A stretch of DNA of 35,355 bases. It comes from Deinococcales bacterium (GTDB taxonomy: Bacteria; Deinococcota; Deinococci; Deinococcales; JAAFIG01). A program made the translations under genes and the position numbers. The notes under the pieces are model-generated. The model ran no database searches and had not been told where the DNA came from. It saw only the letters and a program-made list of their open reading frames with translations. The stretch lies in NCBI GenBank assembly GCA_043778225.1, contig JAYWGM010000027.1, positions 1 through 35,355 on the forward strand, given 5' to 3'. How positions within the stretch are numbered: the first letter of the stretch is position 1; every line of letters begins with the position of its first letter. This document shows positions 1 to 35,355 of the stretch, one piece after another.

Positions 1-196
1 ACGAGCAAGAACAGATTTGCCGTTTTGTGAAAAATCTAAAATGCGCGACCATGCCCGTCAGGTGCGTGTTTATGGTCAAGACAGGCGGGAGATACTTAGC
101 AATAGTTTGTAGTCAGACACGATACTGGCTTTTACTGCGATTTGTAGGACTCATAAACGAGTCCCAAGAAAAGCCATGCTCACATTAGGAGCAGCT

Positions 197-331
197 ATGA
201 AAAACAGCAGCGAAAACAACACTAAAAGTGCCTTCGAGCGCAGCGCCGAACACCAAATTATGCGGACTCGAGAAGTGCTGGCGGCGCAGGGCGCTCAAGA
301 GATTGAAGTCTCGAGCAGGTCGGCTGCATGA
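197..331 (+). CDS. Small 44-aa ORF (MKNSSENNTKSAFERSAEHQIMRTREVLAAQGAQEIEVSSRSAA), translationally coupled to the next gene
   Basis: AGGAG at 187-191, ATG at 197. The TGA at 329-331 overlaps the ATG at 328 (ATGA). Not in the ORF track (below its size cut-off). Confidence 0.5.
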   Translation: MKNSSENNTKSAFERSAEHQIMRTREVLAAQGAQEIEVSSRSAA

Positions 332-1188
332 AAACAGTTCTGGTAACAGGTGCAACGGGCAATGTTGGCTTTGAAGTGGTGCAGCACTTAAAAACCCGAG
401 GGGTCAAGGTACGGGTAGCCATCACCAACCCTGAACAGTCCAAAAGACATTTTGACCCAGACATCGAAGTGGTGCGCTTTATTTTTGGCGAGCCAAGCAC
501 TTATCTGCCAGCTTTGACAGGCGTGGACGCAGTTTTCTTGTTGCGTCCACCGCAAATCAGTAATGCCAAAAAATTCATCAATCCATTTATTGATGCTGCC
601 AAAGTGCTTGGAGTTCGAGCCATGACTTTTTTGTCGGTACAGGGCGCTCAAGCCAACCCACTTGTGCCGCACCATGCCATCGAGCAGCACTTAAAAACCT
701 CGGGTCTCGAGTACAGTTTTTTACGAGCCGCATTTTTTATGCAAAATTTGACCAATGCTCACCACCAAGACATTTTGCAACACAACGACATCATGATTCC
801 AGCCGCCAATGGCAAAACGGCATTTGTGGATGTCCGCGACCTAGCAGCCGTAGCAGCCATCACCCTGACCGAAACTGGACACGCCAATACCGCTTATGAA
901 CTGACCGGCAGCCAAGCCCTAACTTACGACCAAGTCGCCCAAATACTGAGCCAAATTTTAGGACGCACAATCCGCTATTCGCACCCCAATGTGCTGCAAT
1001 TTTGGCAACGGCGTTACCAGTACCAAGAACCGATTGGGTTTATTTTGGTCATGACCGCACTTTATACAGTGGCTGCACTAGGACAAGCTGGACACCTGAC
1101 CACCGATACCAAACGCCTTTTAGGGCGCGAACCAATAACCTTCGAGCAATTTGCTCGAGACCATGCCAGTGCTTGGCTGCCAGCCTGA
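328..1188 (+). CDS. NmrA/SDR-like NAD(P)-binding oxidoreductase
   Basis: N-terminal Rossmann motif VLVTGATGNVG; NmrA-like segments AFVDVRDLAAVAA and YELTGSQALTY; 286 aa. Confidence 0.9.
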   Translation: MKTVLVTGATGNVGFEVVQHLKTRGVKVRVAITNPEQSKRHFDPDIEVVRFIFGEPSTYLPALTGVDAVFLLRPPQISNAKKFINPFIDAAKVLGVRAMTFLSVQGAQANPLVPHHAIEQHLKTSGLEYSFLRAAFFMQNLTNAHHQDILQHNDIMIPAANGKTAFVDVRDLAAVAAITLTETGHANTAYELTGSQALTYDQVAQILSQILGRTIRYSHPNVLQFWQRRYQYQEPIGFILVMTALYTVAALGQAGHLTTDTKRLLGREPITFEQFARDHASAWLPA

Positions 1189-1254
1189 GCCGAAATGCCA
1201 AAATCAATTCCTGCCACTGCCCACTCACTCGAGCCACTCGCCTAAAGGATACCC

Positions 1255-3747
1255 ATGCCTCAACCATCCATTCAAAAACAAAAACCAGTCATTATTACGG
1301 GTTTAAGCGATGCGGCTGTGGCGCAATCGTCGGCTCGGTTTGGCTTTAATAAACTGCTGCTAAGCACCAAACCACGTTTTTTCGAGATGCTAAAAGATGT
1401 GGTTCTCGAGCCAATGTTCTTACTTTTGGTGGTGGCTTGTGCGGTCTATTTTACGCTTGGTAAAAGCGAAGAAGCGATTACTTTAATTGTTGCCTTATTT
1501 TTGGTGGCTGGCATTTCGTTGTACCAAACGGTTCGCAGTAATCAGGCTTTGGGCGCTCTGCACGATTTAACGCAACCCAAAGCACAGGTCTGGCGCAATG
1601 GTGCAGTAATAACCCTAGCAGTCGAAAAAATCGTGGTCGGTGATTGGGTTGCGACCACCGAAGGTGAGCGTATACCAGCCGATGCTTTAATCAAAGACAG
1701 TCAGGACTTTTCTTTGGACGAATCGGTTTTGACGGGCGAATCGGTAGCGGTGACTAAAGCTGCACAGGACACCGTTTTTGCGGGTACAAGCATAAGTACA
1801 GGCAGTGCTTTACTCGAGGTTACTGCGATTGGCGCAAAAACCAAAATTGGTCAGATTGGAACAAGCATGGCGGTTATAGAAACCGAAAAAACCCCGTTGC
1901 AGCTTCAGATTAACCATTTTGTCCTGAGAATGGCGTGGGTCGGCGCGGCAGCTTTTGTACTGGTGGGCGCAGTTAATTATGCCCGTTCAGGCGATTGGAT
2001 TACGGCACTGCTGTTTAGTTTAACGCTGGTGATGGCGCTTTTGCCCGAAGAAATTCCAGTCGCGTTTAGCAGTTTTATGGCACTAGGCGCAGCTCGATTA
2101 AGTAAAATTGGCGTGCTGACCAAACAACCACAAACCGTTGAAAGCCTTGGTTCTGCCACGGTAATTTGCTCGGATAAGACTGGCACAATTACCCAAGATG
2201 GCATGACGTTAAGTAAAATTTATGACGGCACAAGTAAAACTGTTCTTTCGCTCGAGTCGCCGCTTTCGGTCTCGAGCTTAGAAATACTGGCATTTGCGCG
2301 TTGGGCAAGTGAAGATAAACCATTTGACGCAATGGAACACGCACTGGTCAATGCTTTTGAAAAGTCTGACCAAGCCAACATAACCGCCTATCCGATGGTT
2401 CACGAATATCCCCTGGATGGCACACCACCGATGATGACCCATGTGCGCCAAACTCCAACTGGTCATGTGCTGGTGGCAGGAAAAGGCGCAGTGGCTCATA
2501 TTCTGGCAGTCTGTAAACCAGAAGCTGGCATTGCCGCCGAGATTCTAAGCATCACCAAAGAACTCTCGAGCCAAGGGCTGCGGGTGCTGGGCGTGGCAAA
2601 AGGTGCGTACACTGCCCCGAATTACCCAAAGCAACAAGATGATTTTACTTGGACTTTTCTTGGTTTAGTAGCCCTCGAGAATCCACCCAAAGCCAATGCT
2701 GCCAGTACAATTAAAGCCTTTACCGAAGCTGGAATAAAAGTCAAGCTCATCACTGGAGATTACCTCGAGACTGCCCAAGCCATTGCTCGGCAAATCGGGT
2801 TGCCAAAATCCGAAACCTTTATGACTGGCGAACAAGTCATGGCTTTAGATGCGGCTGGGTTACAAAAAAAAGTGACCGACACCGCGATTTTTGCCAGAAT
2901 GTTTCCCGAGGCAAAACTAAAAGTCGTCGAAGCCCTAAAAGCCAACGGCGAAGTGGTCGCCATGACTGGCGATGGGGTCAACGATGGACCCGCCCTCAAA
3001 GCTGCTCACATTGGTGTGGCAATGGGTCAGCGCGGCTCAGAAGTGGCGCGACAAGCGGCTTCGCTGGTTTTGGTCAACGATGACCTTGGCAAAATGGTGG
3101 ATGCAATTGCCCAAGGCAGACGAATTTATCAGAATCTCAAAAAAGCCATTTTGTACATTGTGGGTATTCATATTCCAATTATTTTGGTGGTGGCAATCCC
3201 ATTACTTGCCGATTGGAAATGGTCAAATATATTCACACCAATTCACATTATTTTTTTAGAACTTGTGATGGGTCCAACCTGTTCAATTGCCTTTGAAAAC
3301 GAACCTGCCGAAGCTGGGCAAATGCAGCAAGCGCCGCGCAAACTGACCGATACTTTTTTATCGGGTTCAGAATTACGGCGCAGCGTAGCACAGGGTTTAG
3401 GAATCGCTTTTGCAGTGTTAAGTATTTACTACGTAGCAATGCAGAACGGCTCGAGTCTCGAGGTGGTACGAACCCTTGTTTTTAGTACGCTGGTGCTAAG
3501 TAACATTTTTTTAACACTGGTTAATCGTTCGCTGCGTTTATTTGTGTTTCAGACCCTCGGTGTACCCAATAAGCTGCTTTGGCTAATGTTGGGCGTAACA
3601 CTTTTACTTTTACTAACAACCCTATTTTTTGAACCAGCCCAAAATTTATTTGGTTTTACGGCTGTTCCACTGACAGATTTGGCATGGGCAGCCTTAGCAG
3701 CTTTTCTGGGCGTGGTTTGGATTGAAATTTATAAAGCACTTGCTTAG
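1255..3747 (+). CDS. Cation-translocating P-type ATPase (P2A/Ca2+-type likely)
   Basis: LTGES, PEEIP, phosphorylation motif CSDKTGT, TGD, MTGDGVNDGPALK; multiple TM segments. Confidence 0.95.
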   Translation: MPQPSIQKQKPVIITGLSDAAVAQSSARFGFNKLLLSTKPRFFEMLKDVVLEPMFLLLVVACAVYFTLGKSEEAITLIVALFLVAGISLYQTVRSNQALGALHDLTQPKAQVWRNGAVITLAVEKIVVGDWVATTEGERIPADALIKDSQDFSLDESVLTGESVAVTKAAQDTVFAGTSISTGSALLEVTAIGAKTKIGQIGTSMAVIETEKTPLQLQINHFVLRMAWVGAAAFVLVGAVNYARSGDWITALLFSLTLVMALLPEEIPVAFSSFMALGAARLSKIGVLTKQPQTVESLGSATVICSDKTGTITQDGMTLSKIYDGTSKTVLSLESPLSVSSLEILAFARWASEDKPFDAMEHALVNAFEKSDQANITAYPMVHEYPLDGTPPMMTHVRQTPTGHVLVAGKGAVAHILAVCKPEAGIAAEILSITKELSSQGLRVLGVAKGAYTAPNYPKQQDDFTWTFLGLVALENPPKANAASTIKAFTEAGIKVKLITGDYLETAQAIARQIGLPKSETFMTGEQVMALDAAGLQKKVTDTAIFARMFPEAKLKVVEALKANGEVVAMTGDGVNDGPALKAAHIGVAMGQRGSEVARQAASLVLVNDDLGKMVDAIAQGRRIYQNLKKAILYIVGIHIPIILVVAIPLLADWKWSNIFTPIHIIFLELVMGPTCSIAFENEPAEAGQMQQAPRKLTDTFLSGSELRRSVAQGLGIAFAVLSIYYVAMQNGSSLEVVRTLVFSTLVLSNIFLTLVNRSLRLFVFQTLGVPNKLLWLMLGVTLLLLLTTLFFEPAQNLFGFTAVPLTDLAWAALAAFLGVVWIEIYKALA

Positions 3748-3800
3748 TCAACTCATCGCAAAGCTCACTTGGTTGTATCAGCACACAAAGGAGAAACATC

Positions 3801-4091
3801 ATGACCCCTAAAACCCAAGAATTAAAACTGAGCGGCGAAAGCCTTGTCAGTAAACTTAAAGAACTGGTTCACGAAGGCGATATTCGCCGCATCACGATTA
3901 AAAACGAAGAAGAGCATACTTTAATCGAAATTCCACTCACGATTGGCGTGGTTGGGGCGTTACTGCTGCCTGTCTGGGCAGCCATCGGCGCAATTGCAGC
4001 TTTAGCAGCCAGCCTAACGATTGTCGTAGAACGCACCGATACGACTTCAGAAACGCAACCAGATTCAGCCACTACACCAGATTCGTTATGA
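3801..4091 (+). CDS. DUF4342-family small protein
   Basis: LVSKLKELVHEGDIRRITIK...EIPLTIGVVGALLLPVWAAIGAIAAL pattern; SD AAGGAG upstream. Confidence 0.85.
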   Translation: MTPKTQELKLSGESLVSKLKELVHEGDIRRITIKNEEEHTLIEIPLTIGVVGALLLPVWAAIGAIAALAASLTIVVERTDTTSETQPDSATTPDSL

Positions 4092-4278
4092 CCTTGTTGA
4101 TGAAGGAAATACCCATGAACGCAAATTTTGTCATGAAATTTGACACCTCTGCTCAAGCGAAAACAATTTCGACACTCGAGGTTTGACAATCCCGTCTGAA
4201 GAGCTAAAAGAGGTTTTTGCGAACTTAGCCACCAAATTTTTCTTGGTTTTACGCTCGAGTTGCTTAGAGTGGCTAGGT

Positions 4279-4788
4279 TCAAAAATTTGGCAAATAAAAT
4301 AGTAAATCAAGGGCTGGCGGCTTGATGCCTTGCATCCGCAGCATAATTGCAATCTGAGCGCAATGGCGCATCTCGTGGGTTAAAACGTGCCACAGCACCC
4401 CATCCAATTTGTAGCGCTCGGTTGGCGAATCCTCCACGACCCGTTCTAATTGGCTCTCGGTCAAGGTCGTAAAATAGCTTTTATTGCGCTGCTCGACTGC
4501 TTTCCAATACTCCAAAAGCATCTCAAGTGCCAAACCCGAACAGTCTGGGCTGTCGCCAAGTTGCTTGAGGGCTGGAAAATGTTCCAATACTGGCTGGTCG
4601 CCCAAAACAGTGCAATGCAGCCAGCCATCCTCGACCATCGGAATATGAAACAGATGGTCTTTAATGCACCTAAAGCGCCTACCCTCGAGCAACGGACGAG
4701 CCAGCACCTCATCTGGTGTGTTCTCGAGAACCGCCCATAAATCCCGACGGGCGCGAATCAGATAATCGTAAATCTGTGGGATATTCAT
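4279..4788 (-). CDS. DinB/YfiT-family protein
   Basis: His motifs DHLFHIPMVEDGW and LWHVLTHEMRHCAQI. Confidence 0.9.
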   Translation of the reverse strand: MNIPQIYDYLIRARRDLWAVLENTPDEVLARPLLEGRRFRCIKDHLFHIPMVEDGWLHCTVLGDQPVLEHFPALKQLGDSPDCSGLALEMLLEYWKAVEQRNKSYFTTLTESQLERVVEDSPTERYKLDGVLWHVLTHEMRHCAQIAIMLRMQGIKPPALDLLFYLPNF

Positions 4789-5207
4789 GGTTTTACCGTC
4801 TTTGGGACTAAATCAAACCGAAAAGTGCGTTCTTGCTTTGCGCCATTGGCTAAATCCCGAAAAAGTCGCAACTCGAGCGAAGTGGCTGGAATCCCGCTCG
4901 GTAAGTTCTTTTGAATCACCTCGAGCATTTGTTTGGCGGTTTTTTCGGCTTGTGCGCCCTCGGAGGGATTAAATGGCACAGGCGCACTGAGTTTAAGGGT
5001 GGTTTTGCCGTTGTTGGTTTGAACCTGAAAATTTAAGCCTTTTAAGTTTGGCACGACTTTTTTAAGCTCCGACTCGAGGTTTTGCAAACTTGCCAAACCT
5101 TGGGTGATGGTTGGACCCGCCTGATTCCAAATCCACAGTCCACCCGCCACCAAGCCGCCAACAATCAGCAGCGCCACAACGCCGCAACCAATCAAGAAAC
5201 CTTTCAT
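4785..5207 (-). CDS. Hypothetical membrane-anchored protein
   Basis: N-terminal hydrophobic helix (LIGCGVVALLIVGGLVAGGLWIW); TATACT 6 nt upstream of the ATG; ATGA overlap with the DinB gene. Confidence 0.8.
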   Translation of the reverse strand: MKGFLIGCGVVALLIVGGLVAGGLWIWNQAGPTITQGLASLQNLESELKKVVPNLKGLNFQVQTNNGKTTLKLSAPVPFNPSEGAQAEKTAKQMLEVIQKNLPSGIPATSLELRLFRDLANGAKQERTFRFDLVPKTVKP

Positions 5208-5247
5208 GGCTCGAGTATAGAAGAAAATAAAATGATAACCTTAATAG

Positions 5248-5766
5248 GTGCTTGAACGCCTCAGACCCAAAGATTTAATCGGCAGTGTTTTTGAAATCAC
5301 CCCCGCTTTTCTCGAGCAACGCGGCTTAAAAGCGCTGCTGCTCGATATAGACAATACCCTTGTGCCGCATGGCAAACTCGAGACCCCCGAAGCCGACCTC
5401 GAGCGGGTACGGCTTTGGCTCGAGCCACTTTTTTTGGCGGGTATTGGGCTAAGAATTGTCTCTAATGCTCGAACTGCGCGGATTGACTTTCATGCCAAAG
5501 CATTTGGGCTAAAAGCTGTTGGCACGGGAAAGACCGCCGGTAAGCCATTTGTGGCTGTTTTTCGTACTGCAATTCAAGAATTAAAACTGCCCGCTTTTCA
5601 GATTGCGATGCTTGGCGATCAGGTCTTTACCGATGTGTTGGGGGCAAATAACGCTGGTATCCACAGCATTCTGGTGCGCCCAATGTCGGATAACGCGATG
5701 CCGCACACCCACCTAGCACGAATGCTCGAGCGCTTGGTCTTAAAGCGCTTTGGTTTATCGTGGTAG
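5248..5766 (+). CDS. yqeG: YqeG-family HAD IIIA phosphatase
   Basis: LLDIDNTLV, IVSNA, KP, MLGDQVFTDVLGANNAG motifs. Confidence 0.9.
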   Translation: MLERLRPKDLIGSVFEITPAFLEQRGLKALLLDIDNTLVPHGKLETPEADLERVRLWLEPLFLAGIGLRIVSNARTARIDFHAKAFGLKAVGTGKTAGKPFVAVFRTAIQELKLPAFQIAMLGDQVFTDVLGANNAGIHSILVRPMSDNAMPHTHLARMLERLVLKRFGLSW

Positions 5767-5788
5767 AATTTGGTATAAACTAAGCTGT

Positions 5789-7210
5789 ATGACAATCAAA
5801 CTTCCTGTTCGCACGGCGGATATTCTCAGTGGTACATACACGGCTGGGTTACGTGATGAATTGGCTTTTGGTAACGGCGACTTGTTTCGTGTTTTTGACG
5901 CAATTGGTATTGCTGGACCGTTTAAGACCCTGACTCCGTGGGAACTCGAGGATGCTCATGGCTTGCATAAAATTAACGCGGGTGGCTACTCTGCCATTCC
6001 ATTTGGCGACCAGTACCCGCCGTTGATCGAATTCTTACAAGATTTTTTAGCCAGAGACCGCACAATTGGCTTGCCTTCACAGAGCATCAGCCATTGGCGC
6101 TCGGCACTCGAGGCAAATTTGGTGGCACTGCTGGCACAATTTGCGCCAAGTCACGCCGATTCAAAAGTTTTTTTTAGTAATTCTGGGGCTGAAGCAATCG
6201 AAACTGCCCTCAAATTTGTCAAAGTTGCCCGCCCAAAAGCCAAGCAGATTATCAATTTTAAGGGTGCGTACCACGGAAAAACCTTTGGGGCATTATCGCT
6301 CACCCCCAATGCTGAGTATCAAATCCCTTTTCGTCCACTCATGCCCGACATCACGACCTTACCTTTTGGCGACCTCGAGGCATTCAGCAGCGCCATTCAA
6401 AAACTGGGAGCAGACAGTATTTGTGCCGTGATTCTTGAGCCAATCCAAGGCGAAGCTGGGGTGATTAGCCCACCGACTGGTTTTTTAGCTGGGGTCGGCG
6501 ACATCTGCCGTAAAAATGGAATTATTGTGATTGCCGACGAGATTCAAACTGGTTTAGGGCGGACAGGGCATTACTTTGCCAGCATTGCCGACGGTTTAGA
6601 ACCCGACATCATCACCCTCGCTAAGCCACTTGGTGGTGGCATTGTCCCAATTGGCGCGACCATCGCCCGCAAAAAAATCTTTAATGCGCTGTTTGCTGGC
6701 TTATCGAGTAAATTACACAGCAACACTTTTGGTGGCAACAGCCTTGCCATGGCAATTGGTATTCGTTGCCTCGAGTTGATTGTTGACCAAAACCTGCCGG
6801 CGCGTTCGGCTCGGCTTGGCAAGCTCGGACTGGAGCGTTTATATGCCTTAAAAGCCAAGTATCCAGCTTTGCTCGAGGATGTGCGTGGGGCTGGCTTATT
6901 GTTGGCTTTGCAGTTTCGTACCGTTTTACCGCCAAAAATCATTCCGGGACTCGAGGAATTGGTCAGCGAACTGAGCGGCATCTTGGCAGTTCGCACAATT
7001 TACGAAGGCGGTGTGGTGGCAAATTTCTCGATTTCGAGTAAGCGCGTCGCAAGGCTGACCCCAGCCCTCAACATCCCCGAAGATGTCTTTGAAAGGCTTA
7101 TCTCGAGTGTCGAAAGCACCATGGTTTCTTGTAAAACCGCCAACACGATGCTGCGGAGAATGCCTTTAGACCGTTTATATCGCCTTGCCCGTTTGGGTTT
7201 TGCCAAGTGA
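5789..7210 (+). CDS. Class III PLP-dependent aminotransferase (acetylornithine/putrescine aminotransferase-like)
   Basis: NSGAEAIE, AYHGKTFG, EPIQGEAG, DEIQTGLGRTG, TLAKPLGGG (PLP Lys). Start moved to ATG 5789, which has TAAACT 7 nt upstream. Confidence 0.9.
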   Translation: MTIKLPVRTADILSGTYTAGLRDELAFGNGDLFRVFDAIGIAGPFKTLTPWELEDAHGLHKINAGGYSAIPFGDQYPPLIEFLQDFLARDRTIGLPSQSISHWRSALEANLVALLAQFAPSHADSKVFFSNSGAEAIETALKFVKVARPKAKQIINFKGAYHGKTFGALSLTPNAEYQIPFRPLMPDITTLPFGDLEAFSSAIQKLGADSICAVILEPIQGEAGVISPPTGFLAGVGDICRKNGIIVIADEIQTGLGRTGHYFASIADGLEPDIITLAKPLGGGIVPIGATIARKKIFNALFAGLSSKLHSNTFGGNSLAMAIGIRCLELIVDQNLPARSARLGKLGLERLYALKAKYPALLEDVRGAGLLLALQFRTVLPPKIIPGLEELVSELSGILAVRTIYEGGVVANFSISSKRVARLTPALNIPEDVFERLISSVESTMVSCKTANTMLRRMPLDRLYRLARLGFAK

Positions 7211-7247
7211 ACTCCCTTTTTTGTCTTGGGTGCGTTACAATGGTTCT

Positions 7248-7676
7248 ATGGCAGACATCCTAACCGCCGATGATTCGGAACAAATTCGCAGTCTCCTCGA
7301 GATGATTCTCTCGGCAGATGGGCATAACGTGATTCAAACCAACGATGGTCGGGCAGCCTTGGCTTGGCTCAAAGACAACACCCCAGACCTGATGATTCTT
7401 GATGTCACAATGCCCTACTTGGATGGAATCGAAGTCTGCTCTCGAGCCAAGCGGGTCTCGAGGTTGCGGGCTACGCCAATTATTATTTTGACCGCCCACA
7501 CCGATGACGAATCGCGCCAACGGGCTAAACTGGCTGGAGCAGATGCCTTTGTCAATAAACCCCTGTCTGGTAAAAACTTGCGCTCGACCATTCAAGAAAT
7601 GCTGGTCAAACGCAAAGAATTAAAAGCCAAAATGGATGCCGAAGATGCAGCTGCCTCGCCGGATGCGGCGTTTTAA
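7248..7676 (+). CDS. Single-domain (CheY-like) response regulator
   Basis: ILTADD, LMILDVTMPYLDG, IILTA, FVNKP; TACAAT 6 nt before ATG 7248. Confidence 0.92.
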   Translation: MADILTADDSEQIRSLLEMILSADGHNVIQTNDGRAALAWLKDNTPDLMILDVTMPYLDGIEVCSRAKRVSRLRATPIIILTAHTDDESRQRAKLAGADAFVNKPLSGKNLRSTIQEMLVKRKELKAKMDAEDAAASPDAAF

Positions 7677-9085
7677 GATAAATTGCTGATAAATTTATGC
7701 CACCCGCTCGAGGCTTCGGGCAGGGCATCGCGCTCGGTTTCGGGTTGCAAGACACCATCGGCATAGGCACGCACCACCAATTGATGTGGACCTGCGGCGG
7801 GTGTCCATGGGCTGCGCCATTGTGTCCAAGCATATTTTGAACGGCGCGGTAAAATTTCAGCAACAACCCAGTTCAAACCGCCGTCGCTCGAGACCTCAAC
7901 TTTGGTGATGGTGGTGTTCCCCGAAAAGGCAATCCCCGAAATTTCTTTAATCGCATCGGCTTTTAGAAAGCCAGCGTTTTCGTTGGGGCTGTCGATGCGG
8001 CTCATGGTTTGGGCATACGCCTCCTTGCTCCAGCCACGTTCGACCCAATAACCCACTTGGTCGGTGGCAGACAGTTCAATGCCCGTAATCCAACGCGGTT
8101 GTTTCATGCCAAGTCGTCCGGGGATAATGACACGCAATGGAAAACCGTGCTTTTGCGATAACGGCTCGTAATTCATGGCATAGACCAGCATCACATCCTG
8201 CTCGAGGGCGGCTTGGAGTGGCAGGGATTCAGTATATCCATCGGCAGCTTTCCACAACAAAAACCGTGCTTCTTTTTGTATACCAACCTCGAGCAACAAG
8301 TCGCTCAGGGCAAAACCAGTCCAGATTGCGTTGCCAATTAAGCCGCCACCAACCGCATTAGAAATACAGACCATCGTGGCTTCTAAATCTCGAGCCGGAC
8401 GGACTTGGAGGTCTTCGAGGGTATAGCTTTTTTTACTTTTGACCAAGCCTTTGATTTCTAAATTCCAATTTTTTGCCTCGAGTTTTGGGTCAAAGGCTTC
8501 AAGGTTTTTAGAAATACTATAAAAGTCGGCTTGTGGCGTAATTCCCAAGGGCAACTTGGCGTTGCGAACGGCTGCCACGGCTGGGGTCGAGCTTGGAAAA
8601 AGGGTACGAACCAGTGCCGCCGCCCCACCAAAAACCAATGTACCACTGCCAACACTGAGCCACTTTAAGCTGCTGCGCCGCGAGTCAGAAAAACCCGCAA
8701 CCTGAGACTCGAGTAAAATCCGAATCCCCAAGTAAACCAGCGCGGTTGGAATGGCTACCCAGAACGGCACAAGCCATAAGCAAACCAGCAACACCACTAC
8801 GCTTGCAATCAGTGGGCTGACCACGCCCAAGGCACTGAGCAGCACCAACCACAGCCCAAGGCTGCCGGCAAAAGCAAAAACCTTGCCGCCAGCCCCATAG
8901 CCAAGAAAGCGATGAATGATTTGAAACATTTGTGGTGTTCCCAAAAACTGGGTTAAGCGGTTAAATAATTCTTGCAATGGAAATGGCGCACTCAGCAACA
9001 AGCGTGCCAGTAAACCCAGAACAGTGATCAGAACCACCGCATTAAAACCACGCAACCAAGCTGCCAGATTCCAAGTTATTTTCAT
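7673..9085 (-). CDS. Membrane-anchored sulfite oxidase-family molybdopterin oxidoreductase
   Basis: N-terminal TM bundle, internal Tat-like SRRSSLK, Moco Cys in MVCISN, HGFPLRVIIPG, GYWVERGW, C-terminal Ig-like dimerisation domain. Confidence 0.9.
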   Translation of the reverse strand: MKITWNLAAWLRGFNAVVLITVLGLLARLLLSAPFPLQELFNRLTQFLGTPQMFQIIHRFLGYGAGGKVFAFAGSLGLWLVLLSALGVVSPLIASVVVLLVCLWLVPFWVAIPTALVYLGIRILLESQVAGFSDSRRSSLKWLSVGSGTLVFGGAAALVRTLFPSSTPAVAAVRNAKLPLGITPQADFYSISKNLEAFDPKLEAKNWNLEIKGLVKSKKSYTLEDLQVRPARDLEATMVCISNAVGGGLIGNAIWTGFALSDLLLEVGIQKEARFLLWKAADGYTESLPLQAALEQDVMLVYAMNYEPLSQKHGFPLRVIIPGRLGMKQPRWITGIELSATDQVGYWVERGWSKEAYAQTMSRIDSPNENAGFLKADAIKEISGIAFSGNTTITKVEVSSDGGLNWVVAEILPRRSKYAWTQWRSPWTPAAGPHQLVVRAYADGVLQPETERDALPEASSGWHKFISNLS

Positions 9086-9095
9086 ACCTAAGACA

Positions 9096-9173
9096 TACGC
9101 GATACCCAACCCTTTTGGACTCGAGCCTCAAAGTCAACTCGAGTTCACATCCAAAATAATTTATGGCTTCGTA
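9096..9173. promoter_or_regulatory. Pair of divergent ECF-sigma-type promoters
   Basis: Plus strand: CATCC(9148-9152)-N17-CGTA(9170-9173). Minus strand: AGTCC(9121-9117)-N17-CGTA(9099-9096). Confidence 0.55.
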
Positions 9174-9220
9174 CATCCAAAGTGAGAATGGAAGACTTCC
9201 GTTCAAGCTCTGGAGGATTT

Positions 9221-9940
9221 ATGAAAAAAGTAATGTTCTTAGCAGTTCTTGGTGCAGCAACGGTTTCATTGGCTTTGGCAAATCAAATGCAGAAAGTTGG
9301 CTATGTGCGTGTGGTTCATGCCATTTCCGATGCCCCTGCGGTGGATGTCTACTTAAAAGGCATGGACGGCATGGAGATTAAAACCGTCGATGGCGCACCG
9401 TACACTGGCGTGACCTCGTATGGTGATGTCCCAGTTGGTAAGTACGATGTCACCGTCACCGTGGCAAAGGACAAAGCAGCCGTGTTGTTCAAAGTACCAG
9501 GCTTTGAAGTCAAAGCCTCGACTTATACCACTGTTGCCGCCGTCAATTTGGCAGCCGACCGCGCTCTACAAATTTTTAATGACCGCGCTCCAAACCGCAA
9601 CAAAGACAAAGCCCAAATCACGGTTTACCACCTCTCGTACAAGTCGCCAAATGTGGATGCCCTTGCCCCAGACTTAATGAACGCTAAAGTGATTAAAAAC
9701 CTGATGTACCGTAAAAGCCAAACTGTTTTGGTCAGCCCAATGGGTGTCAACTTAAACGTTGTTCCGGCTGGCGCAATGACCCCAGTGGTTTTTAACCTCA
9801 AAGGCATCAGTGTAGCGGGTGGCAAGTCCTACAGCGTCTTTGCGCTTGGTCTGCTCGATGGCAAAGATGCGGCTGCCTTTAAGCTCCAACCCAACGAAGA
9901 TAAAGTGGTCAAAGGTTCAATGGGCTTTGGCAGCAAGTAA
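9221..9940 (+). CDS. Secreted DUF4397-domain protein
   Basis: SD GGAGG, signal peptide MKKVMFLAVLGAATVSLALA, VRVVHAISDAPAVDVY and a second repeat ITVYHLSYKSPNVDA. Confidence 0.85.
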   Translation: MKKVMFLAVLGAATVSLALANQMQKVGYVRVVHAISDAPAVDVYLKGMDGMEIKTVDGAPYTGVTSYGDVPVGKYDVTVTVAKDKAAVLFKVPGFEVKASTYTTVAAVNLAADRALQIFNDRAPNRNKDKAQITVYHLSYKSPNVDALAPDLMNAKVIKNLMYRKSQTVLVSPMGVNLNVVPAGAMTPVVFNLKGISVAGGKSYSVFALGLLDGKDAAAFKLQPNEDKVVKGSMGFGSK

Positions 9941-9955
9941 TACCAAAGCACCTTA

Positions 9956-9985
9956 ACCCCCTCGAGACTCGAGGGGGTCTTTATT
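9956..9985. terminator. Intrinsic terminator between convergent genes
   Basis: ACCCCCTCGAG-A-CTCGAGGGGGT inverted repeat followed by CTTTATTT. Confidence 0.8.
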
Positions 9986-11067
9986 TATACAAACCGACCA
10001 TTTTCTTGAAAAACCACGCCATCCATAGTAATTCTGCCACTGGCTCGCAAGTCCATAATTAAATCCCAGTGCAGCGCACTTTTATTTAAGCCGCCGCATT
10101 CTGGGTAACTTGCACCAATGGCTAAATGGGCTGTACCACCAATTTTCTCGTCAAATAAAATGTTTTTGGTGGCTTGGGTAATGCCAAAATTCGTACCGAT
10201 GCCAATTTCGCCTAAAAAACGTGCGCCTTGGTCTATCTCGAGGGCTGATTGTAAGTAATCGTTGCCCTCTTCGGCGCTGGCTTTAATCACTTTGCCATCT
10301 TTGAACCACAGTTCGACCCCAGAAACCAGAAACCCCGAAAAACTCGAGGGAATTGTAAAGCGCACCACCCCATTGGCACTGTTTTCGATGGGGCTGGTAA
10401 AAATTTCGCCAGACGGCATATTGCGTTTGCCATCCGAGTTTTGCCATGTCCGCCCAGCCACCGACATTGTGATGTCTGTACCGGGGGCTTCTAAACGCAC
10501 TGTTTTGGCATTTTTAACCCGCTCGACTAATTTTTCCTGCATCGCACGAATCTCAATCCAACCTTTCCATGGATCATCGAGGTTCAAAAACATTGCCCCA
10601 ATCACAAAGCGCTCGAATTGCTCGAGGCTCATACCAGCATCTTTGGCGTAGCCTTCGGTTGGAAACAAGGTAATGCACCAGCGTTTGCCGGCTCGAGCCG
10701 CGCTGAGTTGCCCAAGGGCTTTGCGGTGACGCATCAGGTTCTCGGGCTTGATTCGCTCCAAACCGCGCAAATCCGATTCGGCTTCGATTCTTAAAAAAGC
10801 ATCGGCATGGCGCATCTGTTCGATTTCGGCTTTGGGCAGGGTATCCAAATGAATCTCTTTGGCATACTGATGAAAATCCAAAGTTTGCCCCGGATAACCA
10901 AGCCGAAAAAGTGGAAAGGCATCGCAGTACAAAATGGCATTGTGCAGCACCCGTACCAAAGGCTCGGCAAGCGTATTGGTTTGAATCAAGATGGTCTCGC
11001 CCGGCGAAACCTCGAGACAGTAATCGGTGAGGAGTCGCGCCCATCTCGAGAGGAAAATATCTTGCAC
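9985..11067 (-). CDS. Aminopeptidase, M29 (aminopeptidase T/PepS) family
   Basis: NMPSGEIFTSP, GEIGIGTN, LFDEKIGGTAHLAIG, SALHWDLI. Likely GTG start at 11067 with TACAAT 6 nt upstream. Confidence 0.93.
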   Translation of the reverse strand: MQDIFLSRWARLLTDYCLEVSPGETILIQTNTLAEPLVRVLHNAILYCDAFPLFRLGYPGQTLDFHQYAKEIHLDTLPKAEIEQMRHADAFLRIEAESDLRGLERIKPENLMRHRKALGQLSAARAGKRWCITLFPTEGYAKDAGMSLEQFERFVIGAMFLNLDDPWKGWIEIRAMQEKLVERVKNAKTVRLEAPGTDITMSVAGRTWQNSDGKRNMPSGEIFTSPIENSANGVVRFTIPSSFSGFLVSGVELWFKDGKVIKASAEEGNDYLQSALEIDQGARFLGEIGIGTNFGITQATKNILFDEKIGGTAHLAIGASYPECGGLNKSALHWDLIMDLRASGRITMDGVVFQENGRFV

Positions 11068-11094
11068 TTGTGTATTGTAGTACAAATTGCAGCT

Positions 11095-12639
11095 TTAAGC
11101 CTTGTTGTGGCGTTCGTATTGCCAAACAGCATTGGAATCCAGTCGATAAGCACCATGATTTGCTTGTAGACTTGCTTGCCAACCAAGCATCTGACGCAGC
11201 ATTTGTACCAATACCGAAAGCCGCCGCTTGGCTTTTTGTAAATCAAGACCTTGGTATAAGGCTGCACAAATTTGAGTCATCGAACAAAAACCTTGATGCT
11301 CAAGCAAAAACACCAAAAGTTCAGTCATTTTATGGCTGAGCATAATCGGGACATCGTTGACTTGCACCAGCAACGAATCTTGGGTTTCGACCCGCACCAC
11401 CAAATCGGTCTGGTATACAAGTGGCACTGGTTTTTGTGGCAATAACGCCAAGAGTTCTGGAAATCGTAGCGCCTCTTCTCGAGCCGCCAAAGACTCGAGC
11501 GGCAAGCCAACCAGCAGCGCTTTTGCCAAGTCGGGGTTTCCTGCTTGCCGAGCCAATTCGCCTTGCAACAAAGCCACCGACCAACGCACCGACTCTTTTT
11601 GTGGGTTGCTGATTTGGGCTAACGTGTGGCTGACTTCTTGGGGTGAATGGACTGCCAACAAAACTTGAGCTTTGGTCAGCCATAAACTGTCTTGCTCGAG
11701 TTGGTCTTGGTGAAAAGCATCCTCGAGAATTTTAAGGGCTTGGTTGGCGCGACCCGACAACAAATAAACCCGAGCCAAACCTCGGTAGGCATTGGTGCGT
11801 TCAAAACTCCCTTGGGCTTGGGAGAGGGCTTTTTTGTAGGCGGCTTCGGCTCGAGACCACTGACCACGCACCCGCCGCGATAAGGCAATCCCATTCCAAG
11901 CCGATGCCCGATGCGTTGCCGCCGATGGATTGCGTGAAACCCGCTCTAGCTCGAGAAAATACCCTTCAGCTTGGGGTAAAAAGTGGCGCTGGGCATCTAC
12001 CCCAAGGTTGTATAAAATATGAGCCGTGGTCTGCGCTCGGTGCTTGACCAACGGCAGCGCTTCTTGCCAAACGCTTTGGGCTTTGGCAGATAAGCCAGCT
12101 TCCGACAGGCAATAACCATAGTTAATTAGCCCTCGAGCCAAACCGATGTTTTTTAAGAGTGGCAAGCCTTTTTGAAAACTGGCTTGCCATTCTGGCAATT
12201 GTAATTCAAACAACGCCCAACCTAGCCAAGTGTAGGCTCGCCCAAGATTTTCGTTGTGCAGCCGCAACAATAAAGGCTCGAGTCTGGCTTTCATGTCGCT
12301 AAAACGACTGTGCATGGTCAAAAAACCAACATACTCAAGTTCGAGTTCGGCATATTCAGACGGGCTGCACAGGTTTTTGGTTTGCTCGAGAAACCCCAAT
12401 AATTCTGGCTCGAGTTTATTTAAGGACAACAACTGCATATACATTCGCCGGCAAGGATGCAGCTTTAAGCGCTGCTCGAGTGGAATTTTTTGCATCAACT
12501 CGAGCAGCACCGCGTACTGGCTGGCGGTCTGCAAATGCTTCAAAGCCTGTTCCAGCAGATTTGCGGCTTGGATAAAACGCAAATGGTGCAACAGCAGCAA
12601 AAACGACTTCTCGACATCAGCCAAACTGATTTTGAACAC
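11095..12639 (-). CDS. TPR-repeat protein with C-terminal OmpR/SARP-like winged-helix domain (putative transcriptional regulator)
   Basis: TPR-like helices (ARGLINYGYCL, AHILYNLG, AWNGIAL, AYRGLARVY); C-terminal ELLVFLLEH...ICAALY...LSVLVQMLRQMLG...GAYRL. Confidence 0.75.
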   Translation of the reverse strand: MFKISLADVEKSFLLLLHHLRFIQAANLLEQALKHLQTASQYAVLLELMQKIPLEQRLKLHPCRRMYMQLLSLNKLEPELLGFLEQTKNLCSPSEYAELELEYVGFLTMHSRFSDMKARLEPLLLRLHNENLGRAYTWLGWALFELQLPEWQASFQKGLPLLKNIGLARGLINYGYCLSEAGLSAKAQSVWQEALPLVKHRAQTTAHILYNLGVDAQRHFLPQAEGYFLELERVSRNPSAATHRASAWNGIALSRRVRGQWSRAEAAYKKALSQAQGSFERTNAYRGLARVYLLSGRANQALKILEDAFHQDQLEQDSLWLTKAQVLLAVHSPQEVSHTLAQISNPQKESVRWSVALLQGELARQAGNPDLAKALLVGLPLESLAAREEALRFPELLALLPQKPVPLVYQTDLVVRVETQDSLLVQVNDVPIMLSHKMTELLVFLLEHQGFCSMTQICAALYQGLDLQKAKRRLSVLVQMLRQMLGWQASLQANHGAYRLDSNAVWQYERHNKA

Positions 12640-12658
12640 ATCGTCATTGTGTCATAAA

Positions 12659-12826
12659 TCAGCAACCTATGGCACAAGGCTTAGGGTCTTCGACCAACTG
12701 GTACAGATTTGGGGCTGACTTGACTTGGGTCATCTTAACGGCTGCCAAAGCTCCAAAATAGGCTGCGAAACCAGCCACCAATGCAACCACCAAAATTTGC
12801 TTACCAACCTTTATGCTACGATTCAT
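12659..12826 (-). CDS. 55-aa secreted or membrane peptide ending in PKPCAIGC
   Basis: SD GGAGG, ATG at 12826; basic N-terminus and hydrophobic stretch (ILVVALVAGFAAYFGALAAV); stops 19 nt upstream of the TPR regulator start. Confidence 0.75.
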   Translation of the reverse strand: MNRSIKVGKQILVVALVAGFAAYFGALAAVKMTQVKSAPNLYQLVEDPKPCAIGC

Positions 12827-13018
12827 AACAACCTCCAGATACGGGGGAATGGAGGGGTGCAAAGGCGACCAAGCAATTTGCACCCCCAAGACGAAAGCCG
12901 GAAAAGCGCCACACGTGCAGTCTGGCTCGAGTCAAAATAAGTGCTTAAACGCCCCGATTCAATCCGCACAACAAGCTGCTCGAGCGCAAGCCCGCCTAAA
13001 TTTGCTAAACTACAGAGT

Positions 13019-13195
13019 ATGACCAAGTTCATCATCGAAGAGCATTCAGACGGTTTTGTGGCTTACCCACTTGGTATTCATGGGGTTGTGGTCGGTCAAG
13101 GCGATTCTCGAGAAGAAGCCCTTGAAGATGCACGGTCAGCTTTAGAATTTCATATTGAAACCTTTGCTTGTGAAATGAATTCGAGACGACTATAA
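13019..13195 (+). CDS. HicB-family antitoxin-like protein (short, no HicA partner seen)
   Basis: IIEEHSDGFVAYPLG..GVVVGQGDSREEALEDARSALEFHIETF; TAAACT 7 nt before ATG 13019. Confidence 0.8.
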   Translation: MTKFIIEEHSDGFVAYPLGIHGVVVGQGDSREEALEDARSALEFHIETFACEMNSRRL

Positions 13196-13204
13196 TTTTT
13201 TGTT

Positions 13205-13438
13205 ATGAACACTCCCCTCGAGTTACCCAAAGAACTTGAAGTTGCGCTGATGAGCATAGCCACTCGAGAAAACCGAACCGTCAACGAACTGGTACAAGAT
13301 GCTTTGCAACATTTTGCCCAAGAACACACCAAGCCAACCCCAAGTTGGTTAGGCATTGCCGAAGGTGAACCCGATTTATCACAGCGCGTAGATGAACTTT
13401 TATTCAAAGATAACGGTTGTCTAGGTTTTGTAGGGTAG
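13205..13438 (+). CDS. CopG/ribbon-helix-helix (VapB-like) antitoxin-like protein
   Basis: LELPKELEVALMSIATRENRTVNELVQDAL RHH pattern; C-terminal LGIAEGEPDLSQRVDELL. Confidence 0.7.
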   Translation: MNTPLELPKELEVALMSIATRENRTVNELVQDALQHFAQEHTKPTPSWLGIAEGEPDLSQRVDELLFKDNGCLGFVG

Positions 13439-13630
13439 CAATTCATCCACTTTTTCGGAAACATCCGAGTGACCACTCGAGAAAGCTCCTGCGTATTTGG
13501 ATTTTATTTTTTGATGCCCTAAAGGTTCAAGAATAGTTACCAATGCCCGATGGGTGGTTGTTAAATTTAGTGACTCGTGCAGTGTGACTTGACCACTTGC
13601 AGAGATTGAGGCATTGATGGTCTTTTGCAT
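13421..13630 (-). CDS. Small antitoxin-like protein (AF2212/DUF104-like N-terminus, VapB-like tail)
   Basis: TINASISASGQVTLHESL...RALVTIL; tail AGAFSSGHSDVSEKVDELL; TATAGT 6 nt before the ATG. Confidence 0.6.
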   Translation of the reverse strand: MQKTINASISASGQVTLHESLNLTTTHRALVTILEPLGHQKIKSKYAGAFSSGHSDVSEKVDELLPYKT

Positions 13631-13670
13631 AGCAGGACTATAGCACTTGCGCCCAAGTCTACATCAGTAG

Positions 13671-14303
13671 TCATGTTGACGCTCTTGTTAGAGTAATCGT
13701 ACCTATGCGGGGTCTACCAATGGTATGAAATCGCCCAGACATTTTGATTGCGCGTTTTGTATCGCTTGGGTCATATTCAATATCAAGCATAACAAATCCA
13801 CGCCAGCTTTGCTCTTTTCCATTATTTGGAGAAGCTAATGTGACTTGATAAAAGACAAAAATATTATCCCCTACCCAACCCGAATAGATTGAATTCCAAG
13901 TTCGCTCTTGAGCAGTTCTGTCTATACCGTTCTTCAATACAACTTGAAAATCTTCAATAGGTTCAACTTTTACAGTTCCTTTAATTCGTTCTCTACGTTC
14001 TTCCGTTATTACAGATTCAACATACTCCCACTCATCTTCGAGCAATCTATGAATTTCATTGTCAGTTTTGTATTCATCTACACCTATACTTTTAACATTG
14101 ACAAATATAACTATAATAAAAATCGGAAAGCCAAGAATTAAAAGAAACGCGAAGATTCTTTGTTCAAAAGGCTCAGAACCTTGTAAAATAGGAGTTCCAA
14201 AAAGCAATGCTAAAAAGTAAACTACAACAGCTAAAATGTATAAAGGGCGAGTTCTTAAATACTTAAATACCAGTTGAAAAAAACTAAAGTAATCTGACAC
14301 CAT
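13671..14303 (-). CDS. Two-TM protein with beta-strand-rich C-terminal domain (Cap15/S-2TM-beta-like)
   Basis: Two hydrophobic helices, then EWEY...KGTVKV...FVFYQ...WRGFVMLD...MSGRFHT...GTITLTR; AT-rich; SD AAGGAG. Confidence 0.6.
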   Translation of the reverse strand: MVSDYFSFFQLVFKYLRTRPLYILAVVVYFLALLFGTPILQGSEPFEQRIFAFLLILGFPIFIIVIFVNVKSIGVDEYKTDNEIHRLLEDEWEYVESVITEERRERIKGTVKVEPIEDFQVVLKNGIDRTAQERTWNSIYSGWVGDNIFVFYQVTLASPNNGKEQSWRGFVMLDIEYDPSDTKRAIKMSGRFHTIGRPRIGTITLTRAST

Positions 14304-14321
14304 AAATACAGTCTCCTTTCA

Positions 14322-14356
14322 AAACCAGCCCCTTTTCGTTTTCTCGAGGGCTGTTT
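14322..14356 (-). terminator. Weak terminator-like hairpin between the M15 peptidase and the 2TM gene
   Basis: Minus strand CAGCCCTCGAGAAAACGAAAAGGGGCTG followed by GTTTT, directly before the next SD. Confidence 0.45.
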
Positions 14357-14843
14357 ACTTTTTAGCTTCGACTTTCTTGGGGCTTAACACATCAATCGGC
14401 TGTGGTTTTGTTGGAACAAATCGAAAACTTGTGGAGTATGTTTTTCCAATTGACCAATCTGGCATTTGGATGTGTGGTGCATCCATAAAACCTGTCCAGA
14501 ATGCCCCTGCATCTGCTCCTAGCCTTCTGGCAATCGCGGCTACCGCGATGTATTTAGGGACATCCCAAGTTATACCGCCTTTATTGTTCCTCACGGCAAA
14601 ATCAAAGGCATGAGCGCCTTGCGGTGGGGCAACATTGTGGGCGCTTTGACCAGCTTTTGCATAAGTGACGATTGATCCAGATTTAGTACGTCCTTGGCTG
14701 TAAAGTGCATCTTGTTCTTGATTGGATCGGTGGGTGCAAGTCAAGAAAATTTCTAAGCCCAGTTCAGTCTTGGCGAGTTTTACAAGTTCTACCCAGCATT
14801 CCTTTAAGGCGGGGTGGAGATCGTTAGGGTTTCTGGATGGCAT
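14355..14843 (-). CDS. M15-family peptidoglycan peptidase (L-Ala-D-Glu endopeptidase, CwlK/Ply500-like)
   Basis: HRSNQEQDALYSQGRT, VTYAKAGQSAHN, AFDFA, DAPHIQ zinc-binding motifs; no signal peptide. Confidence 0.9.
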   Translation of the reverse strand: MPSRNPNDLHPALKECWVELVKLAKTELGLEIFLTCTHRSNQEQDALYSQGRTKSGSIVTYAKAGQSAHNVAPPQGAHAFDFAVRNNKGGITWDVPKYIAVAAIARRLGADAGAFWTGFMDAPHIQMPDWSIGKTYSTSFRFVPTKPQPIDVLSPKKVEAKK

Positions 14844-14971
14844 AAATCTTACTCCTTTACTTCAACTAAAATTCTCGAGAACTACCGATTGTCAAAGCCT
14901 ACGCCACACAAATTTCTACAATCCCAACCTCCTTTAACCTCGAGAACACAAGCTAGACTCGAGAAAATTGC

Positions 14972-15754
14972 TTAGTTCCGATTAACGATGACTTGTGCTG
15001 CACAAAGTTTTTCTTCGACAGTCTTAATCATTTCTTCTATGGCTGGGGCTGGCTCGAGGTTGACAAATCCGATGAATTCCATTTCACAGCCGTAACTCGA
15101 GTCAAAAAATGGTTCTAATTTTTCTTGTGAACCCAAAGAATTTCCTAATCTAAATCCGCCTAATTTGTGAAACAGTCTTGAGGCGTGGTGTCTTTCTGTA
15201 GCGGCGGCTATTGCTGAACCTGAACCTTTTATATTGGCTATTGAGTATCCCGAAACCCCAAGCATTGACCCGACTGTTATGCCTTGGCTCGAGCTATCCA
15301 CTGCCATTCCAGCCACTTCAAAAAAACAGTTTTTATTGTGCTGTGCTTTAATAAACGCTTCTATACTGCGCTCATACTGTTCTCGAGTTGGTGACTGCAT
15401 TCGCTCGAGTAGTGGGTACAGGTGCATTTCGGATAATTCTGGGAGTTTCTGACTGGTGTACCAAAATTGGCAACGCATCACACCGCGCAGTCTTTCTTCT
15501 AAATCCAAGACCAAAAAATGCCATGAGCATTCATCGTGTCTCGAGATGTGCCGTCCTGCATTGTCTAAATCGGTGCTTAGAATCGCGCCATCTTCTAAGT
15601 AGACTTGTCCGCGTAATTGTTGGGCTTTGGTTAGCCATGCCTCGTGCAATGCTGTGTTATTTTCAACTCGAGTAAATGCGGCTGGTATTTGGGCGTTGGG
15701 TGGCGCTAAGAGTAAAAAATGGTTGTCCTTAAAAATCCCACTATTGGCAGACAT
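14972..15754 (-). CDS. GNAT-fold acyltransferase, FeeM/LuxI-like (N-acyl amino acid synthase-like)
   Basis: AQQLRGQVYLEDG, D..SWHFLVLD..RLRGVMR, FEVAGMAVD, SRLFHKLGG. ATG at 15754 behind AAGGGGA, 11 nt after the upstream stop. Confidence 0.65.
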   Translation of the reverse strand: MSANSGIFKDNHFLLLAPPNAQIPAAFTRVENNTALHEAWLTKAQQLRGQVYLEDGAILSTDLDNAGRHISRHDECSWHFLVLDLEERLRGVMRCQFWYTSQKLPELSEMHLYPLLERMQSPTREQYERSIEAFIKAQHNKNCFFEVAGMAVDSSSQGITVGSMLGVSGYSIANIKGSGSAIAAATERHHASRLFHKLGGFRLGNSLGSQEKLEPFFDSSYGCEMEFIGFVNLEPAPAIEEMIKTVEEKLCAAQVIVNRN

Positions 15755-15765
15755 GGCTTCCCCTT

Positions 15766-16491
15766 TTATTTCGCGCCGACTTCGGCTTTGGCGTGGGCTA
15801 AGGCTGCATCCCAAATTGGCAGTGGGTACACAGCGGCAAAGCAATCAAATCCAAATTCAATTGCGCTTTCTTCCTCGGGGTAATCTGTCACCACTTTTTG
15901 AATTAACCGAGCCAATTCGTCCGCATGGGCAATGTCTTCTTTGGCATGAACATCAATAAAACGCTGGGCATCCACGGGGAAACCTTTTTTGGCTAGGGCA
16001 ACCTGAGCGCGTTCGGTCAGCACGGGCGTTAAGCACTCGAATAGGTACATATACCCAAGGTAAGCAAAGGGGCTTTCGCGTTCGCCAATCATGCGGCACG
16101 TGGCGCTCATGGCAAAAGATGCAGGGGTGATGCGCCTGTTCCGCGCCCAAGTTTCATCGCCGCCAAGTTTCTTGAAATCCTCGAGTGCCATTTCGCCGTG
16201 GTCAACTTCGGAAAGGTCATGGATAATCATCGGTTTCATCAGGTCTGGGCGGCTTTTGGGTAAGCGCCCAATGGCGGTAAAAGTGGCTTCGGTAACGTGC
16301 GGTCCGTAACTGAAGACCTCAAGCAGGATGCACTTAACGATTTTGGCAACCAGTCCGGGGGCAGTGCCGTCAGCTTCGATTAAGCGCACAGTTTCGGTTT
16401 GTTCAATGCGTTTGTAATGGGCTTGGAGTTTGGCAGCGAGGCGGTCTGTGAAAACAACAGATTCTGCGGTGACTTTCCATTTTTTGCTCAT
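15766..16491 (-). CDS. Heme-oxygenase-like dimetal oxidase (HDO; iron-containing redox enzyme, TenA/PqqC/CADD fold)
   Basis: Ligand pattern HDLSEVDHGEMALEDF (E-x2-H), YMYLFE, FIDVHAKEDIAH (H-x3-D-x2-H); all-helical; 241 aa. Confidence 0.85.
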   Translation of the reverse strand: MSKKWKVTAESVVFTDRLAAKLQAHYKRIEQTETVRLIEADGTAPGLVAKIVKCILLEVFSYGPHVTEATFTAIGRLPKSRPDLMKPMIIHDLSEVDHGEMALEDFKKLGGDETWARNRRITPASFAMSATCRMIGERESPFAYLGYMYLFECLTPVLTERAQVALAKKGFPVDAQRFIDVHAKEDIAHADELARLIQKVVTDYPEEESAIEFGFDCFAAVYPLPIWDAALAHAKAEVGAK

Positions 16492-16538
16492 GGTGGTTCT
16501 CCTTTTGTTGCTCGAGAAGTTTTACGAACCAAAAAAAT

Positions 16539-16859
16539 TTATGGTTCGGCATTCTGAAATCGCACTTCAAAGCCCACGCTTTCCCCAATCCCAAGCGGCA
16601 GAATCTCGACCATAAACGGCGTTTCTTTGCACTGCAAAAATGTTTCAATTGCCACCATCACCGCTTCTGGCGTGGCGTGTAGCACCCCGCTTACGCCAGT
16701 CAAAACATCGTCCAGCACGACACCTTTTGGCTCGAGTCGCACAAATTGAATTCCAGTGATGTCTGCCAGTGCTGTGACTTTGGCTAAATCGGTGGGGCTT
16801 AATGCCCTCGAGCGATTTAAGAACGCTTGTAATTGACCAGAAAGACTTGGTGTTTCTAT
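16539..16859 (-). CDS. 106-aa hypothetical protein with two P-x-G-[VI] motifs; probable non-canonical ATA start
   Basis: The frame is open from ATA 16859 (IETPSLSGQLQAFLNRSRALSPTDLAKVTALADITGIQFVRLEPKGV...VEILPLGI...NAEP). It follows an 11-nt anti-SD match AAGGAGGTGAT. The ORF track shows only the last 67 aa. Confidence 0.6.
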   Translation of the reverse strand: METPSLSGQLQAFLNRSRALSPTDLAKVTALADITGIQFVRLEPKGVVLDDVLTGVSGVLHATPEAVMVAIETFLQCKETPFMVEILPLGIGESVGFEVRFQNAEP

Positions 16860-16893
16860 AACTCATCACCTCCTTTGACTTGAGCTTGAGCAG

Positions 16894-16930
16894 AGTATGC
16901 AAAATAGGGTCTGAAGTTTCCCTGAAGTTT
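16894..16930 (-). promoter_or_regulatory. Promoter with 11-bp-period direct repeat (SARP-type operator) upstream of a -10 box
   Basis: Minus strand AAACTTCAG-GG-AAACTTCAG (16930-16911), an 11-nt gap, then CATACT (16899-16894); no TTGACA-like -35. Confidence 0.6.
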
Positions 16931-17157
16931 TTTGTGGTCTGTGCTGCACAGCTTTAATTCTTTTGAGTGCCCCGAAAAACTCGAGAAAATCCAGAGTTGG
17001 TATAAAAAGTCAATCTTGAGTCTATTAAACGCAGATTATTTTAGCCTGATAAACTTCTCATTTTTAGCTGATAATTTGCCATTGAACCCGTGCTTTACAA
17101 ATCCGATACCGATGTGAGATACTTCTCATTAAGGTAAAGCACGGGAGGTGTCACAGC

Positions 17158-20100
17158 ATGATTCGACTCGAGGTGCTTGGAAAACCAATGGTCAAAATCC
17201 AAAACCGCGAGGCGAAGCTCTACGCCAAAGCTGTGGCACTGCTTGCCTACCTCGCACTTGAGGGGCGCACCAGCCGCCGTAAAATAGCCGAAATGCTTTG
17301 GGCTGGCGCTCCCGATGCGCTCAATAACTTATCGGTCACTCGAGGGCATATTCTGGGCGAACTGGGCGAAACGGCGCTTGTCTCCGACCTCGAGACGATT
17401 GCACTAGGAGCAAATGTTTGGTGCGATGCGCTGGAGTGGCAAAAAGACCCGAGCCGACAAAGTTGGGACTTATACCGAGGCGAATTTTTACAAGATTTAC
17501 GACTGCGCGAATGGAAACGCGGGCTGGGCGAAGAATTTGAGGAATGGGTCGAACAAAAACGAACAGATTTTGCCGTGGAACGTTCTGGATTGGCACTCGC
17601 TTTAGCCAAAGAGGCTTTGCGCTCCGAGCAGTATCTTGATGCACAAGCATGGCTCGAGTTTTCCGCCAATGATTTTAATGAACCACACGAAGAAGCGGTG
17701 CGCTGGCTGATTTGTTTATATGGGTTTCAAAACCAAATCGATAAAACCAGAGCAATCTACTCAAAACTCGATACAAACCTAAAAGAGACTTTGGGGGTTT
17801 GTCCAACCGCCCAGACCCAAGCTGCTTTTTTATTGGCTCGAGATGGGCAATCGGCTGAGTGCTTACATTTGCTCAAGCAAGAATTTGTTTCTAGCCCCAG
17901 ACAAAACCAAAGCGAACCGCTTCTTCTACATACTCCATTTATCGGACGAAATGATGTACTTCGTGATTTATTTGACTTTTTGCTTACTAAACCGAACACT
18001 TTGGCTCGAGCCGTGGGCATTATGGGTGAACCGGGTGCAGGGAAAAGTCGGCTGGCGCTCGAGTTGGCAAGGCGGCTAGAAAGTCATTTGGGTGCAACCT
18101 CATATTTTGTTAAAGCAACTCCCGAGTCTCCTGTTGCCGAACCACTTGCCGAGTTGTGCCGAGCCTTGTTACAACACCGCCCTCAGGCTATAAATCAGCT
18201 TTCCTTGGCTTCACAAAAAGCCATACAGCACCTTTTGCCCGACTTGTATCCAAAAATGAATCACGAGGAAGACCTAAACCACAGCCATCAGCTAAAAAAC
18301 GCACTGCAATCTTTGTTTGCCACACAACAAAACACCATTATCGTTTTTGATGATTTGCAGTGGGCGGATGCAATCACGGTACAACACCTTTTACATATGC
18401 TCGAGGCAGGTTTATACCTTATTTTTACCCAACGCAACACTGAACCAAGCCGTGCTGATACACAAAGCCTTTTGAGATCGGGTGCAAAACAACACAACCT
18501 CGAGCCACTGCTGGTGAGCGACCTCAGCCAATTGCTCAAGCAGTATCATAATCAACACTGGAATGCCAGCAGTTTACGCAAAGCCAGTGGTGGTAATCCG
18601 CTCTATGCGCTCGAGTTACTCCGCAGCCAAGAACCCATGCCACGCCAAGTGCTGCATCTCATTCGAGAACGAGTCAAACGCTTAGGGGCGATTGAACAAC
18701 AGGTACTCGAGGGTTTTGCAGTCTTGGACAGCAGTGCCGATTTGTATTTACTTGCCAAGGTCACCGGACGCAGCCAAGACGAACTGATAGAAGCCACCGA
18801 ACGACTCGAGCATGAGGGGTTACTTGGGCATAATCAGCATTATTTGCACTTAAACCATGACCTGACCAAAGAAGCAGTTTTACAAGACCTTGGGATTGCT
18901 CGCCGTGCGATGCTCCATTTGCGGGCGGCTCGAGCCTTAAAAATGCCGAGCAGTGCAGCACAGCATTATTGGGATGCCAGAAATGCTTGGACACCAAAAG
19001 ACAGGCGATTCGCGCACGCTGCATTTAGTAATCTAGCCAATCGGTATGGAATGCACGGCGAAATAGAAAATGCAGTTGCTTGCTTTTATCAAATTATTGA
19101 AACATCCAGTAGTGATGCTCAAAGGCTCGAATCAAAATTACGCTGTGCAGAATGGCTAATTCGGTATGACAATTACCAGCACGCTTCGGTTATGCTCGAG
19201 CAGACAGTCAATTTACTGCAAGATACCAACGATTCATATTTGCACGCCTATGCCGATGTTGTGAAAGGCAGAATCCTTACAAATAATAGACAACCAATGA
19301 TTGCAAAAATACACCTTGAAGCAGCCCTCTATCGGCTAGAGGGGACTGTTTCACAGCGAAATAAGATACTTCAAGGCGAAGCACAATTGTGGCTTGGCTG
19401 GAATTACCGTGCAATTGGTGAATTAAGTAAAGCAAAAAACTGTTTTGATATAGCTCGAGAAATTTTTCAAGCACTTAATCAACAACGCAATCTTGCCGAG
19501 GCATTGTCGAGTTTGGCAACCATTGCCCATCAAACACAAGACCTTTCAACCGCAGAGCAGTATTGGCGGGCTGCTTTGGTCATTCATGAACAACTCCGAA
19601 ATATATCTGGAATTATTTTAACCATGCACAACCTTGCCATTGCTTTATGGACTCGAGGCATACTGACACAAGCCTTTGATTTTGCAAATAAGGCTGCAAG
19701 TATGGCAGAAGACATTCAGTCTTTTCGGAGTCTTGCCCTAGCCCAAGAATGTAAAGGGTCAATTTTATGCTTACAACATCAGTACGACCAAGCACTTAAA
19801 GAATACCAAAATGCAACCAACGCATGGCAACGAGCCTCTGCATCTATACCGATTGAACTGATATGCAACACCGCCGAGGTATATTTCTACCTGTTTGACT
19901 ATGTAAAAGCACTTCAGGAAATGAATCAATTTTGGGCTGAAGTAGAATTAAAAAGTATTCAAGATTATTCAATCTTGGTCTTTGCACATTTACTATCCTT
20001 TGATATTCATTTGGAACAAAATAACCATCTAGAATGTAAAAAACACACGATAAAAGCCCAAGCACTGATAGAACAAAATGCACTTATGGTCTTTGAGCAT

Positions 20101-20331
20101 GGTTTGAAAGTCCGACAAACCATGCTCAAAAACGATGTCCAAGAAATACATGATCTTATAAAAAAGTACAAGGATCATCTCGAGTACACTGCTCCACTTG
20201 CTCTAACTTTGGCAACAAAACATCAACAATTTGATATGGCAATAGGATTACTTGAACACTGTACCCATCCGTACTGGCAACAGCGAATTGAAAATGTAAT
20301 ACGGGAATTAAGCCCTAATAACCCAACATAG
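17158..20331 (+). CDS. AfsR/SARP-like regulator: N-terminal wHTH + BTAD, central STAND/AAA ATPase, C-terminal TPRs
   Basis: IRLEVLGKP..KAVALLAYLALEG..SRRKIAEMLW; LYRGEFL..FEEWV (BTAD); Walker A GEPGAGKS; Walker B IVFDDLQWAD; SGGNPLY; TPR repeats. Confidence 0.9.
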   Translation: MIRLEVLGKPMVKIQNREAKLYAKAVALLAYLALEGRTSRRKIAEMLWAGAPDALNNLSVTRGHILGELGETALVSDLETIALGANVWCDALEWQKDPSRQSWDLYRGEFLQDLRLREWKRGLGEEFEEWVEQKRTDFAVERSGLALALAKEALRSEQYLDAQAWLEFSANDFNEPHEEAVRWLICLYGFQNQIDKTRAIYSKLDTNLKETLGVCPTAQTQAAFLLARDGQSAECLHLLKQEFVSSPRQNQSEPLLLHTPFIGRNDVLRDLFDFLLTKPNTLARAVGIMGEPGAGKSRLALELARRLESHLGATSYFVKATPESPVAEPLAELCRALLQHRPQAINQLSLASQKAIQHLLPDLYPKMNHEEDLNHSHQLKNALQSLFATQQNTIIVFDDLQWADAITVQHLLHMLEAGLYLIFTQRNTEPSRADTQSLLRSGAKQHNLEPLLVSDLSQLLKQYHNQHWNASSLRKASGGNPLYALELLRSQEPMPRQVLHLIRERVKRLGAIEQQVLEGFAVLDSSADLYLLAKVTGRSQDELIEATERLEHEGLLGHNQHYLHLNHDLTKEAVLQDLGIARRAMLHLRAARALKMPSSAAQHYWDARNAWTPKDRRFAHAAFSNLANRYGMHGEIENAVACFYQIIETSSSDAQRLESKLRCAEWLIRYDNYQHASVMLEQTVNLLQDTNDSYLHAYADVVKGRILTNNRQPMIAKIHLEAALYRLEGTVSQRNKILQGEAQLWLGWNYRAIGELSKAKNCFDIAREIFQALNQQRNLAEALSSLATIAHQTQDLSTAEQYWRAALVIHEQLRNISGIILTMHNLAIALWTRGILTQAFDFANKAASMAEDIQSFRSLALAQECKGSILCLQHQYDQALKEYQNATNAWQRASASIPIELICNTAEVYFYLFDYVKALQEMNQFWAEVELKSIQDYSILVFAHLLSFDIHLEQNNHLECKKHTIKAQALIEQNALMVFEHGLKVRQTMLKNDVQEIHDLIKKYKDHLEYTAPLALTLATKHQQFDMAIGLLEHCTHPYWQQRIENVIRELSPNNPT

Positions 20332-20350
20332 GAGTCTTCAAGGAGGATGT

Positions 20351-21940
20351 ATGAAAAAGCAATTTGGCATGGTCATTTTTATTCTAATGTGTGGTTTTCT
20401 CTTGTTGGTTAATGCTCAATCAACGAAAGAAGGTGTTATTTTTGCTCCAAATATTGTGGCTGGTGGCGATATATTTACAGCACAACTTATATCTAAAAGA
20501 CCAATAGAAAAGTTGATTTTTAACCCAGAAATGCAGCCGCCAGCAAAGTTTTCGTTAATTCCAAAGCCAGAAAATAGGGACGGAGTGTATACCTTTACAT
20601 TACCTAAAGATGTGCTTGGTGGAAATCCAATTGTGGATGCAATGATTAAAGAAGGAAGTACCTCCAAAACTGTAAACCTTCGACCCATACAGCAAAACGC
20701 AGAGCAGTATATTGGTACGATTACAATACTTGGTCAAGATGTTGTAAAGAATCAAACAACACTGGTTTGGCATTCAGCAAATATAACAGGGACAAATGCA
20801 AAGCCAATTCTGGAAGACTCCAAAGCAATTGGTTCTCTTACAGATGCAACTCCTATTTGCAAAGGGAAACTGGAAATTAGAGAAAAAACACCTTACAGTA
20901 GTACAATAGTTTCAGAATTAAACACGTGGGCAGTGAAGAATAGATATGCAGCTGTGGCGGATGTGTATAAAGCTGTGATTGCAGACCCAGTACCGAATTA
21001 TGGCGCACCAGCCTATTCTTTTGACGATGCTTTAGCAGTGGCTGATTTTAGACAAAGTGTCAAATTAGGAAATTCGATAAGCATTCTAAACACTCCCAAA
21101 ATAGCTATTGTGGATACAGGGGTATCTAATTTTTCGGATACGCAACGAGTTAAAGACCCTTATAATTTTATTGCAAATACCACCAATGCATCTGACGATT
21201 TTATGAAAGATTTTGATTTCAAAGGCTCAAGCGGTAACTCATCGAAACTCGAAATGAAGGGTCATGGAAGTATAGTTGCAGAAATTGCTGCTGGTCAAAA
21301 TGGAATCTCTCCTAATTCCACAATTATTCCAGTCAAGGTTTGTGACAAAAATGGCAGTTGCCGATTGGATCATGTCATCAGAGGCGTTTGTTACGCTATT
21401 GCAAAGGTTGGTGCGGGTGGGATAGTCAATATGAGTTTTGGTGGGGATACAGACTCAAATATACTCACGGCAATTATCAATGAGGCAGTGGCGAAGGGGG
21501 TAAAATTTGTTGCTTCAGCAGGCAACAGAGAAGCCTACTACAAAGCAAAAGGTATCTTGGGTGTGCTAATGCAATTTCCTGCTGCAACACAAGTCCGCAA
21601 TCCAAATGAGATTGTTTTGAACAATTTACGATTATCACCAAGCGTTTTTGGCGTTGGTGCAGTCGGAAATTATAATAACGTCTGGATTCCGACTGAATTT
21701 AGTCAGCGTGGTGCGTATGTGGATATTGTTGCACCGGGTGCAGGTATTGTGTTCAACAATAGTAGATACGCCGGAACATCTTTTGCAGCACCTTTTATTG
21801 CAGGGGCGTTGGCATTGGCAGCAGGAAAACAGATGGAGGGTGACCTTAAAGACATTTGTGACCCAAGTTTCAAGATAGATCGCAATAAGCACTCTCCCAT
21901 AGTGGGTTGCGGTATGCTCAATTTATCTTCCATCAAATAA
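20351..21940 (+). CDS. Secreted S8 (subtilisin-like) serine peptidase
   Basis: Signal peptide; catalytic triad IVDTG, GHGSIVA, GTSFAAP; ASAGN oxyanion motif; SD AGGAGG. Confidence 0.92.
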   Translation: MKKQFGMVIFILMCGFLLLVNAQSTKEGVIFAPNIVAGGDIFTAQLISKRPIEKLIFNPEMQPPAKFSLIPKPENRDGVYTFTLPKDVLGGNPIVDAMIKEGSTSKTVNLRPIQQNAEQYIGTITILGQDVVKNQTTLVWHSANITGTNAKPILEDSKAIGSLTDATPICKGKLEIREKTPYSSTIVSELNTWAVKNRYAAVADVYKAVIADPVPNYGAPAYSFDDALAVADFRQSVKLGNSISILNTPKIAIVDTGVSNFSDTQRVKDPYNFIANTTNASDDFMKDFDFKGSSGNSSKLEMKGHGSIVAEIAAGQNGISPNSTIIPVKVCDKNGSCRLDHVIRGVCYAIAKVGAGGIVNMSFGGDTDSNILTAIINEAVAKGVKFVASAGNREAYYKAKGILGVLMQFPAATQVRNPNEIVLNNLRLSPSVFGVGAVGNYNNVWIPTEFSQRGAYVDIVAPGAGIVFNNSRYAGTSFAAPFIAGALALAAGKQMEGDLKDICDPSFKIDRNKHSPIVGCGMLNLSSIK

Positions 21941-21953
21941 TTGTTCTATTTTC

Positions 21954-21982
21954 AACCCTCGAGCATATGTCTCGAGGGTTTC
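21954..21982. terminator. Intrinsic terminator after the subtilase
   Basis: AACCCTCGAG-CATATGT-CTCGAGGGTT inverted repeat. Confidence 0.7.
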
Positions 21983-22024
21983 TGTCTCACCCCTGCTCAA
22001 GCCACTTATCAACAAAAACACAAC

Positions 22025-22837
22025 CTACCGCAAATTCTGGTAACTCGAGAGCAGCAGATTCAAATCCAGAGGTGCTTTAACACTCCCAGCCGTCTTCTCG
22101 AGTTCGCTGCGGGTTAAATTCCCAATAATCCAAACAAAACTGCTGCCGATATTCCTCGAGACAATTCGTGGCGTGTTGCTTGTGCCAATTGGCGCAAAGA
22201 CCAACACCAGCACACTGATTCCATTGCTGGCTCGCAACTCGAGGGCGGGCAAATTATTCTTGCCGACTGTCCTCGAGCGCAACTCAAAAACCAAAAATCC
22301 CTCTGGCAGTTGCAATCCAGTTTCGCGCTGCACAAATGCCTCGAGCTTTGGCTTGGGTTCAAGCAGGGTCAATTGCCGTGCTTGTTGCCGAGGCTTGGGG
22401 TTGCCAAGGCTGGTAAACCGAGCCTCAAAAGTAATTTCGCCGCTCGAGTCGCGCTCTTCTATCCCTAAGCGCAACAACCACTTTTGGTCAATCCAGAGTC
22501 GAAAACTTGGGGCGCTGCTGACTTTTGGCACAAGGCTGATACGCCATGTTTCGCGCCCTGCAATGCTTTCGCCCAATTCGGCTTTAGCGACAAAATTTTT
22601 ACGAATCCAACTGGCAGACAGTGGCGGTGGGGCTGGCAAATCGGCACGGCTCTGTTCTGGTTTGGCGCGTGGTGGAAAAAGTTGTTTCTCGAGAACCTCG
22701 CCACGCAGATTGGTTTGGGCTTCCCGCTCGAGGGCGCGAATTAGAAAAGCGATTGGGTTTTGTGGTGGTTCAGGGATAACTTGGGCAAAAGCGCCAACTG
22801 AACAAACAACCAGAATCAACAAGAGGCTTGGTTTCAT
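22025..22837 (-). CDS. MucB/RseB-like periplasmic regulator (LolA-like fold)
   Basis: Signal peptide MKPSLLLILVVCSVGAFA; GESIAGRETWRISLVPK..FRLWIDQKWLL.L..E; third gene of the ECF operon. Confidence 0.75.
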   Translation of the reverse strand: MKPSLLLILVVCSVGAFAQVIPEPPQNPIAFLIRALEREAQTNLRGEVLEKQLFPPRAKPEQSRADLPAPPPLSASWIRKNFVAKAELGESIAGRETWRISLVPKVSSAPSFRLWIDQKWLLRLGIEERDSSGEITFEARFTSLGNPKPRQQARQLTLLEPKPKLEAFVQRETGLQLPEGFLVFELRSRTVGKNNLPALELRASNGISVLVLVFAPIGTSNTPRIVSRNIGSSFVWIIGNLTRSELEKTAGSVKAPLDLNLLLSSYQNLR

Positions 22838-22839
22838 GG

Positions 22840-23211
22840 CTACCATCCTGTACTGGCTTCTTGATAGACAGTATAGGCTTCGTTGGCATCGGCGCTGGTT
22901 GTGGGATTGAGGAACACAAAGCCAGCTGCCACGGTGGCGGCGGCGGCTAATCCAGCCACGGCTCGAGTGAGGTTCAGGCGCAAAACACGTAAACGCTCGA
23001 GTTTGATGGCTACTAAAGTTGGCTGCACTGCCTTTAGGTCTATTGGGCGCAAAACCGCCCCGCTCGAGAGGTAGGCATTCCAAGTTGGGTTTTCTTGACG
23101 CTCAAGCCTCAAGGCATTCAAAACATGGTCGGTGCTGGCTTGGTCTCGAGCCGTCGGTTGGGCAGCACTGGATAAGAAATCTGCCCAAGTGTCGTCGTTA
23201 TTATGGTTCAT
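22840..23211 (-). CDS. Single-TM anti-sigma-factor-like protein
   Basis: ATGA-coupled to the sigma stop; C-terminal TM helix AVAGLAAAATVAAGFVFL. Confidence 0.7.
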   Translation of the reverse strand: MNHNNDDTWADFLSSAAQPTARDQASTDHVLNALRLERQENPTWNAYLSSGAVLRPIDLKAVQPTLVAIKLERLRVLRLNLTRAVAGLAAAATVAAGFVFLNPTTSADANEAYTVYQEASTGW

Positions 23212-23807
23212 GGTGCGTACCCCCATCCTTCTAGGATTTCTCGTAAGCTGGCTCGAGCGCGGTTCATACGGCTTTTGACTGTGCCAACTTCGATGTTTAA
23301 GACTTCGGCGGCAGCGGCATAATCTAAATTGCCAAATTCGACCAATACAAAGGTTTCTCTAAAATCAGGTTTAAGTTTGGCGAGGGCTTTCTCGAGGGCG
23401 GCACGTAAATCACGGCGTTCGGCAATCTCGAGTGGCGAGTCGGTGGTCTCTGGATGCTCCGTTGGAGCTTGTATGTCATGGCTCAAATCTGGGTGTTTGC
23501 GGGTTCGGGCATAGCAGCAGTTTAAGGCGATGCGGTGTAACCATGTGCTGAACTGGGCTTCTTGGCGAAAAGTACCAATGGCGCGATAGGCGGCTAAAAA
23601 GGCATCCTGAACGACATCATAGGCTTCTTCACGCCCGACAATTCGGCTGCAAACCGCATGAACCCGTGGGCTGTGGCGGCGCACCAGTTCGTCAAAGGCT
23701 TCATCTTGTCCGCGGCGTGCCAAAGCCACCAGTTGGTTGTCCTCAAGGTCGTTGAGGCTGGCAGGGGGAGCAAATTTAAGGGTCAAGATACCAACCATTC
23801 TAACCAT
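23208..23807 (-). CDS. ECF sigma-70 factor (RpoE-like)
   Basis: AFDELVRRH, DVVQDAFLAAY, FSTWLHRIALN (region 2); YAAAAEVLNIEVGTVKSRMNRAR (region 4). Exact start uncertain. Confidence 0.93.
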   Translation of the reverse strand: MVRMVGILTLKFAPPASLNDLEDNQLVALARRGQDEAFDELVRRHSPRVHAVCSRIVGREEAYDVVQDAFLAAYRAIGTFRQEAQFSTWLHRIALNCCYARTRKHPDLSHDIQAPTEHPETTDSPLEIAERRDLRAALEKALAKLKPDFRETFVLVEFGNLDYAAAAEVLNIEVGTVKSRMNRARASLREILEGWGYAP

Positions 23808-23825
23808 TGGATGCGACTTTATGGC

Positions 23826-24842
23826 TTAAAGTTCCGTAAACAGTTCGGGAAGATGTCCAAACGGTACTCGAGTCGCTTCTGGGCTGGGCTGATGCCCACT
23901 GACTCCAGCAAAATGGTCTATTAAATCTCCGACCATGGCACTGGCAGTCACCAAGCCACCTGCTCCGCCGCCTTGCAGAATCACCACGCCACTGGCATCG
24001 CCATGAAAAATCATCGCATTGCGGCTGGCGGCACTTTGGGCAAGCGGATGGTCGTTCTCGAGCAGCACTGGACGGACTTTAGCCAGCCAGCCCGAAGCAC
24101 TTGGCAAGATGCTGCCAACCAGTTTGACCCTTTGCCCAGCTTTGGTTGCCTCGAGAATGCGCTGACTGCTTAAATCCTCGATTCCTTTAATTTGAATGTT
24201 TTCCCACAAAAAATTGGGGTCTACGGTAATTCGCGCCAGCACACAGAGTTTATGGGCGGCATCTGTGCCAGAGACATCCAAAGTCGGTGGGTCTTCGGCG
24301 TAACCCTTGGCTTGGGCTTCCAAGAGCGCATCGTGGTAGCTTGCGCCGTTTTCCATGCGGGTTAGAATATAATTGCACGTCCCAGACAAAATCGCATGGA
24401 GTTCTAAGGTGTTGCTCGAGCGCAGTGTGCCGGTCAGTGGACCAAGCACCGGTGTGCCAGCCATGACACTGGCTTCACAGTAAATCTGTCCGTTCATCAT
24501 AAACGGCTTTAAGACAGCCCAGCACTCTGCCAGCATGGCTTTATTGGCGGTGATTAAAATTTTGCCATCAGACAGTTGTGACTGCACCAACTCGAGCGCT
24601 CGAGTTGTGCCACCCATGGTTTCAAAAATAATATCGGCATCCTCGAGAACGCTGGGGTCGGAGGTAAACTGGGTGCCGCTCGGCACATCGCTTCGAGCCT
24701 TGTTGGGGTCGCGCACCAAGACAGGCAGCACTTTGGTCTTAAAACCCTGAGATTCAAACAGACTGCGCCGCGTCTCGAGTAACCCCAAAACGCTGCTGCC
24801 AACTGTACCACTGCCAATCATGCCAATCCGAACTCGTTTCAT
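23826..24842 (-). CDS. hom: Homoserine dehydrogenase
   Basis: IGMIGSGTVG, ITANKA, EASVMAGTP, ILSGTCNYIL, GYAEDPPTLDVSGTDAAHKL. ATG at 24842 with TATACT 8 nt upstream. Confidence 0.92.
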   Translation of the reverse strand: MKRVRIGMIGSGTVGSSVLGLLETRRSLFESQGFKTKVLPVLVRDPNKARSDVPSGTQFTSDPSVLEDADIIFETMGGTTRALELVQSQLSDGKILITANKAMLAECWAVLKPFMMNGQIYCEASVMAGTPVLGPLTGTLRSSNTLELHAILSGTCNYILTRMENGASYHDALLEAQAKGYAEDPPTLDVSGTDAAHKLCVLARITVDPNFLWENIQIKGIEDLSSQRILEATKAGQRVKLVGSILPSASGWLAKVRPVLLENDHPLAQSAASRNAMIFHGDASGVVILQGGGAGGLVTASAMVGDLIDHFAGVSGHQPSPEATRVPFGHLPELFTEL

Positions 24843-24858
24843 CGGGCGGCAGTATAAC

Positions 24859-25818
24859 CTATGGCAACCACTGCGCCATTTGCGCCCCAAAAATGGTCTG
24901 CAAGGTTTGACCATTGGGGTCTTTGATAAAAACTTCACTGGCGTTACCCGCAATGTTTTCAGCCAGCACAGACTGACCATCGGGCGACCAAGAACCCGCC
25001 ACACCCTCGAGAAAATTTTGATGCAGTATCCGCGTAAAACCAAGTTCTAAATTAACAATCTCGAGTATATTTTTCTTGTCTTGGGCGTAACTTACAAGCG
25101 CCCTTGTGCCATCAGGCGAAACACTGATGCCATCTGGAATCCGCGCCATGTGGACAAAAAGCGTTTTTTCTTGTCGGGTCTCGAGGTTGCGAAGTTGCAA
25201 CCGCCATTGGCTCTGACCAGATTCTAAAAAACCACTACCGTTGTTGTGGGCAAACAAAATACTTTTGCCATCTGGGCTTAACGCGGGCATCGAAACCCCC
25301 CAATTGAGCGCCTCGGTCTGAGGATACTCGAGCGCGGTTTGGGCGAGATTGCCGCGCAATACCCGAACTCGAGAACCAATACGATATGCCAGCACCGAAC
25401 CATCGCGGTTGCTGGTCTCTGGGAAAAATGGGCTGACTTGGCTTTGCATGGTGGTCAAGACATGGGTTTGGTACACTAAAACTTGGCTATTTGGGCGACG
25501 GTAAGCCAGAAATAATTTTTCGCCGACCGAAGCGATTCCCTCGAGAAACTGGGCATTGATGCTGCTGGGAACAGCCGTCTGATAAGGCGGAAACGAAACA
25601 AAAATTCCAGCCTCGCGCCAAAGCACCAGCCGAGTACCGGTAAAAGCAAACCAGCGCACCCCGCTCGAGTTACCGACTGTCTGGCTGCGCCGCGTTTGTA
25701 GGTTCTCGAGAACCACGCTTTGATTTTTGATGTAGCCCAATGTTCCAGTCATTGGCGGTCTTTGCGCCATTACACTCAGGCTTAAAATAAGTATGCCAAG
25801 TAGCAGGAAAGTTTTCAT
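24859..25818 (-). CDS. Secreted TolB/WD40-like beta-propeller protein
   Basis: Signal peptide; repeated SPDG motifs (LSPDGKS, VSPDGTR, WSPDGQS). Confidence 0.75.
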   Translation of the reverse strand: MKTFLLLGILILSLSVMAQRPPMTGTLGYIKNQSVVLENLQTRRSQTVGNSSGVRWFAFTGTRLVLWREAGIFVSFPPYQTAVPSSINAQFLEGIASVGEKLFLAYRRPNSQVLVYQTHVLTTMQSQVSPFFPETSNRDGSVLAYRIGSRVRVLRGNLAQTALEYPQTEALNWGVSMPALSPDGKSILFAHNNGSGFLESGQSQWRLQLRNLETRQEKTLFVHMARIPDGISVSPDGTRALVSYAQDKKNILEIVNLELGFTRILHQNFLEGVAGSWSPDGQSVLAENIAGNASEVFIKDPNGQTLQTIFGAQMAQWLP

Positions 25819-25889
25819 ATTTTAGTTTACTGCCAGCAAAAAGGAAAAACCACACACCCAAAAAATCATTTCTCGAGTAGACTTTTTCT

Positions 25890-26324
25890 ATGCGCTATTT
25901 ATTGCTGTTACCAATTTTAATGGCTTGTCAGACCACGCCCGTCAAGCCCGTTGAGCCGCCAGTGGTGATTACCGACTTGATTCAACTCGAGACCAACCCT
26001 AAACCACCAAAATCGAGCGATTTTTTTGTGACTCGAGGTGCAAATAAAACTGTTACGGTCAGCAGCAAGCTGCTCTCGCCAGCCGCCAAAAAAGTCAAGG
26101 TCAGCATCTCTGGCTCGAGCGGTGTGGAAGTAGACCCCAAAGACTTTACGCTAACAGGCAACGCCAGCGCTGACATTATTATCAATGTGCCACAAAATGC
26201 CAGCAACGATGTGCCGTATTTTTATATCAACGGGCAAGCCTTGGACAGCAACAATAATCCTGTGGTGTCCAATGGTGTGACAATAAAATTCCAGTGGACT
26301 GTACCAGCCCCGCCAACCCCATAA
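25890..26324 (+). CDS. Hypothetical lipoprotein (Ig-like beta domain)
   Basis: Lipobox ILMAC; TAGACT 6 nt before the ATG. Confidence 0.75.
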   Translation: MRYLLLLPILMACQTTPVKPVEPPVVITDLIQLETNPKPPKSSDFFVTRGANKTVTVSSKLLSPAAKKVKVSISGSSGVEVDPKDFTLTGNASADIIINVPQNASNDVPYFYINGQALDSNNNPVVSNGVTIKFQWTVPAPPTP

Positions 26325-26353
26325 AAAAAGGCTGCCCAGTGCAGCCTTTTTTT
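26323..26353. terminator. Bidirectional intrinsic terminator
   Basis: AAAAAAAGGCTGC-CCAGT-GCAGCCTTTTTTT between convergent genes. Confidence 0.9.
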
Positions 26354-26365
26354 ATTTCCTCGAGC

Positions 26366-27955
26366 CTAATTGATTTCGCCCAGTGCATCCTCGAGTTCGG
26401 TGCGTGGCACGCTGCCATCCTTAACATACAAGCCGCGCCAAGCATCTTCGGTGGTGTAAAAGCCATCGGGCAGAGTCAGGTTTAAGTTGGGCTTGATAAA
26501 CTGGCGGATTCTGCCTGTGCCGTCTGAATCAAAAAAGGTGCTGCCGTATAAATCACTGTAGAAGACACCATCAGCAGGTGAGCCATTGACCGTATCCAAA
26601 GACTTTTTGTACGCCAGTTTTAAGCCATTCATAGAAATCGTGCGTTCGTCGCCGTGGTCGTTTTTGTTACGAACCAAAGCAGTACACTCGAGCGTGGCAC
26701 AAGCCGTGCTAGGGTTGCGAATGTCCATTGCCAGACCCGCGTTCCAATCGGGAAAACTAAAGCCCAATTCTTTTTGAATGCCGCCATCCCAACCTTCATA
26801 ACCGTTATTGCCAAATGGGTCGGCTGCCACACGAATGCGTTTGGCAGATTTGGATTTAGCAGCTTCGGTGCTATTAAAAATCGTTTGCTGGTTGGCACAC
26901 GTGCCACCTTGGAGGGTCGTTTTTTGAATCACAAAATTTTTGCCAGCCATCTGGTTGTTGGTGATGCTCGCCCCAAAATCACCCTTAAAGCCCAACTCGA
27001 CCAACAATTCGCCACTCGAGAATTGGGCGGTATCCTTTAAGCCGACCGCCGCAAAGACCGTGGTATGAAATTGAGTGCAAACCCGATGCTCAAAGCCAGT
27101 CTCGGCATGAACACTGATGTACCAACCAATGCCAGCCGTTTCATCTCGAATCACAAAGTTCTTAAAGCCCTCGTGGATTTCGGCTTGGTCGTTGAAGAGT
27201 TTTGCCACATACTCGAGGGCTGCGCCTTTATAACCAATTAGGGCTGGGTCTGAACCGTGTTCGTGGCGAAAGTAACACGAGTAAACGGGGTCTATTTGTG
27301 GATGCCAAGAATCATATTTTTTGCCGTCGCGCCCAGTCACTTCATACAAATGATGCAGCCAATCTGGGCAGGTTTGGTTTGGTTGTGGCAAGGCTGCGCC
27401 AACAGGAGCTTCTGGTGGCAGCACAGGCGCACTCGAGGCTTGCCCACTGCTTTCGGCAAAAAGTAGTTCGTAGGCTTTATTGCCCTTGCCCGGGCTAGGA
27501 AATTTTAATTCGCCAGCCGCAAACGATTTTTTATAAGACTTAAAGCCACCCGGAATATCGGTGCTGGCAGTCCAATCGGATAACCAGTCGGCACTTTTAT
27601 TCCAGACGACCGCCACGGTCGCGGCGCGGTTGAGTTTAAGCACCAGCCATTCATTGCGGCTCGAGTCTGAAGTCGGTACGGTCAAAGAATCCCAGCCAGT
27701 GTAGTTGGGGTAAGCACTGTAGCGCGGTTGATACTTTAAGCCACGGTAACTTGGCTCGAGCCGAATTTCTTTTTCGCGCTTACTTTCGTTGGTGGTGTAA
27801 AAACGCTGTACCAAGGTTGGCGCAAGGTTGGTCGGATGGGTCACACCATCACTGGCAATTCTTACAGGGCGTTCTGGCAGTGTGGTCAACTGACCACACG
27901 CCCCAAGGGCAGCAATACTGATAAAAACCAATGGAAGAACTCGAGTCAGCTTCAT
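26366..27955 (-). CDS. Hypothetical lipoprotein, His/Cys-rich central domain
   Basis: Lipobox LGAC; motifs CPDWLHH, SWHPQIDP..CYFRHEHGSDP, EIHEGFK, CTQFHT. Confidence 0.75.
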   Translation of the reverse strand: MKLTRVLPLVFISIAALGACGQLTTLPERPVRIASDGVTHPTNLAPTLVQRFYTTNESKREKEIRLEPSYRGLKYQPRYSAYPNYTGWDSLTVPTSDSSRNEWLVLKLNRAATVAVVWNKSADWLSDWTASTDIPGGFKSYKKSFAAGELKFPSPGKGNKAYELLFAESSGQASSAPVLPPEAPVGAALPQPNQTCPDWLHHLYEVTGRDGKKYDSWHPQIDPVYSCYFRHEHGSDPALIGYKGAALEYVAKLFNDQAEIHEGFKNFVIRDETAGIGWYISVHAETGFEHRVCTQFHTTVFAAVGLKDTAQFSSGELLVELGFKGDFGASITNNQMAGKNFVIQKTTLQGGTCANQQTIFNSTEAAKSKSAKRIRVAADPFGNNGYEGWDGGIQKELGFSFPDWNAGLAMDIRNPSTACATLECTALVRNKNDHGDERTISMNGLKLAYKKSLDTVNGSPADGVFYSDLYGSTFFDSDGTGRIRQFIKPNLNLTLPDGFYTTEDAWRGLYVKDGSVPRTELEDALGEIN

Positions 27956-28013
27956 ATTTTTTATTATGCAACACAGACTGGCTCGAGTCCACCAAATACT
28001 TCACATTATAGAA

Positions 28014-29258
28014 TCAGCCACCGCCAAGTTGCGATAAAAATTCTTTATTGCTGTCGGTGCGGTTTAAGCGCTCGAGCAGCATCTCCATGGCTTCGGCAGG
28101 ATCCATGTCCGAAATGACTTTTCGCAGCAACCACATTTTATGCAGCACCTCGGTGGACAGCAACAATTCTTCGCGGCGTGTACCGGATTTAAGAATATCA
28201 ATGGCCGGGAAAATCCGCCGTTCCTCGAGCCGACGGCTGAGATGCAACTCCATATTGCCCGTGCCTTTGAACTCCTCAAAAATCACATCATCCATTCTCG
28301 AGCCAGTTTCGACCAGGGCGGTTGCCAGAATCGTCAGGCTGCCACCGTTGCGGATTTTACGAGCAGCCCCCAGAAAGCGCTTTGGGAAGTACAAGGCGTT
28401 GCTGTCTAAGCCACCCGACAAGGTGCGCCCTGTGGCTGGTGTGACCAAATTGTTGGCTCGAGCCAAGCGCGTAATGCTGTCGAGCAAAATCACCACATGA
28501 CCGCCTTCCTCGACAATGCGGCGGGCGCGTTCATGGACAAACTCGGCAACCCGCACATGATTCTCTGGTGGCTCATCGAAGGTACTTGCCACGACCTCGG
28601 CGGTGGTACTCTCGCGGAAATCGGTCACTTCCTCTGGGCGTTCATCCACCAGCAGCACAATGACCTTAATTTCTGGGTGATTCGCCGTGATGCTATTGGC
28701 AATACGTTTTAAGAGGGTGGTCTTGCCAGCTTTAGGCGGTGCGACAATCAGCCCACGCTGCCCCCGACCAATGGGCGCAAGCAAATCCACAACCCTTGAA
28801 GCCACGGTTGCCGCATCGGTCTCGAGAATGATTTGGCTATCTGGGTGTTCTGGAATCAGGTCATCGAACTTTGGGCGCAGGGCGGCGGCGGCGGGGTCTT
28901 GGGAATTGACGGCTTCGACCCGAATCATGCTATTAAAACGCTCGATTTCTTTACTTGGACGCGCCACACCGACCACATAATCGCCAGTCCGAAGCTGAAA
29001 TTGTTTAATCAGCCCAGCCGAGACAATCACATTTCTGGATTCAGGGGTGAGCAGGCTATCTTGCAAGAAACCATAACCATCCTCGGAAATTTCAAGGAAA
29101 CCCTGCGCCAGACTAAAACCATCTTCGAGCGCGTGTTTCTCGAGAATCGCCAGCACCAATGCTTCTTTTTCAAAATCCTTAGCGTTTTCCACCCCAGCTT
29201 TGGTGGCAAGAAGATGAAGTTCGGGAAGGATTTTTTGTTGTAACTCGAGATAATTCAT
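28014..29258 (-). CDS. rho: Transcription termination factor Rho
   Basis: GFLEISEDGYGFL, PIGRGQRGLIVAPPKAGKT, DERPEEVTD, IFEEFKGTGNMELHL; likely start ATG 29258. Confidence 0.98.
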   Translation of the reverse strand: MNYLELQQKILPELHLLATKAGVENAKDFEKEALVLAILEKHALEDGFSLAQGFLEISEDGYGFLQDSLLTPESRNVIVSAGLIKQFQLRTGDYVVGVARPSKEIERFNSMIRVEAVNSQDPAAAALRPKFDDLIPEHPDSQIILETDAATVASRVVDLLAPIGRGQRGLIVAPPKAGKTTLLKRIANSITANHPEIKVIVLLVDERPEEVTDFRESTTAEVVASTFDEPPENHVRVAEFVHERARRIVEEGGHVVILLDSITRLARANNLVTPATGRTLSGGLDSNALYFPKRFLGAARKIRNGGSLTILATALVETGSRMDDVIFEEFKGTGNMELHLSRRLEERRIFPAIDILKSGTRREELLLSTEVLHKMWLLRKVISDMDPAEAMEMLLERLNRTDSNKEFLSQLGGG

Positions 29259-29327
29259 TGAGGACTCCGAGGATAGCATGGTTTTTGAACTACTTCGCAA
29301 TTCGATATATATGAATAGGCGGTAATC

Positions 29328-30323
29328 TTAAGTCGAATTTCGTGTATAGCGACATTGAGGATACATTGTACATCCAATAAAACTCCCATATGAACCTTTC
29401 ACTCGTCTGAGTTCAGCACCACAAGTTGGGCATTTTCCTAAAGTATTGTTTTTTAGTGATTTGATAGACACAGGCTCAGCAATATGAAATCCTGCTGGAA
29501 TAATTGTGTCTTCATTTAAATATGTTCTAATCATTCCTACCAACTCATCTAATTCTATAATTTTTAAGGGAAATCCATGAATCCATTCTTTTGCCTGACG
29601 CGAAACTTTACCAGTAGTAACAAGTAAGCCCTGACTAGCCCGCTTTTTTGTTACATTTCCCAATAAATCTCTAATTGCAGGCTCTCCAACAGTTCCTTTA
29701 TATCTTTTACATTGCAAAAGTATTAGACTTCCATTTTTTCTAAGGTAAGCATCAATACCACCGTCATTACTATACTTGGTTATTTCGACACTATACCCCT
29801 GCGCTCTATATAAATTACCTATAAGTTCTTCAAATTCTCGAGGGTCTATGGTTTTTAGAAACTCTGGTAATCGAATGCGCTTTACATAGCTAGTCCAGGC
29901 TTTTTGACGTTCCAATAATTTTTTTGCCGCTAGTTCTTTGGCTTTACTTTCCCTTAAATATCTTTCGTTTTCACTCTTCATTCTTTCTTGTTCGCGTTGA
30001 ATCCTTTGCATTTCATTTTTTTCATAAATTTCCGTTTGACACTTTTGACATTTATCTGGAGATAGTTTTGCATAAAAAACCCCATGTTTGCACGGTTCTC
30101 GATTTATTTTTTCTAAATTTCTATTTGCGAAATAAGTATCAATAGGATCACTTATTTTTTCAAGTAAGAAAGCAATTATTTTATAGAAAATCCAGCAAAA
30201 TAATGAGACTAAACATAAAATTAGTACACTAATTTGCATTTTAGTTGAAATAAAAGCAAGTAAACCAAAAAATAAGGAAATTGAAAAGAAAGCTAAAAAA
30301 ATTAGAGAAATCATGAAAAACAT
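29328..30323 (-). CDS. Membrane-anchored Mrr-like (type IV) restriction endonuclease with C-terminal topoisomerase-type Zn ribbon
   Basis: DPREFEELIG, SNDGGIDAYL, LLQCKRY; CPTCG...FIGCTMYPQCRY; N-terminal TM helices; very AT-rich. Confidence 0.85.
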   Translation of the reverse strand: MFFMISLIFLAFFSISLFFGLLAFISTKMQISVLILCLVSLFCWIFYKIIAFLLEKISDPIDTYFANRNLEKINREPCKHGVFYAKLSPDKCQKCQTEIYEKNEMQRIQREQERMKSENERYLRESKAKELAAKKLLERQKAWTSYVKRIRLPEFLKTIDPREFEELIGNLYRAQGYSVEITKYSNDGGIDAYLRKNGSLILLQCKRYKGTVGEPAIRDLLGNVTKKRASQGLLVTTGKVSRQAKEWIHGFPLKIIELDELVGMIRTYLNEDTIIPAGFHIAEPVSIKSLKNNTLGKCPTCGAELRRVKGSYGSFIGCTMYPQCRYTRNST

Positions 30324-30387
30324 TGTAAAAATCCTATTTATTTATGGGTATAGAGAGTTAGAGCGGGCTTTGCTCACAATTTTTCCT

Positions 30388-30434
30388 CTCGAAACCATCG
30401 TACCAAAATTCTCACCCTCTCGAGGCTCACGGCT
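30388..30434. repeat. 47-bp direct repeat, copy 1 (contains minus-strand extended -10 TGGTACGAT)
   Basis: CTCGAAACCATCGTACCAAAATTCTCACCCTCTCGAGGCTCACGGCT; 43/47 identical to 31255-31301. Confidence 0.85.
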
Positions 30435-30445
30435 GGCATTGTCAT

Positions 30446-30778
30446 TCAAGCTGCCCGAGCCACCAGCAATTGGCTTTGAGGCATTGGTAAACCAAACATC
30501 AGTGCGGTTTCTGGAATTCCCGCCCGAATCAGTGCATCGGTTAAACCAAAATCTGTATTGTCTATCTCGAGCCAAATCTGGTCGTTTCTTATCGTGACAT
30601 ACGCCAGACAATCATGAAAAGGCTTTCCGTCTAACCAACCCAAAACCATGACTTGAAACCGATTGTTTTGCGTGTCGAATAAAGTCTCGAGTCGTAAATC
30701 CCCCAATGGTTGGGCTTTAGCTAGTTCGCTTAGGACACCAATGATCATTTCTTGAGTTTGATTTAGAACTGCTCCCAT
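30446..30778 (-). CDS. xisI: XisI-family protein
   Basis: LFDTQNNRFQVMVLGW...IRNDQIWLEIDNTDFGLTDALIRAGIP; overlaps the xisH 3' end. Confidence 0.85.
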   Translation of the reverse strand: MGAVLNQTQEMIIGVLSELAKAQPLGDLRLETLFDTQNNRFQVMVLGWLDGKPFHDCLAYVTIRNDQIWLEIDNTDFGLTDALIRAGIPETALMFGLPMPQSQLLVARAA

Positions 30779-31219
30779 GCGGTAATCACCTCTTTTTCGG
30801 GGTCGTAAACAAGAATCGCTACCTTTGCTTCTTGGAGTGCCATTTGAATAAATTCTATCTGAAAAAACCCTTGGTGAATACGTTGCGGTACTGCCAAAAA
30901 CAATTGTCTGCTCGGGTCACGGATTTTTAGGGCAAGACGATAGTTGAAGTATTGCCCTAAAGCCGAATGAAATTCGTTTGTGGTTGAAACCCGTTCAAAG
31001 GTTTTAATTGTCTTGCTCATAAAACAGCACCTCTCGGGCTATTCGCGCTTCAACAGCAATATGTTGATTGTCTCTCTCAAGCGCCAGTATTCTATCGGCA
31101 GCAAGGTCGAGCATTAAACTAATTTTAGGAAAAACCAGCAGCAATGGGTCGTGGGTAATAACCCATCCTTCTTTCTCGAGGGCAACACGAACAGCGTAAT
31201 GATATTTATCTCGAGCCAC
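30763..31219 (-). pseudogene. xisH: XisH-family PD-(D/E)xK protein split by a 40-bp insertion (31009-31048)
   Basis: N-half ARDKYHYAVRVALEKEGWVITHDPL...IAVE; C-half IKTF..S...EFHSALGQYFNYRLAL. Removing the 40 bp restores AVE-IKTF in frame. Confidence 0.85.
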
Positions 31220-31254
31220 AAATTTCCTTCAAAACCAAGCCTGTTTATCTTCTG

Positions 31255-31301
31255 CTCGAGACTATCCTACCAAAATTCTCACCCTCTCTAGGCTCACGGC
31301 T
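31255..31301. repeat. 47-bp direct repeat, copy 2 (contains minus-strand extended -10 TGGTAGGAT)
   Basis: CTCGAGACTATCCTACCAAAATTCTCACCCTCTCTAGGCTCACGGCT. Confidence 0.85.
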
Positions 31302-31494
31302 TTGGCTCAAGCCTCATCTGGCATTGCATCGGTAATTTGCACATCGGTTAATTCTATTTGCTCGGTGGTACTGGCTAATTGCGAAGCGAAAACCATTAAA
31401 CTAATTTGGGCATCCTCGAGTTCATTCGGTGTTTTTGCAGTCTCGAGAGCCGCATGGTTCATTGTATCAAAATAAAGAAGTTTGTGAATTCAGT

Positions 31495-31755
31495 CTAACA
31501 ATATGCAGTTTTTCGATGCAGCACCGCCACAATTTCGACCACTCGAGTTTTGAAATCCACTTCGTACAAAATTCTGTATTCCCCAACTCGAATTCGGTAC
31601 TCAGAGCGGTCTTGAAGTTTCTTTGTTCCAGTTGGTAATGGATCAAGTTGCAGTGTTGTGATGACCTCGAGAATTCGTGTCAGAAGGTCATCAGGTAAAT
31701 CCCGCATTTCCTTACGAACACGGTTGGGAATTTCAACCTGAAATCCTTCCCTCAC
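31495..31755 (-). CDS. relE: RelE/ParE-family toxin
   Basis: LQLDPLPTGTKKLQ..SEYRIRVGEYRILYEV...VLHRK.AY. Confidence 0.9.
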   Translation of the reverse strand: MREGFQVEIPNRVRKEMRDLPDDLLTRILEVITTLQLDPLPTGTKKLQDRSEYRIRVGEYRILYEVDFKTRVVEIVAVLHRKTAYC

Positions 31756-31945
31756 GTTTCAACTCCTCTTTGAAAGCATCAAGTGAAATGGAGTTTTTTG
31801 GTTCTTGACGGCGCTGGGCAAAAATTTTGGTGTCCTCAATGTCCTCTAATTGCTCGAGAAATGCTTCGTAATCTGCAATTGGCAAGATTGCAAAGGCTTT
31901 ATTTCCTTGTTCATCAAAAATAAATTGTGGTTGGTTTGAATTCAT
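31733..31945 (-). CDS. Cognate antitoxin (RelB-like)
   Basis: Acidic 70 aa; QFIFDEQGNKAFAILPIADYE..LEDIED; overlaps the toxin start; SD GAGGAG. Confidence 0.8.
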   Translation of the reverse strand: MNSNQPQFIFDEQGNKAFAILPIADYEAFLEQLEDIEDTKIFAQRRQEPKNSISLDAFKEELKREGRISG

Positions 31946-31976
31946 GTTGTCTCCTCTTCATTAAAATAAACTCGAG

Positions 31977-33071
31977 CTAATGTTTTGGCTCGAGCTTTGG
32001 TGTATTGCGCTTGACCTCGAGCATCCGCTGTTGTGCCACCAAAGCCAGCAATGCAATAGTCACAATGGCGGTTAAAACAATCACCACGATATTAACACGC
32101 TGCAAAAGCATCGAAATAATACTTAAAGCCAGTGTTGCCGCCCAAAGCGTCACAACACTGCGGCGTTGGTCAAAGCCACTTTTTAAGAGCATATGGTGCA
32201 GATGGTCTTTGCCGGGCGTATCGGGGCGCACACCACGCATGATGCGGCGAATCGTGACTTGGGTGGTGTCCAAAATCGGTACGAGCAAAATAATCACGGG
32301 GGCAAGAATACTGGCAGCCGCCCCAACTTTAAGTGTGCCGAGCAAAGACACCGCCGCCAGTGTAAAACCAATAAAAGTTGCGCCAGCATCGCCCAAAATA
32401 ATACGGCTGGGATTAAAATTATGGCGCAAGAAACCTAAGCAAGCCCCCGCCAAGGCTGCCAACAAAAGCGTAGCTGCACCTCGAGTCGAAAATTGTGCCG
32501 ATAGTGCCAGTAAACTCATGGCAGTGATAAACCCCAATCCACCAACATTGCCATCGATGCCATCCAAAAGATTGACCGCATTGGTGATTCCAACCACCCA
32601 AAAAAGCGTTAGCAATACATCTGCCCACATCGGTAGCCAGACAATATCAATTCGGATACCGTTGACAATCAGTAAGCCAGCACAAAGTATTTGTACCGCA
32701 ATCCGAAACAGACTTGGCAACTCAAATTGGTCATCTATAAAACCAACCAGCACCATAATTGCCCCACCCAAAGCAATAGACAAAAGCTGAATGTTGACCG
32801 AAGCCAACAGCAAAGGCTTTAAGGCAATGGCTAAGACCATCGCCGCAATCACACCAGCAAAAATCGTTAAGCCACCGACATTGGGTAATAATTCCTTATT
32901 TAAGCGCCGTTCGTTGGGTTTGTCGCCAAGCCCACGCTCAACTGCAAAATCGCGGACTCGAGGTATAAACAACCAAGTCACGGCAGTTGCCACCAGAAAA
33001 ATCAAGATGACCGGTAAAACCCCGACCTCAAGACCACCCATGATGCCAATTGAACTTAAAAATTCGCTCAC
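31977..33071 (-). CDS. MraY/WecA/TagO-family polyprenyl-phosphate GlcNAc-1-phosphate transferase
   Basis: PNVGGL, GFIDD, NAVNLLDGIDG, NFNPSRIILGDAG, DHLHHML; multiple TM segments. Confidence 0.93.
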   Translation of the reverse strand: MSEFLSSIGIMGGLEVGVLPVILIFLVATAVTWLFIPRVRDFAVERGLGDKPNERRLNKELLPNVGGLTIFAGVIAAMVLAIALKPLLLASVNIQLLSIALGGAIMVLVGFIDDQFELPSLFRIAVQILCAGLLIVNGIRIDIVWLPMWADVLLTLFWVVGITNAVNLLDGIDGNVGGLGFITAMSLLALSAQFSTRGAATLLLAALAGACLGFLRHNFNPSRIILGDAGATFIGFTLAAVSLLGTLKVGAAASILAPVIILLVPILDTTQVTIRRIMRGVRPDTPGKDHLHHMLLKSGFDQRRSVVTLWAATLALSIISMLLQRVNIVVIVLTAIVTIALLALVAQQRMLEVKRNTPKLEPKH

Positions 33072-33096
33072 AATGCCCTATGTTGACTCGAGAAGA

Positions 33097-33160
33097 TGAA
33101 GTCTGTTCTCATGACGCTCCTGAAGTCTGTTCTCATGACGCTCCTGAAGTCTGTTCTCAT
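33097..33160. repeat. 24-bp tandem repeat (2 full copies + 16 nt)
   Basis: TGAAGTCTGTTCTCATGACGCTCC at 33097 and 33121, partial copy at 33145. Confidence 0.95.
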
Positions 33161-33172
33161 TATTTTTCGCGC

Positions 33173-33799
33173 TCATTTTGTGCCATAAATTCGGTCGCCT
33201 GCATCGCCCAAACCCGGCACGATATAAGCGTGGTCGTTGAGGTGCGAATCGAGCGCCGCGACAATAATTTCTACGTCTGGATGAGCTTTTTGCACCCTTG
33301 CCACACCTTCTGGGGCAGCAATGATGTTGAGGAGTTTAATCTGGGTTGCGCCAAATTTCTTGACTTCGGCGATGGCATCTACGGCACTGCCACCAGTTGC
33401 CAGCATCGGGTCAAGCACAAACACACGGCGTTCTTGGATGTCTGGCGGTAACTTGGCATAATACCGAACTGGCTCTTTACTTTCGGGGTCGCGGTATGTG
33501 CCGATATGCCCGACTTTGGCGGCTGGCACAAGTTTAAGAATCCCATCTACCATGATTAAACCCGCCCGTAAAATGGCTACCAACGCCAGTTTTTTGCCCG
33601 AAAGCATTTTAACGGTGGCGGCTTCGACTGGGGTTTGAATCTGGACATCCTCGAGTTCAAGGTCACGCATCGCCTCAAATGCCATCAGCATTGTGACTTC
33701 GGTAATCAGTTCGCGGAAATCCTTACTGCCCGTGCGTTCGTCGCGTACAAGCGCCAGTTTATGTTGAACCAGTGGATGATTGATGACGGTTAAAGACAT
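33173..33799 (-). CDS. upp: Uracil phosphoribosyltransferase
   Basis: [44 protein letters not shown] at 33799. Confidence 0.97.
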
Positions 33800-33972
33800 A
33801 CTCGGAAGCGTATCACAGAGCTTTAAGTGAATGCTATTTTCTCGAGCCACAAAATCAATGATTTGAGCTTGCAAACGGCAACTCAATTTGGCTTAAATTG
33901 AAATTATTGACTGTTTTGGAGGCATTTTTTAAGACTTTTGCAAGATGTATCATACCAAATCAAAGTCATCTC

Positions 33973-35181
33973 TTAGGTGCGAATCAGACACGCATCCAAA
34001 TCGGCTTTCAAGTCTTCGCAATCCTCGAGACCCACAGAGAAACGAAACACGCCGTCACCCGCCCAAGTTCGGTAGGACGCGAGTTGAGGCTCATCCAGTG
34101 TAAACGAGGTTTGTACGAGTTCGGAAGTGCTGACGTAATAAATCAGACTGCGTTGATGCCCTAAGGAGACCGCATAATGAATGAACTGGAGTCGCTCGGC
34201 AAACGCCTTGGTTTGGGCAGTTGCATTCCGAGTCTGAAAAGCAATCATCCCAGAAAAGTTTTGCATTTGACGCACCGCCAAGGCGTGTTGAGGATGGGAG
34301 GGCAAGCCAGGATACGTGACCTGTGTGACGGCTGGGTGGTTCTCGAGGAATTGGGCAAGGCTGAGGGCGTTTTGCTCATGGGTTCGCATTCGCATCGGAA
34401 GCGTGGCAATGCCTCGCATGATTAGCCAAGCGTTAAAGGGGCTTATCACTCCACCCAAGTGTATGAGCAGGTGGCGTACCCCCGCCATGTCGGCGCTTGA
34501 GCCAAGCAATGCCCCCCCGATGGCATCACCGTGACCGCACAAGTATTTACTGAGTGAGTGAACCACAAAATCCGCCCCGAGTTTGAGCGGTTGCGTAGCA
34601 ATAGGTGTGGCAAAGGTCGAATCAACTGAGAGTCTTGCTCCAGCGGCGTGGGTGATTTGGGCGATGGCGCTGATGTCCGAAAGTCTTACAATCGGGTTGC
34701 ACGGTGTTTCGATATGGACCAGTTTGGTTTGGGGTCGCATCGCCGCACCCAGCGCCGTCAGGTCGGTGGTGTCTACTCGAGTCACCTCAATGCCTAAGCT
34801 GGGAATCAAGCCTTTGAGCAGTTCAGTAGCCCCGACATAAGCAACATCGCTCATCACCACATGATCGCCGGGTTTAAGGACGTGCAACATCAGTGCCGAG
34901 ATTGCCGCCATGCCACTGCTGAAAGCAACACAGGCTTGAGCGTCTTCTAGCAACATCAGTTTATGCTCGAGTTGCTGAACGGTGGGATTGCCCTCTCGGG
35001 TGTAAAAAAAACTTGATGGGTTGTCAAGGTTCTCGGGCGAGAACGGTGCTTCTGCCTCGGTCACAAAGGAGGTTGACATGACGATATTGGGAGACGACGC
35101 ACCAGTCGTGGCATCGGGCGACTCGCCACCATGAATGGCTCGCGTCTGAAACCCAGAAGTTCTGATTGACTTTTCTTTCAT
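33973..35181 (-). CDS. Trans-sulfuration PLP enzyme (cystathionine gamma-synthase/methionine gamma-lyase family)
   Basis: YTREGNPT, FSSGMAAI, ETPCNP, VDSTFATP, HSLSKYLCGHGD (PLP Lys); likely start ATG 35181. Confidence 0.93.
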   Translation of the reverse strand: MKEKSIRTSGFQTRAIHGGESPDATTGASSPNIVMSTSFVTEAEAPFSPENLDNPSSFFYTREGNPTVQQLEHKLMLLEDAQACVAFSSGMAAISALMLHVLKPGDHVVMSDVAYVGATELLKGLIPSLGIEVTRVDTTDLTALGAAMRPQTKLVHIETPCNPIVRLSDISAIAQITHAAGARLSVDSTFATPIATQPLKLGADFVVHSLSKYLCGHGDAIGGALLGSSADMAGVRHLLIHLGGVISPFNAWLIMRGIATLPMRMRTHEQNALSLAQFLENHPAVTQVTYPGLPSHPQHALAVRQMQNFSGMIAFQTRNATAQTKAFAERLQFIHYAVSLGHQRSLIYYVSTSELVQTSFTLDEPQLASYRTWAGDGVFRFSVGLEDCEDLKADLDACLIRT

Positions 35182-35355
35182 AGAAATTTGCCTCTTGGGC
35201 ATTAAAATAGCATAAGCATGGACTGAAGACCCGAGACTAGTGCAGCGTCGGACAAGTCGGTAGACTTGGCGAGCTATGCGAGTACCGATAGGTGCTTTGT
35301 CGTGGAGTTCGTAGGCTTGAGGGACGATAGACGAAGGACTTAAACGACAAAGCAC

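Follow-up and report, generated by a model that had tools for sequence, protein, structure and literature searches.

In this study, we found that a 55-aa ORF and the gene behind it, which encodes a regulator with TPR-like repeats and a C-terminal winged helix, form a conserved pair in the Deinococcales, and we consider it slightly favoured that the two genes work as a peptide/receptor switch which is RRNPP-like and has a different architecture. The pair lies in a stretch of 35,355 nucleotides (here called the window) from a Deinococcales MAG, so that the placement of the host in Deinococcota by an earlier, sequence-only reading was right. That reading had proposed a cell-cell signalling cassette analogous to RRNPP; the pairing, the domain order and the predicted binding of the peptide tail in the receptor groove agree with the proposal, whereas the N-terminal HTH of the Firmicute systems has no counterpart here. 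No publication describing such a peptide/TPR-wHTH pair was found. The features are listed in Table 1.

Table 1. Features of the peptide/regulator locus, with positions in the window
Feature	Position	Strand	Description
M29 aminopeptidase gene	9985..11085	minus	Starts 9 nt past the receptor stop; Pfam Peptidase_M29, E 3.8e-72
Receptor/regulator gene	11095..12639	minus	514 aa; GTG start, 19 nt past the stop of the small ORF
OmpR/PhoB-type winged-helix DNA-binding domain, residues 414-509	11113..11400	minus	Assigned by fold matches
TPR-like helical repeat domain, residues 6-397	11449..12624	minus	AF2 model; predicted peptide-binding groove
Putative pre-peptide gene	12659..12826	minus	55 aa; ORF and translation
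Shine-Dalgarno GGAGG	12832..12836	minus	5 nt before the peptide ATG; direct sequence reading
Perfect 10-bp inverted repeat GGGGTGCAAA-N13-TTTGCACCCC	12854..12886	minus	Ends about 27 nt before the peptide ATG

The small ORF, for which a strong Shine-Dalgarno sequence and a signal-peptide-like N-terminus had been claimed, proved to be real. It lies on the minus strand behind the GGAGG motif and its product begins with three K/R residues followed by a hydrophobic stretch of about 20 residues; the stop codon is at 12659-12661 (minus strand), and the 19-nt spacing to the GTG start of the TPR protein was confirmed. In the product, a positive N-region and a hydrophobic core precede a variable linker, to which the conserved tail VEDPKPCAIGC is attached; the C-terminus is ...LVEDPKPCAIGC. 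As far as the sequence can indicate, the peptide has the features of a Sec-type pre-peptide, namely a positive N-region (net charge +3 before the core), a hydrophobic core and small residues at -3/-1, with a possible signal-peptidase site at ..GALA/AVK.. and possible cleavage sites that would give products of 26-36 residues. Among 59 family peptides, a net-positive N-region was counted in 56 and a small-residue (-3,-1) site past the hydrophobic core in 58, by a home-made rule, loose for the cleavage site, and not by a trained predictor. SD-like motifs were observed at 42 of 59 peptide starts compared with 376 of 2950 random positions.

The regulator contains a TPR_12 match at residues 244-308 (Pfam, E 2.8e-8), and the AlphaFold2 model of the 514-aa protein (pLDDT 95.4, pTM 0.91) showed helical repeats at residues 6-397 followed by a beta-sheet/three-helix/beta-hairpin domain at residues 414-509. 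As no signal peptide or membrane segment was apparent in the sequence or the model, the receptor is presumed to be cytoplasmic. When modelled alone (pLDDT 93.2), the C-terminal domain had an N-terminal beta-sheet, three helices and a C-terminal beta-hairpin wing. Its best PDB matches were all OmpR/PhoB/SARP effector domains (TM 0.55-0.69, rmsd 2.2-2.7 A), with the PhoB-DNA structure 1gxp at the top (E 1.9e-3, rmsd 2.3 A, 85 columns), followed by YycF, VicR, AfsR, GlnR and EmbR; the Foldseek support is weak, with E-values no better than 2e-3. Trans_reg_C (Pfam) gave 19.8 bits (E 8e-4) on the last 121 aa, which is under the curated cut-off of 26.2, and 16.1 bits over the whole receptor. Judged by the model, this domain is an OmpR/PhoB-type winged helix, and the reversed domain order, with TPR first and winged helix last, was borne out by the AlphaFold2 model and the fold matches. 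Foldseek with the whole receptor model and a PDB profile search with the receptor returned generic TPR proteins only.

A family profile found the receptor in 109 of 301 sampled Deinococcales genomes, and a word-indexed homology search with a 66-row profile returned the same 29 proteins again together with unrelated TPR proteins. At least 150 clusters of full-length family proteins exist. A same-strand signal-peptide ORF with the conserved tail was present at 58 of the 67 testable homologous loci, but in only 10 of 4832 control frames taken from the same loci. The tail motif common to the paired small ORFs is [D/E]-D-P-K with a Gly- or Cys-rich end. With a stricter motif, 41 of 68 loci and 1 of 2860 control frames matched, and the single control match was a true peptide gene 489 nt upstream. 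Genome-wide in the window's assembly, the loose test was passed by 180 of 76045 short frames, three of which adjoin the three receptor genes. These counts rule out a chance ORF, and the idea survives the objection that homologous regulators might lack adjacent small secreted ORFs. The test failed at 9 of the 67 loci; by eye, nothing was seen upstream of the receptor at L007 and L067, and a transposase was inserted there at L064. The small ORF stays beside the regulator in three families of Deinococcales, the pairing recurs among Deinococcus and Meiothermus relatives, and the window's genome itself holds three paralogous pairs with the tails CAIGC, TCSAC and GGGSGG.

Most of the conservation of the peptide falls within its last 10-12 residues, whose consensus is A-x-D-x-P-K-x-G-x-G-G or ..DDPKPCxxC, a pattern that matches pro-peptides with a C-terminal active part. 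Most family members have Gly-rich and not Cys tails. The Cys spacing in the Cys-tailed clade, of note for the disulfide-closed mature peptide that the sequence-only reading had put forward as a possibility, is C-x2-C in most members, C-x3-C in the window and L012, and C-x4-C in L023. On the receptor tree the tails follow the clades, with 4 label changes where 15.1 are expected, and none of 200 shuffles was as low. Groove positions also vary with the tail class: at position 173, 8 of 10 Cys-pair receptors have N where nearly all other receptors have D/E, and at position 105 most Gly-class receptors have W, which no Cys-pair receptor has. Shared descent can account for this co-variation, since the Cys-pair class consists of a single clade and one paralogue on a long branch. 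Two properties of the tail count against the peptide/receptor switch. Gly-rich tails such as GGGSGG carry little information for a specific ligand. Moreover, pherotype systems usually diversify in the tail, which is here the most conserved part of the peptide.

Prediction of the peptide-receptor complex gave a score of 0.75 (runs of 0.78, 0.72 and 0.75), compared with 0.02 for the best control. In calibration, 116 of 157 solved complexes attained this mark, as did 2 of 215 mismatched pairs. On the peptide side the predicted interface covers residues 45-55, and on the receptor side the predicted contacts are 37, 72-73, 105-109, 141, 169-180, 187, 204-218, 246-253, 283 and 350. The tail is thus placed in the TPR groove by a controlled prediction, as the sequence-only reading had envisaged. 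The runs share at least 55% of contacts with a partner pLDDT of about 50, and this low confidence of the modelled peptide weighs against the peptide/receptor switch; part of the high score may also come from similarity to TPR-peptide complexes that have been solved.

Taken together, we propose that the 55-aa product is a Sec-type pre-peptide whose N-terminal signal sequence would carry it across the membrane, and that its active part would be the conserved C-terminal tail of about 11 residues. On the neighbouring cytoplasmic regulator, the tail would bind in the concave groove that the TPR domain forms, and the binding may change the action of the C-terminal winged helix on DNA. The simplest circuit would be RRNPP-like, because the receptor is presumably cytoplasmic and the peptide presumably exported: export would be followed by extracellular accumulation, possibly after trimming, then by re-import through an oligopeptide permease and by binding. 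The window's genome encodes 14 Opp/Dpp-type peptide-binding proteins (SBP_bac_5 genes), which makes import possible. We infer these steps of export, processing and re-import, and the DNA target, the regulon, the direction of regulation and any dependence on cell density are likewise putative.

The predicted binding is silent on where the tail and the receptor meet, and they may do so within the producing cell, with no cell-to-cell signalling. Un-exported pre-peptide could accumulate after a disturbance of Sec export or of the membrane, for instance through phage infection or envelope stress, or the small protein could stay membrane-anchored and tether or release the regulator; either way, the switch would report the envelope/export state, and not population density, to WYL/CRISPR-Cas genes. 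No permease or processing protease is conserved beside the cassette in the flanks of 69 loci, which counts against the peptide/receptor switch and in favour of this internal sensing. A stress or infection alarm is in keeping with the usual output of defence genes placed behind a WYL regulator, and low-information Gly-rich tails matter less where neighbours need not be told apart. On the other hand, the positive N-regions (56/59) and plausible signal-peptidase sites (58/59) predict that the tail is outside and cleaved free, and several paralogous pairs with distinct tails per genome are more typical of separate signalling channels. We consider internal sensing unlikely. A tail that acts only inside the producing cell would represent a new kind of export/envelope-state sensor wired to defence genes.

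Co-orientation and short gaps are also expected for a regulator and its target gene, and TPR domains bind many kinds of partner. The small secreted protein might accordingly be merely a regulated product, such as a secreted or surface factor, with the TPR-wHTH protein as its transcription factor responding to another ligand, and no binding between the two. This is improbable in our judgement: the complex prediction passes its controls with the interface exactly on the conserved tail, the conservation lies in that tail of about 11 residues and not in a folded domain, and the groove residues differ with the tail class. The conserved paired Cys or terminal Gly-Gly at the extreme C-terminus recalls several classes of modified peptides, and the small ORF could encode a precursor that is ribosomally synthesised and then enzymatically modified, with the TPR protein as regulator or recognition partner and the enzymes elsewhere. 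However, no recurrent modification enzyme was found around the 69 loci or around 40 wider loci, and the N-terminal part resembles a Sec signal and not the leader of a modifying enzyme, so we give this explanation very little credence.

Among known systems, the nearest in design to the proposed peptide/receptor switch is RRNPP(A), including Rap-Phr, NprR-NprX, PlcR-PapR, PrgX, Rgg-SHP and AimR-AimP. As in the window pair, a gene for a small exported (here putatively exported) pro-peptide lies next to the receptor gene, the active part of the peptide is C-terminal (here by proposal), and the receptor is a cytoplasmic TPR-type protein that is usually a transcription factor. The TPR_12 match, the repeats and the lack of an apparent signal or membrane segment agree with this type of receptor, and the 58 paired loci agree with an adjacent pro-peptide gene. 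RapI (Z 23.8), RapH (20.1), NprR-NprX (19.6), AimR (18.3), phage Rap with peptide and PlcR-PapR were among the top VIA-align rows of the TPR domain (RRNPP range Z 23.8 to 16.3). These structural matches tie with generic TPR proteins, for example OGT (Z 23.6), and Foldseek lists generic TPR proteins only, which argues against the peptide/receptor switch; no sequence-level relationship of the window receptor to RRNPP receptors was detected. The DNA-binding domain of RRNPP receptors is an N-terminal HTH. In the window receptor, such an HTH (or a three-helix effector domain) is absent, the N-terminus consists of repeats, and the wHTH is C-terminal and of the OmpR/PhoB type. RRNPP(A) is described as a feature or hallmark of Bacillota and their mobile elements in excerpts of two accounts (PMC10075063, PMC12700828), and these excerpts contain no mention of Deinococcus. 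In contrast to the systems of Bacillota, the present pairs belong to Deinococcota, and their usual genomic output is a WYL regulator with CRISPR-Cas. A conserved counterpart in another phylum, assembled from other components, would mean that this circuit design has arisen more than once. It would also be the first candidate peptide signalling system for Deinococcus and Meiothermus, both of them cultured and genetically tractable.

Regulators of the SARP/AfsR/EmbR type, like the window receptor, combine an OmpR/PhoB-type winged helix and TPR-like repeats in one protein, and the fold matches of its C-terminal domain include AfsR and EmbR. The JGI record of one family member reads 'DNA-binding SARP family transcriptional activator'. 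In relatives, a short conserved stretch, F-L-x-G-x-Y-x-x-W-V-x-E, is found past the wHTH, and we take it to resemble the start of a BTAD domain. SARPs have an N-terminal wHTH and then BTAD, whereas the window receptor has the repeats first and the wHTH last, lacks the NTPase domain of the SARP/AfsR/EmbR-type regulators, and gave no Pfam match to BTAD (PF03704) up to E 10. To our knowledge, SARPs have no known partner peptide gene. Regulators of the MalT/LAL type share with the window receptor a helical-repeat sensor domain and, behind it, a DNA-binding domain at the C-terminus. MalT domain III was a top match of the TPR domain (VIA-align Z 21.0, rmsd 6.5 A, 321 residues), and several family members carry a precomputed PF17874 (TPR_MalT) annotation. 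The DNA-binding domain of MalT/LAL regulators is LuxR-type. In the window receptor, Pfam and the model showed neither a STAND/AAA ATPase module nor a LuxR-type HTH, the wHTH being OmpR-type instead, and the proposed ligand differs from MalT/LAL in being a gene-encoded peptide.

The neighbourhood of the cassette differs between the clades. In 37 of 40 wider loci from other clades, an HTH-WYL-WCX regulator follows the receptor, and type I-E, I-C or other cas genes then follow in 29 of the 40. This agrees with the HTH-WYL-WCX regulators of defence islands (BrxR/CapW/PafBC-like) and with the WYL proteins that stand beside CRISPR-Cas. Excerpts of PMC12041258 and PMC10693628 present WYL regulators of defence and DNA-damage genes as established, and our literature search found no secreted-peptide/TPR-wHTH pair upstream of WYL/CRISPR loci. 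The window locus, unlike those loci, has no WYL gene: the WYL/cas link was seen at 0 of 10 loci of its Cys-tailed clade, and neither cas nor WYL genes lie within its 35 kb. In the same genome, contig C80 carries a complete type I-E operon with array behind a paralogue.

The output in most family members would be the downstream HTH-WYL-WCX regulator and the CRISPR-Cas operon. We tentatively suggest, at rather less than even likelihood, that Deinococcota (Deinococcus, Meiothermus and uncultured relatives) hold an independently evolved RRNPP counterpart which sets the expression of CRISPR-Cas (type I-E, I-C, other) via WYL, and that the Cys-tailed paralogues are spin-off channels with new targets. 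A secreted peptide cue would then switch CRISPR-Cas operons through the downstream WYL regulator. The placement of most family members before WYL and complete CRISPR-Cas operons makes it a testable question which cues switch CRISPR immunity on and whether they are shared between cells. The window copy, as a member of the Cys-tailed clade, would have departed from the WYL/CRISPR context and forms an apparent operon with the M29 aminopeptidase gene, which is probably co-transcribed with the receptor gene. The M29 aminopeptidase was rejected as a conserved partner since the neighbours differ in other Cys-clade loci.

The inverted repeat before the peptide gene may be an operator or a 5'-leader hairpin, and within the proposed switch it would be a candidate autoregulatory site. 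It is present only in a subset of loci, and its loop has the opposite orientation in Deinococcus-like loci; both observations weigh against the peptide/receptor switch. The exact copy in the window is unique in the genome, and the four genomic sites that match it with at most 2 mismatches seem to be chance occurrences. A genome-wide regulon hunt by loop-motif patterns gave matches that were far too common for use, and Rfam found no family matches around the repeat. Its RNA fold energy is -19.5 kcal/mol. Inverted repeats with different arms were observed at the same position in L004, L006, L008, L011, L023, L021, L015, L052, L053, L055 and L066, and the consensus stem has 8 pairs, 4 of which show compensatory changes.

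The sequence-only reading had proposed a candidate peptide-signalling pair, and its 55-aa ORF, preceded by a Shine-Dalgarno sequence and lying 19 nt ahead of a TPR protein, was borne out on the minus strand. The peptide/receptor cassette is real, conserved and previously unannotated, and its signalling role is well motivated and unproven. Pfam detected TPR repeats in the receptor and, below threshold, Trans_reg_C at the C-terminal end. The AlphaFold2 model of the receptor, with 66 homologues as input, reached pLDDT 95.4 and pTM 0.91, with helical repeats spanning residues 6-397 and, at 414-509, a small alpha/beta domain. Modelled on its own, this C-terminal domain (pLDDT 93.2) had the element order of OmpR/PhoB, and its best PDB matches by Foldseek were all OmpR/PhoB/SARP DNA-binding domains (PhoB-DNA, YycF, VicR, AfsR, GlnR and EmbR; TM 0.55-0.69, rmsd 2.2-2.7 Å, Foldseek E weak at 2e-3 or worse). 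The model and these fold matches agree with the winged helix claimed behind the TPR part. In our alignments with relatives (A1, A5), the window receptor's C-terminus (11095-11112) was ~35 residues short of most others, and the F-L-x-G-x-Y-x-x-W-V-x-E stretch conserved behind the winged helix in relatives was absent from it.

Features of the cassette in the window and of the full arrangement on another contig of the same genome
Feature	Location	Strand	Detail
Pre-peptide ORF	12826 to 12659	minus	55 aa, MNRSIKVGKQ-ILVVALVAGFAAYFGALAAV-KMTQVKSAPNLYQLVEDPKPCAIGC
GGAGG	5 nt ahead of pre-peptide ATG	minus	sequence
Receptor ORF	12639 to 11095	minus	514 aa, GTG start 19 nt past pre-peptide stop
M29 aminopeptidase gene	9 nt past receptor ORF	minus	Pfam E 3.8e-72
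Perfect 10-bp inverted repeat, 13-nt spacer	12886-12854	minus	~27 nt ahead of peptide ATG
Full arrangement, part 1	G000 C80	one strand	peptide gene, receptor, WYL-WCX, cas3, cse1, cse2
Full arrangement, part 2	G000 C80	same strand	cas7, cas5, cas6e, cas1, cas2, 29-nt-repeat array

The window's own assembly (G000; 4.03 Mb, 107 contigs) holds two further receptor paralogues, each with a small same-strand ORF just upstream, whose tails are ...AGDDPGGGSGG and ...VEGSQTCSAC. Receptor matches occurred in 19/19 genomes of the same family, often several per genome, and at E <= 1e-20 in 109 of 301 genomes of an order-level sample (17/18 in f1, 1/96 in f2, 53/95 in f3, 0/23 in f4 and 37/68 in f5). An exhaustive profile search returned 959 representatives at E <= 1e-30, at least 150 of them full length.

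Forty regions around the order-level matches served as the third source of loci; duplicates and loci lacking the N-terminus or with <300 nt of upstream DNA were left out of the count, and 67 remained. A loose test for a same-strand small ORF ending at most 500 nt upstream (requiring a hydrophobic segment, an acidic residue close to the C-terminus and two or more Gly/Cys among the last seven residues) was passed at 58/67 loci vs 10/4832 other frames in the same loci. A stricter tail motif was found in 41/68 vs 1/2860 controls, the lone control match being a true peptide gene 489 nt upstream. Genome-wide in G000, 180 of 76045 short frames passed the loose test, including all three receptor-adjacent ORFs. 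Among the nine misses, four (L042, L057, L063, L079) have deviant yet recognisable tails, two (L047, L060) carry the motif but with the frame disturbed, a transposase has inserted ahead of the receptor in L064, and no small ORF was found upstream of the receptor in L007 and L067. The expectation of an adjacent signal-peptide ORF held. Both the sequence and the length of the signal-like part and linker differ freely between peptides; the last 10-12 residues are conserved.

The peptide starts look translated and secretory by sequence: an SD-like motif precedes 42 of 59 (vs 376/2950 random positions), the N-region is net positive in 56/59, and a small-residue site follows the hydrophobic core in 58/59. 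The commonest tail is (hydrophobic)-A-x-D-D-P-K-x-G-x-G-G, and a Meiothermus-like group ends in ..GDGPKCCAGG. The window's clade comprises nine receptors of one family with the tail ..VDDPKPC-x2-4-C, where C-x2-C is commonest and C-x3-C occurs in the window and L012. Some peptide ORFs stand in public databases for Deinococcus and Calidithermus species as 'hypothetical protein' only, and no Pfam family was found on them. One locus (L004:2276-2410 and L004:2491-2658, minus) has tandem peptide genes before one receptor; their tails are ..DDPKPCPACRR and ..DDNPKPCSVC. The sister group of the window's clade is Gly-tailed, and two of its loci carry a gene for a subtilisin-like S8 protease, a possible processing enzyme, immediately ahead of the peptide gene (L014:3581-4612 and L025:3670-4617, minus). 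Elsewhere in G000, a small ORF with a signal-peptide-like start and the C-terminus ..PPEVCSKC (C15:78167-78313, plus), with no receptor homologue adjoining, diverges from a 667-aa gene with slight overlap. Two further ORFs with Gly-rich tails, ..LADPTGYNGGP and ..GDDIGDPTTLGGGP (C21:7942-8630, minus), adjoin a 944-aa regulator (C21:5143-7977, plus), the N-terminus of which resembles a SARP-type winged helix by eye.

RRNPP receptors have their HTH at the N-terminus. The cassette would work alike, but its receptor lacks this defining feature, having a C-terminal OmpR-type domain, and belongs to a different phylum. It also falls outside the SARP definition, with reversed domain order and no BTAD match, and outside that of MalT, being without the ATPase. 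The best VIA-align match of the TPR domain was apo RapI (Z 23.8, rmsd 4.3 Å, 324 residues), with MalT domain III, RapH, NprR-NprX, a phage Rap with peptide, AimR and PlcR-PapR also among the matches. Because these score level with generic TPR proteins, O-GlcNAc transferase among them, the modelled fold would fit a sensor of the RRNPP or MalT kind but does not establish homology to either. In databases, family members are named only 'TPR repeat protein', 'helix-turn-helix domain-containing protein' (Meiothermus), 'tetratricopeptide repeat protein' (Deinococcus) and, once, 'SARP family activator'. No description of the peptide/TPR-wHTH module was found in open-access text, and passages of PMC10075063, PMC12700828 and bioRxiv 10.1101/270033 do not describe it.

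Inverted repeats occupy the same position ahead of the peptide gene in 11 other loci (L004, L006, L008, L011, L015, L021, L023, L052, L053, L055 and L066), with arms of 8-10 bp, a spacer of 13-19 nt and a distance of 25-30 nt to the start codon. Arm sequences change from locus to locus and remain complementary, the consensus stem having eight pairs with compensatory changes at four, and the spacer is partly conserved. Deinococcus-like loci carry the spacer motif in reverse complement, and this argues for a candidate operator in double-stranded DNA over a hairpin in RNA. No Rfam family matched the repeat, and no convincing second copy of the window's version was found in the G000 genome.

Outside the window's clade, the usual gene behind the receptor encodes an HTH-WYL-WCX regulator (39/69 loci by Pfam scan of flanks of only 1.5 kb). 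In a wider set of 40 loci from three families, none from the Cys-tailed clade, the WYL-WCX gene was present in 37 and cas genes within ~6 kb in 29, with L084, L110 and L113 scored from the flank scan. These were type I-E sets (Cas3, Cse1, Cse2, Cas7, Cas5), type I-C sets (Cas3, Cas5d, Csd1, Cas7) and two sets with Cas6 and DevR/Csa2; a further locus, L015, has Cmr2 directly behind. Besides that in the C80 operon, the only Cas3_HD match in G000 sits at a contig edge. Within the window's clade, receptor neighbours vary, WYL or cas genes adjoin the receptor in 0/10 loci, and no cas gene was found in the 35-kb window. The relatives' link to WYL regulators and CRISPR-Cas adds to the cassette's interest. 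In six Meiothermus-like type I-C loci (L085, L086, L088-L091), a single unbroken frame of 1078-1100 aa spans WYL, WCX and Cas3 HD/helicase (e.g. L089:3576-6815, minus), which suggests a natural WYL-Cas3 fusion directly behind the receptor gene. Behind the third G000 paralogue, the place of the WYL gene is taken by another TPR protein (452 aa; L081:10013-11371, on C56), and an XisH/XisI pair lies 7 kb beyond.

Structure prediction, a check that the sequence-only reading had suggested, placed the tail in the TPR groove. With the whole receptor and peptide residues 26-55 as input, each with its own alignment, three runs scored 0.78, 0.72 and 0.75 (median 0.75) vs 0.02 for the best control. In calibration, this mark was reached by 116/157 solved complexes and 2/215 mismatched pairs; resemblance to TPR-peptide structures already solved can favour a pass. 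The runs shared at least 55% of contacts, with the peptide's own pLDDT only ~50. The confident interface joins peptide residues 45-55, exactly the conserved tail, to the concave side of the repeat domain (residues 105-109, 141, 169-180, 204-218, 246-253 and others). This prediction supports tail binding to the groove, short of demonstration. Groove positions vary with tail class, position 173, for instance, being N in 8/10 Cys-pair receptors and D/E in almost every other receptor. On the receptor tree the tail classes need 4 changes vs 15.1 expected from shuffles, and the Cys-pair class forms one clade plus one long-branch paralogue; much of the co-variation can be explained by shared descent.

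On balance, and with some hesitation, we favour a model in which the pre-peptide would be exported and its C-terminal tail released, to re-enter through one of the 14 Opp/Dpp-type systems of G000. The tail would then occupy the TPR groove and change how active the C-terminal winged helix is, both at the promoter of the cassette itself and at downstream genes. The main rival is that peptide and receptor meet inside the cell, an un-exported or membrane-held peptide reporting the state of export or of the envelope; it would suit a defence-gene output, and we consider it unlikely. The predicted groove complex counts against a weaker rival, a plain regulator-and-target relation in which peptide and receptor do not bind, which seems clearly improbable. 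Weaker too is the reading of the small ORF as a modified-peptide precursor, which we regard as very improbable.

Around the cassette, two small plus-strand ORFs of 84 and 77 aa (12941-13438), neither with a Pfam match, diverge from the pre-peptide gene. Further along, the window carries a 1057-aa STAND-like protein with AAA_16 ATPase and TPR parts followed by an S8 subtilase (17158-21940, plus); in related genomes, frames of ~1040 aa weakly matched the last third of the receptor profile. The window also has an Mrr-type restriction endonuclease (29328-30323) and an XisI gene (30446-30778).

Follow-up and report, generated by a model that had tools for sequence, protein, structure and literature searches.

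The window, the whole 35,355-nucleotide stretch of DNA that was analysed, comes from a Deinococcota-like genome, and all seven genes that the initial annotation had described are among its open reading frames, at the same positions. Five of them form a minus-strand run, divergent from a plus-strand pair consisting of a STAND gene and an S8 subtilase gene. The genes and features are as follows.

13671..14303, minus strand: 2TM protein, 210 aa, two N-terminal transmembrane helices and a beta-rich C-terminal domain; a Cap15-like lead only
14355..14843, minus strand: leaderless M15-type L-Ala-D-Glu peptidase (endolysin catalytic domain), 162 aa, from PHROG and PDB matches
14860..14879, minus strand: conserved junction motif with a Shine-Dalgarno (SD) sequence behind it, just upstream of the M15 gene, marking the "third slot" of the operon
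14972..15754, minus strand: LuxI/FeeM-like GNAT acyltransferase by predicted fold, 260 aa, ATG start with SD
15766..16491, minus strand: heme-oxygenase-like diiron oxidase (HDO), 241 aa, from PF14518, fold and metal ligands
16539..16859, minus strand: small ORF of 106 aa, first in the operon, function unassigned; open from stop to stop, ATA start
16911..16930, no strand: perfect 9-nt direct repeat in two copies, 11 nt from start to start, candidate SARP operator
17038..17074, no strand: pair of 15-nt direct repeats that are 80% alike and 22 nt apart, lying 84-120 nt ahead of the STAND start
17158..20331, plus strand: SARP-like STAND regulator (BTAD, P-loop NTPase, TPR), 1057 aa, with AAA_16 and TPR_12, divergent from the operon
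20351..21940, plus strand: secreted S8 subtilase, 529 aa, PF00082 at E 8.7e-26

The HDO matches PF14518 (E 1.7e-15; 57.7 bits, cut-off 28.9), and Foldseek matched its AlphaFold model (pLDDT 92.6) to 3DDE, CADD (TM 0.76), BesC, RohS, UndA and HrmI. Across 20 homologues, four of the ligand positions (E58, H65, D186, H189) never vary and the other two (E152, H182) are at least 90% conserved, with the spacing E-x6-H ... E ... H-x3-D-x2-H, presumably the same as in CADD. The Pfam score, the fold matches and the six conserved ligands bear out the earlier call and describe a complete diiron HDO. Sister-species copies are 92-97% identical to it (dN/dS 0.03-0.09), and homologues across phyla 58-77%.

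The acyltransferase has no Pfam or NCBIfam match at E<=0.01, including the curated LuxI and FeeM models, so its assignment rests on the predicted fold and on sub-significant profile matches. Its model (pLDDT 88.2) was aligned with VIA-align to TofI (Z 15.6), LasI (15.4), RpaI (15.3) and FeeM (14.5), while ordinary GNATs reached a Z of 13.3 at most, and BjaI was the top Foldseek match. The family, 689 cluster representatives at E<=1e-3, gives a profile whose N-terminal alignments to BjaI, RpaI and LasI are weak and sub-significant (E 0.07-0.8), and 7 of 25 distant members scanned have weak FeeM or Acetyltransf_5 matches. A C-terminal motif containing a cysteine (D218, C223, F230) is invariant in the family. 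With AHL synthases and FeeM as the best structural matches, the model points to a LuxI/FeeM-like GNAT, as had been proposed.

The two genes belong together. A spacer of 11 nt that carries an SD lies between the HDO stop and the GNAT start, and the genes are adjacent in all five sister-species loci of the genus. An HDO profile found 29 metagenome loci, 23 of which were informative (at least 470 nt of downstream sequence); in 18 of these 23, all from other lineages, a GNAT-family gene lies directly downstream of the HDO in the same orientation. By profile, the remaining five lack a GNAT-family gene; beyond the 18, locus L098 has a Pfam FeeM domain protein in place downstream of its HDO. GNAT paralogues that are 31-33% identical occur without an HDO in L009 and L018, and none of 78 acidobacterial GNAT loci has an HDO. 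Because GNATs without HDO and HDOs without GNAT exist, the pairing is frequent and not obligate. Within the phylum the module was found in 6 of 364 genomes, all of one genus. The conserved neighbourhood that the initial annotation had asked for thus extends well beyond this genome: HDO and GNAT form a genuine conserved module that has stayed together in many bacterial phyla, and a full-text literature search found no paper describing it.

The neighbours of this family elsewhere suggest what sort of chemistry the module may carry out. One member of the GNAT family is a fusion with a FabA dehydratase, and in locus L100 the module is joined by a further GNAT, an acyl-ACP desaturase, an ACP and a ketosynthase. 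FAD oxidases adjoin 13 of 19 acidobacterial GNAT loci scanned and fatty-acid desaturases 7 of 19, and PEP-CTERM proteins are also among the neighbours. The fusion, the L100 genes and the acidobacterial oxidases and desaturases speak for lipid chemistry.

The small ORF in front of the HDO lacks an ATG, GTG or TTG to start from; the earliest plausible initiation codon is an ATA with an AAGGAGG SD 9 nt upstream. The PxG[VI] motifs noted earlier are present in the translation (EPKGVV, LPLGIG). A 106-aa counterpart with an ATG start, 48-51% identical and in the same position, was found in a single locus, L016 of a sister species. The window's own sequence is found identically on contigs of two runs, both of which may be the source sample, and pN is 0.37 against a pS of 0.79. 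Family searches and the Atlas gave no match or lead for this ORF.

The divergent regulator matches AAA_16 (E 5.2e-16), TPR_12 (E 1e-9) and, weakly, NB-ARC. Its BTAD is sub-threshold (21.2 bits against a cut-off of 22.1), an AfsR model matches weakly (E 3.5e-4) and Pfam gives no match to the Trans_reg_C winged helix. In L016, a 40% identical orthologue beside the same operon has a clear BTAD (E 3.9e-8, 34.2 bits). The wHTH-BTAD architecture assigned earlier is therefore seen for its BTAD part, in the orthologue, and not by Pfam for the winged helix. SARP-like STAND genes flank the pair in all four genus loci with enough upstream sequence, plus one relic. Outside the genus a STAND/winged-helix regulator occurs at 1 of 16 scanned loci, and the other regulators there are LuxR-type, two-component systems and ECF sigma factors. 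The claimed link between STAND/BTAD regulator and pair is thus supported within the genus, also by upstream repeats, and is rare outside.

The 9-nt repeats at 16911..16930 lie 52-71 nt ahead of the small ORF. Counterparts that differ in sequence are found in L016, L017 and L100 (spacing 11) and in L015 (spacing 22), so that all five loci have tandem 9-11-nt direct repeats upstream of the operon, perfect in three. Perfect 9-mer repeats occur in 0.28% (offset 11) and 0.23% (offset 22) of 200-nt segments of the same genome. SARP targets are direct repeats at such spacing. The second repeat pair, at 17038..17074, is possibly an autoregulatory site of the STAND gene. Scans for promoters and terminators gave matches no more numerous than in shuffled sequence, and none of the sequencing runs searched was an RNA run containing the region.

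The subtilase gene starts 19 nt behind the STAND gene, and its translation has an N-terminal hydrophobic signal-like stretch. The genome has 14 further STAND paralogues, two of which are directly followed by an S8 gene without an HDO-GNAT pair, and L016 also has an S8 gene, 34-36% identical to the one in the window. Because these two, the closest STAND-S8 paralogues, lack HDO-GNAT, the adjacency of the STAND gene to the operon might be incidental. The subtilase, which had been noted behind the regulator, belongs with the STAND gene as a recurrent unit, not with the biosynthetic pair. Its GC is 0.40, and the palindrome CTCGAG, which is hyper-abundant in this genome, is found 0 times in its 1590 nt against 8.3 expected.

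Behind the GNAT lies a slot whose content changes. A short remnant of a GNAT 3' end and the junction motif precede the M15 gene, and the same motif, of roughly 20 nt, comes after the GNAT stop or after pieces of GNAT 3' ends in L016, L017, L019 (twice) and L131; in the window's own genome it recurs at unrelated sites, once exactly and twice as a near match. Peptidoglycan hydrolases occupy the slot in 3 clear cases (M15 and two Amidase_2) of 9 genus junctions, with 2 weak cases (M23-like and C39_2-like), and their translations have no signal peptide. Within the genus, GNAT 3' ends and peptidoglycan hydrolases do show a looser association.

The M15 peptidase matches PHROG endolysin families (E 2.9e-23), the solved structure 2VO9, an L-alanyl-D-glutamate peptidase of a Listeria phage (E 2.8e-13), and LysB4 (E 1.6e-11), with a sub-threshold VanY match; 140 phage records match it, all below 60% identity. 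The 2TM protein has no Pfam, NCBIfam, PHROG, PADLOC or phage match, and a search of 5.8 billion proteins returned only itself. In the ESM Atlas (feature score 0.89-0.93) its residues 79-209 lead to Cap15_CD_rec clusters (TM 0.49/0.64), and two weak homologues were found in the 364 phylum genomes. Both genes lack CTCGAG; the M15 gene has low GC and the 2TM gene a GC of 0.35. They are absent from all other HDO-GNAT loci examined and the 2TM protein is a sequence orphan, so that the earlier proposal of a linked output is not supported for these two genes as a fixed part of the system. By composition both look foreign, and they resemble exchangeable cargo.

Altogether, we read the region, with a probability of about 0.6, as a composite island around a conserved and previously undescribed two-gene biosynthetic module. 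HDO and GNAT would be translationally coupled and act jointly on one small molecule. The GNAT would most likely attach a fatty acyl group, taken from acyl-ACP (or acyl-CoA), to an amine of the amino-acid type, and the HDO would then oxidise either the substrate or this product, through decarboxylation/desaturation, hydroxylation or N-oxygenation. We infer both the order of these steps and the product, either an oxidised N-acyl amino acid, which might be the enamide, N-hydroxy or nitrile type suggested before, or an AHL-like lipid. In this genus the operon of small ORF, HDO and GNAT is probably switched on by the SARP-type STAND regulator: its NTPase/TPR part would sense a cue, and the protein would then bind the promoter at the tandem 9-nt repeats with their 11-nt period. 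The subtilase and STAND genes would be a separate recurrent unit. The junction-marked slot would hold this strain's cargo, the leaderless endolysin-type peptidase and the 2TM/beta-barrel protein, which could be a lysin and membrane-permeabilising pair co-expressed with the metabolite genes.

Other explanations join the same genes differently. The locus could be a bacteriolytic arsenal for competition, switched on by a SARP-type activator and aimed at biofilm neighbours. The HDO-GNAT pair would supply an N-acyl amino acid with antibacterial or surfactant activity, which would act alongside the secreted protease and the cell-wall hydrolases, M15 in this strain and M23, GH108 and Amidase_2 in its sister species. 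SARPs are typical activators of antibiotic clusters, the slot hydrolases and the adjoining S8 protease would fit, and the source runs are labelled biofilm metagenome. Stieleriacines, which are N-acyl dehydrotyrosines, are reported to change biofilm composition (PMC7293339). However, the hydrolases lack signal peptides, so their export is unexplained, none of the 16 scanned metagenome loci outside the genus has a hydrolase, and the foreign-looking cargo differs in every species; we consider an arsenal unlikely. It is more doubtful still that the parts have no functional link, with HDO-GNAT a house-keeping aminolipid remodelling pair, STAND-S8 independent and M15-2TM a decayed prophage or mobile remnant in a variable island. 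The stretch from 11.1 to 22.0 kb is indeed non-syntenic between species and flanked by core genes, STAND-S8 pairs occur elsewhere without HDO-GNAT, the desaturase and ACP neighbours are consistent with lipid metabolism, and we take the aminolipid N-acyltransferase OlsB to be of the same clan as the GNAT. A module so sporadic in the phylum would be a misfit for a house-keeping lipid, though, and regulated co-expression is favoured by the periodic repeats that precede the operon in five loci and by the SD-bearing conserved junction in front of the cargo gene.

Anti-phage defence by programmed death, in which the STAND NTPase senses infection and induces an endolysin and a Cap15-like effector gated by the HDO-GNAT small molecule, seems very improbable. 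The STAND-TPR architecture, the Cap15 resemblance, the endolysin-type domain, the HicB-like and Arc-like toxin-antitoxin-like genes nearby and a neighbouring TPR protein (11095-12639) that matches a PADLOC TPR model at E 2.6e-78 would suit it. Yet PADLOC has no match for the HDO, GNAT, M15, 2TM or small ORF and weak generic matches only for STAND and S8, and the N-terminus of the STAND protein is of the transcription-factor type, not a nuclease or protease effector. Pfam Cap15 does not match the 2TM protein even at E<=1, there is no nucleotidyltransferase or cyclase among the window ORFs, other HDO-GNAT loci lack M15 and 2TM, and neither weak 2TM homologue lies beside a lysin.

The initial annotation recognised no named system in this combination, and neither PADLOC nor the full-text literature search matched one; the composite island we favour does share parts with several known systems. 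The HDO shares its fold with the characterised CADD, BesC, UndA, RohS and HrmI and with 3DDE, but is at most 20% identical to any solved member, and the nearest by sequence is 3DDE (E 1.4e-8), whose function is unknown. We know of no characterised HDO among these with a LuxI/FeeM-like GNAT partner. The M15 protein matches the catalytic domain of L-alanyl-D-glutamate-type phage endolysins (Ply500, LysB4), but unlike these, which come with holins, it has no cell-wall-binding domain and no phage genes around it in the window. The 2TM protein has a layout similar to the 2TM and beta-barrel CBASS effector Cap15, without its Pfam match or its cyclase/nucleotidyltransferase partner.

LuxI-type AHL synthases (TofI, LasI, BjaI, RpaI) align with 175-195 residues of the GNAT model, and its N-terminal motif R..vY..D.....D..SWH....G..R aligns weakly to BjaI, RpaI and LasI. 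Unlike them, the GNAT is 50-60 residues longer, has no Autoind_synth (PF00765) match at E<=0.01 and has no LuxR-type receptor gene in the window. To our knowledge, the C-terminal Cys motif is not found in LuxI enzymes, nor is an HDO, to which this GNAT is coupled, a known LuxI partner. FeeM is a structural match too, but the GNAT matches neither PF21926 nor PF13444, unlike FeeM and N-acyl amino acid synthases. Its acidobacterial relatives adjoin PEP-CTERM genes, as PEP-CTERM-linked N-acyl amino acid synthases do, whereas none is among the window ORFs. The putative stieleriacine cluster, as described in PMC7293339, likewise combines N-acyl amino acid synthases with a desaturase and an oxidoreductase, but the oxidative partner here is a diiron HDO rather than a flavoprotein or membrane desaturase. 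The STAND gene shares BTAD (in the orthologue), AAA_16/NB-ARC and TPR with large SARP/AfsR-type regulators, and the locus shares with them tandem direct repeats, spaced by one helical turn, upstream of the candidate target operon. These comparison systems are actinomycete, whereas here the host genome is Deinococcota-like, the winged helix escapes Pfam and a subtilase gene regularly follows that of the regulator.

The initial annotation had described five co-oriented minus-strand genes diverging from two plus-strand genes, and the ORF map bears out both the arrangement and its coordinates:

13671-14303, minus strand, 2TM protein
14355-14843, minus strand, M15-type peptidase
14972-15754, minus strand, LuxI/FeeM-like GNAT acyltransferase
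15766-16491, minus strand, heme-oxygenase-like diiron oxidase (HDO)
16539-16859, minus strand, small ORF, 106 aa
17158-20331, plus strand, STAND regulator
20351-21940, plus strand, S8 subtilase

The spacing of 11 nt claimed for HDO and GNAT is also correct: it runs from the HDO stop to the GNAT ATG, and contains an SD sequence. The genes belong to an island at ~11.1-22.0 kb of the window, flanked by core genes (one end has the gene of an M29 aminopeptidase, the other those of an ECF sigma factor and homoserine dehydrogenase), and the island has no synteny between species of the genus. Promoter and terminator scans returned sites no more numerous than in shuffled sequence.

The HDO exceeds the curated cut-off of PF14518 (57.7 bits against 28.9, E 1.7e-15), and is the sole PF14518 gene of its own genome. 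Its model (pLDDT 92.6) has the all-helical HO-like fold, and Foldseek matched it to 3DDE (function unknown), CADD (TM 0.76), BesC, RohS, UndA and HrmI. Across 20 homologues there is no variation at E58, H65, D186 and H189, and conservation is at least 90% at E152 and H182; these six positions, three His and three carboxylates, we take to be the metal ligands from the spacing in CADD. By profile, fold and ligand pattern the protein is a member of the heme-oxygenase-like diiron oxidase/oxygenase superfamily, and it would carry out an oxidation step. Its subfamily spans phyla at 58-77% identity, with Fibrisoma, Nibrella, Tellurirhabdus and Gemmataceae as named sources, and cultured Cytophagales carry homologues. 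With dN/dS of 0.03-0.09 at dS of 0.4-0.76, the HDO is under strong purifying selection.

The window GNAT matches nothing in Pfam or NCBIfam at E<=0.01. AlphaFold, given ten relatives, modelled it with confidence (pLDDT 88.2); the best structural matches are TofI (Z 15.6), LasI (15.4) and RpaI (15.3), followed by FeeM (2G0B, Z 14.5 over 176 aligned residues), with ordinary GNATs at Z 13.3 or below and BjaI as the first-ranked Foldseek match. The predicted fold is thus of the type of the AHL synthases and is also FeeM-like, but the window protein matches neither the curated LuxI profile (PF00765) nor the profiles of FeeM-type N-acyl amino acid synthases (PF21926 / PF13444). Because these curated profiles fail, the GNAT was filed as working like LuxI or FeeM, and not as a member of either. 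The family profile aligns, below significance, with the N-terminal motif of BjaI, RpaI and LasI, and a profile search of PDB sequences with the GNAT alignment A1 returned chance-level matches only. The SAM-binding N-terminal residues of LuxI-type synthases include a conserved Trp; the Arg and Asp positions align weakly in the GNAT, and no Trp is seen at the corresponding place in LRGxVYLxDGAI. No GerE or Autoind_bind domain, and hence no LuxR-type receptor gene, was found among the window ORFs scanned; elsewhere, the sister-species locus L015 has a GAF-PAS-GerE gene close to the pair, and the metagenome loci L107 and L120 hold GerE genes.

The GNAT belongs to a large unnamed family, for which an exhaustive profile search gave 689 cluster representatives at E<=1e-3, of which 171 also pass E<=1e-30. 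Among 25 distant relatives scanned, seven gave weak matches to Acetyltransf_5, FeeM or Autoind_synth; P0012 is the only one above the FeeM-type (PF21926 / PF13444) cut-off, P0055 the only one with Autoind_synth (E 0.0024), and one relative is fused to a FabA dehydratase. The GNAT gene adjacent to the HDO falls into two allele groups, with dS of 1.2-2.0 between groups and dN/dS of 0.12-0.26, and it is mosaic: one relative is 96% identical at residues 1-50 and 44% at residues 101-150, and identity falls to 31-44% in segments 101-150 and 201-232. This pattern fits allele exchange or diversified substrate specificity and is proof of neither.

The coupling of these two genes is conserved. In a phylum sample of 364 genomes the GNAT occurs in six, all of one genus (the own genome and five of the seven others), and the HDO lies directly before it in all five loci that hold the GNAT with upstream sequence. 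Scanning metagenomes with the HDO profile yielded 29 loci, of which the 23 with at least 470 nt downstream were informative; a GNAT-family gene directly follows the HDO in the same orientation in 18 of these 23 (17 by script, and L115 by inspection). Four of the informative loci (L109, L119, L120 and L126) have no GNAT-family gene after the HDO, and in L098 the GNAT's place is taken by a fusion of a Pfam FeeM domain with a cNMP-binding domain. Fusions of a FeeM domain with a cyclic-nucleotide-binding domain adjoin HDO genes at L098 1400-2506 and at L108 8350-9573; L108 also has a second HDO paralogue. A cyclase was seen in L087. In literature outside subscription journals, no paper was found on an HDO with a LuxI/FeeM-like, N-acyl amino acid synthase, AHL synthase or GNAT partner.

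The converse, from GNAT to HDO, does not hold: two GNAT paralogues in the genus stand without an HDO. The narrower alignment A3, of more distant relatives, gave 181 confirmed relatives; the best 78 loci were kept, and none of these has an HDO. All are acidobacterial, so the search is uninformative on HDO-coupled members in isolate genomes. Neighbours at 19 acidobacterial loci scanned were FAD-linked oxidases (13/19), membrane desaturases (7/19), PEP-CTERM proteins (4/19) and glycosyltransferases, a context like that of N-acyl amino acid synthases linked to PEP-CTERM, and like the putative stieleriacine cluster (PMC7293339). FeeM-type synthases N-acylate an amino acid from acyl-ACP, and the GNAT would likewise transfer an acyl group from acyl-ACP; the context for such use is the FabA fusion together with the metagenome locus L100, which also holds a second GNAT, an acyl-ACP desaturase, an ACP and a ketosynthase, neighbours that point to fatty-acyl chemistry.

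Control by a STAND/BTAD regulator, as proposed in the initial annotation, is supported within the genus and rarely matched beyond it. The window regulator (1057 aa) has a P-loop STAND NTPase followed by TPR repeats, as in SARP/AfsR-like regulators (AAA_16 60 bits, NB-ARC weak, TPR_12 38.9 bits). Its BTAD match is sub-threshold at 21.2 bits (cut-off 22.1), and the 40% identical orthologue in L016, which adjoins the same small-ORF/HDO/GNAT operon, scores 34.2 bits; the N-terminal OmpR-type winged-helix DNA-binding domain of such regulators (Trans_reg_C) is not matched in the window protein, whereas L100 has a STAND protein with it. SARP-like STAND genes also flank the pair in the sister-species loci L015 and L017 and adjoin a relic in L131. 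The own genome has 14 further STAND paralogues, about one per 270 kb, a density at which adjacency to the pair would hardly recur by chance. Beyond the genus, L100 alone of 16 loci scanned has a SARP-like STAND regulator; others have LuxR-type regulators, two-component systems or ECF sigma factors. The large proteins beside the HDO in L101 and L110 were considered as STAND proteins and ruled out, having no similarity to STAND.

Upstream of the operon, at 16911-16930, a 9-nt sequence occurs twice in direct orientation without mismatch, at a spacing of 11 nt, and different tandem repeats lie upstream in L016, L017 and L100 (spacing 11) and in L015 (spacing 22). In 200-nt windows of the own genome, a perfect 9-mer repeat occurs at offset 11 in 0.28% and at offset 22 in 0.23%. 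The classical SARP operator consists of one-turn direct repeats at the -35 region. As a candidate operator, the repeats support the idea that the STAND protein drives the operon within the genus, where it would act as an activator. Upstream of the STAND gene itself, at 17038-17074, are two 15-nt direct repeats 22 nt apart, which may be an autoregulatory site. The subtilase was assigned to the STAND unit, since S8 genes also lie directly behind the two closest STAND paralogues (C28 and C72), both of which lack an HDO-GNAT pair, and behind the STAND gene of L016.

The small ORF is open over 106 aa but lacks ATG, GTG and TTG codons. An ATA codon is preceded at 9 nt by a strong SD sequence, and the sister-species homologue has ATG at the equivalent place. 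Of four DNA runs compared, two from the same study have contigs with the identical sequence, ATA included; these two runs may be the source sample. Among RNA runs, none was listed as containing the region. The ORF thus either begins at ATA or has lost its start. It has no family, no ESM Atlas lead and no homologue beyond L016. It was also considered as a RiPP precursor or Nif11-like leader; this was dropped, with no supporting match and the ORF in only two of the five genus loci.

The M15 peptidase and the 2TM protein had been read as a possible linked lytic and membrane output, but they are not supported as a fixed part of the system: neither gene is found in any other HDO-GNAT locus examined. 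Both are low in GC, as is the subtilase gene, and all three lack the palindrome CTCGAG, with gaps at 13482-14342, 14349-14873 and 20185-21957; for two gaps, genomic windows of the same lengths are CTCGAG-free at 0.3% and 1.3% of positions. Being absent elsewhere and foreign-looking, this specific M15-2TM pair is a passenger. In the genus, the GNAT stop or an orphan GNAT 3' fragment leads into a conserved junction of ~20 nt and, after that, an SD sequence; in the window a short remnant of a GNAT 3' end and then the junction stand directly before M15. A genome-wide repeat was considered for the junction and rejected by a search of the own genome, where the motif is essentially unique. The slot census rests on nine GNAT 3' ends seen in the genus:

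Content of the slot behind GNAT 3' ends (L numbers are sister-species loci)
Window: M15
L019b, L130: Amidase_2
L019a: M23-like gene, GH108 lysozyme further on
L015: C39_2-like protein
L016: ParA-like protein
L131: methyltransferase-like protein
L017, L018: unknowns

Slot cargo genes of all species are low in GC and palindrome-poor. The cargo would be co-transcribed with the operon. The census suggests that the slot recruits cell-wall hydrolases more often than chance, a count that kinship among the genomes weakens. L019 (G130:C54, 4977-15990) is a decayed copy that keeps the conserved upstream TPR gene. A Big_2 protein follows this gene, where the HDO and the 5' portion of the GNAT would be expected; next are two orphan GNAT 3' fragments, and leaderless wall hydrolases (M23-like, GH108, Amidase_2) lie behind each of them. 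The locus also encodes a 1013-aa RCC1-repeat protein.

Two known types of system were compared with the cargo. The M15 protein has the catalytic domain of an endolysin-type L-Ala-D-Glu peptidase (PHROG endolysin E 2.9e-23, 2VO9 E 2.8e-13), as a phage holin-endolysin cassette would, but the adjacent holin and the phage context of such a cassette are missing: neither PHROG families nor phage sequences match the 2TM protein, and the window has no phage structural or replication genes. The peptidase has no signal peptide and no wall-binding domain. The 2TM protein is a sequence orphan whose only lead is a Cap15-like match in the ESM Atlas. The CBASS effector Cap15 differs on both counts compared: its receptor domain is not matched in Pfam even at E<=1, and there is no CD-NTase partner, with no nucleotidyltransferase among the window ORFs. 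PADLOC-DB 2.0 left the HDO, GNAT, M15, 2TM protein and small ORF unmatched, and gave the STAND and S8 proteins weak generic TPR and subtilase matches.

The window holds several further features. CTCGAG occurs at 184 sites against ~4 expected, and at 24,877 in the own genome (one per 162 nt, ~9x the next 6-mer palindrome); the abundance holds in sister-species loci and in one other genus of the family, and several GC-rich palindromes are nearly absent (GGGCCC 1, GACGTC 1, AGGCCT 1). Absence of CTCGAG marks foreign-looking genes; no description of its hyper-abundance was found in the literature searched. At 11095-12639 (minus strand) is a 514-aa TPR protein with a winged-helix-like C-terminus, which has a full-length match to PADLOC PDLC01171 ('TPR repeats containing protein', E 2.6e-78) and a match to PDLC01092 (E 7e-42). 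Between it and the cargo lie a HicB-like gene and an Arc/RHH-like small gene (12941-13195 and 13205-13438, both plus strand), whose homologues adjoin GNAT fragments or paralogues in L131, L018 and L130, with PIN-domain partners. A second low-GC patch, at 29328-31755 (minus strand), encodes a fusion of an Mrr-type restriction endonuclease with a Top1 zinc ribbon, as well as an XisH/XisI pair and a ParE toxin.

One joint reading of the locus, to which we give a probability of about one in eight, is that the product of the pair is a diffusible acyl signal of a new class. The diverged, mosaic GNAT alleles would be pherotypes that set its specificity, a part for which the relevant data are the dS of 1.2-2.0 between GNAT allele groups against 0.4-0.76 for the adjacent HDO, and the two segments at 31-44% identity. 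The TPR-STAND protein would be the receptor or activator, the 3' slot would supply leaderless hydrolases and a ligand-gated Cap15-like pore, and the signal would lead to lysis of self or neighbours in biofilms.

The best-known bacterial acyl signals and lipoamino acids are products of LuxI- and FeeM-type enzymes, and HDOs form a young class of enzymes whose oxidative chemistry is unusual; a translationally coupled HDO-GNAT pair offers an untapped chemical family. The sensors and regulators beside the pair differ between lineages, pointing to a possible new signalling or antibiotic lipid. The SARP-type STAND gene and the repeats of 11-nt period are a testable regulator-operator pair outside actinomycetes, and the locus exposes a defined cargo slot with repeated recruitment of cell-wall hydrolases. 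Among known systems, those nearest to the locus are LuxI and FeeM synthases that have tailoring oxidases, the HDO enzymes and the SARP regulators.
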